Shown one piece after another: positions 1-27,197 of a stretch of 27,197 nt of DNA. The notes under the pieces were generated by a model. It was not told the origin of the DNA. It worked only from the letters and a program-made list of their open reading frames with translations, and did not search any database. The stretch lies in assembly GCA_903861945.1 (NCBI GenBank), contig CAIOWM010000156.1, positions 1 through 27,197 of the forward strand, given 5' to 3'. The DNA comes from an uncultured Archangium sp. GTDB taxonomy: Bacteria; Myxococcota; Myxococcia; Myxococcales; Myxococcaceae. Positions within the stretch are counted from its first letter, which is position 1, and each line of letters opens with the position of its first letter. The position numbers and the translations under genes were made by a program.

Positions 1-2
1 CG

Positions 3-1001
3 AAGGCGCCGGCCGGGCGCAACGAGGCCGAGCTCTTCGCGGCGGTGCTGGCCTCGCCCGCGGACGACGCGCCCAGGCTCGTGCTGGCCGACCACTACAC
101 CGAGCGGGGCGACGTGCGCGGCGAGTTCATCTCGCTGCAGGTCCAGAACGCCCGCGGCGCGACGCCGAAGAACCTCAAGAAGGAAGCGCAGCTGCTCAAG
201 CAGCACCTGGTGACGCTGCTGGGTCCACTGGAGCCGGTGGTGGACCGCGGCACCGCCCGCTTCGCGCGCGGCTTCCTCCAGCACGCCCGGGTGAAGTTCA
301 AGACCGCGGCGCAGCGCAAGGAACTGCTCCACCACCCGCTGCTCTCCACCCTCGAGTCCATCGACACGCGCGAGTTCGAGCTGATCAGGAGCGACACCCT
401 GCCCGGGCTCCGCACGGTCTGTGGGCTGTCGTGGAAGAAGCTGGTCGAGCTCGCGCACGGCGACCCGGTGCCGAAGCTGCGCCGCGTGGAAGTCGAGCTC
501 ACCACCAACGATCCCGGCGACGTCGTCCTGCAGCACCTGGCCGGGCTGCCTTCCCTGGCGGAGGCGCACTTCGAGCTCTTCGGCGAAGGTGGGGCGTACA
601 GCCCTGAAGCCTGGACGTGGCTGCTCGACAGCCCGCTGCGCCGGGTGAAGCTCGAGATCCGCACGGAGCTCTCGCGCGGCCGGCTTGCCCCGACGCTCGA
701 GGCGATGGACCGCCGTCCCGAGGCGAACGACGTGGTGCTGCTGATCCCGCTCGCGCAATCGCATGTCGGCCAGCCCGAATACGCGGCGCACGTCACGCGC
801 ACCAAGGACGGCTACCACGTGGTGCTCCGCTCGCCGGAACACTCCCTCTACCTGCACAAGACCGTGTTCGAGAACCTCAACCGGCGCGACGTGAGCGTCG
901 AGATGCACCCACCCGCGCAGCAGACGGACACGCAGTTCCGCGACGCGGTGGCGTTGCTGCGCCGGGCCACCGGAGATCGCGTCACCGTGATGGCGGGGTA
1001 G
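3..1001 (+). CDS. TIGR02996 'repeat-companion' domain protein with a C-terminal LRR-like region. The reading frame is open to the window start, so the gene is probably 5'-partial; the first in-window start codon is GTG at 45.
   Basis: The translation contains AELFAAVLASPADDAPRLVLADHYTERGDVRGEFISLQ, which matches the hallmark N-terminal motif of TIGR02996 (consensus ...DDAPRLVYADWLEE.GDPRGEFIRLQ). Loosely repetitive Leu-rich segments follow. GC3 is high and the frame has no stop upstream of 45 within the window. Confidence 0.6.
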   Translation, partial: KAPAGRNEAELFAAVLASPADDAPRLVLADHYTERGDVRGEFISLQVQNARGATPKNLKKEAQLLKQHLVTLLGPLEPVVDRGTARFARGFLQHARVKFKTAAQRKELLHHPLLSTLESIDTREFELIRSDTLPGLRTVCGLSWKKLVELAHGDPVPKLRRVEVELTTNDPGDVVLQHLAGLPSLAEAHFELFGEGGAYSPEAWTWLLDSPLRRVKLEIRTELSRGRLAPTLEAMDRRPEANDVVLLIPLAQSHVGQPEYAAHVTRTKDGYHVVLRSPEHSLYLHKTVFENLNRRDVSVEMHPPAQQTDTQFRDAVALLRRATGDRVTVMAG

Positions 1002-1022
1002 CGGCCGAATGGGGGCTTTGGT

Positions 1023-1898
1023 TTGCCCGGAGATCCGACGGTGCTACGGACGCCTCATGAATCGATCGCCGTGGCTCTGAACCCGCTCGACCCACCCCGC
1101 GATCTTCTCGACTTCGACGAGCTCACCGCCGTCGAGCGCTGGCAGATCGAGTTCGTGCGCCGGACCTTTGCGTCGGCGCCCGTCGACCGGGTCATCCGCG
1201 TGCTGCAGCGGCGCCTCTCGGCCAACTGGATCGACCTCTCGACGCGCAACCTGCTCCACGTGCACGGCGTCGACCGGCTCCCCGCGTTCGGTCGCGACAC
1301 GAGCACCATCCTCGTCTCGAACCACCGCAGCTTCTTCGACCTCTTCGTCGTCTCGTCGGTGATCGTGAAGCGGGGCCTCGAGCAGCGCCTCATGTTCCCG
1401 GTGCGCTCGCAGTTCTTCTACGACTCGCCGCTGGGCCTCGCGGTGAACGGGGCGATGAGCTTCTTCGCCATGTACCCGCCGCTCTTTCGCGATCGCGACA
1501 AGACCGCGCTCAACCGCGCCAGCGTCGACGAGCTCGTCCGCCTGCTCCGCGCGGGTGGCGCGCTCGTCGGGCTCCACCCCGAGGGCACGCGGAACAAGGA
1601 CAAGGACCCCTACGCGCTCCTCCCGGCCCGCCCGGGCGTGGGCCGCATCATCCAGGCCACGCGAGGCCGCGCCGTCGTCATCCCCGTCTTCGTCAATGGC
1701 CTCGGCAACGACTTCGTTCGCCAGGTCGCGGGCAACTACTCGAAGCGCGGCGACCCCATCACGGTGGTGTTCGGGGCTCCGCTCGACTTCGACGGCGTGG
1801 CCGACGGCCCGGATGCCGACCAGCGGATCTCGGACCACGCGCTCGAAGCCGTGCGCGCGCTGGGCGAGGAAGAGCGCGTGCTGCGCGCGAAGCTGTAG
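1023..1898 (+). CDS. 1-acyl-sn-glycerol-3-phosphate (lysophospholipid) acyltransferase, PlsC/LPLAT family
   Basis: Acyltransferase block I, H-x4-D, is present as VSNHRSFFDLF. Block III is present as LHPEGTRNKD, and FPVRSQFFYDSPLG fits block II. The N-terminal 8 codons are uncertain: the true start may be an in-frame GTG near 1063. Confidence 0.75.
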   Translation: MPGDPTVLRTPHESIAVALNPLDPPRDLLDFDELTAVERWQIEFVRRTFASAPVDRVIRVLQRRLSANWIDLSTRNLLHVHGVDRLPAFGRDTSTILVSNHRSFFDLFVVSSVIVKRGLEQRLMFPVRSQFFYDSPLGLAVNGAMSFFAMYPPLFRDRDKTALNRASVDELVRLLRAGGALVGLHPEGTRNKDKDPYALLPARPGVGRIIQATRGRAVVIPVFVNGLGNDFVRQVAGNYSKRGDPITVVFGAPLDFDGVADGPDADQRISDHALEAVRALGEEERVLRAKL

Positions 1899-1964
1899 CG
1901 TCGTCGAAGCGCTCGCCTTGCGGCAGCGGCGGCGCCCCCGTAGCTTGCCGACGGAGTCCCTCGC

Positions 1965-2165
1965 ATGCCCCGCTCAGCCTTCGTCCTCATCGCGCTCGTC
2001 ATGGTCGGCTACTCGGTGCGCGGCGTGCTGCGCGGCCAGATCCAGGCCCGCCAACTCTTCGTCCGGAGCGATCAACCGTTCGGATTCTGGCTCCACGTCC
2101 TCACCTTTGGCACCTGCGGCCTGTTCCTCATCTACCTGGCGATCAGGAGTCCCACGTCACCCTGA
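1965..2165 (+). CDS. Small hypothetical membrane protein with two predicted TM helices, 66 aa
   Basis: It has a clean ATG with GGAG 13 nt upstream. GC3 is high. There are two hydrophobic stretches, FVLIALVMVGYSV and FWLHVLTFGTCGLFLIYLAI. Confidence 0.45.
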   Translation: MPRSAFVLIALVMVGYSVRGVLRGQIQARQLFVRSDQPFGFWLHVLTFGTCGLFLIYLAIRSPTSP

Positions 2166-2206
2166 GCCCTGGCGGCGCGCTGCCAGGACGTCATGAGCGC
2201 CACCAC

Positions 2207-2668
2207 TCAACGCAGGCTGCTGATCACCGAGCGCCACAGCGCTTCGGAGGCGGGTCGCGTCGGCGCGCGCAGCTCCATCCACACCAGCCCGCGCGGGCCG
2301 TGAAAGAAGCCAAACCAGAGCGTCGTCGCAGCGTCCCCCTTCGGGTGCGCGCTGGCGAAGAAGCCATCGAACGGTCCGAAGCGCGCGGGGCCTGAAGCGA
2401 GCACCTCGGCCTTCGCCACCTCGTAGAACGCTCGCGCCCCGGCCTCACTGAAGGGCACGTCAGCGAGGGTGTCGTAGAACGACAGTGACGCGTCAGCCGG
2501 CCCGCTCGCAAAGACGAAGCCGGCGCCGCGAATCGAGCCGCCACGCCAATCACCGGGCAGCGTCACGTGCAGCGCGTAGGCGTCGAGCGCCTGCTCGCGA
2601 AAGGGTGGATCGGGTCGCTTCGAGCACCCCACACCCATCATCAGCATCAGGACCACCGCCGCGCGCAC
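2207..2668 (-). CDS. Hypothetical lipoprotein, 153 aa
   Basis: The protein has a GTG start and the N-terminus MRAAVVLMLMMGVGCSK, which is a signal peptide plus lipobox (G-V-G-C). It lies divergent from the downstream Cys-rich gene. The overlapping ORF 2224..2553 is Arg-rich and looks like a shadow. Confidence 0.5.
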   Translation of the reverse strand: MRAAVVLMLMMGVGCSKRPDPPFREQALDAYALHVTLPGDWRGGSIRGAGFVFASGPADASLSFYDTLADVPFSEAGARAFYEVAKAEVLASGPARFGPFDGFFASAHPKGDAATTLWFGFFHGPRGLVWMELRAPTRPASEALWRSVISSLR

Positions 2669-2806
2669 GAGGGGAACTTGCTCTGCTCATGGGTCGATCG
2701 CAAACGGTCCGAGGCGCCGCGGTTTCGAAGGGCACTTCCACCTCAAAGTTCGCGCGTACCCGCATCGCGTGGCTCTGAGCGCAGCGCGCCGTGCCAACAT
2801 GCGGTG

Positions 2807-4579
2807 ATGAATCCGACGCACGCCGTCCTGCTGTTCGCCCTGTGGTCCAGTACCGTCTTTGCTGTCCTGCTGCCCGACGGCTCGAGCTGTGCCCAGGGCA
2901 CCGCCTGTCAGAGCGGCGCGTGCGTCGACGGCGTGTGCTGCAACACCGTGTGCGGCGCAAATCCCGCGACCGCGAGCACCGGCAACGCGCCCAGCGGCGC
3001 ATGTCAGGCCTGCAGTGTCGCCCGGGGCGCAGCGTCCAACGGGACTTGCGCGGCCATGACGGGCACGGCCTGCAACGACGGCAACGCCTGTACGCAGACC
3101 GATACCTGCCAGGCGGGCACCTGCACCAGCGCGATCCCGGTGACCTGCACCGCGCTGGACCAGTGCCATGCCTCGGGCACCTGCAACCCCGCGACCGGCG
3201 CGTGCTCGAACCCGTTGAAGCCCAACGGCACCACTTGCAACGACAGCAACGCCTGTACACAGACCGATACCTGCCAGGCGGGCACGTGCGCCAGCGGGAA
3301 CACGGTGACCTGCACGGCGCTGGACCAGTGCCATGCCTCGGGCACGTGCAACCCCGCGACCGGCGTGTGCACGAACCCGTCGCAGGCCGACGGCACCGCC
3401 TGCAACGACGGCAACGCCTGCTCGCAGACCGATGCCTGCCAGGCGGGCTCGTGCACCGGCGCGAACCCGGTGACCTGCGCGGCGCTGGACCAGTGCCATG
3501 CCGCGGGCACCTGCAACCCCGCCCTCGGCGTGTGCTCGAACCCGTCGAAGGCCGACGGGACGGCGTGCACCGACAGCAGCGTGTGCACCAGCAACGACGT
3601 GTGCGTCAGCGGCGCGTGTACCGGCGCGGCGACGACCTGCCGCGCCGCCGAGGCGTGCGAAGTAGCCATCGCCTGCGATGCGCAACAGGGCTGCACTTTC
3701 CAGTTCCAGCCTTCGACCGTGTCGTGTCGGGCGGCGTCGTGCGTCGGCGGGCAAGCCCTCGCCGCGATGAACTGCTCAGGCTCGAGCGCGCTGTGCCCCG
3801 CGGGGGCGCCGCTCGACTGTGGCCTCTTCACCTGCGCGTCAGGCGCGTGCCTCACCACCTGCACCGACGACCTGCAGTGCGCGAGCGGCGCGCGGTGCAG
3901 CGCGGGCACCTGCCTGGCGCAGCCGGGGCTCGGAATGTCGTGCACCACGTCGACCGGCTGCCTCGGCGGCCTCCCGTGCGTCGATGGCGTGTGCTGCGGT
4001 GAGGCGTGCGATGGGCAGTGCGCCGCATGCAACGTCGCGGGTCGACTCGGGCAGTGCACGGCCGTCACCGGCGCGCCCGGGGGTTCGCGCGCGGCGTGCG
4101 GTGGCACCGGCGCCTGCGCAGGGGCGTGCGACGGCATGAGCCTCACCGCCTGCGCCTTCCCCGGCGCGTCGATCGAGTGCGCCGGAGCGTCGTGTGACGG
4201 GGGCACCGCCACCGCCGCGTCGACCTGCAACGGCACGGGCCAGTGCAGCGCCGGCGCGACCACCACGTGCGCGCCCTTCACCTGCGGCGGCGCGACCTGC
4301 ACCATGAACTGCACCAGCGACACCGATTGTCAGAGCCCGTTGGTGTGCCGCGCCAGCGCGTGTGTCACGGCCCCGGTCGATGCAGGGGTCGGCGCGGAGA
4401 TCGATGATGCGGGCGTCCTCGTGGCGGACGGCGGCGCAGTTGGAGCGGGAGCGGACGGTGGCGACGACGGCCCGGGCCCGCAGGCGTCGTGCGGTTGCAC
4501 CGGCGGAGATGGCGTCTCGATGCTGGGCCTGCTGGCGGTCGGGTTGCTGCGGGCGCGGCGACGTTCCACGCGGAGCTGA
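2807..4579 (+). CDS. Secreted Cys-rich tandem-repeat protein with a C-terminal MYXO-CTERM sorting signal, 590 aa. The listed ORF 2567..4579 is trimmed to the ATG that lies in front of a signal peptide.
   Basis: The N-terminus MNPTHAVLLFALWSSTVFAVLLP is a signal peptide. About 3.5 copies of a 55-aa unit follow, of the form CNDGNACTQTDTCQAGTC...VTCTALDQCHASGTCNP.TG.C.NP. Further C-rich modules follow. The tail SCGCTGGDGVSMLGLLAVGLLRARRR (about nt 4487..4576) is a classic MYXO-CTERM (TIGR03901-like): GC-motif, then a hydrophobic helix, then Arg residues. Confidence 0.75.
   Translation: MNPTHAVLLFALWSSTVFAVLLPDGSSCAQGTACQSGACVDGVCCNTVCGANPATASTGNAPSGACQACSVARGAASNGTCAAMTGTACNDGNACTQTDTCQAGTCTSAIPVTCTALDQCHASGTCNPATGACSNPLKPNGTTCNDSNACTQTDTCQAGTCASGNTVTCTALDQCHASGTCNPATGVCTNPSQADGTACNDGNACSQTDACQAGSCTGANPVTCAALDQCHAAGTCNPALGVCSNPSKADGTACTDSSVCTSNDVCVSGACTGAATTCRAAEACEVAIACDAQQGCTFQFQPSTVSCRAASCVGGQALAAMNCSGSSALCPAGAPLDCGLFTCASGACLTTCTDDLQCASGARCSAGTCLAQPGLGMSCTTSTGCLGGLPCVDGVCCGEACDGQCAACNVAGRLGQCTAVTGAPGGSRAACGGTGACAGACDGMSLTACAFPGASIECAGASCDGGTATAASTCNGTGQCSAGATTTCAPFTCGGATCTMNCTSDTDCQSPLVCRASACVTAPVDAGVGAEIDDAGVLVADGGAVGAGADGGDDGPGPQASCGCTGGDGVSMLGLLAVGLLRARRRSTRS
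3062..3600 (+). repeat. Intragenic tandem DNA repeat: 165-nt period, about 3.3 copies, about 90% identical
   Basis: The string tgcaacgac(g/a)gcaacgcctg...cagaccgat(a/g)cctgccaggcgggc recurs at 3071, 3236 and 3401 with an exact 165-nt spacing. A degenerate fourth copy lies near 3566. Confidence 0.8.
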
Positions 4580-4727
4580 CGCAGCCCAGGCGGGAGCGCC
4601 GCTCCTTCAATACGAAGGGGCGGCCCCTCGTTGCCAGCGTGCAACCTGTGGATTCACCGGAAGGAACGGAGCGGCCCGGGCGATGCACACAGGGCGCCCG
4701 CTGTACCCACACCCCACGGAGAATCCC

Positions 4728-4955
4728 ATGCTCAACATCGAAACCATCAAGCCCGACATGCCCGTCGTCTGTTCCAACAATGGCCAGTTCGCCGTCGTCG
4801 ACCACATGGAGGGGAAGGACAGCATCAAGCTCAAGAAGGACGACGCCGGAAAGCACCACTTCATCCCGGTGAGCTGGGTGAAGAGCGTCGACGGCAAGGT
4901 GCACGTCGATCGTCCGGGTGCGCAGGCGATGAAGGAATGGCGCACCGAGGCCTGA
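4728..4955 (+). CDS. DUF2171 (PRC-barrel-like) domain protein, 75 aa
   Basis: MLNIETIKPDMPVVCSNNGQFAVVDHMEGKDSIKLKKDDAGKHHFIPVSWVKSVDGKVHV matches the DUF2171 pattern (M.V.GSDG..VG.VD..EG..IKL.K.D..G..HHFIP..WV). GGAGA lies 8 to 12 nt upstream of the ATG. This ATG is in frame with the listed ORF 4362..4955. Confidence 0.7.
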   Translation: MLNIETIKPDMPVVCSNNGQFAVVDHMEGKDSIKLKKDDAGKHHFIPVSWVKSVDGKVHVDRPGAQAMKEWRTEA

Positions 4956-5261
4956 ATTCCCAACCGTCGTGACGCTGCTGCGCGGCCCGCCATCCCCGGG
5001 GGCTGCGCTCCAGCGCTTCTTCCTCCAGCCCTCGGGCTTCAGGTCCTGGTCGTCGGTGAAGGTCTCGAGCACCTCCAGCTTCGCGAGCGGCTTCGCCGAG
5101 GCCGGCAGTCGCGAGTTCATCTGCACCGTGAGGCGCAGAGCGGCGGCTCTCGAGAGATCACCGGGGCGTACCATCTCGAGTCGCCCGCTCGAGGCCAGCC
5201 GCATCGAGGCCGCGACCAGCGCCACCTCGACCCCCGACTCACGCGCGCATAGAACCCGCCG

Positions 5262-5852
5262 ATGCGCTCGCTCGTTTCGGCCCTGACGCTGGTGGTGCTC
5301 TCGGTGCTGCTGCTCGCCCGGTCCAGCGGGGCTCGTCCCGCCTACAAGTCGCAGACCTACGAGTTGAAGCCCGTCATCGGGGCCCTCGAGACGAACCCCG
5401 CGGCGAGGCACCTCCTGGCCGCGGCACGTTGGCACGCGGAGGTGCTCCAGCAGGACTCGATCACGGCCTTCGCCCTCTCTTCGAATCCGGAGGCGGTCGC
5501 GGTCGCGGCGCTGGGGGCGTCGGTGGCGTCGCTCGCGGCCAGGTCCTGCGGCGCACCCACGCCGGGGGAGCTCAAGGCCGCCGGCGCGCTGCTCACCGAG
5601 TTCGGGGAACAACTCCCGGTGCCGCTCCGGGCCTACACCCTGGGACACCAGGGACAGCCCAGGGCGGCCGCCGACCTCCTCGCGACCTGGGTGGAGTCGC
5701 ACGCGAACGACTGTGACTCCAGGACCGCGCGGGAGCTGTCCTTCGCCGTCACCTGCATCGAGAAGTTCACGCCGACGCGCGACGTGACCAGCCTCAAGGC
5801 ATCGGCCCGGCGCGTGGAGCAATGCGAGGAGCGACACCCTCGGATGGGCTGA
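5262..5852 (+). CDS. Hypothetical secreted protein, 196 aa
   Basis: The N-terminus is MRSLVSALTLVVLSVLLLARSSGARP, a signal peptide. GC3 is high. I recognise no domain. The antisense ORF 4365..5837 is RRDRDR-rich junk. Confidence 0.5.
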   Translation: MRSLVSALTLVVLSVLLLARSSGARPAYKSQTYELKPVIGALETNPAARHLLAAARWHAEVLQQDSITAFALSSNPEAVAVAALGASVASLAARSCGAPTPGELKAAGALLTEFGEQLPVPLRAYTLGHQGQPRAAADLLATWVESHANDCDSRTARELSFAVTCIEKFTPTRDVTSLKASARRVEQCEERHPRMG

Positions 5853-5919
5853 ACGGACAGAGCCGATTCACCGGGGTCCGACACGCAGGGGGCTGCATCG
5901 CGGGAGGGCTCGTGGATAG

Positions 5920-6411
5920 ATGACGGGCATGAGCGGGAGCCGGGGCACCATCGCCATCGTCACCCTTGGGCTGGCCTCCTGCGCCTCCAGCCCCGAGCGC
6001 GCCTGCGAGCGCCTGACCGTCGGCGAGCAGGGCGTGGCGCGGGCCGACTACCTGCCCTGCGCGGCCGCGATGGTCGAAGCGATGAACACGCTGGACCGCC
6101 TGGGCGAGACCCTCGCGAAGGGCCGTGATGCGGCCACCGAGCAGGACGCGAACCGCGAACTCTTGCGCCTGCAGCGGATGGTGAAGGCCGTCGGCGGCGT
6201 GAAGGGACTTCAGCAGGAGTGGGGCGACGGCGTGGTGTCGCAGTTCAACCGCGCCACGGCCGACGCGCTCGGCATGTACGCCGTGGCGTTCTACGGCGTC
6301 GGCGTTCCCTTCAACCCGATACCCGGGATCTCCGCACACAACGTGCAGATGGCGAGAGAAGCCGCGGACCCCGCGCGTGCTGCGTACGAGCAAATTCGCC
6401 AGGACAGGTAG
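5920..6411 (+). CDS. Hypothetical lipoprotein, 163 aa
   Basis: The N-terminus IAIVTLGLASCASS carries a lipobox (L-A-S-C). GGAGGG lies upstream and GC3 is high. The antisense ORF 5794..6393 is rejected as a shadow. Confidence 0.55.
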   Translation: MTGMSGSRGTIAIVTLGLASCASSPERACERLTVGEQGVARADYLPCAAAMVEAMNTLDRLGETLAKGRDAATEQDANRELLRLQRMVKAVGGVKGLQQEWGDGVVSQFNRATADALGMYAVAFYGVGVPFNPIPGISAHNVQMAREAADPARAAYEQIRQDR

Positions 6412-6585
6412 TCAGCGACGGACATCCGAATTCGCACCTCGCGCCACCCAGCCTCGAGACGGGCGAGGTCGGTCTTCTGTGCTGGTGCGGTTCAGCGTTC
6501 TTCGGGGGCGCCGTGCTCAACGAACTCGCGCGCACCTCGCCGGGGGCGCAGCATCAGCGCGCTGGCCCACCGAAGGGGGAAAGTC

Positions 6586-7413
6586 ATGTCGCTCCACCGC
6601 TCCTGCCTCGTTCTCTGCCTGGGACTCGCCGCCTCCGCCTTCGCCAAGGGTGACAAGCCCGGCTGCACCGATCACCCGCTCTTTCCCACGCGCATGCCGG
6701 GCTACGAGCTGACGGGCTGCACCACCTCGGAGTTCGACGGCTACGACTTCTTCGTGGCGAAGGGCCCGAAGCACCGAGAGGAGGGGAAGTTCTTCTACCT
6801 CCTGTATTCGATCCCCGACCGCAAGCAGGAGCAGAGCGGCGTGGCGGTGGTGCGCAACTACGAGAACGCCCTGCAGAAGGTCGGCGGCCACATCGAGGCG
6901 AGCGATCCCCAGCGCTGGGTGAACGGGAAGCTCACCGTCGATGGCAAGGAGGTCTGGGCCCAGGCCGAGAAGGGCAACGGCGTCATCTGGCTGCGCATCA
7001 TCGAGAAGGGCGCCATGGCGCAGCACATCGTCGCGGACGCGGCCACCTTCGCGACGGGCCTCGAGGCGACCGGGCACGTGGCCGTCGAGGGCATTTCCTT
7101 CGACACCGGGAAGTCCGTACTCAAGCCCGAGTCCACGCCCGCCCTGGAGCAGGTGGCCAGGCTGCTCGAGGCCGACGCGAGCCTCAAGCTGTGGGTGGTC
7201 GGTCACACCGACGCGGTGGGCAAGGTCGACGACAACCTGAGGCTCTCGCAGGCGCGCGCGGAGGCGGTGGTGACGGCGCTGAGCACCACGCACGGCATCG
7301 CCGCGACGCGGCTCAAGGGCTACGGCGTGGGACCGCTGACGCCGGTGGCCAGCAACGACGCCGAAGAAGGCCGCGCGAAGAACCGGCGCGTCGAGTTGGT
7401 GAAGCAGCCGTGA
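6586..7413 (+). CDS. OmpA-family protein with a C-terminal OmpA/MotB peptidoglycan-binding domain, 275 aa
   Basis: The N-terminus is MSLHRSCLVLCLGLAASAFA, a signal peptide. The C-terminal region ISFDTGKSVLKPES...LWVVGHTDAVGKVDDNLRLSQARAEAV...LKGYGVGPLTPVASNDAEEGRAKNRRVELV is the canonical OmpA_C signature (TD..G....N..LS..RA..V, NRRVE). GGGGGA lies upstream of the ATG. Confidence 0.85.
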   Translation: MSLHRSCLVLCLGLAASAFAKGDKPGCTDHPLFPTRMPGYELTGCTTSEFDGYDFFVAKGPKHREEGKFFYLLYSIPDRKQEQSGVAVVRNYENALQKVGGHIEASDPQRWVNGKLTVDGKEVWAQAEKGNGVIWLRIIEKGAMAQHIVADAATFATGLEATGHVAVEGISFDTGKSVLKPESTPALEQVARLLEADASLKLWVVGHTDAVGKVDDNLRLSQARAEAVVTALSTTHGIAATRLKGYGVGPLTPVASNDAEEGRAKNRRVELVKQP

Positions 7414-7512
7414 ACTCCTGGGGTGCGCCGAAGACGGCGATCGCTTACGCCCCTGCTTCTCCCCGGTTGCCCCAGTCACGCAGGGCCCCGGGTGACGCCA
7501 AAGAGGGCATCC

Positions 7513-10500
7513 ATGTTCGCGTTCGTACAGGTCGAGTTCCTCCGCATCCAGTCCGTCATCCGCGCGGGGGTCCTGGGGCTCGCGCTCCTGGCGGCCTCCG
7601 GCTGCGACGCCACCGTGGGTGAGCTGGCCTGTCCCGAGGGTGCCTTCTCGGGGTCGGACCGCGGGGTCTGCGCGCCCTGGACGGAGTGTCCTGCAGGGCA
7701 GCACCAGGTGGCTGCCGGAAGCGCGACGACGGACCGGACCTGCGCGAGCTGCGCCGCCGGGACCTTCAGCACGCAGGCCAACGCGGCGAGCTGCGCGGCG
7801 TGGACGACGTGCGTCGCCGGGGAGTTCGTCTCGCTCGAGGGCTCGGCCACCGCCGACCGGACCTGCGAGGCCTGCAGCGCGGGGACCTCCAGCACGGGCG
7901 TGAACCAGGCGGCGTGCACGGCCTCCGCCGGGTGCGAGCCCGGGACTGAGCAGGCGGCGCCAGCGACCACCACCGCCCCCGCGGTGTGCACGACCTGCAG
8001 CGCCGGTCACTTCTGCGCGGGCGGTGTGGCGCCGGCCGTGGCCTGCGGGCCCGGGACGTGGGACCGCGACGGGCTGCCCGCCACGGCGTGCGAACCGCAG
8101 AGCCACTGCGGCCCCGGGACGTCCGTGCTGGCTCCCGCGACCGCGACGGAAGACCAGACCTGCTCGGGCTGCGCGAGCGGCTCGTACAGCACCGCGACGG
8201 ACGCGGCGACGTGCACGCCGTGGGCGACGTGCCCGGCCGGTACCTTCGTCAACGACACGCCGTCGGCGACCGTCGACCAGACCTGCGCCGCCTGCGCGCC
8301 TGGAACCTTCACCACGGGCGCGAACCAAGTGACGTGCCTGGCGATCGGCGCGTGCCCTGCGGGGACGGTGCAGACGGCCCCGGCCACGGCGACGACGCCG
8401 CCCACCTGCAGCGCCTGCGTCGCCGGCACCTACTGCGCGGGCGGCAGCGCGACGGCCCTGGCCTGTGCCGTGGGCACCTGGGACCACGACGGTGATGCCT
8501 CGACGCCGTGCACGGCCCACACGGAGTGCGTCGCGGGGCAGTTCATGCTGACCGCGGGCACCGCCACCGCGGACCGGGTGTGTGGCGCGTGCGTGTCCGG
8601 CTACACCTCGAGCGGGAACCCGACGAGCTGCACCGCGTGGACGACCTGCGCCGCGGGCACCTTCGTGGCGACGCCGGGCACCGCGACGAGCGACCGGGTG
8701 TGCGCCGCGTGTGCCTCGGGCTACACGGCCAGCGCGAACGCGACGAGCTGCTCCGCGTGGGCGACGTGCGCGGCGGGGACCTTCGTGTCGACCGCGGGGA
8801 CGGCGACGGCCAACCGGGTCTGCACGGCCTGCGGCTCAGGCTTCACCTCGAGCCCGAACGCGACGAACTGCACGGCCTGGTCGGCGTGCGCGGCGGGGAC
8901 CTTCGTGGCGACCGCGGGGACGTCGACGGCCGACCGGGTGTGCGCCGCGTGTGCGTCTGGCTACACCGCGAGCCTCAACGCCGCGAGCTGCACCGCGTGG
9001 ACGACCTGCGCGGCGGGGACCTCCGTGGTGACCGCGGGCACCGCGACGGCCAATCGGACCTGCCTCGCGTGCAGCGCCGGCTTCACCTCGGGCACGAACG
9101 CCGCGAGCTGCACGTCCTGGACGACCTGCCTCGCCGGAACGTACGTCTCGACGGTCGGCACCGCGACGGTCGACCGCTCGTGCAGCCCGTGCGGCACCGG
9201 CTTCACGGCGGGCGCGAACGCCGCGGCCTGCACCGCGTGGACGACGTGCGCCGCGGGGACGTCGATCTCCGTCGCCGGCACCGCGACCAACAACCGGGCG
9301 TGCACCCCCTGCGCCTCCGGCTTCGCGCCGGGCCAGAACGCCCTGGCCTGCACCGCGTGGACGACGTGCCCGGCCGGTACCTTCGTCAGCACCACGCCGT
9401 CAGCGACCACCGACCGGGTGTGCGCGCCGTGCGTCTCCGGCTACACGGGGGCCCCGAACTCCCTGGGCTGTCAGCCGTGGAGCATCTGCACCCCGGGCAC
9501 CTTCGTGTCGGTCGCCAGCACGGCCACGTCGGACCTGCAGTGCACGGCGTGCCCCGCGGGCCAGACCAGCACCACGTCGAACGCGGCCGGGTGTCTGCCG
9601 GGCAGGTCCGTCGGCGGCACGGTCACGGGCCTGACCAGCGCGGGCCTGGTCCTGCAGAACAACCTGGGCGATGACCTGGCCGTCACGGCCAATGGCGCCT
9701 TCACCTTCGCGACGCCCCTGGCGGGTGCCGGCGCCAGCTACTCGGTCACGGTGAAGACGCCGCCGACCGCGAACCTGCCGCTCCCGGTCCAGGTCCAGGC
9801 GTGCACCCTGCTGAAGACCTCCGGGACGACCTTGCTGAACACCGGGTCGGGCACGGTGCCTCCCACCGGGAACGTCACCACCATCGAGCTGCGCTGTGGC
9901 GGGGCGTGGAGCGCGGTGGCGGCCGGGTACGCACACGTCCTGGCGGTGAAACCCACGGGGGACGTGTACGCGTGGGGCGACAACACCAATGCCGCGTTGG
10001 GCGACGGGACCACGACGGCACGCTCCACGCCGGTATGGGTGGGCGCCGGCCTGGCCAAGGTGGCGGCCGGCGGAAGCCACAGCCTGGCACTCGCTCCCGA
10101 CGGCTCACTGTGGGCGTGGGGGTTCAACTTCACAGGCCAGCTGGGCGACGGGAAGACGGAGGTCCAACGCAACCGGCCAGCGCCCGTGCCGCTGGCAGCG
10201 CCGCCCTTCCGCGCGGTGGCGGCGGGCCAGAGCCACACCGTGGCCGTCAAGACGGACGGGACCCTCTGGGCCTGGGGCAACAACGACTTTGGCCAGGTCG
10301 GGGACGGGACGACGGCGACTGAGCGCGATGCGCCCGTGCAGATCGGCACCGGCTTCGCGTCGGTGGCGGCCGGCGAGACCCACTCCCTGGCGGTCAAGAC
10401 GGACGGGACCCTCTGGGCCTGGGGCAAGAACGACTTTGGCCAGCTCGGGGACGGGACGACGACGCACCGCTTTGCGCCCGTGCAGGTCGGCACCGGCTTC

Positions 10501-10926
10501 GCGTCGGTGGCCGGGGGCTCCTCCTATTCGGCGGCGGTGAAGACGGACGGCACGCTGTGGACGTGGGGCATCAACGGCTACGGGGCGTTGGGAGACGGGA
10601 CCACCACGACGCGCCTCGCGCCGGTGCAAGTGGGGAGCGGCTTCGCCTCGGTCGCGACCGGCTCGTGGAACACCTACGCGCTCAAGCCCGACGGCACGCT
10701 CTGGGCCTGCGGGTACAACGTCTACGGGCAGGTCGGTGACGGGACGACGACGACGCGCACCACGCTGGTGCCCATTGGCCCGGGGTTCGCGTCCGTGGCC
10801 GCAGGAAGCAGCTTCGCGGCCGCGCTGATGTTGGACAAGACGGTGTGGACCTGGGGCTACAACGGCCGGTTCAGCCTGGGCACCGGTGGCACCGTCAACA
10901 GCTCGACGCCCCAGTTCCTGCCCTAG
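7513..10926 (+). CDS. Giant secreted protein of 1137 aa. It has about 20 Cys-rich, 40-aa repeats of the ephrin-receptor-like / GCC2_GCC3 / TNFR-like type, then a beta-sandwich linker, then a C-terminal 7-blade RCC1-type beta-propeller.
   Basis: The N-terminus [31 protein letters not shown] is a signal peptide. The repeat consensus is C.AC.SG(Y/F)T.....(T/S)C.AW(T/A)TC.AGTFV...GTAT.DRVC. The tail carries 7 copies of the RCC1 repeat [34 protein letters not shown]. The listed ORF 7423..10926 is trimmed to the ATG at 7513, which has AGAGGG upstream. Confidence 0.8.
8521..9480 (+). repeat. Intragenic tandem DNA repeat: 120-nt period (40 aa), at least 8 consecutive copies that are highly similar at the nucleotide level
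   Basis: The string tgcaccgcgtggacgacctgcgc(g/c)gcggg(g/c)acc(t/g)tcgtg recurs at 8629, 8749, 8869, 8989, 9109, 9229 and 9349, an exact 120-nt spacing. More diverged copies run from about 7700 to 8500 and from 9480 to 9600. Confidence 0.8.
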
Positions 10927-11054
10927 ACCAGGGGCTGGTGCCCGCGACAGGCAGGGTGCGCGCACAGGGGAACGCAACGCAGGACAGCCGCGGGTCACCT
11001 CGTGTCAGCAGCATCGCGCGGCTGCGCAGGGGCGCGGGTGTTACGCCTCGCCGT

Positions 11055-11681
11055 ATGGCCATCGCCTACGTCTATGACGGCACGCTGTACCTCGCGGTCA
11101 CGCGGCGCTGCACGCTCGCCTGCACCTTCTGCCCGAAGGTGCACGGCCGCTGGGTCGTCGCCGGGAACGACATGAGCCACGACCGCGAGCCGACCGTCGA
11201 CGAGCTGCTCGCCGCGGCGCGGGCGCTGATGCCGTCCGTGCCGTCGAAGAGGGCGGCCTTCGTCGGGCTCGGTGAGCCGACCATGTGCCTGGACGTGCTG
11301 GTGCCGGTGGGCCGCGCGCTGAGGGCCGAGGGCTTCCACGTGAGGCTGGTCACCGACGGGCTCGCCAACCTCCGCGCGGGGGCGGACGTCACGGCGCAGC
11401 TCGAGGGCGCGGTCGACGAGGTGAGCGTGTCGCTCAATGCGCCCGACGGGGAGACGTACGCGCGCGTGTGCCCGAGCAAGTACGGCGCCGCGGCGCACGA
11501 GGCGGTGTGCGCCTTCGTCGGCGCGGTGAAGCCCCATGTGCCCTCGGTGCTCGCGTCGGTGGTGACGGCGCCGGGTGTCGACGTCGAGGCGACGCGCGTG
11601 CTGGCGAAGCACTTGGGCGTGCCGCTGCGCGAGCGCCCGTACTTCGACCCGCGGCTGGGCGAGCCCCACGAGTCACGCTGA
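11055..11681 (+). CDS. Small radical SAM protein, 208 aa. It resembles the TatD-associated radical SAM family, but no TatD gene is present here.
   Basis: It has a CxxxCxxC cluster at the extreme N-terminus, YLAVTRRCTLACTFCPK. It has a Gly-rich SAM motif, FVGLGEPTM. Its size and the pattern AY...(S/T)LYL..T.RC..C.FC recall TIGR04038-type proteins; this is from memory and not searched. The listed ORF 10845..11681 is trimmed to the ATG at 11055. Confidence 0.8.
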   Translation: MAIAYVYDGTLYLAVTRRCTLACTFCPKVHGRWVVAGNDMSHDREPTVDELLAAARALMPSVPSKRAAFVGLGEPTMCLDVLVPVGRALRAEGFHVRLVTDGLANLRAGADVTAQLEGAVDEVSVSLNAPDGETYARVCPSKYGAAAHEAVCAFVGAVKPHVPSVLASVVTAPGVDVEATRVLAKHLGVPLRERPYFDPRLGEPHESR

Positions 11682-11745
11682 AGGCACCGAGGCGAGGCCC
11701 GACACGCGCAGCGCACCTGATTCGGGGCGCACGCCGAGCGGCGAC

Positions 11746-12693
11746 TCACAGGGCGAAGTCGAGTTGAGGCCTGCGCTGATGAAGGAGGCGCCGTAGGCCC
11801 TCGAGCCATGCGCCGTCTTCGAGGGAGCGCTTGGTGACGGGGACGTTGGCCCAGCCGAGCGCGGCGAGTTGGGCGCGTTGCCGCGCGTCGGTATCGAACG
11901 CGTTGCGGCGTGCGTGCCACAGGAAGCTGTCGGTGTGGAGGGCGACGCGGTGCTGGGGCCACGCGAAGTCGACGCGCATGACGGAGTGGCCGGCGTCATG
12001 GACCTCGAACTGCAGGCGAGGCGGGTCGAGGCTCGCCTTGCGGAGTGCGCGCCAGGCCCGAACCTCGAGTGCGCTCTCGGTGCAGCGCCCCTGGCGAACC
12101 CTGACGAGTTCGCGAAGCGTGGCGAGGCCGGGGTACTGGCGTTTGAGGCGGCCGAGGATCTTCTCGAGCTGTGGGCCGAGGTCCCGGAACCTGTGCTGGG
12201 CATCGTCGAGCGCAATTTCGAGGGCCTCTTCCTCGAGCACTCCGGCGAGGTCGATGATGGTGCGGGTGATGGACGTGGTGGGCATGCGCAGGTGGGTGCA
12301 CACGAGGAAGGGCTGCTGCGGTCGGTGCACGATGAAAGGACTGGGGAGCGAGCGGGAGCGCCGTCCGGCGACTGAGACATGGAGTTCGCGGGTGCACTGC
12401 TCGAGGCCTGCCAGTTTGTAGAGCGCGCCCGCCGTCTGGTGCGAGACGGCGCTTCCCGGGCCGGTGACGAGGGTTGCGGCGAACGCGCGTTGTCGCCAGT
12501 CGCCGTCGCCGCCGGGAAACCGGTAGGCCGAATGGAACAACCTCTCGACGCGACCGCGGTGGAGCGCGGACACCAGGGCGCTCCGGGTGATGCCGAGCTC
12601 ACCGCTGAACTGTGCAAGCGACACGACGCCGAACTGGGCCTTCGCCATTTCCGCCGCTGCCATCCACTGCGCCACGCCCATCGCCGCCTCCAA
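11746..12693 (-). CDS. DUF559 (Vsr/endonuclease-like) protein with an N-terminal AbiEi-antitoxin-like wHTH domain, about 300 to 315 aa
   Basis: The N-terminal region AQFGVVSLAQFSGELGITRSALVSALHRGRVERLFHSAYRF is AbiEi_4-like. The C-terminal region RVDFAWPQHRVALHTDSFLWH....D..R...L...GW.V..VT is the DUF559 signature. Codon usage is less extreme than in neighbours (more GCA/GAA/CAA/CTT). The start could be the internal ATG (MAKAQ) at 12648. Confidence 0.7.
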   Translation of the reverse strand: MEAAMGVAQWMAAAEMAKAQFGVVSLAQFSGELGITRSALVSALHRGRVERLFHSAYRFPGGDGDWRQRAFAATLVTGPGSAVSHQTAGALYKLAGLEQCTRELHVSVAGRRSRSLPSPFIVHRPQQPFLVCTHLRMPTTSITRTIIDLAGVLEEEALEIALDDAQHRFRDLGPQLEKILGRLKRQYPGLATLRELVRVRQGRCTESALEVRAWRALRKASLDPPRLQFEVHDAGHSVMRVDFAWPQHRVALHTDSFLWHARRNAFDTDARQRAQLAALGWANVPVTKRSLEDGAWLEGLRRLLHQRRPQLDFAL

Positions 12694-12808
12694 CGCGAAA
12701 CCTACCGGGCGGGTCCGACAAGTGACTTCACTGCGGTGGGTTTACGGACGCTGCAGCAGTCAAGAAGCAGCCGAGGTGGCGCCCCATCAACCGAAGGGGA
12801 CCGACCTC

Positions 12809-12826
12809 GTCACGTGTGGTCACGTC
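12809..12826. promoter_or_regulatory. Direct repeat GTCACGTG-N2-GTCACGTC. The first copy contains the palindrome CACGTG. It lies in the 590-nt non-coding region upstream of the DUF559 gene.
   Basis: Read directly from the sequence: cgtcacgtgtggtcacgtcgcg. The two 7-nt copies are 10 nt apart, one helical turn. It is a candidate operator, with no functional evidence. Confidence 0.2.
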
Positions 12827-13280
12827 GCGCGAGGTCGAGGGGCCTGCGGGCGACGGGCAAGGCCAGCCGACACCGGCATCACGGCCTCCTCAAGGCCCGC
12901 GGCACCCAGACACGGGCGCGCGCGTGGCCGCGCCACGAGCAGAGGCGTCGGGTCCCTGGCGGCCCCGCGGGAGCGAGAGGCCGTGGAGCATCACGGAAGC
13001 GCGGACTGGGGGAGTCACCTCAATCGAGAGCATCGAGCGGCGCTCGAGTTGGCGAACGCCACTTCTTGTGCCGGTTCGTGGGCCGCGACGGTGGGCGCAC
13101 CCCTGGACGCGGAGTCGCAAGGACGGCTGGTCGACGTGCGCCGAGTCGAGTGATTGCCTGAACTGCTCGAACGGCATTTCCGGTTGCGTGGGACGCATGG
13201 CCGAGCCCGAGTTCGAGGCGCCGCATGCGCCACTGCATGGGCGGGGAACCCTGGCCTGCACCGGCATCAAGTCCTGCGCG

Positions 13281-13865
13281 TCACCGCTTCGGCAGGCTGA
13301 TCAGCTTCGCGCCGATGCGCTGCCGCGGCTCGTCGACGGTGACGATCTCCACCTCGACCCCGGCACCGGGTGTGTAGTCGCCAGGCTTCGTGCCTGGGGG
13401 CAGGTCGGTCTCGTGCGCCAGCGCGAAGACGTCGGGGGCCAGCAGTACGAAGACGCCGTGCGCGACGATCGACTCGACCACTGCCTTCACCTTCGTGCCC
13501 ACGGGGTACCTCCTGGTGAGCGGAGCTTGCGCTGGCCCGGGAATCCGCGCGCCGAGGCGGTGCTTCACCGCGTCCACCGACGTCACCACGACCTGCACCT
13601 CGTTCCCCACCCGGTAGTCGGCCGGCGTCTTTCCGCGGGGAAGGTCGCTCTTGTGAACCAGGGCCACCAGCTTCGGCTCGAGTTCGACGAACACCCCCAG
13701 CCCGCCCGAAGCGATCGACTCCACCGTCGCCGTCAACTGCGTGCCCACCGGGTACTTCGCCGCCTTCGCCGCCCAGTCATCGGGGTGTGCCGACAGCAGC
13801 GCCATCGCGAGCATGAACATCGCGGCAGCATTGCACCGTTCAAGCGCGGCCCCCAAGAGGTCCAT
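13281..13865 (-). CDS. Tandem S1-like (OB-fold) RNA-binding domain protein, about 175 to 194 aa
   Basis: There are two copies of YPVGT.(L/V).A.VESI...G.FV.L.P...AL.H..DLP.G..P.DY..G..V.V..V(T/D)...R(L/I)GA, the S1 signature. GC3 is high on the minus strand. The start is ambiguous among ATGs at 13865, 13820, 13814 and 13805. The 51-nt gap to the upstream cyclase gene suggests co-transcription. Confidence 0.6.
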   Translation of the reverse strand: MDLLGAALERCNAAAMFMLAMALLSAHPDDWAAKAAKYPVGTQLTATVESIASGGLGVFVELEPKLVALVHKSDLPRGKTPADYRVGNEVQVVVTSVDAVKHRLGARIPGPAQAPLTRRYPVGTKVKAVVESIVAHGVFVLLAPDVFALAHETDLPPGTKPGDYTPGAGVEVEIVTVDEPRQRIGAKLISLPKR

Positions 13866-13916
13866 CTACCGGGCGCTGCGGCCGGGGCGCACGGTGCGCC
13901 TGCAGGAGCGAAGGCC

Positions 13917-15365
13917 TCACGCTGGCGCAGTCGCGCGGTCCCGAACGGCGCCGTCGAATGCCCGGAGGCGGTGCACCAGCACCTCGCCCTCGATGCCCTT
14001 GAGATGCAAGCGCTCGGAGTTGGACGAGGCGAAGCGGGTGCGCGCGATCTCCAGCGCCGCGGGGTGGTCGAACACGTCCTGGGTGGTGACCACTTCGCCG
14101 GCGGCGGCCCTGGCCTGAACGCGGGCGGCGACGTTGACGGTGCGGCCGAAGTAGTCGAGCTGCTGGTTGGACTCGATGGCCACGCACGAGCCCACGTGCA
14201 CGCCGATCTTCAGGGTCAGTGACTCGCTCGCCTCGAGCTTCGCCATCTCTTCGTGCATCGCGGCCGCGGCCGCGAGCGCTCGGGAGGGCTCGGCGAAGCT
14301 GGCCATCACCGCGTCGCCGATGGTCTTGACCACCGCGCCCCGCTCGCGGGCGATGACCGACTCGAGCACCTCGAAGTGACGACGGACCAGCGCGAGCGCC
14401 TGGAGGTCGCCCACGCGCTCGTAGAGCTCGGTCGACGCGGTGAGGTCGGTGAAGAGAATGGCGAGGCTGCGCAGCTGCATGCCGCCGTCGGTGCCGACGC
14501 TCTGGGCGCGGTAGAGCTCGCGGAAGGTCTGGTTGGTGAGCAACTGCTTGGCGCTGACGAAGGGCATGAAGGCGATGACGTGTGAGGCCCAGTCAAAGGT
14601 CTTCGCCCACTCCGTCGAGGACCAGAGCATCAGCGCGGGGTGCCGGGTGCGGTTGCGGACGGTGAGCCGCACCTTTCCCGTGGCCAGGGTGCTGGTGCCG
14701 ACGAGGTGCCCGTCGATGATCTCGACCGACTGCACCGCCGCCCCACCCGGCCCCGCCTCGAGGTGCGCGATGGCGTGCTGGTTCGCCCCGACCAGCGCAT
14801 AGGAACCCTCGGTGAGCTCGAGGTCGAACACCGCGCTGGCCTCGGGTGCGATCCACGCCATGCGCTCCATCGAGTCGGCGATGGCCTGGTGCATCGGCCC
14901 GCGAATCAGGCTGCGGGAATAGAAGGCGTCGGTGAAGTGAGCGCGCACCTCTTCGAGCGTGCCCAGCCGCGTCGAGGGCAGCCTGCGAACGGCTTCGGCC
15001 ACGGTGAAGGAGGCCTCGACGGTGTCATCGAGGGAGACCGTCACCGGGCGCCGGCAGAAGTTGCACACCGCGCTGCGCTCGAGCTGCTGCAGCGCGCCCT
15101 TCGTCGCGACGTGGAGCCCACAGGCAGGGCACATGAGGTTCCACGCGAGATCGAAGATCCCCGCGTGGCTGGCGCAGAGAAAGAGGTCGAGCGCGTCGCC
15201 TTCGCTGACGCCCTCGCCCTTCGCCCACCCGAGCACGTTGATGCGTTCGAGGGAGGTGTCGGAGGCTTCGCGAACGAAGTGACCGAGCTTCGGCAGCAGC
15301 GACTTCAGTTGCGGGTACGCCCGCCCCATGGCTTCGAGGCGGCCTTCCAGAGAGGCCCATGACAT
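13917..15365 (-). CDS. Class III adenylate/guanylate cyclase (CHD catalytic domain) with an N-terminal Cys4 zinc-ribbon-containing sensor domain (DUF5939-like), 482 aa
   Basis: The C-terminal region LAILFTDLTASTELYERVGD....HFEVLESVIARERGAVVKTIGDAVMASF......AAAAMHEEMAKL......LKIGVHVGSCVA.....DYFGRTVNVAARVQ is the nucleotidyl cyclase CHD signature. The N-terminal region has CPACG...CNFC. The listed ORF start at 15458 adds a low-GC3, PRPPP-rich extension, so I prefer the ATG at 15365 (MSWASL). Confidence 0.8.
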   Translation of the reverse strand: MSWASLEGRLEAMGRAYPQLKSLLPKLGHFVREASDTSLERINVLGWAKGEGVSEGDALDLFLCASHAGIFDLAWNLMCPACGLHVATKGALQQLERSAVCNFCRRPVTVSLDDTVEASFTVAEAVRRLPSTRLGTLEEVRAHFTDAFYSRSLIRGPMHQAIADSMERMAWIAPEASAVFDLELTEGSYALVGANQHAIAHLEAGPGGAAVQSVEIIDGHLVGTSTLATGKVRLTVRNRTRHPALMLWSSTEWAKTFDWASHVIAFMPFVSAKQLLTNQTFRELYRAQSVGTDGGMQLRSLAILFTDLTASTELYERVGDLQALALVRRHFEVLESVIARERGAVVKTIGDAVMASFAEPSRALAAAAAMHEEMAKLEASESLTLKIGVHVGSCVAIESNQQLDYFGRTVNVAARVQARAAAGEVVTTQDVFDHPAALEIARTRFASSNSERLHLKGIEGEVLVHRLRAFDGAVRDRATAPA

Positions 15366-15409
15366 GCGCGCGATGTTAGTCCGGGCGCCGGTCGCCGTCG
15401 CCGCCTCAC

Positions 15410-15419
15410 GGGGGGGGGG
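15410..15419. repeat. G10 homopolymer tract (C10 on the strand that codes the cyclase), 45 to 55 nt upstream of the cyclase start
   Basis: Read directly: ctcacggggggggggccgagg. Runs like this are rare in this window. It would encode PPP if the longer cyclase ORF from 15458 were the real one. Confidence 0.9.
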
Positions 15420-15596
15420 CCGAGGTCGAGTCGGACCAGATGCGCGGCGAGCGCGCATCCTGCCCAGGTCAACGAGCGAAGTTGCGCGCAGGCTTCGATT
15501 CGCCGCCCCGGAGGTCGAGGCCGAGGCGCCGAAACGAACGAAGGCGGCGGAGCACCTCGCTCCACCGCCTCCGCAGGACGTCAGCTCAGCGGCGCC

Positions 15597-17597
15597 TCAG
15601 GGGCAGCGCGCCGTCTGCTGGCTGCACGTGCCGGTGCCGCAGAAGCGGCCCAGGCAACACAGCTGGCCTTGCCCACCGCAGGCCTCGCACTGGGTGTTGC
15701 CGTTGCACACGTCGCCGGCCCCGCAGTAGCGGCCGCCGGAGCCGCCGCAGCAGCGCTGGCCCGTGCCGCCGCAGGCCACGCAGGTGTTGTTGTTGGCCAC
15801 GGTGTTCGGGGCGGTGCAGCCCACGCCATTGCCGCACGGGGGCTGGCCGAGGCGACCGCAGGCCACGGTGGCCGAGAGGCAGCCCGCGCCCACGCAGATG
15901 CCCGCGCCGCCGCCGCACTGCGCGCCCGAGGCGGTGCAGGTGCGGTTGTTCTGGTCGCAGCAGCCGGCGCCCGCGCAGGTGTTGCCGTTGCAGCACGGCT
16001 GGCCCGGCCCACCACACGTGGTGCAGCCGTTGCCGTCGCAGGCGAGGCCGCTGGCGGTGCAGAAGTCGGCCGCGTTGCCCCCAGCGGCGCAGCACTGGGC
16101 GTTCGCCCCGGCGCCGCCACACTGCGAGCACGCGCCCGCGGTGCAGGTGCCGAGGTTGGTGCCACAGGTCGCGCCCGAGGCCACGCAGGTGGTGCCCGCG
16201 CAGCAGCCGCCGGCGCCGCACGCCGAGTTCTCGCAGCACGGCTGACCTGCGCCGCCGCACGCCGTCAACGTACCGCCCTGGCACACCGTGGTGCCGCCGG
16301 GGCCGTTGGCGCCCACCGCGAGGCAGGTCGAGCTCGCCGCGTCGAGGCACGTGCCGTTGTTGCAGGTGGTGCCACCGCAGGCCGCCTGGCCGGCGCCGCC
16401 GCAGGGGCCGCACAGGCCGCCACCGCACGCGAGCGTCGCGCCGTTGCAGCTGGTGCCGCCACAGCACGGCTGGCCGAGACCGCCGCAGCCCGCGCACTGG
16501 CCGGTGGCCGCGCACAGGTCACCGCCGCCGCAGGTCGAACCGCTGGCGAGGCACACCGAGTTGCCGCGCGTGTCGCAGCAGCCGCCGGTGCACGCCGCGC
16601 CCGCGCAGCAGGGTTCCCCGACGCCGCCGCAGGCCTGGCAGCGATTGTTGCCGCCGCACACGGTGTTGGCGCCGCACGCCACGGCCCCCGGACAGCAGGG
16701 CTCGCCGGGACCACCGCAGGCCGCGCACGCGCCCTGGGAACAGGCGGTGCCCGCGGCCGTGCAGGTGGCGTTGCCGCAGCACGGCTGGCCGGCGCCGCCG
16801 CACGTCACGCAGCTGGTGCCCGCCGAGCAGGTGGTCGCGCCCGCGGTGCAGGCCCCGCCGGGGCAGCAGGTCTGGGTCAAGCCGCCGCAGGTGCCGCAGC
16901 TCCCGTTGGCGCAGGCGCCGCCGATGCCGGTGCAGGTCGAGCCCGCGCCGACGCAGGCGTTGTTGACGCAGCAGCCGCCACCACCGCAGGTGCCCGCGGC
17001 GCAGCACGGCTGGCCAGGCCCGCCACACAGGGCGCAGGTGGACGGGTTCTGCCCGGAGCAGACGCTGCCCAGGTCGCACTGCCGGTTGGCGCAGCAGGTC
17101 TCGCCGGGACCGCCGCACACGGTGCAGGTGTTGTTGCGGCAGGTCGCGCCGGCCGCGGTGCAGCTGTTGTTGCCGCAGCACACCTCGCCGAGCCCGCCAC
17201 AGGTCGCGCAGTTGCCGCCCGCGCAGGTGCTGCCGGCCGCGGTGCAGCTCTGGCCGGCGCAGCACGCCTCGCCGATGCCGCCGCAGGTGCCGCAGCTGCC
17301 GTTGGTGCACACGCCCATGGCCCCGCCGCACGAGGCGCCGGCCGCGACGCAGGTGTTGCCCAGGCAACAGCCTCCGGCGCCGCAGGTGTTACCGGCACAA
17401 CAGAGTTCTCCAGCGTTACCGCACGACAGGCCGCCGTCGTCGAGCAGCGCGCTTCCGCCGCCGGTGCCCGTGCCTCCGCCGGTGGTGCCGTCACCGCCGC
17501 CCGAGGAGGCGCCTGCGTCGGGGTCGGCCGCGATGCCGTTGTTGCAGACGCACGCGGGGGCGAGCGCGAGGAGCGCGAGAATCAGCAGTGAACGCAT
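15597..17597 (-). CDS. Secreted Cys/Gly-rich repeat protein, 666 aa, with about 22 copies of a 27-28-aa, 6-Cys unit
   Basis: MRSLLILALLALAPACV is a signal peptide; the ATG at 17597 has GGAG about 10 nt upstream. The repeat unit is C.(T/A)CGG.G(Q/E)PCC.G..C(T/.)..G..C..G.C. There is no MYXO-CTERM tail. The listed ORF 15597..17687 is trimmed. The plus-strand ORFs 15669..17591 and 16288..17682 are Ala-rich and Pro-rich shadows. Confidence 0.75.
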   Translation of the reverse strand: MRSLLILALLALAPACVCNNGIAADPDAGASSGGGDGTTGGGTGTGGGSALLDDGGLSCGNAGELCCAGNTCGAGGCCLGNTCVAAGASCGGAMGVCTNGSCGTCGGIGEACCAGQSCTAAGSTCAGGNCATCGGLGEVCCGNNSCTAAGATCRNNTCTVCGGPGETCCANRQCDLGSVCSGQNPSTCALCGGPGQPCCAAGTCGGGGCCVNNACVGAGSTCTGIGGACANGSCGTCGGLTQTCCPGGACTAGATTCSAGTSCVTCGGAGQPCCGNATCTAAGTACSQGACAACGGPGEPCCPGAVACGANTVCGGNNRCQACGGVGEPCCAGAACTGGCCDTRGNSVCLASGSTCGGGDLCAATGQCAGCGGLGQPCCGGTSCNGATLACGGGLCGPCGGAGQAACGGTTCNNGTCLDAASSTCLAVGANGPGGTTVCQGGTLTACGGAGQPCCENSACGAGGCCAGTTCVASGATCGTNLGTCTAGACSQCGGAGANAQCCAAGGNAADFCTASGLACDGNGCTTCGGPGQPCCNGNTCAGAGCCDQNNRTCTASGAQCGGGAGICVGAGCLSATVACGRLGQPPCGNGVGCTAPNTVANNNTCVACGGTGQRCCGGSGGRYCGAGDVCNGNTQCEACGGQGQLCCLGRFCGTGTCSQQTARCP
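15700..17380 (-). repeat. Intragenic repeat array with a period of about 81 to 84 nt; the copies have diverged at the DNA level
   Basis: The periodicity is clear in the translation (CGG.G.PCC every 27 to 28 residues). DNA copies share ccgccgcaggc/ccgcagcacggctggcc-type cores, but they are not near-identical like the other two arrays. Confidence 0.5.
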
Positions 17598-17696
17598 GTG
17601 TGGGAGGCTCCGAGAGAGGGGGACGACGGTCGGCCAAGGCGAAGACCCCCGCTGGGCCTCATCGATCACACTTTGTTGGTAGGCCACGGACCTACG

Positions 17697-19055
17697 TCAC
17701 TCGGCGAGCACGCCCACGAGGTACTCGCCGGCGAGCGGGCCGGTGGGCGCCTGGTAGGTGTCGAGCGACAGCCAGTACGTACCGGCCGCGAGCTGCCGGG
17801 TGAGGAACTTGTCGTGGCGCGCGATGCAGGACTGGCCCGAGCCGGGGTCCGACAGGAGGTGCACGTCGATGTCGGCGTTGCCCAGCGAGACCACCACCAC
17901 GCGCAGGTTGGTGGGTTGGGTGAGCTCGAGGCGGTAGAGCACCTCGCGGCCCCCTTCGTTGGTGGTCGAGCCGCACCCCGGGTAGCTGTCGAGACGCGCC
18001 GCGCCGTCGGTGCGCGTGTCGCGGGTGTCGACGAAGGGCAGCGAGGTGACGGCGATCTCGTCTCCGCGGACGCCGGTGCCGGGGCGGCGGGGGGCCGTGA
18101 GGTCGGCCGGGGCGCCCTGCTCCACCGCGGCCCAGGCGCGCGCGAGGGCCTCGAGGGTGCCGAGGTTGCGCGCGTTGTGCCCGAAGTCGAGCGGCCCGGG
18201 GTTCAGGTTGCAGCCGCGCGGTCCGCCCGAGAGGAAGACGTTGAGGTGGATGCCGTCGGGGCCCAGGCCGTGTGCCGTGACGCCCTGCAGCTCGCGGTGG
18301 AGATCGATGAAAGGCACCTGGCGCGCCTGGGCCACGCCGCGGGCGACGAGGTTGTAGCGGGGCACCCAGGCGTCGGCCGTCGCGCTGTCATCGCGCGGGG
18401 GCACGGAGGTGATGAGCGGCACCACGCCCTGGGCGGTGAGCGTGTCGACGAGGCTGAAGAGGTTGCGACCGAAGCTGGCCGGGTCGGCGAAGCCCACGTC
18501 GTTGGTGCCGAACATCACCGTGGCGTAGCGCGGCGAGGCGGCGTCGAGCTCCTGCTGCAACGGGGAAGGCGTGCCGGCGCTGGCGGCGCTGGCGCTCCAG
18601 CCGACGGTGGCGGCCAGCGTGGTGCGGTCGAAGGGCGACGTGGTGCCCACCCGGCCCGCGCGGAAATGCGCCAGCACCGCGTCGAGCGAGCTGCGACCCG
18701 CGAGGTCGACCTGCGCGCCGGCGAAGCACGACAGGTAGCTCGCGTTCACGGTGTTCGAGTCGCCGATCTTCGAGAAGACGTTGCCCTTCTTCGCAGGGGC
18801 GAGGGCGGCGATGGCCTGGAGCCGGGTGACGACCTCCGCGGTGAGCGGCGAGTGCTTGCGGTCCAGGGGGTACACCAGCACCGAGGGGCCCGCGTCGGGA
18901 GGCGTCACGGCCACGCCCGCGTCGGAGGCGAGCGCCACCGAGCCGTCAGGCAGGGACTCCACCGGGAAGCTGGCGCCAGCGTCCTCTTCGAACTCGAGCG
19001 GCACCACCCCACACGCGGCGAGCAGCACACAGGGAAAGAGGAGGGGGAACCGCAT
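17697..19055 (-). CDS. SGNH/GDSL-family hydrolase (esterase/lipase) lipoprotein with a C-terminal bacterial pre-peptidase C-terminal (PPC) domain, 452 aa
   Basis: MRFPLLFPCVLLAACG carries a lipobox (L-A-A-C). FSKIGDSNT is SGNH block I (GDS). MFGTNDVG is block III and LGPDGIHLN is block V (D..H). The C-terminal region YRLELTQPTNLRVVVVSLGNADIDVHLL.....C......L.AGTYWLSLDTY is PPC-like. Confidence 0.8.
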   Translation of the reverse strand: MRFPLLFPCVLLAACGVVPLEFEEDAGASFPVESLPDGSVALASDAGVAVTPPDAGPSVLVYPLDRKHSPLTAEVVTRLQAIAALAPAKKGNVFSKIGDSNTVNASYLSCFAGAQVDLAGRSSLDAVLAHFRAGRVGTTSPFDRTTLAATVGWSASAASAGTPSPLQQELDAASPRYATVMFGTNDVGFADPASFGRNLFSLVDTLTAQGVVPLITSVPPRDDSATADAWVPRYNLVARGVAQARQVPFIDLHRELQGVTAHGLGPDGIHLNVFLSGGPRGCNLNPGPLDFGHNARNLGTLEALARAWAAVEQGAPADLTAPRRPGTGVRGDEIAVTSLPFVDTRDTRTDGAARLDSYPGCGSTTNEGGREVLYRLELTQPTNLRVVVVSLGNADIDVHLLSDPGSGQSCIARHDKFLTRQLAAGTYWLSLDTYQAPTGPLAGEYLVGVLAE

Positions 19056-19100
19056 CCGGGGTCCGTTCTCGCACACCTCGGGGGGGAACTTCGACGGGGG

Positions 19101-20570
19101 TCAGCGAGAGAGGCGCGCTCGCAGCAGGGCCAGCGCAGCCAGGAAGCCCAGGCTGTCCAGCGAGGAGCAGCCACAGCCGGTCAGGGGCGTGTCCACCCCG
19201 GGGCCTGCGTCGACAGCGCCGTCACCACCGCCGGTGACCGGGTCGCTGCTTCCGCCACCCCCACCGGAGGCCGCGCCACCACCACTCCCACCCGTCGCCG
19301 AGCCGCCACCACCACCACCACTCCCGCCACCCGCCCCGGCGTCGGCCACGCCCGCGTCACATTCACCGAGCGCGTGCTCCAGGGCCCCGGCGGTCCACGC
19401 GCTCGGGGTGCGCAACCGCGCGCAGTAGTCATCGGTCACGCCAGCCGGAGGCGTCACCTGGCCGAGCCACGCCGCCACCGAGCCGCGCACGCGCAGGTCG
19501 CCGCTCAGCGCGCTCGCGTAGGCCGCGTCGAAGGTGGCGAGGGACACGCCGGTCACGTTCTGCGTCGCGGTCATGGTGGCCGCGTCACGGGTGCGCACCG
19601 CGGAGGTGAGCAGGTTGCCCACGGCCCGGCCGCTGGTGGTGTCGAAGCGGAAGTCGACGCCCGTGGTGCCCACCAGGGTGTTGTGCAGCACCGAGGTGTT
19701 GCGCGCGCGGTTCAGGTACACGCCGACGTCGCTGCAGTTGGCGATGACGTTGTTCCGCAGCACGCCGTCTTCGTGCTCCACGGCGCAGGGCACGTTGGCG
19801 TCGAAGGCCGGGGCACAGAACTGGTTGCCGGTGCCGCCCCCTCCGAACGAGAGCCCGAGGCGCACGTCGCTCATGGCCTGGCCGCCGCTCTTGCACAGCA
19901 CGAGGTTGCGCTCGTAGAGCCCGCGCTTGCCGCCGGACTTCATGAAGCTGCCGTAGCTGGTGAAGTTTCCGCCGTTCTTCGAGAAGTCTCGGATGACGTT
20001 GTCGCGCACCACGAAGTCGTCGCCGGTGTCGATGTTCAGCTTGGTGACCGGGTTGGCCGTGTTGCGCGGGCGCGTGTCGTAGACCTCGCAGCGTTCGACG
20101 AGGCCCCGGTGCGGCATGTCGTAGCCTCCGTCACCCGCGGGCGTGGCGTTGACCTTGAGCTGGGCGTTGAAGTCGACGAGGCGCAGGCGGCGCAGCACCA
20201 CGTCGGTGGCGCGGCCCGTGACCTGGAACGCGTGCTCGCAGTTGGAGTCGTCGGCGCACACCCCGCGCATCGCGAAGTCCTCGAAGCGCCAGAACGGCGC
20301 GCTGACGCCGATGGCGATGAGGGTGTTCGACTCGAGGGTGGCGCCCCACGGCGTCTCGCCGCGCACCACGATGGGCAAGGCCTGCGTGCCGGTGGCGACG
20401 CAGGAGAGCTTCGAGGTCAGCGCATAGGTGCCGTCGGCCAGGGTGATGACGTCGCCAGGCTGCGCCGCCGCGAGGGCCGCGCGCAGTTGGGGCTCGGTGG
20501 TGACGCGGACGTCACGCGCGGCGGCGAAGGAAGCGAAGAGGGCGAGCGACAGGAAGAGGAGGCGGCGCAT
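19101..20570 (-). CDS. Right-handed parallel beta-helix protein (PL6/chondroitinase-B-like polysaccharide-lyase fold) with a Gly-rich linker and a C-terminal MYXO-CTERM sorting signal, 489 aa
   Basis: MRRLLFLSLALFASFAAA is a signal peptide. TEPQLRAALAAAQPGDVITLADGTY is a PL6-type N-terminal motif. Repeated N..(I/V).N / RDNVIRD / HNTL beta-helix rungs follow. The tail is GGGSGGGGGGS...TGCGCSSLDSLGFLAALALLRARLSR (nt about 19104..19178). Confidence 0.8.
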   Translation of the reverse strand: MRRLLFLSLALFASFAAARDVRVTTEPQLRAALAAAQPGDVITLADGTYALTSKLSCVATGTQALPIVVRGETPWGATLESNTLIAIGVSAPFWRFEDFAMRGVCADDSNCEHAFQVTGRATDVVLRRLRLVDFNAQLKVNATPAGDGGYDMPHRGLVERCEVYDTRPRNTANPVTKLNIDTGDDFVVRDNVIRDFSKNGGNFTSYGSFMKSGGKRGLYERNLVLCKSGGQAMSDVRLGLSFGGGGTGNQFCAPAFDANVPCAVEHEDGVLRNNVIANCSDVGVYLNRARNTSVLHNTLVGTTGVDFRFDTTSGRAVGNLLTSAVRTRDAATMTATQNVTGVSLATFDAAYASALSGDLRVRGSVAAWLGQVTPPAGVTDDYCARLRTPSAWTAGALEHALGECDAGVADAGAGGGSGGGGGGSATGGSGGGAASGGGGGSSDPVTGGGDGAVDAGPGVDTPLTGCGCSSLDSLGFLAALALLRARLSR

Positions 20571-20620
20571 GGGCCGCGACCATGACCTGAAACGTCACCC
20601 CGGGCGCGTTCTGCGCGCCG

Positions 20621-21142
20621 TCACGCCGTCGTGCCGCGGGGGAGCGGCGCCGCGGAGGACTTGAAGAGCGGGGGCAGGCCGAAGGGCGTGACGAGGCAGG
20701 CCGCGAGCCAGATGGCCGGGCCCCCGAGGGTCTCCGGGCTGAACGCGATGAGGCCAGGCACGACCTGGGTGAAGAGGAACGCGTTGTCGATGACCCCGAT
20801 GACCACCACGCCCAGGAAGTACGCCGCCCAGGAAGACTGCTTCCAGATCATCCACGCCAGCGCGAGCCCCAGCAGGCCGGAAGCGCCGACGTCGATCACG
20901 AAGTTGAGCGCCAGGTGACCTTGCACGGTGGAGGTCACGAGGTCGGTGCTGTGCTGGTACGCGGCAACGGGCGCGTTGGAGCCCCCGAGGAACATGGTCC
21001 ACAGGCCCTTGGTGCCGTTCACCAGGTACTGGCGCGCCCCCTCGACGCCGACCCACACGTGCAACACGCCCCACACCGCGAACAAGCCAGCGCCGATCTT
21101 CCCTGCGAGACCCAGCGCGGGTGCTTCCCTGGCGGACACCAT
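20621..21142 (-). CDS. Small integral membrane protein with 4 predicted TM helices (DoxX-like), 173 aa
   Basis: It has an ATG start and four hydrophobic segments: IGAGLFAVWGVLHVWVGV, LALNFVIDVGASGLLGLALAWMIW, AAYFLGVVVIGVIDNAFLF and PAIWLAACLVTPFGL. It is transcribed divergently from the LysR gene. The rest of the listed ORF 20621..22069 is an Arg-rich shadow of the LysR gene. Confidence 0.55.
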   Translation of the reverse strand: MVSAREAPALGLAGKIGAGLFAVWGVLHVWVGVEGARQYLVNGTKGLWTMFLGGSNAPVAAYQHSTDLVTSTVQGHLALNFVIDVGASGLLGLALAWMIWKQSSWAAYFLGVVVIGVIDNAFLFTQVVPGLIAFSPETLGGPAIWLAACLVTPFGLPPLFKSSAAPLPRGTTA

Positions 21143-21234
21143 GACTGCCTCCTGCCGGCGTGCGCCACGGGCGAGCGGGAGTGCTCGCGACCCGGGTGAC
21201 CACCGAACGAAGACACAGTGCGCAGGTTGCTCAT

Positions 21235-21251
21235 TTGCGACAAGACGGCAA
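21235..21251. promoter_or_regulatory. Candidate LysR-type regulator binding site: dyad TTGC-N9-GCAA in the divergent intergenic region
   Basis: Read directly: atTTGCgacaagacgGCAAaa. It fits the T-N11-A / dyad architecture of LTTR boxes. It sits 45 nt upstream of the LysR ATG and about 90 nt upstream of the divergent membrane-protein gene. Confidence 0.3.
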
Positions 21252-21295
21252 AACTTCACCCTGCAGTTGCGTTCAGGCAACCAAGGAGACCGCCC

Positions 21296-22177
21296 ATGCT
21301 CTTCGATGAAATCGAGCTCTTCGCCCAGGTGGCCGAGGCCGGAACGCTGGCCGCCGCGGCACGCAAGCTGGAGGTGCCCAAGTCCACGCTCTCGCGGGCC
21401 ATCGCGCGGCTCGAGGCGAAGACGGGGGTGCCGTTGCTGTACCGGGCGGCGCGGTCCTTCACGCTCACCGAAGAGGGGCGGCGCTTCTTCGACGCCGTGG
21501 CGCCGCACGTGGCCGGCCTGGGAGAAGCCACGCGCCTGCTGGGCACCGCGGCGGATCAACCCGAGGGCACGCTGCGCATCAGCGCCCCCCTGGCGAGCGG
21601 AGACCTCTTCGGCGCCGCGGCGGTGCACTTCGCCCAGCGTTACCCGCGCGTGCGCCTCGATCTCGAGCTCTCGTCGCGCAAGGTGGACCTGGTGCGCGAG
21701 GGCTTCGACGTCGCGCTGCGCGGCACCCCGAGCCTCAGGGGCGACGCGCTCACGGCGCGCAAGCTCACCAACGGGCAACTCCACCTGTACGCGGCGCCGA
21801 CGTACCTCGCGCGCCGCGGCACGCCGGAGACCACCGAAGACGTCGGCACCCACGAACTGGCTGCGCACGCGCCTTCGTTGAAGGCCGCCCCCCTGCGACC
21901 GGCTGCGCTGCAGCTCGCGTTCACCTCGGCGCGCATCGCGGTCAACGAGTTCGGCTTCCTGCGCAGCATGCTGGTGGCGGGCGCCGGCATCGGGCTGCTG
22001 CCCCAGTCGCACGCCGCGCAGGATGTCGCCGACGGCCGCCTGGTGCGCGTGCTCCCGGGGTGGTCGCACGTCATCGGGGCGCTGTATTTGATCTACCCCA
22101 CGGCCCGGCAGCTCCCCCGGAAGGTCGCGGCGTTCCGCGACTTCCTCGTCGAGGCGTTTCGCGGCGCGGCGAGCTGA
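21296..22177 (+). CDS. LysR-family transcriptional regulator, 293 aa
   Basis: MLFDEIELFAQVAEAGTLAAAARKLEVPKSTLSRAIARLE is the LysR N-terminal HTH. A LysR substrate-binding-domain-like region follows. AGGAGA lies 8 to 13 nt upstream of the ATG. The listed ORF 21218..22177 is trimmed. Confidence 0.85.
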   Translation: MLFDEIELFAQVAEAGTLAAAARKLEVPKSTLSRAIARLEAKTGVPLLYRAARSFTLTEEGRRFFDAVAPHVAGLGEATRLLGTAADQPEGTLRISAPLASGDLFGAAAVHFAQRYPRVRLDLELSSRKVDLVREGFDVALRGTPSLRGDALTARKLTNGQLHLYAAPTYLARRGTPETTEDVGTHELAAHAPSLKAAPLRPAALQLAFTSARIAVNEFGFLRSMLVAGAGIGLLPQSHAAQDVADGRLVRVLPGWSHVIGALYLIYPTARQLPRKVAAFRDFLVEAFRGAAS

Positions 22178-22206
22178 AAGCAGCGAGAAGTGGCAGGGTG
22201 TGGCCC

Positions 22207-23085
22207 ATGCGCTCCCTCCTCTTTTCCGCGGTGATGCTCATCTCCAGCGTTTCTCTCGGTGCCGACATTGCCGGCACCCTGAGCGGTACGTTCGTCAACT
22301 TCGACCAGTTCGGCACGCCGCAGGTGCGCTTCAATCTCGACCTGACGTGCGCGCTGAGCTGCACCGCCTCCGCGCCGGGACCTCACTACGGGAGCACGGG
22401 CTACATCGACGGCTACTTCGCCTCGGAGCCCAGCACGGGCTTGTGTCTCATCGGCCTGGCCAACCTCTTCGCCGACGTCGACCCCACGGGGAGCGCCACC
22501 AGGGTGAGCTCGCCGCCCGCGGGTTCGCGGATCACCGCGCGCGCCAACGGCGTGACGTGCTGGTGCGGGGGCTCGCTGGCCATCGGCCAGGGGGGGTTCA
22601 TCCAACCCGAGTCGGGGATCATCTCGATTCCTCCGTCCTTCAGCGGCGACCAGACGGCGAAGGTGGGCGAGCAGGCCTTCATCCTCGTGACGGCCGCGCC
22701 CAGGGGCAGCGAGACGGTGGAGGTGACCACGTCGGGCGCGGGCCTCGCGACGTCCACGCAGACCTTCGGGCCCAGCGACTTTCCCTCGAACAGCAGCTGC
22801 CCCTCGGCAGGCTTCAAGTCGCTGCAGCTGACGCCCACGCAGGCCGGCACGCTGACCATCACCGCGACCCTGAACCCGGGCGCCGCGACCTCGACGTACA
22901 CCGTGACGGTCAGCGCCTCGGGCTCGGGCGGTGGCGGGGGCAGCGCTTCGACGGGCGGGGGCAGCGGCAGCACGGGCGGTGGTTCCGGGAGCACTGACGG
23001 GGGCTGCAGCGCGGTGCCAGTGCCGCTGCTCCTCGCGGTCGGCGCGTGGCTGGCGCGTCGTCGTGCGCAGGCGCCCGGGTGCTGA
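22207..23085 (+). CDS. Secreted hypothetical protein with a Gly/Ser linker and a MYXO-CTERM sorting signal, 292 aa
   Basis: MRSLLFSAVMLISSVSLGADIAG is a signal peptide. The body is Thr/Ser-rich and beta-rich. The tail is GSGGGGGSASTGGGSGSTGGGSGSTDGGCSAVPVPLLLAVGAWLARRRA (nt about 22999..23082). The listed ORF 22060..23085 is trimmed to the ATG at 22207. Confidence 0.7.
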   Translation: MRSLLFSAVMLISSVSLGADIAGTLSGTFVNFDQFGTPQVRFNLDLTCALSCTASAPGPHYGSTGYIDGYFASEPSTGLCLIGLANLFADVDPTGSATRVSSPPAGSRITARANGVTCWCGGSLAIGQGGFIQPESGIISIPPSFSGDQTAKVGEQAFILVTAAPRGSETVEVTTSGAGLATSTQTFGPSDFPSNSSCPSAGFKSLQLTPTQAGTLTITATLNPGAATSTYTVTVSASGSGGGGGSASTGGGSGSTGGGSGSTDGGCSAVPVPLLLAVGAWLARRRAQAPGC

Positions 23086-23153
23086 AGCGCGCGGGGACAT
23101 ACCTGGCGGCTGGATTCTGCGCGACACTGCGTGCCGTGAGGAACCGGGTCTCG

Positions 23154-24056
23154 ATGGTCGCGGCGGTGGTGATGGTGTCCTGCGGCGAGGTGCCCTGCGA
23201 GGGGGTCAGCATCGCGAGCGCCGCGGAGTGGAAGCGCTGGGCAGACCGGGGCTGCACGCACGTCTACGGCGCGCTCGCGGTGACCGCGCCCGACCTGGTG
23301 GACATCGACGCGCCCGTGTTGCGCGAGGTCGACGGCGGCGTGACCATTTCGGGGAACGCCGCGCTCGAGACCGCGAGCTTCGGCGCGCTGGCGAGCACCA
23401 CCAGCCTCGACCTGCAGAACGACCCCTCGCTCACGCGCTTCGCGGCGCCCATGCTCACGGCGCTGGGTGGCCCGGTGAACGTACTGGGCGACGACGCGCT
23501 GACGACGCTCAGCCTGCCCCGCCTCCAGACCCTCGACGGTGAGCTGCGGCTCGACGTGCACGCGCTGACGGCGCTCGAGCTCCCCGCGCTCACCAGCGCC
23601 ACCAGCCTGCTGCTGCAGGACAACGTCGCGCTCACCACGCTCTCGTTGCCCGCGCTCACCGCGGTGCAGGTCATCGCCGTGCACGACAACCCCGCGCTGC
23701 GCGAGGTGCACCTGGCACGCCTGGCGAGCGCCACCTCGGTCGGCCTCTACGCCAACAGCGCGCTCACCAGCGTCGACCTCGCGGCGCTCTCGACCACCCG
23801 GGAGCTCACCCTCGGCGGACCGCTGACCTCGTTGCTCGCGGGGCAGCTGCGCTCGGCCGACAGGCTGAACATCCGCGGTACCAGCCTCGAGCGGCTCGGG
23901 CTCCCGGCGCTCACCGCGGCGAGCCAGAGCCTCGACATCTCGGGCAACGCGGTGCTGCCGCAGTGCGAGGTCGACGCGGTGGTGCGGCGGCTGACGACGC
24001 CCCCCGCGGCCGGCGTACGCGCGACGGGGAACCTCGGCAGCGCGACCTGTCCCTGA
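23154..24056 (+). CDS. Leucine-rich-repeat-like (receptor L-domain / BspA-like) repeat lipoprotein, 300 aa
   Basis: MVAAVVMVSCGEVPCEG is a signal peptide with a lipobox-like VSC. About 9 tandem repeats of about 22 to 24 aa follow, of the type LT(T/A)L.LPALT...L.L.DN.AL. GC3 is high. The antisense ORF 22413..25013 is a shadow. Confidence 0.65.
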   Translation: MVAAVVMVSCGEVPCEGVSIASAAEWKRWADRGCTHVYGALAVTAPDLVDIDAPVLREVDGGVTISGNAALETASFGALASTTSLDLQNDPSLTRFAAPMLTALGGPVNVLGDDALTTLSLPRLQTLDGELRLDVHALTALELPALTSATSLLLQDNVALTTLSLPALTAVQVIAVHDNPALREVHLARLASATSVGLYANSALTSVDLAALSTTRELTLGGPLTSLLAGQLRSADRLNIRGTSLERLGLPALTAASQSLDISGNAVLPQCEVDAVVRRLTTPPAAGVRATGNLGSATCP

Positions 24057-24227
24057 GGCGGATTCCGAGCCGAGGCCTCGCACGGATGGCTCGCGCCGCA
24101 CCCCTCTGCTCCGGCTCGCCCCCTGACCCTGCACCCGGGTTTCGTGGAGAAGTGGAGCGAGGACTCCTCGAGCGTCAGTGAACTCATGCCGCGGGCAATC
24201 GTGCGGCGGGGAGTAGCCTGCGTCCCC

Positions 24228-25355
24228 ATGGCTCGCTGGCTGACCACCACGCTGTGCACCGCGGCGCTGCTCTCCTGTCATCCGATGCGCGCGGCCCTCG
24301 ACCGGGGGGCGCTCACCGAGGCCTGCTTCACAGGCTACGACGCGAAGGTGCCCACGGCCGATCCCGACCGCGACCGGCTCCACGCGCTGCTCATGGCGCA
24401 GACGCAGGTCGAATGGCGCATCGAGCGCGTGTCCCTCGTGGACCTGTTGCCGCCGGACGCGGTGGCCGTCGCGGTGGGCATGGATGAACTCCGCAAGCAG
24501 GTCACCTACCGCCTGACCTACGAGGCCCGGGGGCTGCCTGCGGGCGCGACCCTGGCCCTGCAACCGCCCACCCTCCTCACCTCGACGGAGTCGGCGAGCT
24601 TCACGCCCCTGTTCAACTTCGGCGATACGGACGTCGCGCGGGAGGCCCGCTGGATGCTGCGTGAGCCGTCGGCGCCGAGCTACGAGCGGGTGCCGGCCCA
24701 GTACCTGCCCCGCGAGTTCGTCGAAGAAACGGAGCCAGGGAAGTGGGTCTACCGGGGCGGCGTGGATCCCGCGCAGCTGGCCATCGCGATGTTGACCGGT
24801 GGCCTGAGCGCGATCCTCCGCGGTGGAGACCTGGGGCAGGAGAAGGACTGGGCCCCGCTCTCGCCCTCGGAGAAGGCCGCCTGGAAGAAGCGGCAGGCCT
24901 CGCAGCACAAGGCCCTGGACCGTGAAGAGGGCGCCCGTCTCGCCGAGAGCCGCAAGGTCATCGAGGCCGTGCTCGCGCGCAACCAGGTGACGAAGGCGCA
25001 CTTCGAGCAACAACAGACGGCCTACGTCACCCTCCTCGCGGCGCTGACCGAACTGTTCCGGGCCGACCGCTGCCTCCAGTCGACGATCTCCTCGCGGCTG
25101 CAGGCCGGTCGCCGCTGCACCCTCTTCGCCCGCGAGTCGAGCAACAACCCCTCGTGGGCGGACAGGAGGCTGAAGAAGGGGGTGCTCACGCTCAGGGGCG
25201 AGCTGCGCCTGGGCGACGTGAGCTACGCCTGCCCGTGGGACTTCAAAGAGGAGATCCCCCTCGAAGGCGAGGAGACGATGGCCCAGGTCTCGGCGCGGCT
25301 GTTCTCCGCGGGACCGCGGCGCCTCGTGCCGGTGCGCACCACGTACTTCGAGTGA
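24228..25355 (+). CDS. Hypothetical lipoprotein, 375 aa, with no recognisable domain
   Basis: MARWLTTTLCTAALLSCHP carries a lipobox (L-L-S-C). GC3 is high throughout. The listed ORF 24144..25355 is trimmed to the ATG at 24228. Confidence 0.55.
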   Translation: MARWLTTTLCTAALLSCHPMRAALDRGALTEACFTGYDAKVPTADPDRDRLHALLMAQTQVEWRIERVSLVDLLPPDAVAVAVGMDELRKQVTYRLTYEARGLPAGATLALQPPTLLTSTESASFTPLFNFGDTDVAREARWMLREPSAPSYERVPAQYLPREFVEETEPGKWVYRGGVDPAQLAIAMLTGGLSAILRGGDLGQEKDWAPLSPSEKAAWKKRQASQHKALDREEGARLAESRKVIEAVLARNQVTKAHFEQQQTAYVTLLAALTELFRADRCLQSTISSRLQAGRRCTLFARESSNNPSWADRRLKKGVLTLRGELRLGDVSYACPWDFKEEIPLEGEETMAQVSARLFSAGPRRLVPVRTTYFE

Positions 25356-25357
25356 CC

Positions 25358-25933
25358 ATGGCCCCGCCTCGCGAGCCGTGCTCTGCAGGGTCGATGCAAG
25401 TCCTTCGCGGGGTGTTGAGCTGCTGGGCGCTGGGGTGCGGCCTGGTGCCTTCGGTGCCCGACGCCGCGGTGCCCCCGTCGGACGGCGGCGCGACGGGCTG
25501 CCCGCTCGAGGCCGCGCTGATCACCCCCGACGCGATGGCGTTGCAGGGCATCGAGCTGGGGCGGCGCACGGTCACCGTGCTCGGCGTGACGCGGGAGCTC
25601 GTCTTGCTGCGCCTGCCGACGGCCGATGGGAAGTCCACCTTCGCGGTGTGGGCACCTCCGTTGCCGGGCGCAGGGGTGCAACCGGCGGTGTTGCCCACGC
25701 AGCCCTACGACGGCATCGACTGGTCGGGGGAAGCGGTCGACGCGCGGTGGGCGAGCGCGTGCGCGACGGGGGCTTGCCTGCGCTCCGACACCGATGGACC
25801 GGGTGGTGGCCCCGCCGCGGGCGTCATCGGCTACGCGCTGCTGTCCCCCGAGACGTGGGCCCAGCAAGCGGGCGTGACCGTCGCCCCGGAGGCCGCGCAG
25901 CAGTACCTGCTGACGATGGGCCTGCCTCCCTGA
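25358..25933 (+). CDS. Hypothetical protein, 191 aa. It is probably exported, and it is translationally coupled to the upstream gene.
   Basis: Its ATG lies 2 nt after the upstream TGA (25353..25355). An alternative start is the ATG at 25394 (MQVLRGVLSCWALGCG, signal-like). GC3 is high from about 25400 onward. I recognise no domain. Confidence 0.45.
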   Translation: MAPPREPCSAGSMQVLRGVLSCWALGCGLVPSVPDAAVPPSDGGATGCPLEAALITPDAMALQGIELGRRTVTVLGVTRELVLLRLPTADGKSTFAVWAPPLPGAGVQPAVLPTQPYDGIDWSGEAVDARWASACATGACLRSDTDGPGGGPAAGVIGYALLSPETWAQQAGVTVAPEAAQQYLLTMGLPP

Positions 25934-26030
25934 GGGGAAAGCCCGGGCGAGGAAGCGAACAGCTGGACCCGGGGCTGGCCGGACCTCGAGCGCTCGACGC
26001 CGTGCCCAAACCCGCTAGAAGCCAGCGCCC

Positions 26031-26651
26031 ATGAGCTACGACAAGGAACTGCTGCAGGGGTTCGTCAACGCCATCGGCGGCCACGGCGTCACCGGCGTGA
26101 AGCGCCTCGCGGTCACGAGCTGCGAAGCGCCCGGCGCGCCGCCGCACAACATCCACGCCTTCTACCGGTTGTTCGGCACCGACGAGCGCCGCGAGGCAGA
26201 TGGCCTCTTCGTCATCACCACGGGCCTCGGCCTGCAGCCGCTCGGCTCGGCCGTCGAGCACAGCCTCTCGCGCTTCGAGCTCTTCACCTGGGTCGACACG
26301 CTCGAGCTGGCGGGGAGCGACGTGCTGGTCGGGCTCTCGGCGCTGGGCCGCCTGCTCCACGCGCAGGCCACGCCGGACAGCGCGCCGTGGTTCCTCGGGC
26401 ACACCCTGTCGTTCGCCCCGGGCGATGGCCTCGGCGGGTGGGACTCGTTTCTCTTCGCGCGCCACGGCCGGTCCGTCGAGACCAGCGTCGGCCCGGTGGA
26501 CCTCGCGCGCGTGATGCCGCTCACGCCGGCCGAGCGGCAGCGCACGCGCGAGCAGGAGACCATGCTCGACGGCGCTGCCCTGGTGGTCGAGCTCGAGAAC
26601 CGCGACTACCGCGGCACGCTCGCGCGCTGGCACACGCCGCCGGCGCGCTGA
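26031..26651 (+). CDS. SUFU-like (suppressor-of-fused) domain protein, 206 aa
   Basis: Its motifs align to SUFU-family landmarks. HNIHAFYRLFGTD...GLFVITTGLGLQPL matches H.YVS.GLS.L. SRFELFTWVD matches GFELTFRL. GPVDLARVMPLTPAERQRTREQ matches G.V.FLQIVG.T.EEL. GC3 is high. Confidence 0.65.
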   Translation: MSYDKELLQGFVNAIGGHGVTGVKRLAVTSCEAPGAPPHNIHAFYRLFGTDERREADGLFVITTGLGLQPLGSAVEHSLSRFELFTWVDTLELAGSDVLVGLSALGRLLHAQATPDSAPWFLGHTLSFAPGDGLGGWDSFLFARHGRSVETSVGPVDLARVMPLTPAERQRTREQETMLDGAALVVELENRDYRGTLARWHTPPAR

Positions 26652-26820
26652 GGCTCGTGACGAACCCGCGGTGACGTGGAGCGGGGCGCCGACGACGCTC
26701 GACGCTGATGCTGGGGCCGGCCCGTGGACCTCGTCGAACGCCGGTCCTCGATGGTGAAGCCCGCGGCGTTGCAGCGAGGTCGTCCCCTCCGAAGAAGACC
26801 CGGCTGGTACGGTGCCGCGC

Positions 26821-27197
26821 ATGGTCTTCGTGCAGCGGTCGCGTGGGTTCATCGCCGTGGCGCTGCTCGCGCTCGGGTCGGTCGCGGCCTGCACGGTGCG
26901 CGCGGTGTCGATGCCCGGCACCTCCTACGCGGGGCCCGAGGCGCAGCCTGACCCGGCCCTCGTCGCGAGGTTGAACGCCGACGTGACCCAGCTCGCGGCC
27001 GGCTTCGGTGAGCGCAACGTGACCAATCAACCGGCGGCGCTCGAGCAGACCGCGGCGTGGCTCCGCACCCGGCTCGAGGGCCTGGGTTACGTGGTGCAGG
27101 AAGAGCCCATCAAGGTCGGCGAGCGCACCACGAAGAACCTCATCGTCGAGCGACGCGGCCGCGGCCTCGCCACGCAGTTGGTGTTGGTGGGTGCGCA
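26821..27197 (+). CDS. M28-family peptidase (aminopeptidase-like) lipoprotein, N-terminal fragment; the 3' end runs off the window
   Basis: MVFVQRSRGFIAVALLALGSVAAC has a lipobox (V-A-A-C). LVARLNADVTQLAAGFGERNVTNQPAALEQTAAWLRTRLEGLGYVVQEEPIKVGERTTKNLIVERRG is the typical M28 N-terminal block. The frame is open to the window end, so the ORF track did not list it. Confidence 0.6.
   Translation, partial: MVFVQRSRGFIAVALLALGSVAACTVRAVSMPGTSYAGPEAQPDPALVARLNADVTQLAAGFGERNVTNQPAALEQTAAWLRTRLEGLGYVVQEEPIKVGERTTKNLIVERRGRGLATQLVLVGA

Follow-up and report, generated by a model that had tools for sequence, protein, structure and literature searches.

A putative myxobacterial lipoprotein that joins a TNFR-type cysteine-rich array to a seven-bladed RCC1-like propeller

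TNFR-type cysteine-rich domains (CRDs) are usually regarded as a eukaryotic receptor invention, and their presence beside an RCC1 propeller in a myxobacterial gene raises the question of what such a protein is and does. The gene was examined within the whole stretch of 27,197 nucleotides from an uncultured Archangium sp. (i.e. the window). An open reading frame extends over 7423..10926 (+), and translation from the ATG at 7513 gives 1137 amino acids. A Shine-Dalgarno-like GAGGG (7503..7507, +), found by direct reading of the sequence, sits 5 nt before the ATG and supports this start over the GTG at 7423. The public gene call for the source scaffold has the identical length of 1137 aa, GC by codon position is 0.57/0.70/0.94 (i.e. 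a GC3 of 0.94), and the gene sequence is the same in two public assemblies, an ENA scaffold and, over the first 2763 nt, an independent Logan assembly. The gene at 7513..10926 (+) is genuine, as originally predicted.

The N-terminus was examined for signals of export and anchoring. A signal peptide followed by Cys31 is encoded by 7513..7605 (+), with residues 1-30 comprising an n-region containing R11 and R17 and then an h-region. At the end of the signal lies a lipobox-like A-S-G-C31, in which A at -3 replaces L, V or I, so that by pattern only this is a relaxed lipobox. A lipobox-like motif also occurred within the first 80 residues in 97 of 120 homologs. Downstream there are 66 cysteines between C40 and C694, for which 33 disulfides are predicted; as this number is even, C31 is left unpaired. 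The hydrophobic signal of the original prediction was thus retained but not plain secretion, and the protein is better termed a putative lipoprotein with Cys31 as the candidate lipidated residue. The residues at +2 and +7 after Cys31 are Asp and Glu, respectively. In E. coli, Asp at +2 is an inner-membrane retention signal. In Myxococcus xanthus, Lys at +2 is the inner-membrane signal and Ala at +7 a matrix signal (PMC3222651). Exposure of the protein on the cell surface is presumed. A rather doubtful alternative is that signal peptidase I cleavage or shedding releases the protein, which would then be soluble or associated with the matrix or with outer-membrane vesicles. Signal peptidase I could cut at A-A-S|G, MXAN_0889, a protein with RCC1 repeats, is found specifically in outer-membrane vesicles of M. 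xanthus (PMC4158809) and some M. xanthus lipoproteins are exported to the matrix (PMC3222651); against release are the recurrence of a Cys right after the h-region in those same homologs, the unpaired state of C31 and the Glu at +7 in place of the matrix-associated Ala.

The cysteine-rich region (7603..9594, +; residues 31-694), which is the proposed stalk, had been described as ephrin-receptor/TNFR-like. TNFR_c6 (PF00020) matched with E=2e-58 and 194.9 bits against a cutoff of 29.4, in 13 stretches, and in 7 and 8 stretches when the region was split. Ephrin_rec_like (PF07699) stayed below its threshold (21.9 versus 23.1 bits, E=1.5e-4), matched residues 31-356 only and was absent from the whole-protein scan, although PF07699 is listed in the precomputed Pfam annotation of some homologs. 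The TNFR half of the description is therefore upheld and the ephrin half is not; the Pfam scan of the protein found no domain besides the TNFR_c6 and RCC1 families. A phmmer search against PDB sequences returned DR6 (6.2e-11), RANK (9e-10), OPG (1.6e-9) and CD40 (1e-7), the units aligning to the 4-Cys CRD3 and CRD4 of DR6. An AF2 model of residues 217-516 (pLDDT 93.8, pTM 0.67) matched TNFR2 (4e-7), DR6, DcR3, RANK, CD40 and p75 in Foldseek, all with a probability of 1.0, as well as the Chlamydomonas mastigoneme filament. The array consists of genuine TNFR-type cysteine-rich domains.

Cysteines within the 40-aa period are spaced C-x2-C-x12-C-x5-C-x17. Of the 15 full units, 13 are 40-41 aa long with 4 Cys each, which departs from the canonical CRD of six cysteines and three disulfides per ~40 aa; 6 Cys were found only in two 58-aa variant units. 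The original prediction had assigned six cysteines to every 40-aa unit, while its own consensus string shows five because it runs on into the opening Cys of the following unit. The 4-Cys units presumably resemble the A1-B1 type of the Naismith and Sprang module scheme. In total the array holds 15 full 4-Cys domains, two small extra modules within the 58-aa variants and, at its end, half a unit, i.e. ~16.5 periods and not the ~20 predicted. Nor is it a simple array throughout: the cysteine-rich periodicity is real, but the N-terminal part is formed by two 140-aa super-repeat copies (7741..8580, +; residues 77-216 and 217-356), each of 41+41+58 aa and each closing with a 6-Cys variant unit that bears the family signature GTWDxDG. 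The 140-aa super-repeat is also present in homologs. Eight 4-Cys units of 40 aa follow in register at 8581..9540 (+), not at 8521..9480 as first placed, with the consensus C..C.sG.t...Na..CtaW.tC.aGT.v.t.gtaT..r. The array closes with the terminal half unit (9541..9594, +; residues 677-694), whose type of ending, CxxCPxGQTSxxxNAxxC, stands just before the head in homologs too. The composition of the region is A21 T18 G10 C10 S9 %, with no Lys, and its pI is 4.3.

The eight units had been called nearly identical at the DNA level, which was taken as a sign of recent expansion and high recombination potential. They share 61-83% of their DNA letters (mean 70.5%) and on average 58% of their protein sequence, TRF reported a period of 120 with 7.5 copies and 75% matches, and the longest exact word common to array units is 28 nt. 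The highest internal DNA similarity lies not in the CRDs but in the propeller blades (10214-10317 versus 10361-10464), with 91% identity and an exact word of 35 nt. Furthermore, the whole repeat array is equal base for base in the two assemblies, with zero differences, whereas the flanks differ by 8 SNPs. Near-identity, recent expansion and a high recombination potential are hence not borne out. A contingency locus, in which CRD units recombine frequently and cells or strains differ in the length of their stalk, would fit the exact 120-nt register of the eight units, the wide differences in array length among homologs and a related Polyangiaceae MAG protein with at least 12 similar units and a 100-N assembly gap inside its array; set against the divergence of the units, the short exact repeats and the agreement of the assemblies, this explanation is unlikely.

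A short beta-sandwich-like segment had been noted between the repeats and the propeller, and was recovered as a separate linker domain (9595..9897, +; residues 695-795). The AF2 model of the linker has 7 strands with a pLDDT of 77-92, falling to ~50 in an insertion (model residues 62-81). No Pfam match was obtained for this domain at E<=10. The linker is a widespread module, VGGTVSGLxGxGLVLQNNGGDxLxVxANGxFTFAT...YxVTVxTQP...C...NVTxVxVxC, with an inserted loop; its 110 homologs are mostly tandem copies in short unannotated fragments.

The remainder of the gene, up to and including the stop codon (9898..10926, +; residues 796-1137), encodes seven WAWG-type blades. RCC1 (PF00415) matched in 7 stretches (E=4.7e-61, 203.6 bits versus 21.7), RCC1_2 likewise in 7 stretches, and WD40_RLD (PF25390) scored 432.6 bits against a cutoff of 150 over profile positions 33-343 of 363. 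The AF2 model of linker and head (pLDDT 91.7, pTM 0.80; >95 in the propeller part) contains 7 sets of 4 strands and a C-terminal closing strand. Foldseek placed UVR8 first (E=5e-39, rmsd of 1.6-1.7 A over ~360 columns, target-normalised TM 0.86-0.89), followed by HERC2, RPGR, RCC1 (1a12, E=3e-26, target-normalised TM 0.74-0.76) and BLIP-II. The C-terminus is a seven-bladed RCC1-like propeller. Profile searches and structure prediction had been proposed as checks on the original prediction, and with a significant TNFR_c6 match and a modelled seven-bladed fold both of its main assignments came through. RCC1 propellers are found very commonly in bacteria, with 7970 of the 8000 candidates scoring E<=1e-10, and most propellers of the RCC1/BLIP-II type whose blades are highly similar come from bacteria (PMC9218822). 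Given export and a bacterial origin, guanine-nucleotide exchange on Ran, as in RCC1 proper or Legionella effectors, would be implausible. BLIP-II, an RCC1-like propeller that soil Streptomyces secrete, binds beta-lactamases (PMC9218822), and its presence among the structural matches (3qhy, E ~7e-18, target-normalised TM ~0.7 over 290 columns) raises the option that the head tightly binds and inhibits a competitor or prey enzyme, tethered on the stalk, and not an adhesin. This is quite improbable, as the BLIP-II match is much weaker than those to UVR8, HERC2 and RCC1, the window contains no beta-lactam or enzyme-related context and a soluble inhibitor needs no stalk of ~35-40 nm.

The distribution of the stalk was assessed by a profile search, which gave 6913 clusters at E<=1e-3, 2740 at E<=1e-10 and 812 at E<=1e-30. 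Among the best 120 database hits, the partners of the TNFR array were SBBP (22), PF17829 (13), RCC1 (9) and GH43/AbfB (5), with fibrinogen_C (4), LamG (3), ZU5 (3) and FGE-sulfatase (2) as rarer partners, and 95 of these 120 carried the G[TS]WDxD motif. A Sorangium locus encodes a lipobox, CRDs and a C-terminal domain that was judged by eye to be GH43-like. The target has all four family features, i.e. a lipobox-like Cys, the 140-aa super-repeat with G[TS]WDxD, the CxxCPxGQTS half unit and a globular head at the C-terminus, and shares them with database hits at E values down to 1e-228. From these sequence comparisons, the target is one member of a large modular family of myxobacterial stalk-plus-head proteins and not a one-off. 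The combination of TNFR and RCC1 repeats had been thought to be without precedent, but both occur together, along with a lipobox, in the nine RCC1-bearing matches above and at several Myxococcota loci, including those of Labilithrix, Myxococcales and other MAGs. A literature search found no paper on bacterial TNFR-type arrays.

The attachment of one array to many unrelated heads, enzymatic as well as binding, points to a stalk or spacer role and not to a receptor mimic, the role that had been suggested alongside that of an adhesin. As a mimic or decoy, the CRDs themselves would bind a TNF/C1q-like trimer or a eukaryotic host or prey factor in the manner of TNFRs and viral decoys. The array does resemble ligand-binding TNFR ectodomains in sequence and in fold, and protist type I membrane proteins (P0079, P0080) contain related arrays. 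Nevertheless, the target has at least 15 tandem CRDs, far above the 3-4 that form a TNF-binding site, its units are mostly of the 4-Cys type with conservation at scaffold positions only, the bacterial GTWDxD signature is missing from the eukaryotic matches and no TNF/C1q-like gene lies within the window. Mimicry is very improbable on this evidence, though some binding by the A/T/G/S-rich surfaces of the CRDs is conceivable.

Gene context was inspected for functional partners. A co-oriented OmpA-family gene (6586..7413, +; PF00691, E=1.2e-16), given here as context only, ends 99 nt upstream of the target. In M. xanthus, TraA carries a lectin-like head on cysteine-rich repeats, for which a rigid stalk was proposed by the authors, and its partner TraB is OmpA-like (PMC3325183). 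By this analogy the stalked protein could work with the upstream OmpA-domain protein as TraA does with TraB in outer-membrane exchange. The target, however, matched no NCBIfam family at E<=1, hence neither the TIGR04201 repeat nor MYXO-CTERM (TIGR03901); a PA14 domain was absent by Pfam, and the C-terminus is a propeller strand. The OmpA neighbour was found in none of five homolog contexts, and related loci, including the Myxococcota TNFR-array loci, gave no OmpA-like match save at three unrelated RCC1-only loci. A TraAB-like pair is therefore extremely unlikely. No conserved neighbour genes hinting at function were found in the window or at homolog loci.

The reading that we favour, with a probability of roughly 0.6, is that of a lipid-anchored stalk-plus-head binding protein with a role in adhesion or recognition, located in the cell envelope of a high-GC metagenomic bacterium that is probably a Myxococcota member (Polyangia-like), and not a TNF-type receptor or a Ran-GEF. 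The protein would be exported and then lipidated at the putative site, Cys31. Its ~660 residues of TNFR-type CRDs would fold into an elongated, disulfide-laddered rod, whose geometry and length of ~35-40 nm are extrapolated from the model. This rod would serve as the stalk, carrying the small beta-sandwich and the seven-bladed RCC1-like propeller at its far end, and the propeller would be the ligand-binding head. Across the family, the lipobox-like signal and TNFR array form a common chassis for interchangeable C-terminal heads. Of the roles originally predicted in cell-cell or prey interaction, that of an adhesin-like surface protein still appears the most plausible. A wider proposal is only tentative: TNFR-type CRDs may form a large and distinct bacterial clade, marked by GTWDxD and a lipoprotein anchor, that serves Myxococcota as a generic disulfide-ladder stalk tens of nm long for interchangeable surface heads, the target having independently captured a WAWG-type RCC1 propeller specific for a prey, kin or substrate ligand. 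If true, this would be a surface-display system absent from the literature searched, and the family would shed light on where the TNFR/ephrin-receptor CRD fold originated in evolution and on myxobacterial target recognition.

The closest relatives in architecture are unnamed TNFR-RCC1 proteins of Myxococcota/Bradymonadia (P0021, P0022, P0085, P0086, P0089, P0095 and loci L001, L002, L008 and L059); P0014 and P0102 of Microvenator marinus also belong to the group with a lipobox, a TNFR_c6 array and RCC1. The proteins of this group share the order of the target, i.e. a signal with a lipobox-like Cys, an array with the 140-aa super-repeat and GTWDxD, the CxxCPxGQTS half unit and a seven-bladed RCC1 propeller. 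Their propellers, however, belong to the CWG type and share only 28-40% identity with the WAWG-type propeller of the target, which itself shares 48-54% identity with RCC1-only proteins from a range of bacteria. They also lack the linker beta-sandwich, and eight consecutive simple units are found in the target but in none of the inspected TNFR-RCC1 sequences. An extra N-terminal domain is present in P0021 and P0022, and InlB/EGF modules in P0014. The difference in propeller subtype points to an independent shuffle, and the target probably arose by its own fusion to a WAWG-type propeller.

Among known systems, the TNF receptor ectodomains (DR6/TNFRSF21 CRD3-4, CD40, RANK, OPG and TNFR2) share with the target cysteine-rich pseudo-repeats of ~40 aa with the C-x2-G-x-[FY] module; these ectodomains are elongated, disulfide-stapled and extracellular, as the target is predicted to be. 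The target differs in having mostly 4 Cys per unit and not the canonical 6, ~16 units and not 1-6, and no transmembrane helix, death domain or TRAF motif. A putative N-terminal lipobox anchor replaces the C-terminal TM helix, a propeller occupies the distal end, and as this propeller runs to the stop codon the signalling architecture of the TNF receptor superfamily is not present. The head shares with UVR8, the HERC2 RLDs, RPGR, RCC1 and BLIP-II a seven-bladed, four-stranded fold with GQLGDG-type blade motifs, but it differs from the eukaryotic RCC1-like propellers in its WAWG blades, its presumed extracellular, lipoprotein-linked context and the lack of a Ran or chromatin partner. A precedent for the rod is found in the Chlamydomonas mastigoneme, in which tandem Cys-rich domains produce a disulfide ladder with ~11 A spacing that confers robustness; there, the tandem ephrin-receptor/TNFR-like domains of MST1 make up an extended rod outside the cell, its disulfides set in a regular ladder (PMC10602792). 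MST1, in contrast, is a filament-polymerising eukaryotic glycoprotein with Ig domains and a polyproline helix, and the target has no sign of polymerisation. TraA, with its PA14 head, TIGR04201 repeats and MYXO-CTERM, resembles the proposed design of the target in that Cys-rich repeats keep a variable binding head away from the myxobacterial surface, and an OmpA-domain gene is adjacent in both, an adjacency that is not conserved in homologs of the target. The polarity is opposite, with the putative anchor of the target at the N-terminus and its head at the C-terminus, and the target uses a different repeat family without PA14 or MYXO-CTERM.

The 1137-aa protein starts with an ATG at position 7513, within an ORF spanning 7423..10926 (+), and is preceded at 5 nt by a Shine-Dalgarno sequence (i.e. 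GAGGG). The window is GC-rich in a uniform manner (~0.68-0.78 throughout) and the GC content of the gene by codon position (0.57/0.70/0.94) is typical for real genes of this genome. The exact protein of the upstream OmpA gene was also found on ENA metagenome scaffold ERZ18638034 (50.8 kb), where the target had been independently called as an 1137-aa gene; the same protein was present in a separate Logan assembly (run ERR4195033). The target exhibited base-for-base identity to the ENA scaffold across the whole gene and to the Logan assembly over the first 2763 nt, all of the Cys array included, indicating that the repeat array is not an assembly artefact. Eight single-base differences were observed between the window and the ENA/Logan contigs over 12.8 kb (i.e. 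1538, 1847, 1889, 7080, 7095, 7119, 7452 and 7465), with none inside the 3.4-kb target gene and two in the intergenic stretch just upstream. An artefact or non-gene was rejected on the basis of the GC3 of 0.94, the ribosome-binding site, the identical independent assembly and hundreds of homologs. Long antisense ORFs were detected over the Cys array (8007-8429, 8961-9440 and also 6517-8520, all on the minus strand), two having a GC3 >0.9. These ORFs are most likely by-products of GC-rich periodic sequence and indicate that GC3 alone is misleading at this locus.

A predicted signal peptide (residues 1-30) is followed by Cys31 in a relaxed, lipobox-like motif and then by 66 cysteines in residues 40-694, whose spacing is strictly rhythmic (gaps of 3, 13/14, 6 and 18). 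Parsed with units starting at each CxxC, the array begins with a single cysteine-rich domain (CRD) unit (C40-C77). A 140-aa super-repeat (41+41+58 aa) then occurs twice (residues 77-216 and 217-356) and is succeeded by a run of eight 40-aa units in register (residues 357-676; 8581..9540 of the window) and by a terminal half unit (residues 677-694). The 58-aa element of the super-repeat has six Cys, with C..C..G.[FY]C.GG.....C..GTWD.DG as its motif. The original prediction of about 20 repeats with six Cys per 40-aa unit was corrected to ~16.5 periods with four Cys per 40-41 aa. The Cys-rich region is 68% A/T/G/C/S, has zero lysines and has a pI of 4.3. The eight units, previously described as nearly identical in DNA and thus as recently expanded, exhibited pairwise identities of 61-83% in DNA (mean 70.5%) and 40-82% in protein (mean 58%), with 75% matches in TRF and a longest exact word shared within the array of 28 nt. 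Only scaffold positions are invariant (consensus C..C.sG.t...Na..CtaW.tC.aGT.v.t.gtaT..r.). The run of eight arose by expansion of a single CRD type in this lineage, and not recently, given the unit divergence and the identical assemblies. The same two observations argue against the high recombination potential proposed for the array, and render it unlikely that the gene is a contingency locus whose array copy number recombines. At 9393-10945 of locus L003 (Polyangiaceae MAG CAZAWR010000077.1), simple CRD units of 41 aa occur in tandem at least 12 times, with a 123-nt period and 70-87% DNA identity, indicating that CRD expansion recurs within the family; the copy number of 12 is a lower bound as this array is interrupted by a 100-N scaffold gap (10498-10597).

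The identity of the repeats was examined with profile, sequence and structure searches. The Pfam scan assigned 13 stretches to TNFR_c6 (E=2e-58) and left Ephrin_rec_like below threshold (21.9 bits vs a cutoff of 23.1), so that, of the two receptor types originally suggested, a significant match was obtained for the TNFR-like one. A phmmer search of PDB sequences with the Cys region matched TNFR-superfamily ectodomains and one related receptor only (DR6, 6e-11; RANK, 9e-10; OPG, 1.6e-9; CD40, 1e-7), and the DR6 alignment passes through its 4-Cys CRD3-CRD4. An AlphaFold2 model of residues 217-516 (pLDDT 93.8; 30-sequence alignment) retrieved TNFR2, DR6, DcR3, RANK, CD40, OPG, p75, 4-1BB, OX40 and TNFR1 from the PDB at a Foldseek probability of 1.0, with the low TM-scores expected of long flexible rods. 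A Chlamydomonas mastigoneme filament was also among these matches.

The head comprises a beta-rich linker and a propeller. For residues 695-1137, AlphaFold2 produced a model (pLDDT 91.7, pTM 0.80) in which the propeller (residues 796-1137) has seven blades of four strands each and is closed by a C-terminal strand. In the propeller, Pfam identified RCC1 in seven stretches and WD40_RLD at 432.6 bits. Foldseek aligned the model to UVR8 with an rmsd of 1.6-1.7 A and a target-normalised TM of 0.86-0.89, ahead of HERC2, RPGR, RCC1 and bacterial BLIP-II; the seven-bladed RCC1 fold originally predicted is thus borne out. A role of the head as a BLIP-II-like inhibitor is very unlikely owing to the weak structural link. 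Within the target, internal DNA similarity is highest between RCC1 blades and not in the Cys array (10214-10317 vs 10361-10464; 91% identical), and these segments share a 35-nt exact word (10246 and 10393). TRF detected 3.6 copies of period 144 in the blades (10242-10758). This similarity is consistent with a recent amplification of blades, which has been described for RCC1/BLIP-II propellers of bacteria (PMC9218822). The sole match of the target in a plasmid search was a 49-nt RCC1 motif. In the AlphaFold2 model, the linker (residues 695-795; window 9595-9897) forms a beta domain of seven strands with a single loop insertion of low confidence. The Pfam scan assigned it to no family, and none of the first 240 database hits matched it. 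The linker is a widespread ~78-aa module (VGGTVSGL.G.GLVLQNNGGD.L.V.ANG.FTFAT...Y.VTV.TQP...C...NVT.V.V.C), whose relatives in a dedicated search were unannotated metagenomic fragments only, mostly in tandem copies. This unnamed module could deserve its own family definition.

Database searches with the target produced matches with E values down to 7e-228, including 291 at E<=1e-10. Nearly all of the best 120 are proteins with a TNFR_c6 array, encoded by MAGs and genomes of the Myxococcota type (named sources including Polyangiaceae, Sandaracinaceae, Myxococcales and 'Deltaproteobacteria'), and 97 of the 120 carry a lipobox-like motif within their first 80 residues. A combination of TNFR array and RCC1, for which no precedent in a bacterial extracellular protein was originally known, was present in nine of the 120 (i.e. 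P0014 and P0102, both from Microvenator marinus, and P0021, P0022, P0076, P0085, P0086, P0089 and P0095) with the same order of parts as the target, namely a lipobox-like Cys, the array, a CxxCPxGQTS half unit and the propeller. It was also found at four loci of species-representative genomes (L001, L002, L008 and L059; a Labilithrix MAG, Myxococcales bacterium 68-20 and other MAGs). Other heads on the arrays of the best 120 matches were the SBBP propeller (22), PF17829 (13), GH43/AbfB (5), fibrinogen_C (4), LamG (3), ZU5 (3) and FGE-sulfatase (2). Some homologs are already auto-labelled 'TNFR/NGFR cysteine-rich region' or 'RCC1 family protein'. A stalk profile searched against 1.84 billion representatives matched 6913 clusters at E<=1e-3, 2740 at E<=1e-10 and 812 at E<=1e-30. 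RCC1 propellers as such are abundant among bacteria, with 7970 of 8000 candidates reaching E<=1e-10 and many carrying T9SS or Ig modules, in agreement with published surveys (PMC9218822; bioRxiv 10.1101/2023.11.21.568195). Sorangium loci seemingly matching residues 1-697 as orthologs were rejected, being shorter lipobox and CRD proteins with a head that appears GH43-like by eye. At one of these loci, in Sorangium sp. So ce1000 (NZ_CP150355.1), a lipobox protein of 521 aa (8025-9590) has a few TNFR-type CRDs and a C-terminal domain that, read by eye, may be a GH43-like head, i.e. a stalk bearing an enzymatic head; a second large protein, also GH43-like by eye, follows directly (9639-11981).

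The G[TS]WDxD module (within C..C..G.YC.GG.....C..GTWD.DG) was present in 95 of the best 120 matches and absent from the eukaryotic matches P0079 and P0080 (EukProt; type I membrane proteins), suggesting that the bacterial arrays form their own clade and are not due to contamination or very recent transfer. A role as receptor mimic or decoy, in which the TNFR-type domains themselves are the binding surface, had been suggested for the target. This is very unlikely given the 15 or more units, the swappable heads, the bacterial-specific signature missing from protist relatives and the lack of a TNF-like neighbour gene.

The target is probably a product of domain shuffling inside this modular family. 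No ortholog above ~50% identity, over part of the length, was found in the searched collections, and no locus identical to the target was found among GTDB representative genomes (pattern MFAFVQVE). Its propeller has WAWG-type blades and is 48-54% identical to RCC1-only proteins from diverse bacteria, whereas its identity to the propellers of other TNFR-RCC1 fusions, which are of the CWG type, is only 28-40%. Those fusions also lack the linker domain. From these comparisons, the head (i.e. linker and propeller) was most likely captured independently.

The target gene looks stand-alone. An OmpA-family gene (6586-7413, +) is co-oriented and 99 nt upstream, and a radical-SAM gene lies downstream. 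Further neighbours are an AbiEi_4-type antitoxin or transcriptional-regulator-like gene (11749-12693, -), a gene with DUF5939 and an adenylate/guanylate cyclase catalytic domain (13920-15458, -), an S1-domain gene, a GDSL lipase, a beta-helix protein and a LysR regulator. The GC peak of the window (0.78; 16001-17000) holds a 464-aa ORF (16288-17682, +) with a coding-like GC3 of 0.91 and no Pfam match. Scans for consensus promoters and terminators produced nothing above chance, and no relevant conserved partner genes were detected when ten window neighbours were compared with 78 loci by tblastn. No synteny was shared with five inspected homolog contexts. In M. xanthus, TraB (OmpA-like) lies next to the Cys-rich TraA, which recalls the upstream OmpA gene; a TraAB-like pairing of the target is, however, highly unlikely, as OmpA adjacency was absent from the five homolog contexts and from Myxococcota TNFR-array loci.

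The folds of the three modules and membership of a modular family are observed features. On a more novel family-level reading, with a probability of roughly one in four, the TNFR-type CRDs would be a distinct bacterial clade serving as a generic Myxococcota stalk for display of interchangeable heads, with the target being an independent WAWG capture. In the mechanism considered most probable for the target, the propeller would be the binding head, by analogy to protein- and ligand-binding RCC1-like domains and BLIP-II. TNFR ectodomains extend by ~25 A per CRD, from which a rod-like stalk of ~40 nm would be expected. Alternatively, 33 predicted disulfides at the ~11 A ladder spacing of mastigonemes (PMC10602792) would give ~36 nm. 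The protein is probably lipidated at Cys31, as suggested by the lipobox-like pattern, which recurs in homologs, and by the even number of Cys further downstream, and may be exported beyond the inner membrane. The +2 residue (Cys31 being +1) is Asp, which is an inner-membrane retention signal in E. coli lipoproteins. In M. xanthus lipoproteins, +2 Lys is the inner-membrane signal and +7 Ala the matrix signal (PMC3222651). A released, vesicle or matrix protein instead of an anchored one is a doubtful possibility, for which there is a precedent in an RCC1 protein specific to M. xanthus vesicles (PMC4158809).

Both domains are standard and caught by standard profiles, and the architecture is already recurrent in public sequences; the single locus is of little weight. 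The family-level picture is worth keeping, with bona fide TNFR-type domains, from which plain sequence search reaches human DR6, RANK and CD40, in hundreds to thousands of bacterial predicted lipoproteins, mostly of Myxococcota, with long arrays and swappable heads. The array family itself appears undescribed, no description of bacterial TNFR-type domains or arrays having been found in the literature searched, and provides a useful comparison set for evolution of the TNFR/ephrin-receptor CRD fold. If stalk display is correct, predatory and social myxobacteria may use these proteins in contact and recognition, and the arrays would be a compact, lysine-free, disulfide-stabilised spacer scaffold. 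An NCBIfam scan assigned the target to no family, whether myxobacterial Cys-repeat, MYXO-CTERM or any other, and PA14 is also absent, indicating that it is not a member of the TraA family of M. xanthus. Nevertheless, the target resembles TraA in design logic, in which a lectin-like head is proposed to be carried by a rigid stalk of cysteine-rich repeats (PMC3325183).

Follow-up and report, generated by a model that had tools for sequence, protein, structure and literature searches.

A conserved LysR and membrane-protein gene pair beside three exported-protein genes in an uncultured Archangium

Among the five genes described here, from a Myxococcota metagenome-assembled genome of an uncultured Archangium sp., only the gene for a LysR-type regulator and the divergently transcribed membrane-protein gene remain neighbors in other genomes. 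Elsewhere, the three genes that follow the membrane-protein gene here and encode exported proteins (a beta-helix protein, an SGNH hydrolase and a Cys-rich repeat protein) are found in unrelated places, and we therefore regard the region as an ordinary arrangement of this lineage rather than as a conserved module. It probably represents a lineage-specific juxtaposition of a LysR-membrane pair and three independently distributed genes. As an ordinary LysR-target pair adjoins unrelated exported-protein genes, no new system is revealed. A preliminary description of the sequence had proposed a dedicated, regulated glycan-degrading or predatory module. Its list of parts was right (a lyase-like surface beta-helix, an intact SGNH esterase, and a LysR protein with an operator-like intergenic region); the module itself is not borne out, since synteny is absent and the LysR pair is conserved without the three exported-protein genes.

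The window, by which we mean the whole stretch of 27,197 nucleotides that was analyzed, belongs to a metagenome-assembled genome with a G+C content of about 71%, whose source samples are ERZ1426838 and ERR4195033. Public gene calls on identical contigs reproduce the five previously delimited genes exactly (173, 489, 452, 666, and 293 amino acids; Table 1), and the G+C content at third codon positions (GC3) is 0.91–0.95 in these frames. A gene caller based on GC3 minus GC2 mis-called the Cys-rich and membrane-protein genes, whose antisense frames look coding because second codon positions are rich in G/C; it was dropped, and public calls and homology were used instead. The gaps within the four-gene block are short, as had been noted, and measure 50, 45, and 99 nt. 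The four genes are indeed co-directional, with a strong hairpin 3' of the last one, but the public calls extend the same-strand run to seven genes. Rfam identified no known RNAs in the window.

Table 1. Positions of the genes and predicted regulatory features within the window
Feature	Position	Strand	Assignment
LysR-type transcriptional regulator, 293 aa	21296..22177	+	HTH_1, LysR_substrate
Perfect dyad GTTGC-N6-GCAAC	21266..21281	.	Likely LysR recognition site, from sequence
Imperfect second dyad GTCGC-N6-GCAAC, in the direction of the membrane gene	21226..21241	.	Likely activation site, by analogy
Previously described dyad TTGC-N9-GCAA	21235..21251	.	Present; arms not conserved
Membrane protein, 173 aa, four hydrophobic segments	20621..21142	-	Unannotated family; likely direct LysR target
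Exported right-handed beta-helix protein, 489 aa, Gly-rich linker, MYXO-CTERM anchor	19101..20570	-	Family found across Myxococcota
SGNH/GDSL lipoprotein esterase, 452 aa	17697..19055	-	C-terminal PPC-like beta-sandwich, residues ~320–452
Cys-rich probable lipoprotein, 666 aa	15597..17597	-	~17 units, each opening CGxxGxxCC
Terminator-like hairpin	15538..15574	-	16-bp stem, 5-nt loop, then UCGUUUC

The regulator belongs to the LysR family, as had been proposed (HTH_1, 64.8 bits; LysR_substrate, 121.4 bits). A divergent LysR gene lies opposite the membrane-protein gene in all four of the closer homologue contexts (4/4), and an orthologous LysR (73–82% identity) is encoded divergently, 118–170 nt from the membrane-protein gene, at five metagenome loci from three distinct lineages (L087 and L091–L094). 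The genes 3' of the membrane-protein gene differ among the four contexts: adh_short occurs in two, pirin in one, and a convergent gene in one. The pairing is not universal, because a LysR gene is detectable by tblastn in only 16 of the 56 testable loci of distant membrane-protein homologues (52–58% identity); one distant homologue is divergent from an HxlR regulator instead. We consider the membrane-protein gene a likely direct target of the regulator.

The intergenic region contains a perfect GTTGC-N6-GCAAC dyad 14 nt upstream of the lysR ATG, and an alignment of four independent orthologous intergenic regions shows it to be invariant. Two matches to this motif were found, against a chance expectation of 0.05 per window, and among 171 loci it is confined to the orthologous intergenic regions, plus one occurrence elsewhere. 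Judged from the sequence, this dyad is the likely LysR recognition site. The center of the second dyad is 40 bp from that of the first, and its columns G..GC-N6-GCAAC are invariant in the same four-region alignment; by analogy with the standard operator layout of the LysR family, it is likely to act as an activation site adjoining the membrane-gene promoter. The TTGC-N9-GCAA dyad highlighted in the preliminary description does exist, but its arms are not conserved, orthologous regions keeping only its central CCGTCTTG, and it is not statistically unusual (at least one match in 19 of 100 shuffles). It was rejected as an operator, the conserved element being the neighboring GTTGC-N6-GCAAC. The predicted LysR operator is delimited precisely enough to be assayed directly for binding.

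The 173-aa membrane protein has no Pfam or NCBIfam match. Four hydrophobic segments are evident from its hydropathy profile (residues 9–34, 77–99, 106–124, and 142–160), which agrees with its earlier designation as a four-segment, DoxX-like protein in topology but not in family: the window protein does not match DoxX (PF07681), and 0 of 22 family members do so at E ≤ 1; the DoxX identity was rejected.

The four genes do not occur together beside the LysR gene in any of the homologue contexts. None of the 82 loci of membrane-protein homologues contains any of the three exported-protein genes, and tblastn detected no membrane, SGNH, or Cys-rich homologue at the 80 loci of beta-helix homologues (50–82% identity). 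Profile searches of the same 80 loci returned no membrane-family member, one weak SGNH match approximately 5 kb away, and five LysR matches, none of which is both divergent from and adjacent to the beta-helix gene. A gene-cluster comparison showed that the conserved neighbors of the beta-helix gene differ in the closest relatives. A beta-helix gene is likewise missing from the 4–5 contexts of SGNH homologues; SGNH and beta-helix homologues are 1.5 Mb apart on one 9.4-Mb contig (JASGKS010000001: 5.15 Mb and 6.70 Mb), and in JAYVFP the beta-helix and SGNH genes are on different contigs (178 and 160). Because even the nearest relatives available share no more than 82% identity in the beta-helix protein and 66–71% in the SGNH protein, a conserved operon at the genus level may exist. 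The arrangement had also been put forward as undescribed in this form; public databases already carry annotations of the beta-helix and SGNH families, and hence the components as such cannot be called undescribed.

The 489-aa protein combines a signal peptide, a right-handed parallel beta-helix, as had been predicted, and a MYXO-CTERM anchor. Its fold appears closest to those of PL9 and PL31 lyases, followed by PL6. Its likeness to lyases in sequence is limited to the N-terminal cap and does not reach the catalytic turns: profile matches to PL6 and PL31 structures span only residues ~19–117 (~19–100 for PL6). The protein scores below the threshold of every lyase family, and every Pfam match falls under its gathering score, including that to Chondroitinas_B, which covers residues 24–81 only and scores 19 bits versus a cut-off of 24. 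The PL6-type N-terminal motif reported previously is therefore present in position but sub-threshold in score, and HMM searches do not identify the protein as a PL6 lyase. The residues K139, K177, K211, R189, N179, D181, D184, and E220, which are invariant in the family, are candidate catalytic or Ca2+-binding residues. In PL6 enzymes, according to PMC4954714 (citing Michel et al., 2004), a Ca2+ site made up of Asn, Glu, and Glu occurs with Lys as the base and Arg as the acid on adjacent turns. Because the modeled fold resembles PL9, PL31, and PL6 lyases, the 489-aa protein is probably a polysaccharide-cleaving or polysaccharide-binding enzyme. The anchor was correctly recognized: TIGR03382 matches with 16.2 bits against a cut-off of 15.85, and the tail, TGCGCSSLDSLGFLAALALLRARLSR, comprises GCGC, a hydrophobic segment (residues 465–483), and RARLSR. 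The family occurs in Myxococcus, Corallococcus, Archangium, Sorangium, Labilithrix, and further genera, where its genes lie in a wide variety of contexts, and we found no functional study of it in the literature. Strongly conserved across Myxococcota and uncharacterized, it is a candidate for exopolysaccharide turnover, given its PL9/PL31-like fold.

The 452-aa protein is, by its conserved residues, an intact SGNH esterase. It matches Lipase_GDSL_2 (PF13472) with 64.1 bits (cut-off 32.9), carries the lipobox LLAAC, and keeps G98, S100, G183, N185, D186, D267, and H270 invariant in 29 homologues, in agreement with its description as an SGNH/GDSL hydrolase lipoprotein. A direct PDB sequence search with the protein returned nothing. 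In Foldseek searches, its AF2 model (pLDDT 86) gave generic SGNH matches (TesA, Axe2, Ape, and phage tail fibers), and its C-terminal domain matched the PPC domain 5sv5 (TM 0.69) and the ColG collagen-binding domain 1nqj (TM 0.67). The suggested PPC domain is thus supported by fold but not by Pfam, as residues 323–452 have no PF04151 match even at E ≤ 10.

The 666-aa protein consists of 18% Cys and 25% Gly, with 0.3% Phe, 0.2% Tyr, and no Trp. The earlier figure of about 22 CGGxGxPCC repeats was an over-count; a strict search for CGGxGxxCC finds 13 matches, and relaxed counting gives ~17 units, which include 28-aa and roughly 50-aa forms. The repeat family extends to 579 representative clusters at E ≤ 1e-3 (210 at E ≤ 1e-10), all named members of which are called 'hypothetical protein', and CGxxGxxCC repeats are elsewhere fused to subtilases and FG-GAP domains. 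Pfam and NCBIfam gave no family for the whole protein, its homologues, or single units; a Cys-rich repeat family absent from both databases is a lead worth keeping. Among the 171 loci, repeat proteins (CG..G..CC) are encoded only by the window copy and at the locus of its best homologue, which sits after glycosyltransferase genes.

Co-transcription of the four genes in this lineage is possible, because the gaps between them are short and a terminator-like hairpin is found only after the fourth gene. The hairpin starts 23 nt after the stop codon of that gene. The predicted RNA fold of positions 15459–15606 on the minus strand has an energy of -85.3 kcal/mol (z = -4.0, 0/200 shuffles as stable), while the three internal gaps have fold z scores of 0.0 to 0.6 and no hairpin; a consensus scan found part of the hairpin, at chance level. 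One LysR-dependent transcript would bring about co-regulation even without ancestral linkage, and the four genes could then be seen as one LysR-controlled operon for a surface machine that degrades acetylated acidic polysaccharide, in which the beta-helix protein would cleave the backbone, the SGNH protein would deacetylate it, and the Cys-rich protein would bind the substrate or act as a scaffold. The co-directional, closely spaced genes with their single 3' hairpin are compatible with this proposal, as are the lyase-like fold, the invariant SGNH catalytic residues, the export signals on all three downstream products, and the conserved predicted LysR operator upstream. A lyase-like beta-helix and an esterase, both exported, would also make a biochemically sensible pair, and such a module, if true, would be of moderate interest for myxobacterial ecology. 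We nevertheless consider it unlikely. Synteny is lacking in the 80 beta-helix, 4–5 SGNH, and 82 membrane-protein loci, and the LysR pair is conserved without the exported-protein genes; adjacency that is not conserved implies no shared pathway for their products. Moreover, the likeness of the beta-helix protein to lyases stops at the N-terminal cap and below every lyase threshold, the SGNH fold matches are generic, and the repeat protein is nearly devoid of aromatic residues, which is atypical of carbohydrate-binding modules.

Alternatively, each of the three exported-protein genes could be transcribed from a promoter of its own and contribute an unrelated housekeeping function at the cell surface, the beta-helix protein for example trimming the cell's own exopolysaccharide, with LysR controlling the membrane-protein gene only. 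The many contexts of the beta-helix family agree with such independence. Orthologues of the membrane-protein gene either form single-gene units or have unrelated genes 3' of them, and there may be room for a promoter in the 99 nt that precede the fourth gene. However, no terminator-like structure separates the membrane-protein and beta-helix genes, and a sigma-70 scan of the window, poorly suited to Myxococcota, detected no promoter-like sites; we regard this explanation as improbable. There is also a small chance that a redox-type LysR-membrane pair has captured the three surface-protein genes to form a new LysR-controlled surface-remodeling operon, and that the CGxxGxxCC units make up an extracellular family of disulfide-rich repeats, not described before, with at least 579 clusters.

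If the region is a LysR-membrane pair lying beside independently distributed genes, as we favor, LysR would most likely bind the perfect dyad by its own start and repress its own gene, and most likely also bind the weaker dyad 40 bp away, by the membrane-gene promoter. Activation of this promoter would follow when the regulator senses a small-molecule ligand. The pair may belong to a redox or electrophile response and not to glycan use, a role suggested by its contexts in other genomes, where it is either isolated or followed by a short-chain dehydrogenase or pirin gene. The three exported-protein genes may be read through from the membrane-protein gene to the hairpin after gene four.

Some polysaccharide-utilization gene pairs combine a lyase gene with a carbohydrate esterase gene, as in pectin (PL with CE12) and alginate systems. 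The window resembles these in that a lyase-like beta-helix gene adjoins an SGNH esterase gene; in contrast, none of the related genomes that were examined has this pairing, and genes for transporters, sugar catabolism, or binding proteins do not accompany it. The beta-helix protein has the N-terminal cap motif xLxxALxxAxxGDxIxLxxGxY in common with PL9 Pel9A (1ru4), the PL31 alginate lyase (6kfn), and PL6 chondroitinase B and alginate lyases, and its orthologues are annotated as 'chondroitinase-B domain-containing'. It differs from these lyases in its low identity to them (just 13–19%), its own invariant motifs (CEHAF, FNAQLKVN, LNIDTGDD, and GLSFGGGGT), nine invariant cysteines, and the MYXO-CTERM anchor. 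A MYXO-CTERM signal, as defined in PMC11980579, combines a Cys signature (GCGC) with a transmembrane helix and an Arg-rich tail, in a protein that starts with a signal peptide. The beta-helix protein shares GCGC, a hydrophobic helix, the Arg-rich tail, and the signal peptide with the MYXO-CTERM/myxosortase system of TraA (PMC11980579), although the cargo of the predicted signal is here an enzyme-like beta-helix domain and not a recognition receptor.

The SGNH protein resembles esterases with an appended beta-sandwich (5sv5; 1nqj) in its C-terminal jelly-roll (TM 0.67–0.69), but has no PPC Pfam match. For the Cys-rich repeats, PDB sequence and profile searches for a known family yielded only non-significant matches to disintegrins and LDL-receptor class A modules (E-values 0.03–0.16, high composition bias), and there was no match to Pfam Disintegrin. 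The Cys spacing C-G-x5-CC-x4-C-x6-C-x4-C recalls the N-terminal half of disintegrins and LDL-receptor class A, and the disintegrin pattern CGxPxNPCCxxxTC resembles the repeat unit, as a lead only. The closest parallel of the regulator among the models is the E. coli YafC-like NCBIfam family, at 167 bits far below the equivalog cut-off of 470 bits. The textbook operator motif of LysR-type regulators is T-N11-A, whereas the window dyad, being GTTGC-N6-GCAAC, has T...A pairs of even spacing (T-N10-A or T-N12-A), and the target here is an unannotated four-segment membrane protein. In its overall design the system follows the LysR-type paradigm: the gene for an HTH_1 and LysR_substrate regulator is divergent from that of its likely target, with a conserved interrupted dyad by the regulator start and a weaker second site toward the target promoter.

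The preliminary description read the LysR gene and the four genes divergent from it as a dedicated, regulated glycan-degrading or predatory module; its observations were largely correct, but such a module was not borne out by synteny. Gene calls publicly available for identical contigs (ERZ1426838, a metagenome assembly at ENA/NCBI; ERR4195033, a Logan assembly) reproduced all five genes exactly, with third-codon-position G+C (GC3) of 0.91-0.95 in their frames at a window G+C of ~71%.

Coordinates of the five genes and of the two dyads forming the putative operator
Feature	Position	Strand	Basis
LysR, 293 aa	21296-22177	+	public gene calls
Membrane protein, 173 aa	20621-21142	-	public gene calls
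Beta-helix protein, 489 aa	19101-20570	-	public gene calls
SGNH protein, 452 aa	17697-19055	-	public gene calls
Cysteine-rich protein, 666 aa	15597-17597	-	public gene calls
Perfect dyad GTTGC-N6-GCAAC	21266-21281		conserved in orthologous intergenic alignment
Imperfect dyad G..GC-N6-GCAAC	21226-21241		conserved in orthologous intergenic alignment

By sequence comparison, lysR and the divergent membrane-protein gene were shown to form a putative regulator-target pair with a two-site putative operator, both conserved. The regulator matches HTH_1 (64.8 bits) and LysR_substrate (121.4 bits), its closest NCBIfam model being YafC, with a score far under the model cut-off. The 173-aa protein has four hydrophobic segments and no Pfam or NCBIfam match, and belongs to a small, unannotated family (58 matches); its earlier label 'DoxX-like' is unsupported, as 0 of 22 family members matched DoxX at E<=1. 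A divergent LysR gene lies opposite the membrane-protein homologue in all four closer contexts, where the downstream genes differ (short-chain dehydrogenase twice, pirin once, a convergent gene once), and for a distant homologue the partner regulator is HxlR. We examined 80 metagenome loci of membrane-protein homologues. Those at 68-82% identity with sufficient upstream sequence carry an orthologous LysR (73-82% identity) at 118-170 nt, the one exception being locus L089, where no LysR was seen upstream; among the more distant loci, LysR was detectable in 16 of 56 testable.

Alignment of the orthologous intergenic regions revealed a conserved block of ~70 nt adjoining lysR, which contains, besides the dyads (40 bp apart, centre to centre), AGGnTGA and CCnTCTTG. 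The perfect dyad is expected 0.05 times per window by chance and had one other occurrence outside orthologous intergenic regions among the loci scanned. The TTGC-N9-GCAA dyad put forward earlier is present at 21235-21251 and overlaps the conserved block, but its arms vary between orthologues and it arises by chance in 19 of 100 shuffles. A second exact GTTGC-N6-GCAAC copy lies at 4630-4645, intergenic and ~83 nt upstream of a DUF2171 gene (75 aa, 4728-4955, plus strand, 91.6 bits), a match that might be coincidental or might mark DUF2171 as a second member of the regulon. The same membrane-protein family also occurs opposite LysR genes of a second type (306 aa), and there the intergenic region conserves another sequence, AGTCTATCCCA, seen as AGTCTATCCCA(N)ATT in loci L170 (5890-5960) and L088 (7920-7960).

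Following the LysR-family paradigm, LysR would bind the perfect dyad and repress its own gene, and ligand-bound LysR would activate the membrane-gene promoter via the second site. The signal might be redox or electrophile, as faintly suggested by the neighbouring short-chain dehydrogenase and pirin genes and the HxlR alternative.

The gaps within the four-gene block measure 50, 45 and 99 nt and are unremarkable in RNA folding (z = 0.5, 0.0 and 0.6). A hairpin 3' of the 666-aa gene's stop codon (15538-15574, minus strand), with a 16-bp stem followed by UCGUUUC, gave z = -4.0 and was equalled by 0 of 200 shuffles. With a strong hairpin there and none inside the block, a transcript end after the fourth gene is plausible from the sequence, and the three exported-protein genes may be read through from the membrane gene in the window genome, since the first hairpin comes only after gene four. 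Three more same-strand genes lie beyond the block: a DUF5939 adenylate/guanylate cyclase gene (13917-15365, minus strand) directly downstream of the terminator-like hairpin, and genes for an S1-domain and an AbiEi_4 protein.

Homologues of the exported-protein genes are independent elsewhere, and a shared pathway is therefore not implied. A scan at one genome per species gave 468 beta-helix relatives, and the best 80 of the 468 loci were taken with flanks of up to 10 kb per side. By tblastn with the window proteins, the membrane, SGNH and cysteine-rich proteins were found in 0 of these 80 loci and LysR-like genes in three, in none divergent and adjacent; profile searches confirmed this, with no membrane-family match, one weak SGNH match 5 kb off and five LysR matches. 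Neighbour clustering showed a different common upstream set for the closest beta-helix relatives (60-82% identity), made up of a divergently encoded HExxH membrane protein (314 aa), a lipoprotein (115 aa) and a third protein of 258 aa (loci L003, L004, L006, L018-L021 and L046); some loci also have, close by, a cysteine-rich protein with another repeat pattern. A further context is common to Corallococcus and Myxococcus, and SGNH homologues at 61-67% identity occupy four further contexts, each unlike the others. One 9.4-Mb contig (JASGKS010000001) has the beta-helix homologue at 5.15 Mb and the SGNH homologue at 6.70 Mb, and in assembly JAYVFP the two are on separate contigs. In one relative (L084, 6360-9368), two SGNH paralogues of 507 and 455 aa stand in tandem just upstream of gyrB; in L086, four genes separate the single SGNH gene from gyrB, which begins ~3.5 kb further downstream. 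The best cysteine-rich homologue (47% identity) is downstream of glycosyltransferase and asparagine-synthase genes; the remaining loci of the 171, besides this one and the window, hold no CG..G..CC-rich ORF.

Homologues of the 489-aa protein number at least 845 (50-82% identity) and come exclusively from Myxococcota (Myxococcus, Corallococcus, Archangium, Stigmatella, Hyalangium, Sorangium, Labilithrix), annotated as 'chondroitinase-B domain-containing', 'PE-PGRS family' or 'MYXO-CTERM domain-containing'. Nine cysteines and the motifs CEHAF, FNAQLKVN, LNIDTGDD, SYGxFMKSGG and GLSFGGGGT are invariant, followed by a variable Gly-rich linker and a GCGC/hydrophobic/RRR tail. The proposed MYXO-CTERM anchor was upheld, as TIGR03382 was passed (16.2 versus 15.85 bits) and the tail agrees with the published definition of this signal as tripartite (PMC11980579). 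Pfam matches were all sub-threshold (Beta_helix, 22.9 bits; Chondroitinas_B, 19 bits, residues 24-81; NosD). The AF2 model is a right-handed beta-helix (pLDDT 80) whose fold is closest to PL9 and PL31 lyases, then PL6, with Foldseek recovering the same set of families, and profile-to-PDB similarity to PL31 and PL6 covers the N-terminal cap only (residues ~19-117). The protein, as modelled, therefore appears to function as pectate-lyase-like beta-helix superfamily proteins do, and membership in PL6 or any lyase family is not established.

The 452-aa protein matches Lipase_GDSL_2 (64 bits), has a lipobox (LLAAC) and retains S100, N185, D267 and H270 across all 29 homologues. Pfam gave no PPC match in its C-terminal 130 residues, but the PPC domain claimed earlier does appear as a fold, these residues being modelled by AF2 as a beta-sandwich (pLDDT 86) with TM 0.69 to the Bacillus collagenase PPC domain and 0.67 to the ColG collagen-binding domain. 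The SGNH part of the model resembles generic esterases (TesA, Axe2, peptidoglycan O-acetylesterase, phage tail fibres), predicted fold matches that carry nothing specific on substrate.

Two more exported proteins with MYXO-CTERM-type tails, neither with a Pfam match, are encoded on the plus strand: a 590-aa cysteine-rich protein (2807-4579) with a different repeat (CNDGNACTQTDTCQAGTC...) and a TIGR03382 score of 21.6 bits, and a 292-aa protein (22207-23085) with the C-terminus GGCSAV...ARRRAQ. In a protein of ~1137-1167 aa (7423-10926, plus strand), six cysteine-rich modules of the TNFR/NGFR kind (TNFR_c6, 194 bits, E 3e-58) precede RCC1 repeats (WD40_RLD, 432 bits); the TNFR-type modules are a domain of eukaryote type, and their presence in a bacterium looks unusual.

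The 666-aa protein is 18% Cys and 25% Gly, nearly lacks aromatics and begins with a signal peptide ending APAC. Instead of the 'about 22 repeats' reported initially, we counted 13 strict CGGxGxxCC copies, or ~17 units by a relaxed count, of two types: 28 aa (C-x6-CC-x4-C-x6-C-x4-C) and 46-52 aa with ten cysteines. DNA-level repetition is still recognisable in the first three units only (84-nt period). Antisense frames at 15669-17682 (plus strand) are long, open and have GC3 of 0.91-0.95, which misled a simple GC3-based gene caller; the minus-strand frame is supported by hundreds of homologues that keep the cysteine spacing. The clusters recovered by an exhaustive HMMER search, counted as representatives, number 579 at E<=1e-3 and 210 at E<=1e-10, some fused to Peptidase_S8 or FG-GAP repeats; no Pfam family was found on their repeat region, and named members are all 'hypothetical protein'. 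Against the PDB, the 28-aa profile gave only non-significant matches (E 0.03-0.16), namely LDL-receptor class A modules and the N-terminal part of disintegrins, with which it has the CGxPxNPCCxxxTC pattern in common; Pfam Disintegrin gave no match. This family is the sole element without existing annotation; the other parts are of known types, being a LysR pair, an SGNH esterase, MYXO-CTERM sorting and a beta-helix protein that carries a carbohydrate-active annotation.

Follow-up and report, generated by a model that had tools for sequence, protein, structure and literature searches.

Myxobacteria have very large polymorphic toxin repertoires, and in eukaryotes SUFU tethers Gli. Bacterial proteins of the SUFU superfamily have been described as immunity proteins of polymorphic toxin systems (PMC3113570, PMC3482391). 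The SuFu-superfamily genes of Neisseria gonorrhoeae, which do not necessarily include the one encoding the protein of PDB entry 3k5j, are found in toxin operons, for example that of the NGO1392 toxin (PMC3113570). Polyimmunity genes mostly have no adjacent toxin gene (PMC3113570; PMC3482391, sections 38-39). Among the toxins listed as targets of Imm-SuFu (PMC3482391, Table 3), nucleases of the HNH/EndoVII type form the commonest class, though there are others. Toxin domains that Imm-SuFu reportedly neutralizes include AHH, HNH, GH-E, DHNNK and EDA39C. A second system of relevance is sitA-sitI of the myxobacteria. SitA proteins are mostly 430-780 aa in length, with an escort domain of ~375 aa and a toxin domain (PMC5562445 supplementary file 1; PMC8546572); SitI1 is a member of the SUKH superfamily (PMC5562445), and the sitAI genes have been described as invariably sharing an operon (PMC8546572). 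SitA escort domains fall into six families.

The DNA analyzed here is a stretch of 27,197 nucleotides from an uncultured Archangium sp., referred to below as the window. A sequence-only reading of it had recognized a SUFU-like gene (gene E) at the end of a same-strand block of uncharacterized exported proteins and proposed a possible immunity module, in which gene E was either partnered by an unrecognized toxin, most plausibly the product of the gene before it (gene D), or was an orphan immunity gene. From our analysis, we conclude with a probability of about 0.6 that gene E stands on its own, looks monocistronic and encodes a cytoplasmic SUFU-fold protein, with a possible orphan immunity-type role and no partner in the window. 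The features discussed are collected in Table 1.

Table 1. Features of the gene E region of the window
Feature	Coordinates	Strand	Description
Gene A	22207..23085	+	292-aa secreted protein; Gly/Ser-rich tail; Cys-hydrophobic-RRR C-terminus resembling MYXO-CTERM
Gene B	23154..24056	+	300-aa repeat lipoprotein, LRR / receptor-L-domain-like; lipobox
Gene C	24228..25355	+	375-aa lipoprotein; canonical lipobox LLSC
Gene D	25394..25933	+	179-aa putative lipoprotein; 191 aa from start 25358
Own upstream region of gene E	25951..26030	+	~80 nt conserved with L017
Gene E	26031..26651	+	206-aa cytoplasmic protein; predicted SUFU N-terminal-domain fold; divergent myxobacterial clade
M28-family peptidase lipoprotein, start	26821..27197	+	Downstream of gene E, runs off the window; public call has PF04389

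Fold and family of gene E

The SUFU assignment of gene E held at the level of the fold, but the Pfam check suggested for it did not bear it out for the window protein itself. Against PF05076 the protein scored 12.4 bits (E=0.15), with model positions 4-150 of 172 covered, which is below the gathering score of 25 bits and thus short of Pfam membership in the superfamily. The same model matched all four close homologues (best E=1.6e-4), and distant relatives reached 23.2-23.9 bits; the matches of every close homologue and of most distant relatives were below threshold. Searches of PDB sequences with profiles of 4 and of 19 family members returned no SUFU chain at E ≤ 10, and 3k5j was among the entries not retrieved by sequence. 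The structure model, in contrast, was predicted with a pLDDT of 94.4, folds like the SUFU N-terminal domain, and found SUFU structures at both Foldseek ranks 1 and 2. Judged by this model, gene E encodes a true SUFU-fold protein, and this fold serves bacteria in immunity proteins against toxins. The clade to which it belongs is a divergent SUFU group that is missed by the Pfam model and clearly recognizable by structure.

In the family alignment, candidates for the Imm-SuFu signature (GxS, E, E, DxxR; PMC3482391, Table 3) are, as matched by sequence, G65-L-G/S67, E83, E168 and D157-x-x-R160. E83 is invariant and E168 almost invariant, and a C-terminal motif, LENxDF...LARW, is strongly conserved.

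The family is small, with 18 clusters found by sequence search of 1.84 billion representatives. A scan of GTDB found one locus, not a new one, among 185,579 species genomes, and none was found in plasmids or in the JGI metagenome scan. Wherever a family contig is assigned to a taxon, that taxon is myxobacterial, and the clade is apparently restricted to this group. Such rarity and patchiness are unlike a housekeeping gene. Family members either stand alone or form the C-terminal domain of a larger protein, and the multidomain fusions are variable. The fusion partners include a clamp-like domain and CpXC, and none is a known Imm domain.

Neighboring genes

Genes A to E are all present as open reading frames where the sequence-only reading had placed them. 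Their GC3 values of 0.90-0.96 are those expected of real genes when the genome has 72% GC, and independent gene calls in three public assemblies of the organism gave the same five. Two of the labels given to the neighbors hold up. Gene B, described as an LRR-like lipoprotein, is built of 66-nt (22-aa) repeats and has a weak Pfam match to Recep_L_domain (E=0.0028) as well as its lipobox; its signal peptide improves if translation begins at another start codon, the GTG at 23136, the upstream sequence supplying MRNRVSMVAAVVMVSC. Gene C, described as a lipoprotein, has the lipobox expected of one. For gene A, the MYXO-CTERM label reflects the appearance of the C-terminus; NCBIfam gave no match at E ≤ 1 and Pfam only a weak Cadherin-like match.

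Gene D had been read from position 25358 and described as translationally coupled to gene C. This coupling is uncertain, as all three public gene calls start the gene at 25394, 38 nt past the preceding stop codon, and the lipoprotein signal is better from the later start (MQVLRGVLSCWALGC). The gene has a GC3 of 0.91, and its exported product has the lipobox ALGC, is acidic (pI 4.3) and contains no histidine. A search of 5.8 billion proteins returned only gene D itself, and there was no match in Pfam, NCBIfam, PADLOC, PHROGs or PDB. Gene C likewise had no Pfam, NCBIfam or PDB sequence match and no relative in JGI metagenome contigs. PADLOC, PHROGs and NCBIfam were empty for all five proteins, and PDB sequence searches with genes B, C and D gave nothing meaningful. 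These searches confirm the earlier observation that the neighbors have no recognizable toxin domain.

Genomic contexts of the gene E family

Nine contexts of family members were compared (the window, L001/2/3, L004, L007, L013, L014, L015, L016 and L017/L018). In none of the nine was a recognized toxin gene or Imm family found beside the family member, nor was a Tox/Ntox domain, RHS, CdiA, MafB or similar protein linked to it; no family member was seen directly behind a recognizable toxin gene or cassette, or inside a polyimmunity array. The sole hint of an Imm family is a divergent neighbor in L007 with a sub-threshold match to SUKH-4 (E=0.021). Thus, the linkage to toxin genes that the immunity proposal had looked for among SUFU-like homologues was not seen.

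The neighbors of family members differ from lineage to lineage. In L001, L002, L003 and L018 the gene has a divergent Ser/Thr kinase gene on one side and, from 10 nt past its stop codon, a hybrid histidine kinase gene on the other; in L004 the neighbors encode an outer-membrane-like protein and OmpA. With tblastn, no homologue of genes A to D or of the M28 peptidase was found at any other family locus. The closest relative of gene E, in L017, is 89% identical in amino acids and 86.5% in nucleotides (blastn, L017:363-1062 against window 25951-26651), and has sfsA upstream. The nucleotide similarity starts 18 nt past the stop codon of gene D and includes a block, CCGCTAGA..GCGCCCATG, located immediately before the gene E start codon and conserved in the L017 alignment. 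The segment 25951..26030 is probably the 5' region of gene E itself, and its distal part looks, from the alignment, like a degraded remnant of the 3' end of sfsA.

When gene E moves between genomic contexts, ~80 nt of the DNA upstream of it go along. The gene has no evolutionary link to the adjoining lipoprotein genes, and its place after the block of exported proteins is a lineage-specific juxtaposition. Since the gene is self-contained and its neighbors vary between genomes, a toxin-immunity pairing with the upstream lipoprotein gene is unsupported. Scanning this high-GC DNA for promoters and terminators yielded nothing informative (no promoters; one terminator-like site against 1.3 expected), and no repeats pointing to a mobile element were found flanking the region.

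Divergence and selection

Contigs L001 and L018 are 95-100% identical in nucleotides in the flanks of the SUFU-like gene, whereas identity within the gene itself is 58-95%. For the gene, dS is 0.28 and dN/dS 0.56, with pN about equal to pS across codons 121-160. The SUFU-like gene is thus a local divergence hot spot, with raised polymorphism or allelic replacement relative to its flanks in this one pair of metagenome contigs, and this favors a role in conflict. The variable multidomain fusions of the family point the same way. Between gene E of the window and its L017 relative, dN/dS is 0.20, indicating purifying selection.

Proposed role and alternatives

By analogy with other proteins of the SUFU superfamily, the gene E product would probably be a stoichiometric protein binder, acting through a split beta-sheet cleft. 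Its likeliest partner in a bacterium would be an incoming toxin domain, and gene E would then be an orphan immunity-type gene directed against a toxin of other strains, not one encoded in the window. Because the SUFU fold is right and the bacterial superfamily has been described as conferring toxin immunity, orphan immunity, already offered as one of two possibilities by the sequence-only reading, is the leading functional guess. As no toxin gene was found beside any family member, this role rests on superfamily analogy and the divergence pattern, not on direct linkage. The immunity module as first proposed has partial support: the superfamily assignment stands and the hot spot favors a conflict role, but neither the toxin linkage nor the upstream partner is supported.

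The alternative that fares best, although we think it rather unlikely, is that gene E encodes a housekeeping or regulatory adaptor that sequesters a cellular protein, such as a component of a kinase pathway, much as SUFU holds Gli in eukaryotes, and has nothing to do with toxins. Conservation of LENxDF...LARW across the family suggests a constant partner rather than hypervariable toxins, and the hybrid histidine kinase gene so close downstream, with a second kinase gene on the other side, could indicate a role in signaling. The absence of recognizable toxin genes from the nine contexts and the purifying selection between the window and L017 are also in keeping with an adaptor. However, the kinase context occurs in one sub-lineage only, other members having different neighbors; the family is extremely rare and patchy; and the divergence hot spot lies amid near-identical genomes.

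A more elaborate version of the immunity role, which we regard as improbable, is that gene E and its ~17 relatives form an undescribed third SUFU clade, apparently limited to the Myxococcota, that serves as a hypervariable "self-identity" immunity locus between conserved genes. The longer forms with a single sliding-clamp-like domain would hint at protection from toxins that target DNA replication or repair and, in a bolder variant, the upstream lipoprotein would be a newly acquired toxin, received by outer-membrane exchange and neutralized by gene E.

The pairing singled out earlier as the most toxin-immunity-like, with the gene D lipoprotein as the toxin and gene E as its cognate immunity gene, now seems very unlikely. 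The arrangement, in which a cytoplasmic protein of an immunity superfamily is encoded behind a lipoprotein gene, does recall myxobacterial sitA-sitI (PMC5562445); genes D and E share a strand, the 97 nt between them contain no terminator-like site, and missing homologues would fit a fast-evolving toxin. Against this, L017 has sfsA and not gene D upstream, homology ends 18 nt after the gene D stop codon, and gene D has no homologue among the 5.8 billion proteins or, by tblastn, at the other family loci. Its product is far shorter than most SitA proteins (PMC5562445 supplementary file 1; PMC8546572), matches no Pfam toxin family and no NCBIfam or PADLOC entry and, as it has no histidine and a pI of 4.3, cannot be a nuclease of the HNH/EndoVII or HNH/AHH type. 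Nor are genes D and E kept together as sitAI genes are described to be (PMC8546572).

We reject the proposal that a frameshift has broken a SitA-like lipoprotein toxin of ~560 aa (escort and toxin domains) into genes C and D, and that gene E is its immunity gene: the two lie 2-38 nt apart in different frames, their combined length is in the SitA range (PMC5562445 supplementary file 1) and gene C has the size of the escort domain (PMC8546572), probably by coincidence, but gene C has no NCBIfam or Pfam similarity and no metagenome-contig relatives, gene D has a lipobox-type N-terminus of its own, GC3 switches frame at the annotated gene boundary with no trace of an older frame, and the evidence against linkage of genes D and E holds here too.

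Returning to gene E as an autonomous SUFU-fold gene, the adjacency of genes at 25358..26651 is not evidence for a toxin-immunity module, and the upstream lipoprotein is not worth pursuing as a toxin at present. What the analysis adds, modestly, is a small SUFU clade lying under the Pfam threshold, with unusual fusions and, in one case, a sharp divergence hot spot. Should this divergence pattern recur in more strains, the clade would become a candidate for a myxobacterial locus of kin discrimination or orphan immunity.

Comparison with known systems

Eukaryotic SUFU proteins (human 1m1l/4bl8, Drosophila 4kma) are 12-15% identical in sequence to the gene E product, which, unlike them, lacks the SUFU C-terminal domain and has neither a Gli nor a Hedgehog context. 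The N. gonorrhoeae SUFU-like protein (PDB 3k5j; PF05076) is only 14% identical, and compared with it the gene E family has an extra conserved C-terminal helical segment (LENxDF..LARW). Unlike the gonococcal SuFu genes, gene E of the window has no toxin neighbor.

The likeness to sitA-sitI (sitBAI) consists of the myxobacterial host and the order of a lipoprotein gene and a gene for a cytoplasmic protein of a broad immunity superfamily. SitA proteins have family-defining escort domains, recognizable nuclease domains and tight linkage to sitI, whereas gene D encodes 179-191 aa with no toxin signature and gene C 375 aa with no toxin domain; neither resembles a SitA protein, as judged by size and by Pfam and NCBIfam. 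The 97-nt gap between genes D and E, the lack of gene D in L017 and its lack of homologues are likewise unlike a sitA-sitI operon, and neither gene D nor gene E matches an NCBIfam model.

Among the closest described systems is also Imm-SuFu (Zhang, Iyer, Aravind 2011; Zhang et al. 2012). The gene E family differs from it in lying under the Pfam threshold, in having no toxin association in the nine contexts, and in fusion partners that are not known Imm domains. Gene E is predicted to share the superfamily fold and, by sequence, has plausible counterparts of the signature residues (G65-x-G/S67, E83, E168, D157-x-x-R160). As in Imm-SuFu, members occur both as stand-alone proteins and in multidomain fusions, and toxin-less contexts like those of gene E have been described for polyimmunity genes (PMC3482391, section 39).

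Organization of the gene block

Six ORFs lie on one strand in the 22.2-27.2 kb region of the window (G+C ~72%), 3' to the gene for a LysR-type regulator. GC3 is 0.90-0.96 in each ORF and the frame switches exactly at the annotated boundaries; therefore all are real coding regions.

Genes of the 22.2-27.2 kb block (window coordinates)
Gene	Position	Strand	Product features
A	22207-23085	+	292 aa; signal peptide; Cys-hydrophobic-RRR tail
B	23154-24056	+	300 aa; 22-aa repeats
C	24228-25355	+	375 aa; lipobox LLSC
D	25358 or 25394-25933	+	191 or 179 aa; lipobox ALGC
E	26031-26651	+	206 aa; no signal peptide
M28 peptidase gene	from 26821, runs off window	+	lipoprotein

Independent public gene calls for three assemblies of the same organism gave the same genes, but with the start of D at 25394, so it is uncertain whether D is translationally coupled to C, as the sequence-only reading proposed. 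The LRR-like character ascribed to B is consistent with its 66-nt repeats and a weak match to the Pfam Receptor L domain. An in-frame GTG lies 18 nt 5' to the annotated ATG of B (23136-23154); read from GTG 23136, the product is MRNRVSMVAAVVMVSC, a far more typical lipoprotein signal peptide than that from the annotated ATG. The description of A as a MYXO-CTERM protein is shaky: HMM searches confirmed neither its tail, GGCSAVPVPLLLAVGAWLARRR, nor that of a Pel9A-like protein (19101-20570, -), GCGCSS...LLRARLSR, which is the more canonical of the two.

Weak repeat matches aside, the proteins upstream of E had no family match in Pfam, NCBIfam, PADLOC or PHROGs and no PDB sequence match. JGI metagenome contigs contained no homologue of C, and a collection of 5.8 billion proteins none of D but itself. 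D is exported, acidic (pI 4.3) and has zero histidines. Among the toxin classes tabulated for Imm-SuFu, the SUFU-superfamily immunity proteins, HNH/EndoVII nucleases are the most common (PMC3482391, Table 3), and the lack of histidine excludes D from this class. D is a poor candidate toxin for the SUFU superfamily. Residues 67-127 of D showed weak tblastn similarity to the 3' end of the M28 peptidase gene region (L012:4394-4600; 33% identity across 69 aa; E=0.002, from a tiny database), which is probably compositional. The exported-protein block has no explanation, and nothing in it points to a toxin system.

Elsewhere in the window, 7423-10926 (+) encodes a 1167-aa protein with six TNFR/NGFR cysteine-rich repeats and an RCC1-like beta-propeller (Pfam E=2e-129 and 3e-58), a eukaryote-like combination on a bacterial contig. 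The product of 13917-15458 (-) has DUF5939 and an adenylate/guanylate cyclase catalytic domain; cNMP-binding, PilZ-receiver and kinase genes lie just outside the window and, together with this gene, make the region one with many signalling genes.

The SUFU fold of E

Against the Pfam SUFU model, the first check proposed in the sequence-only reading, E fell below threshold (E=0.15; 12.4 bits, cut-off 25 bits) and by that check alone would not count as SUFU-like; the match nonetheless covers model positions 4-150 of 172. The same model matched four of four close homologues (best E=1.6e-4) and gave 23-24 bits with distant relatives. An AlphaFold2 model of E, built from an alignment of 19 family members, had pLDDT 94.4 and pTM 0.91, and in a Foldseek search with this model two SUFU entries took the top ranks. 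The SUFU likeness first noticed in the sequence is borne out by these structural results and the recurrent Pfam matches, and the assignment of E to this fold is secure; structure places E in the superfamily, whereas the Pfam threshold does not. E has plausible candidate counterparts of the SUFU signature residues. Only 18 relatives turned up when 1.84 billion representative proteins were searched exhaustively with a profile. Together they form a divergent clade overlooked by the Pfam threshold and by PDB sequence searches.

Genomic context of the family

The surroundings of every reachable family member were compared. The closest relative of E (L017; 89% aa and 86.5% nt identity) is the decisive case on whether E forms a module with its neighbours. 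There, sfsA (Pfam E=2.9e-21) takes the place of D, and the nucleotide match with the window begins at 25951, 18 nt past the D stop, and ends at the E stop codon. E thus moves with ~80 nt of its own 5' flank, and the D junction is a lineage-specific breakpoint, leaving the proposed D-E toxin-immunity pairing unsupported. In its distal part, the D-E spacer (25934-26030) even shows a weak alignment with the 3' end of sfsA (L017:310-441), which suggests an ancestral order of sfsA then E and a rearrangement breakpoint just past the D stop.

Relatives with 65% (L001/2/3) and 62% (L018) aa identity are preceded by a divergently oriented Ser/Thr kinase gene and followed, after 10 nt, by one for a hybrid histidine kinase. 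In a Myxococcota MAG (L004; 60%), the gene upstream encodes an unrelated protein that has a signal peptide and a C-terminus of outer-membrane type, and the gene downstream is a convergent OmpA gene. Neighbours differ again in L007-L010 and L013-L016, with a recognised toxin in none. In tblastn searches of all fetched loci, A, B, C, D and the M28 fragment had no matches beyond the window's own genome. Neither E nor its relatives in the contexts examined have the toxin neighbourhood expected of an immunity gene.

In L007, an overlapping gene pair (1593-3256, -) is oriented divergently to the gene for P0017, a fused family member; it encodes a 392-aa Cys-rich protein and a 161-aa protein with a sub-threshold match to the SUKH-4 immunity domain (E=0.021). 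No other locus gave any hint of a conflict-system neighbour. A Pel9A-like beta-helix gene adjoins a GDSL lipase gene both in the window (17697-20570, -) and in the unrelated L014 (9899-12342), and in each case a SUFU-like family member is only a few kb away, perhaps through residual synteny, perhaps by coincidence.

Likely role of E

SUFU-superfamily proteins are protein binders. On the basis of gene neighbourhoods, it has been proposed that in bacteria only SUKH exceeds them in versatility as an immunity scaffold; they are often found in polyimmunity proteins or in toxin-less loci (PMC3113570; PMC3482391, sections 38-39). The E family is extremely rare and patchy, and its neighbours are wholly unstable, even at 60-89% identity. 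Between two metagenome contigs (L001:1073-2719 and L018:1-1623) the kinase flanks are 95-100% identical in nucleotides, but the SUFU-like gene only 58-95% (dS 0.28, dN/dS 0.56; pN ~ pS in codons 121-160). In this one contig pair the gene stands out as a sharp, local hot spot of divergence, resembling the product of allelic replacement or of diversifying selection. Rarity, unstable neighbours and hot spot together fit an accessory conflict-type gene. We read E as an autonomous cytoplasmic SUFU-fold binder and most likely an orphan immunity-type protein; fold and autonomy are shown, whereas the immunity role is inferred, and for it taken alone we estimate a probability of roughly 40-45%. The orphan immunity gene of the sequence-only reading is still plausible, its toxin-immunity pairing unsupported.

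The main rival, that E is a non-conflict adaptor, is unlikely but deserves weight: toxin linkage is absent in the examined contexts, the C-terminal motif LENxDF..LARW is kept throughout the family alignment, and in one sub-lineage the relative abuts a histidine kinase gene.

Comparison with SitA/SitI

SitA proteins are myxobacterial lipoprotein toxins delivered via outer-membrane exchange, with genes for cytoplasmic SitI immunity proteins immediately downstream; SitI1 belongs to the SUKH superfamily (PMC5562445). Because of this arrangement, the lipoprotein-then-SUFU-like order merits serious thought. SitA proteins are mostly 430-780 aa long (PMC5562445, supplementary file 1) and consist of an escort domain (~375 aa) that defines the family, joined to a recognisable toxin domain, and sitA and sitI are 'always found together' (PMC8546572). 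D, in contrast, has only 179-191 aa and lacks homologues, and the link between D and E is absent from the nearest relative of E; that D is a toxin and E its immunity protein is very improbable. C matches the escort domain in length (375 aa), yet matched nothing in the sequence searches above, and a single toxin split between C and D is scarcely credible. The SitA/SitI analogy for D or C with E fails, and E is best filed as a divergent new member, in a small clade, of the already known SUFU superfamily.
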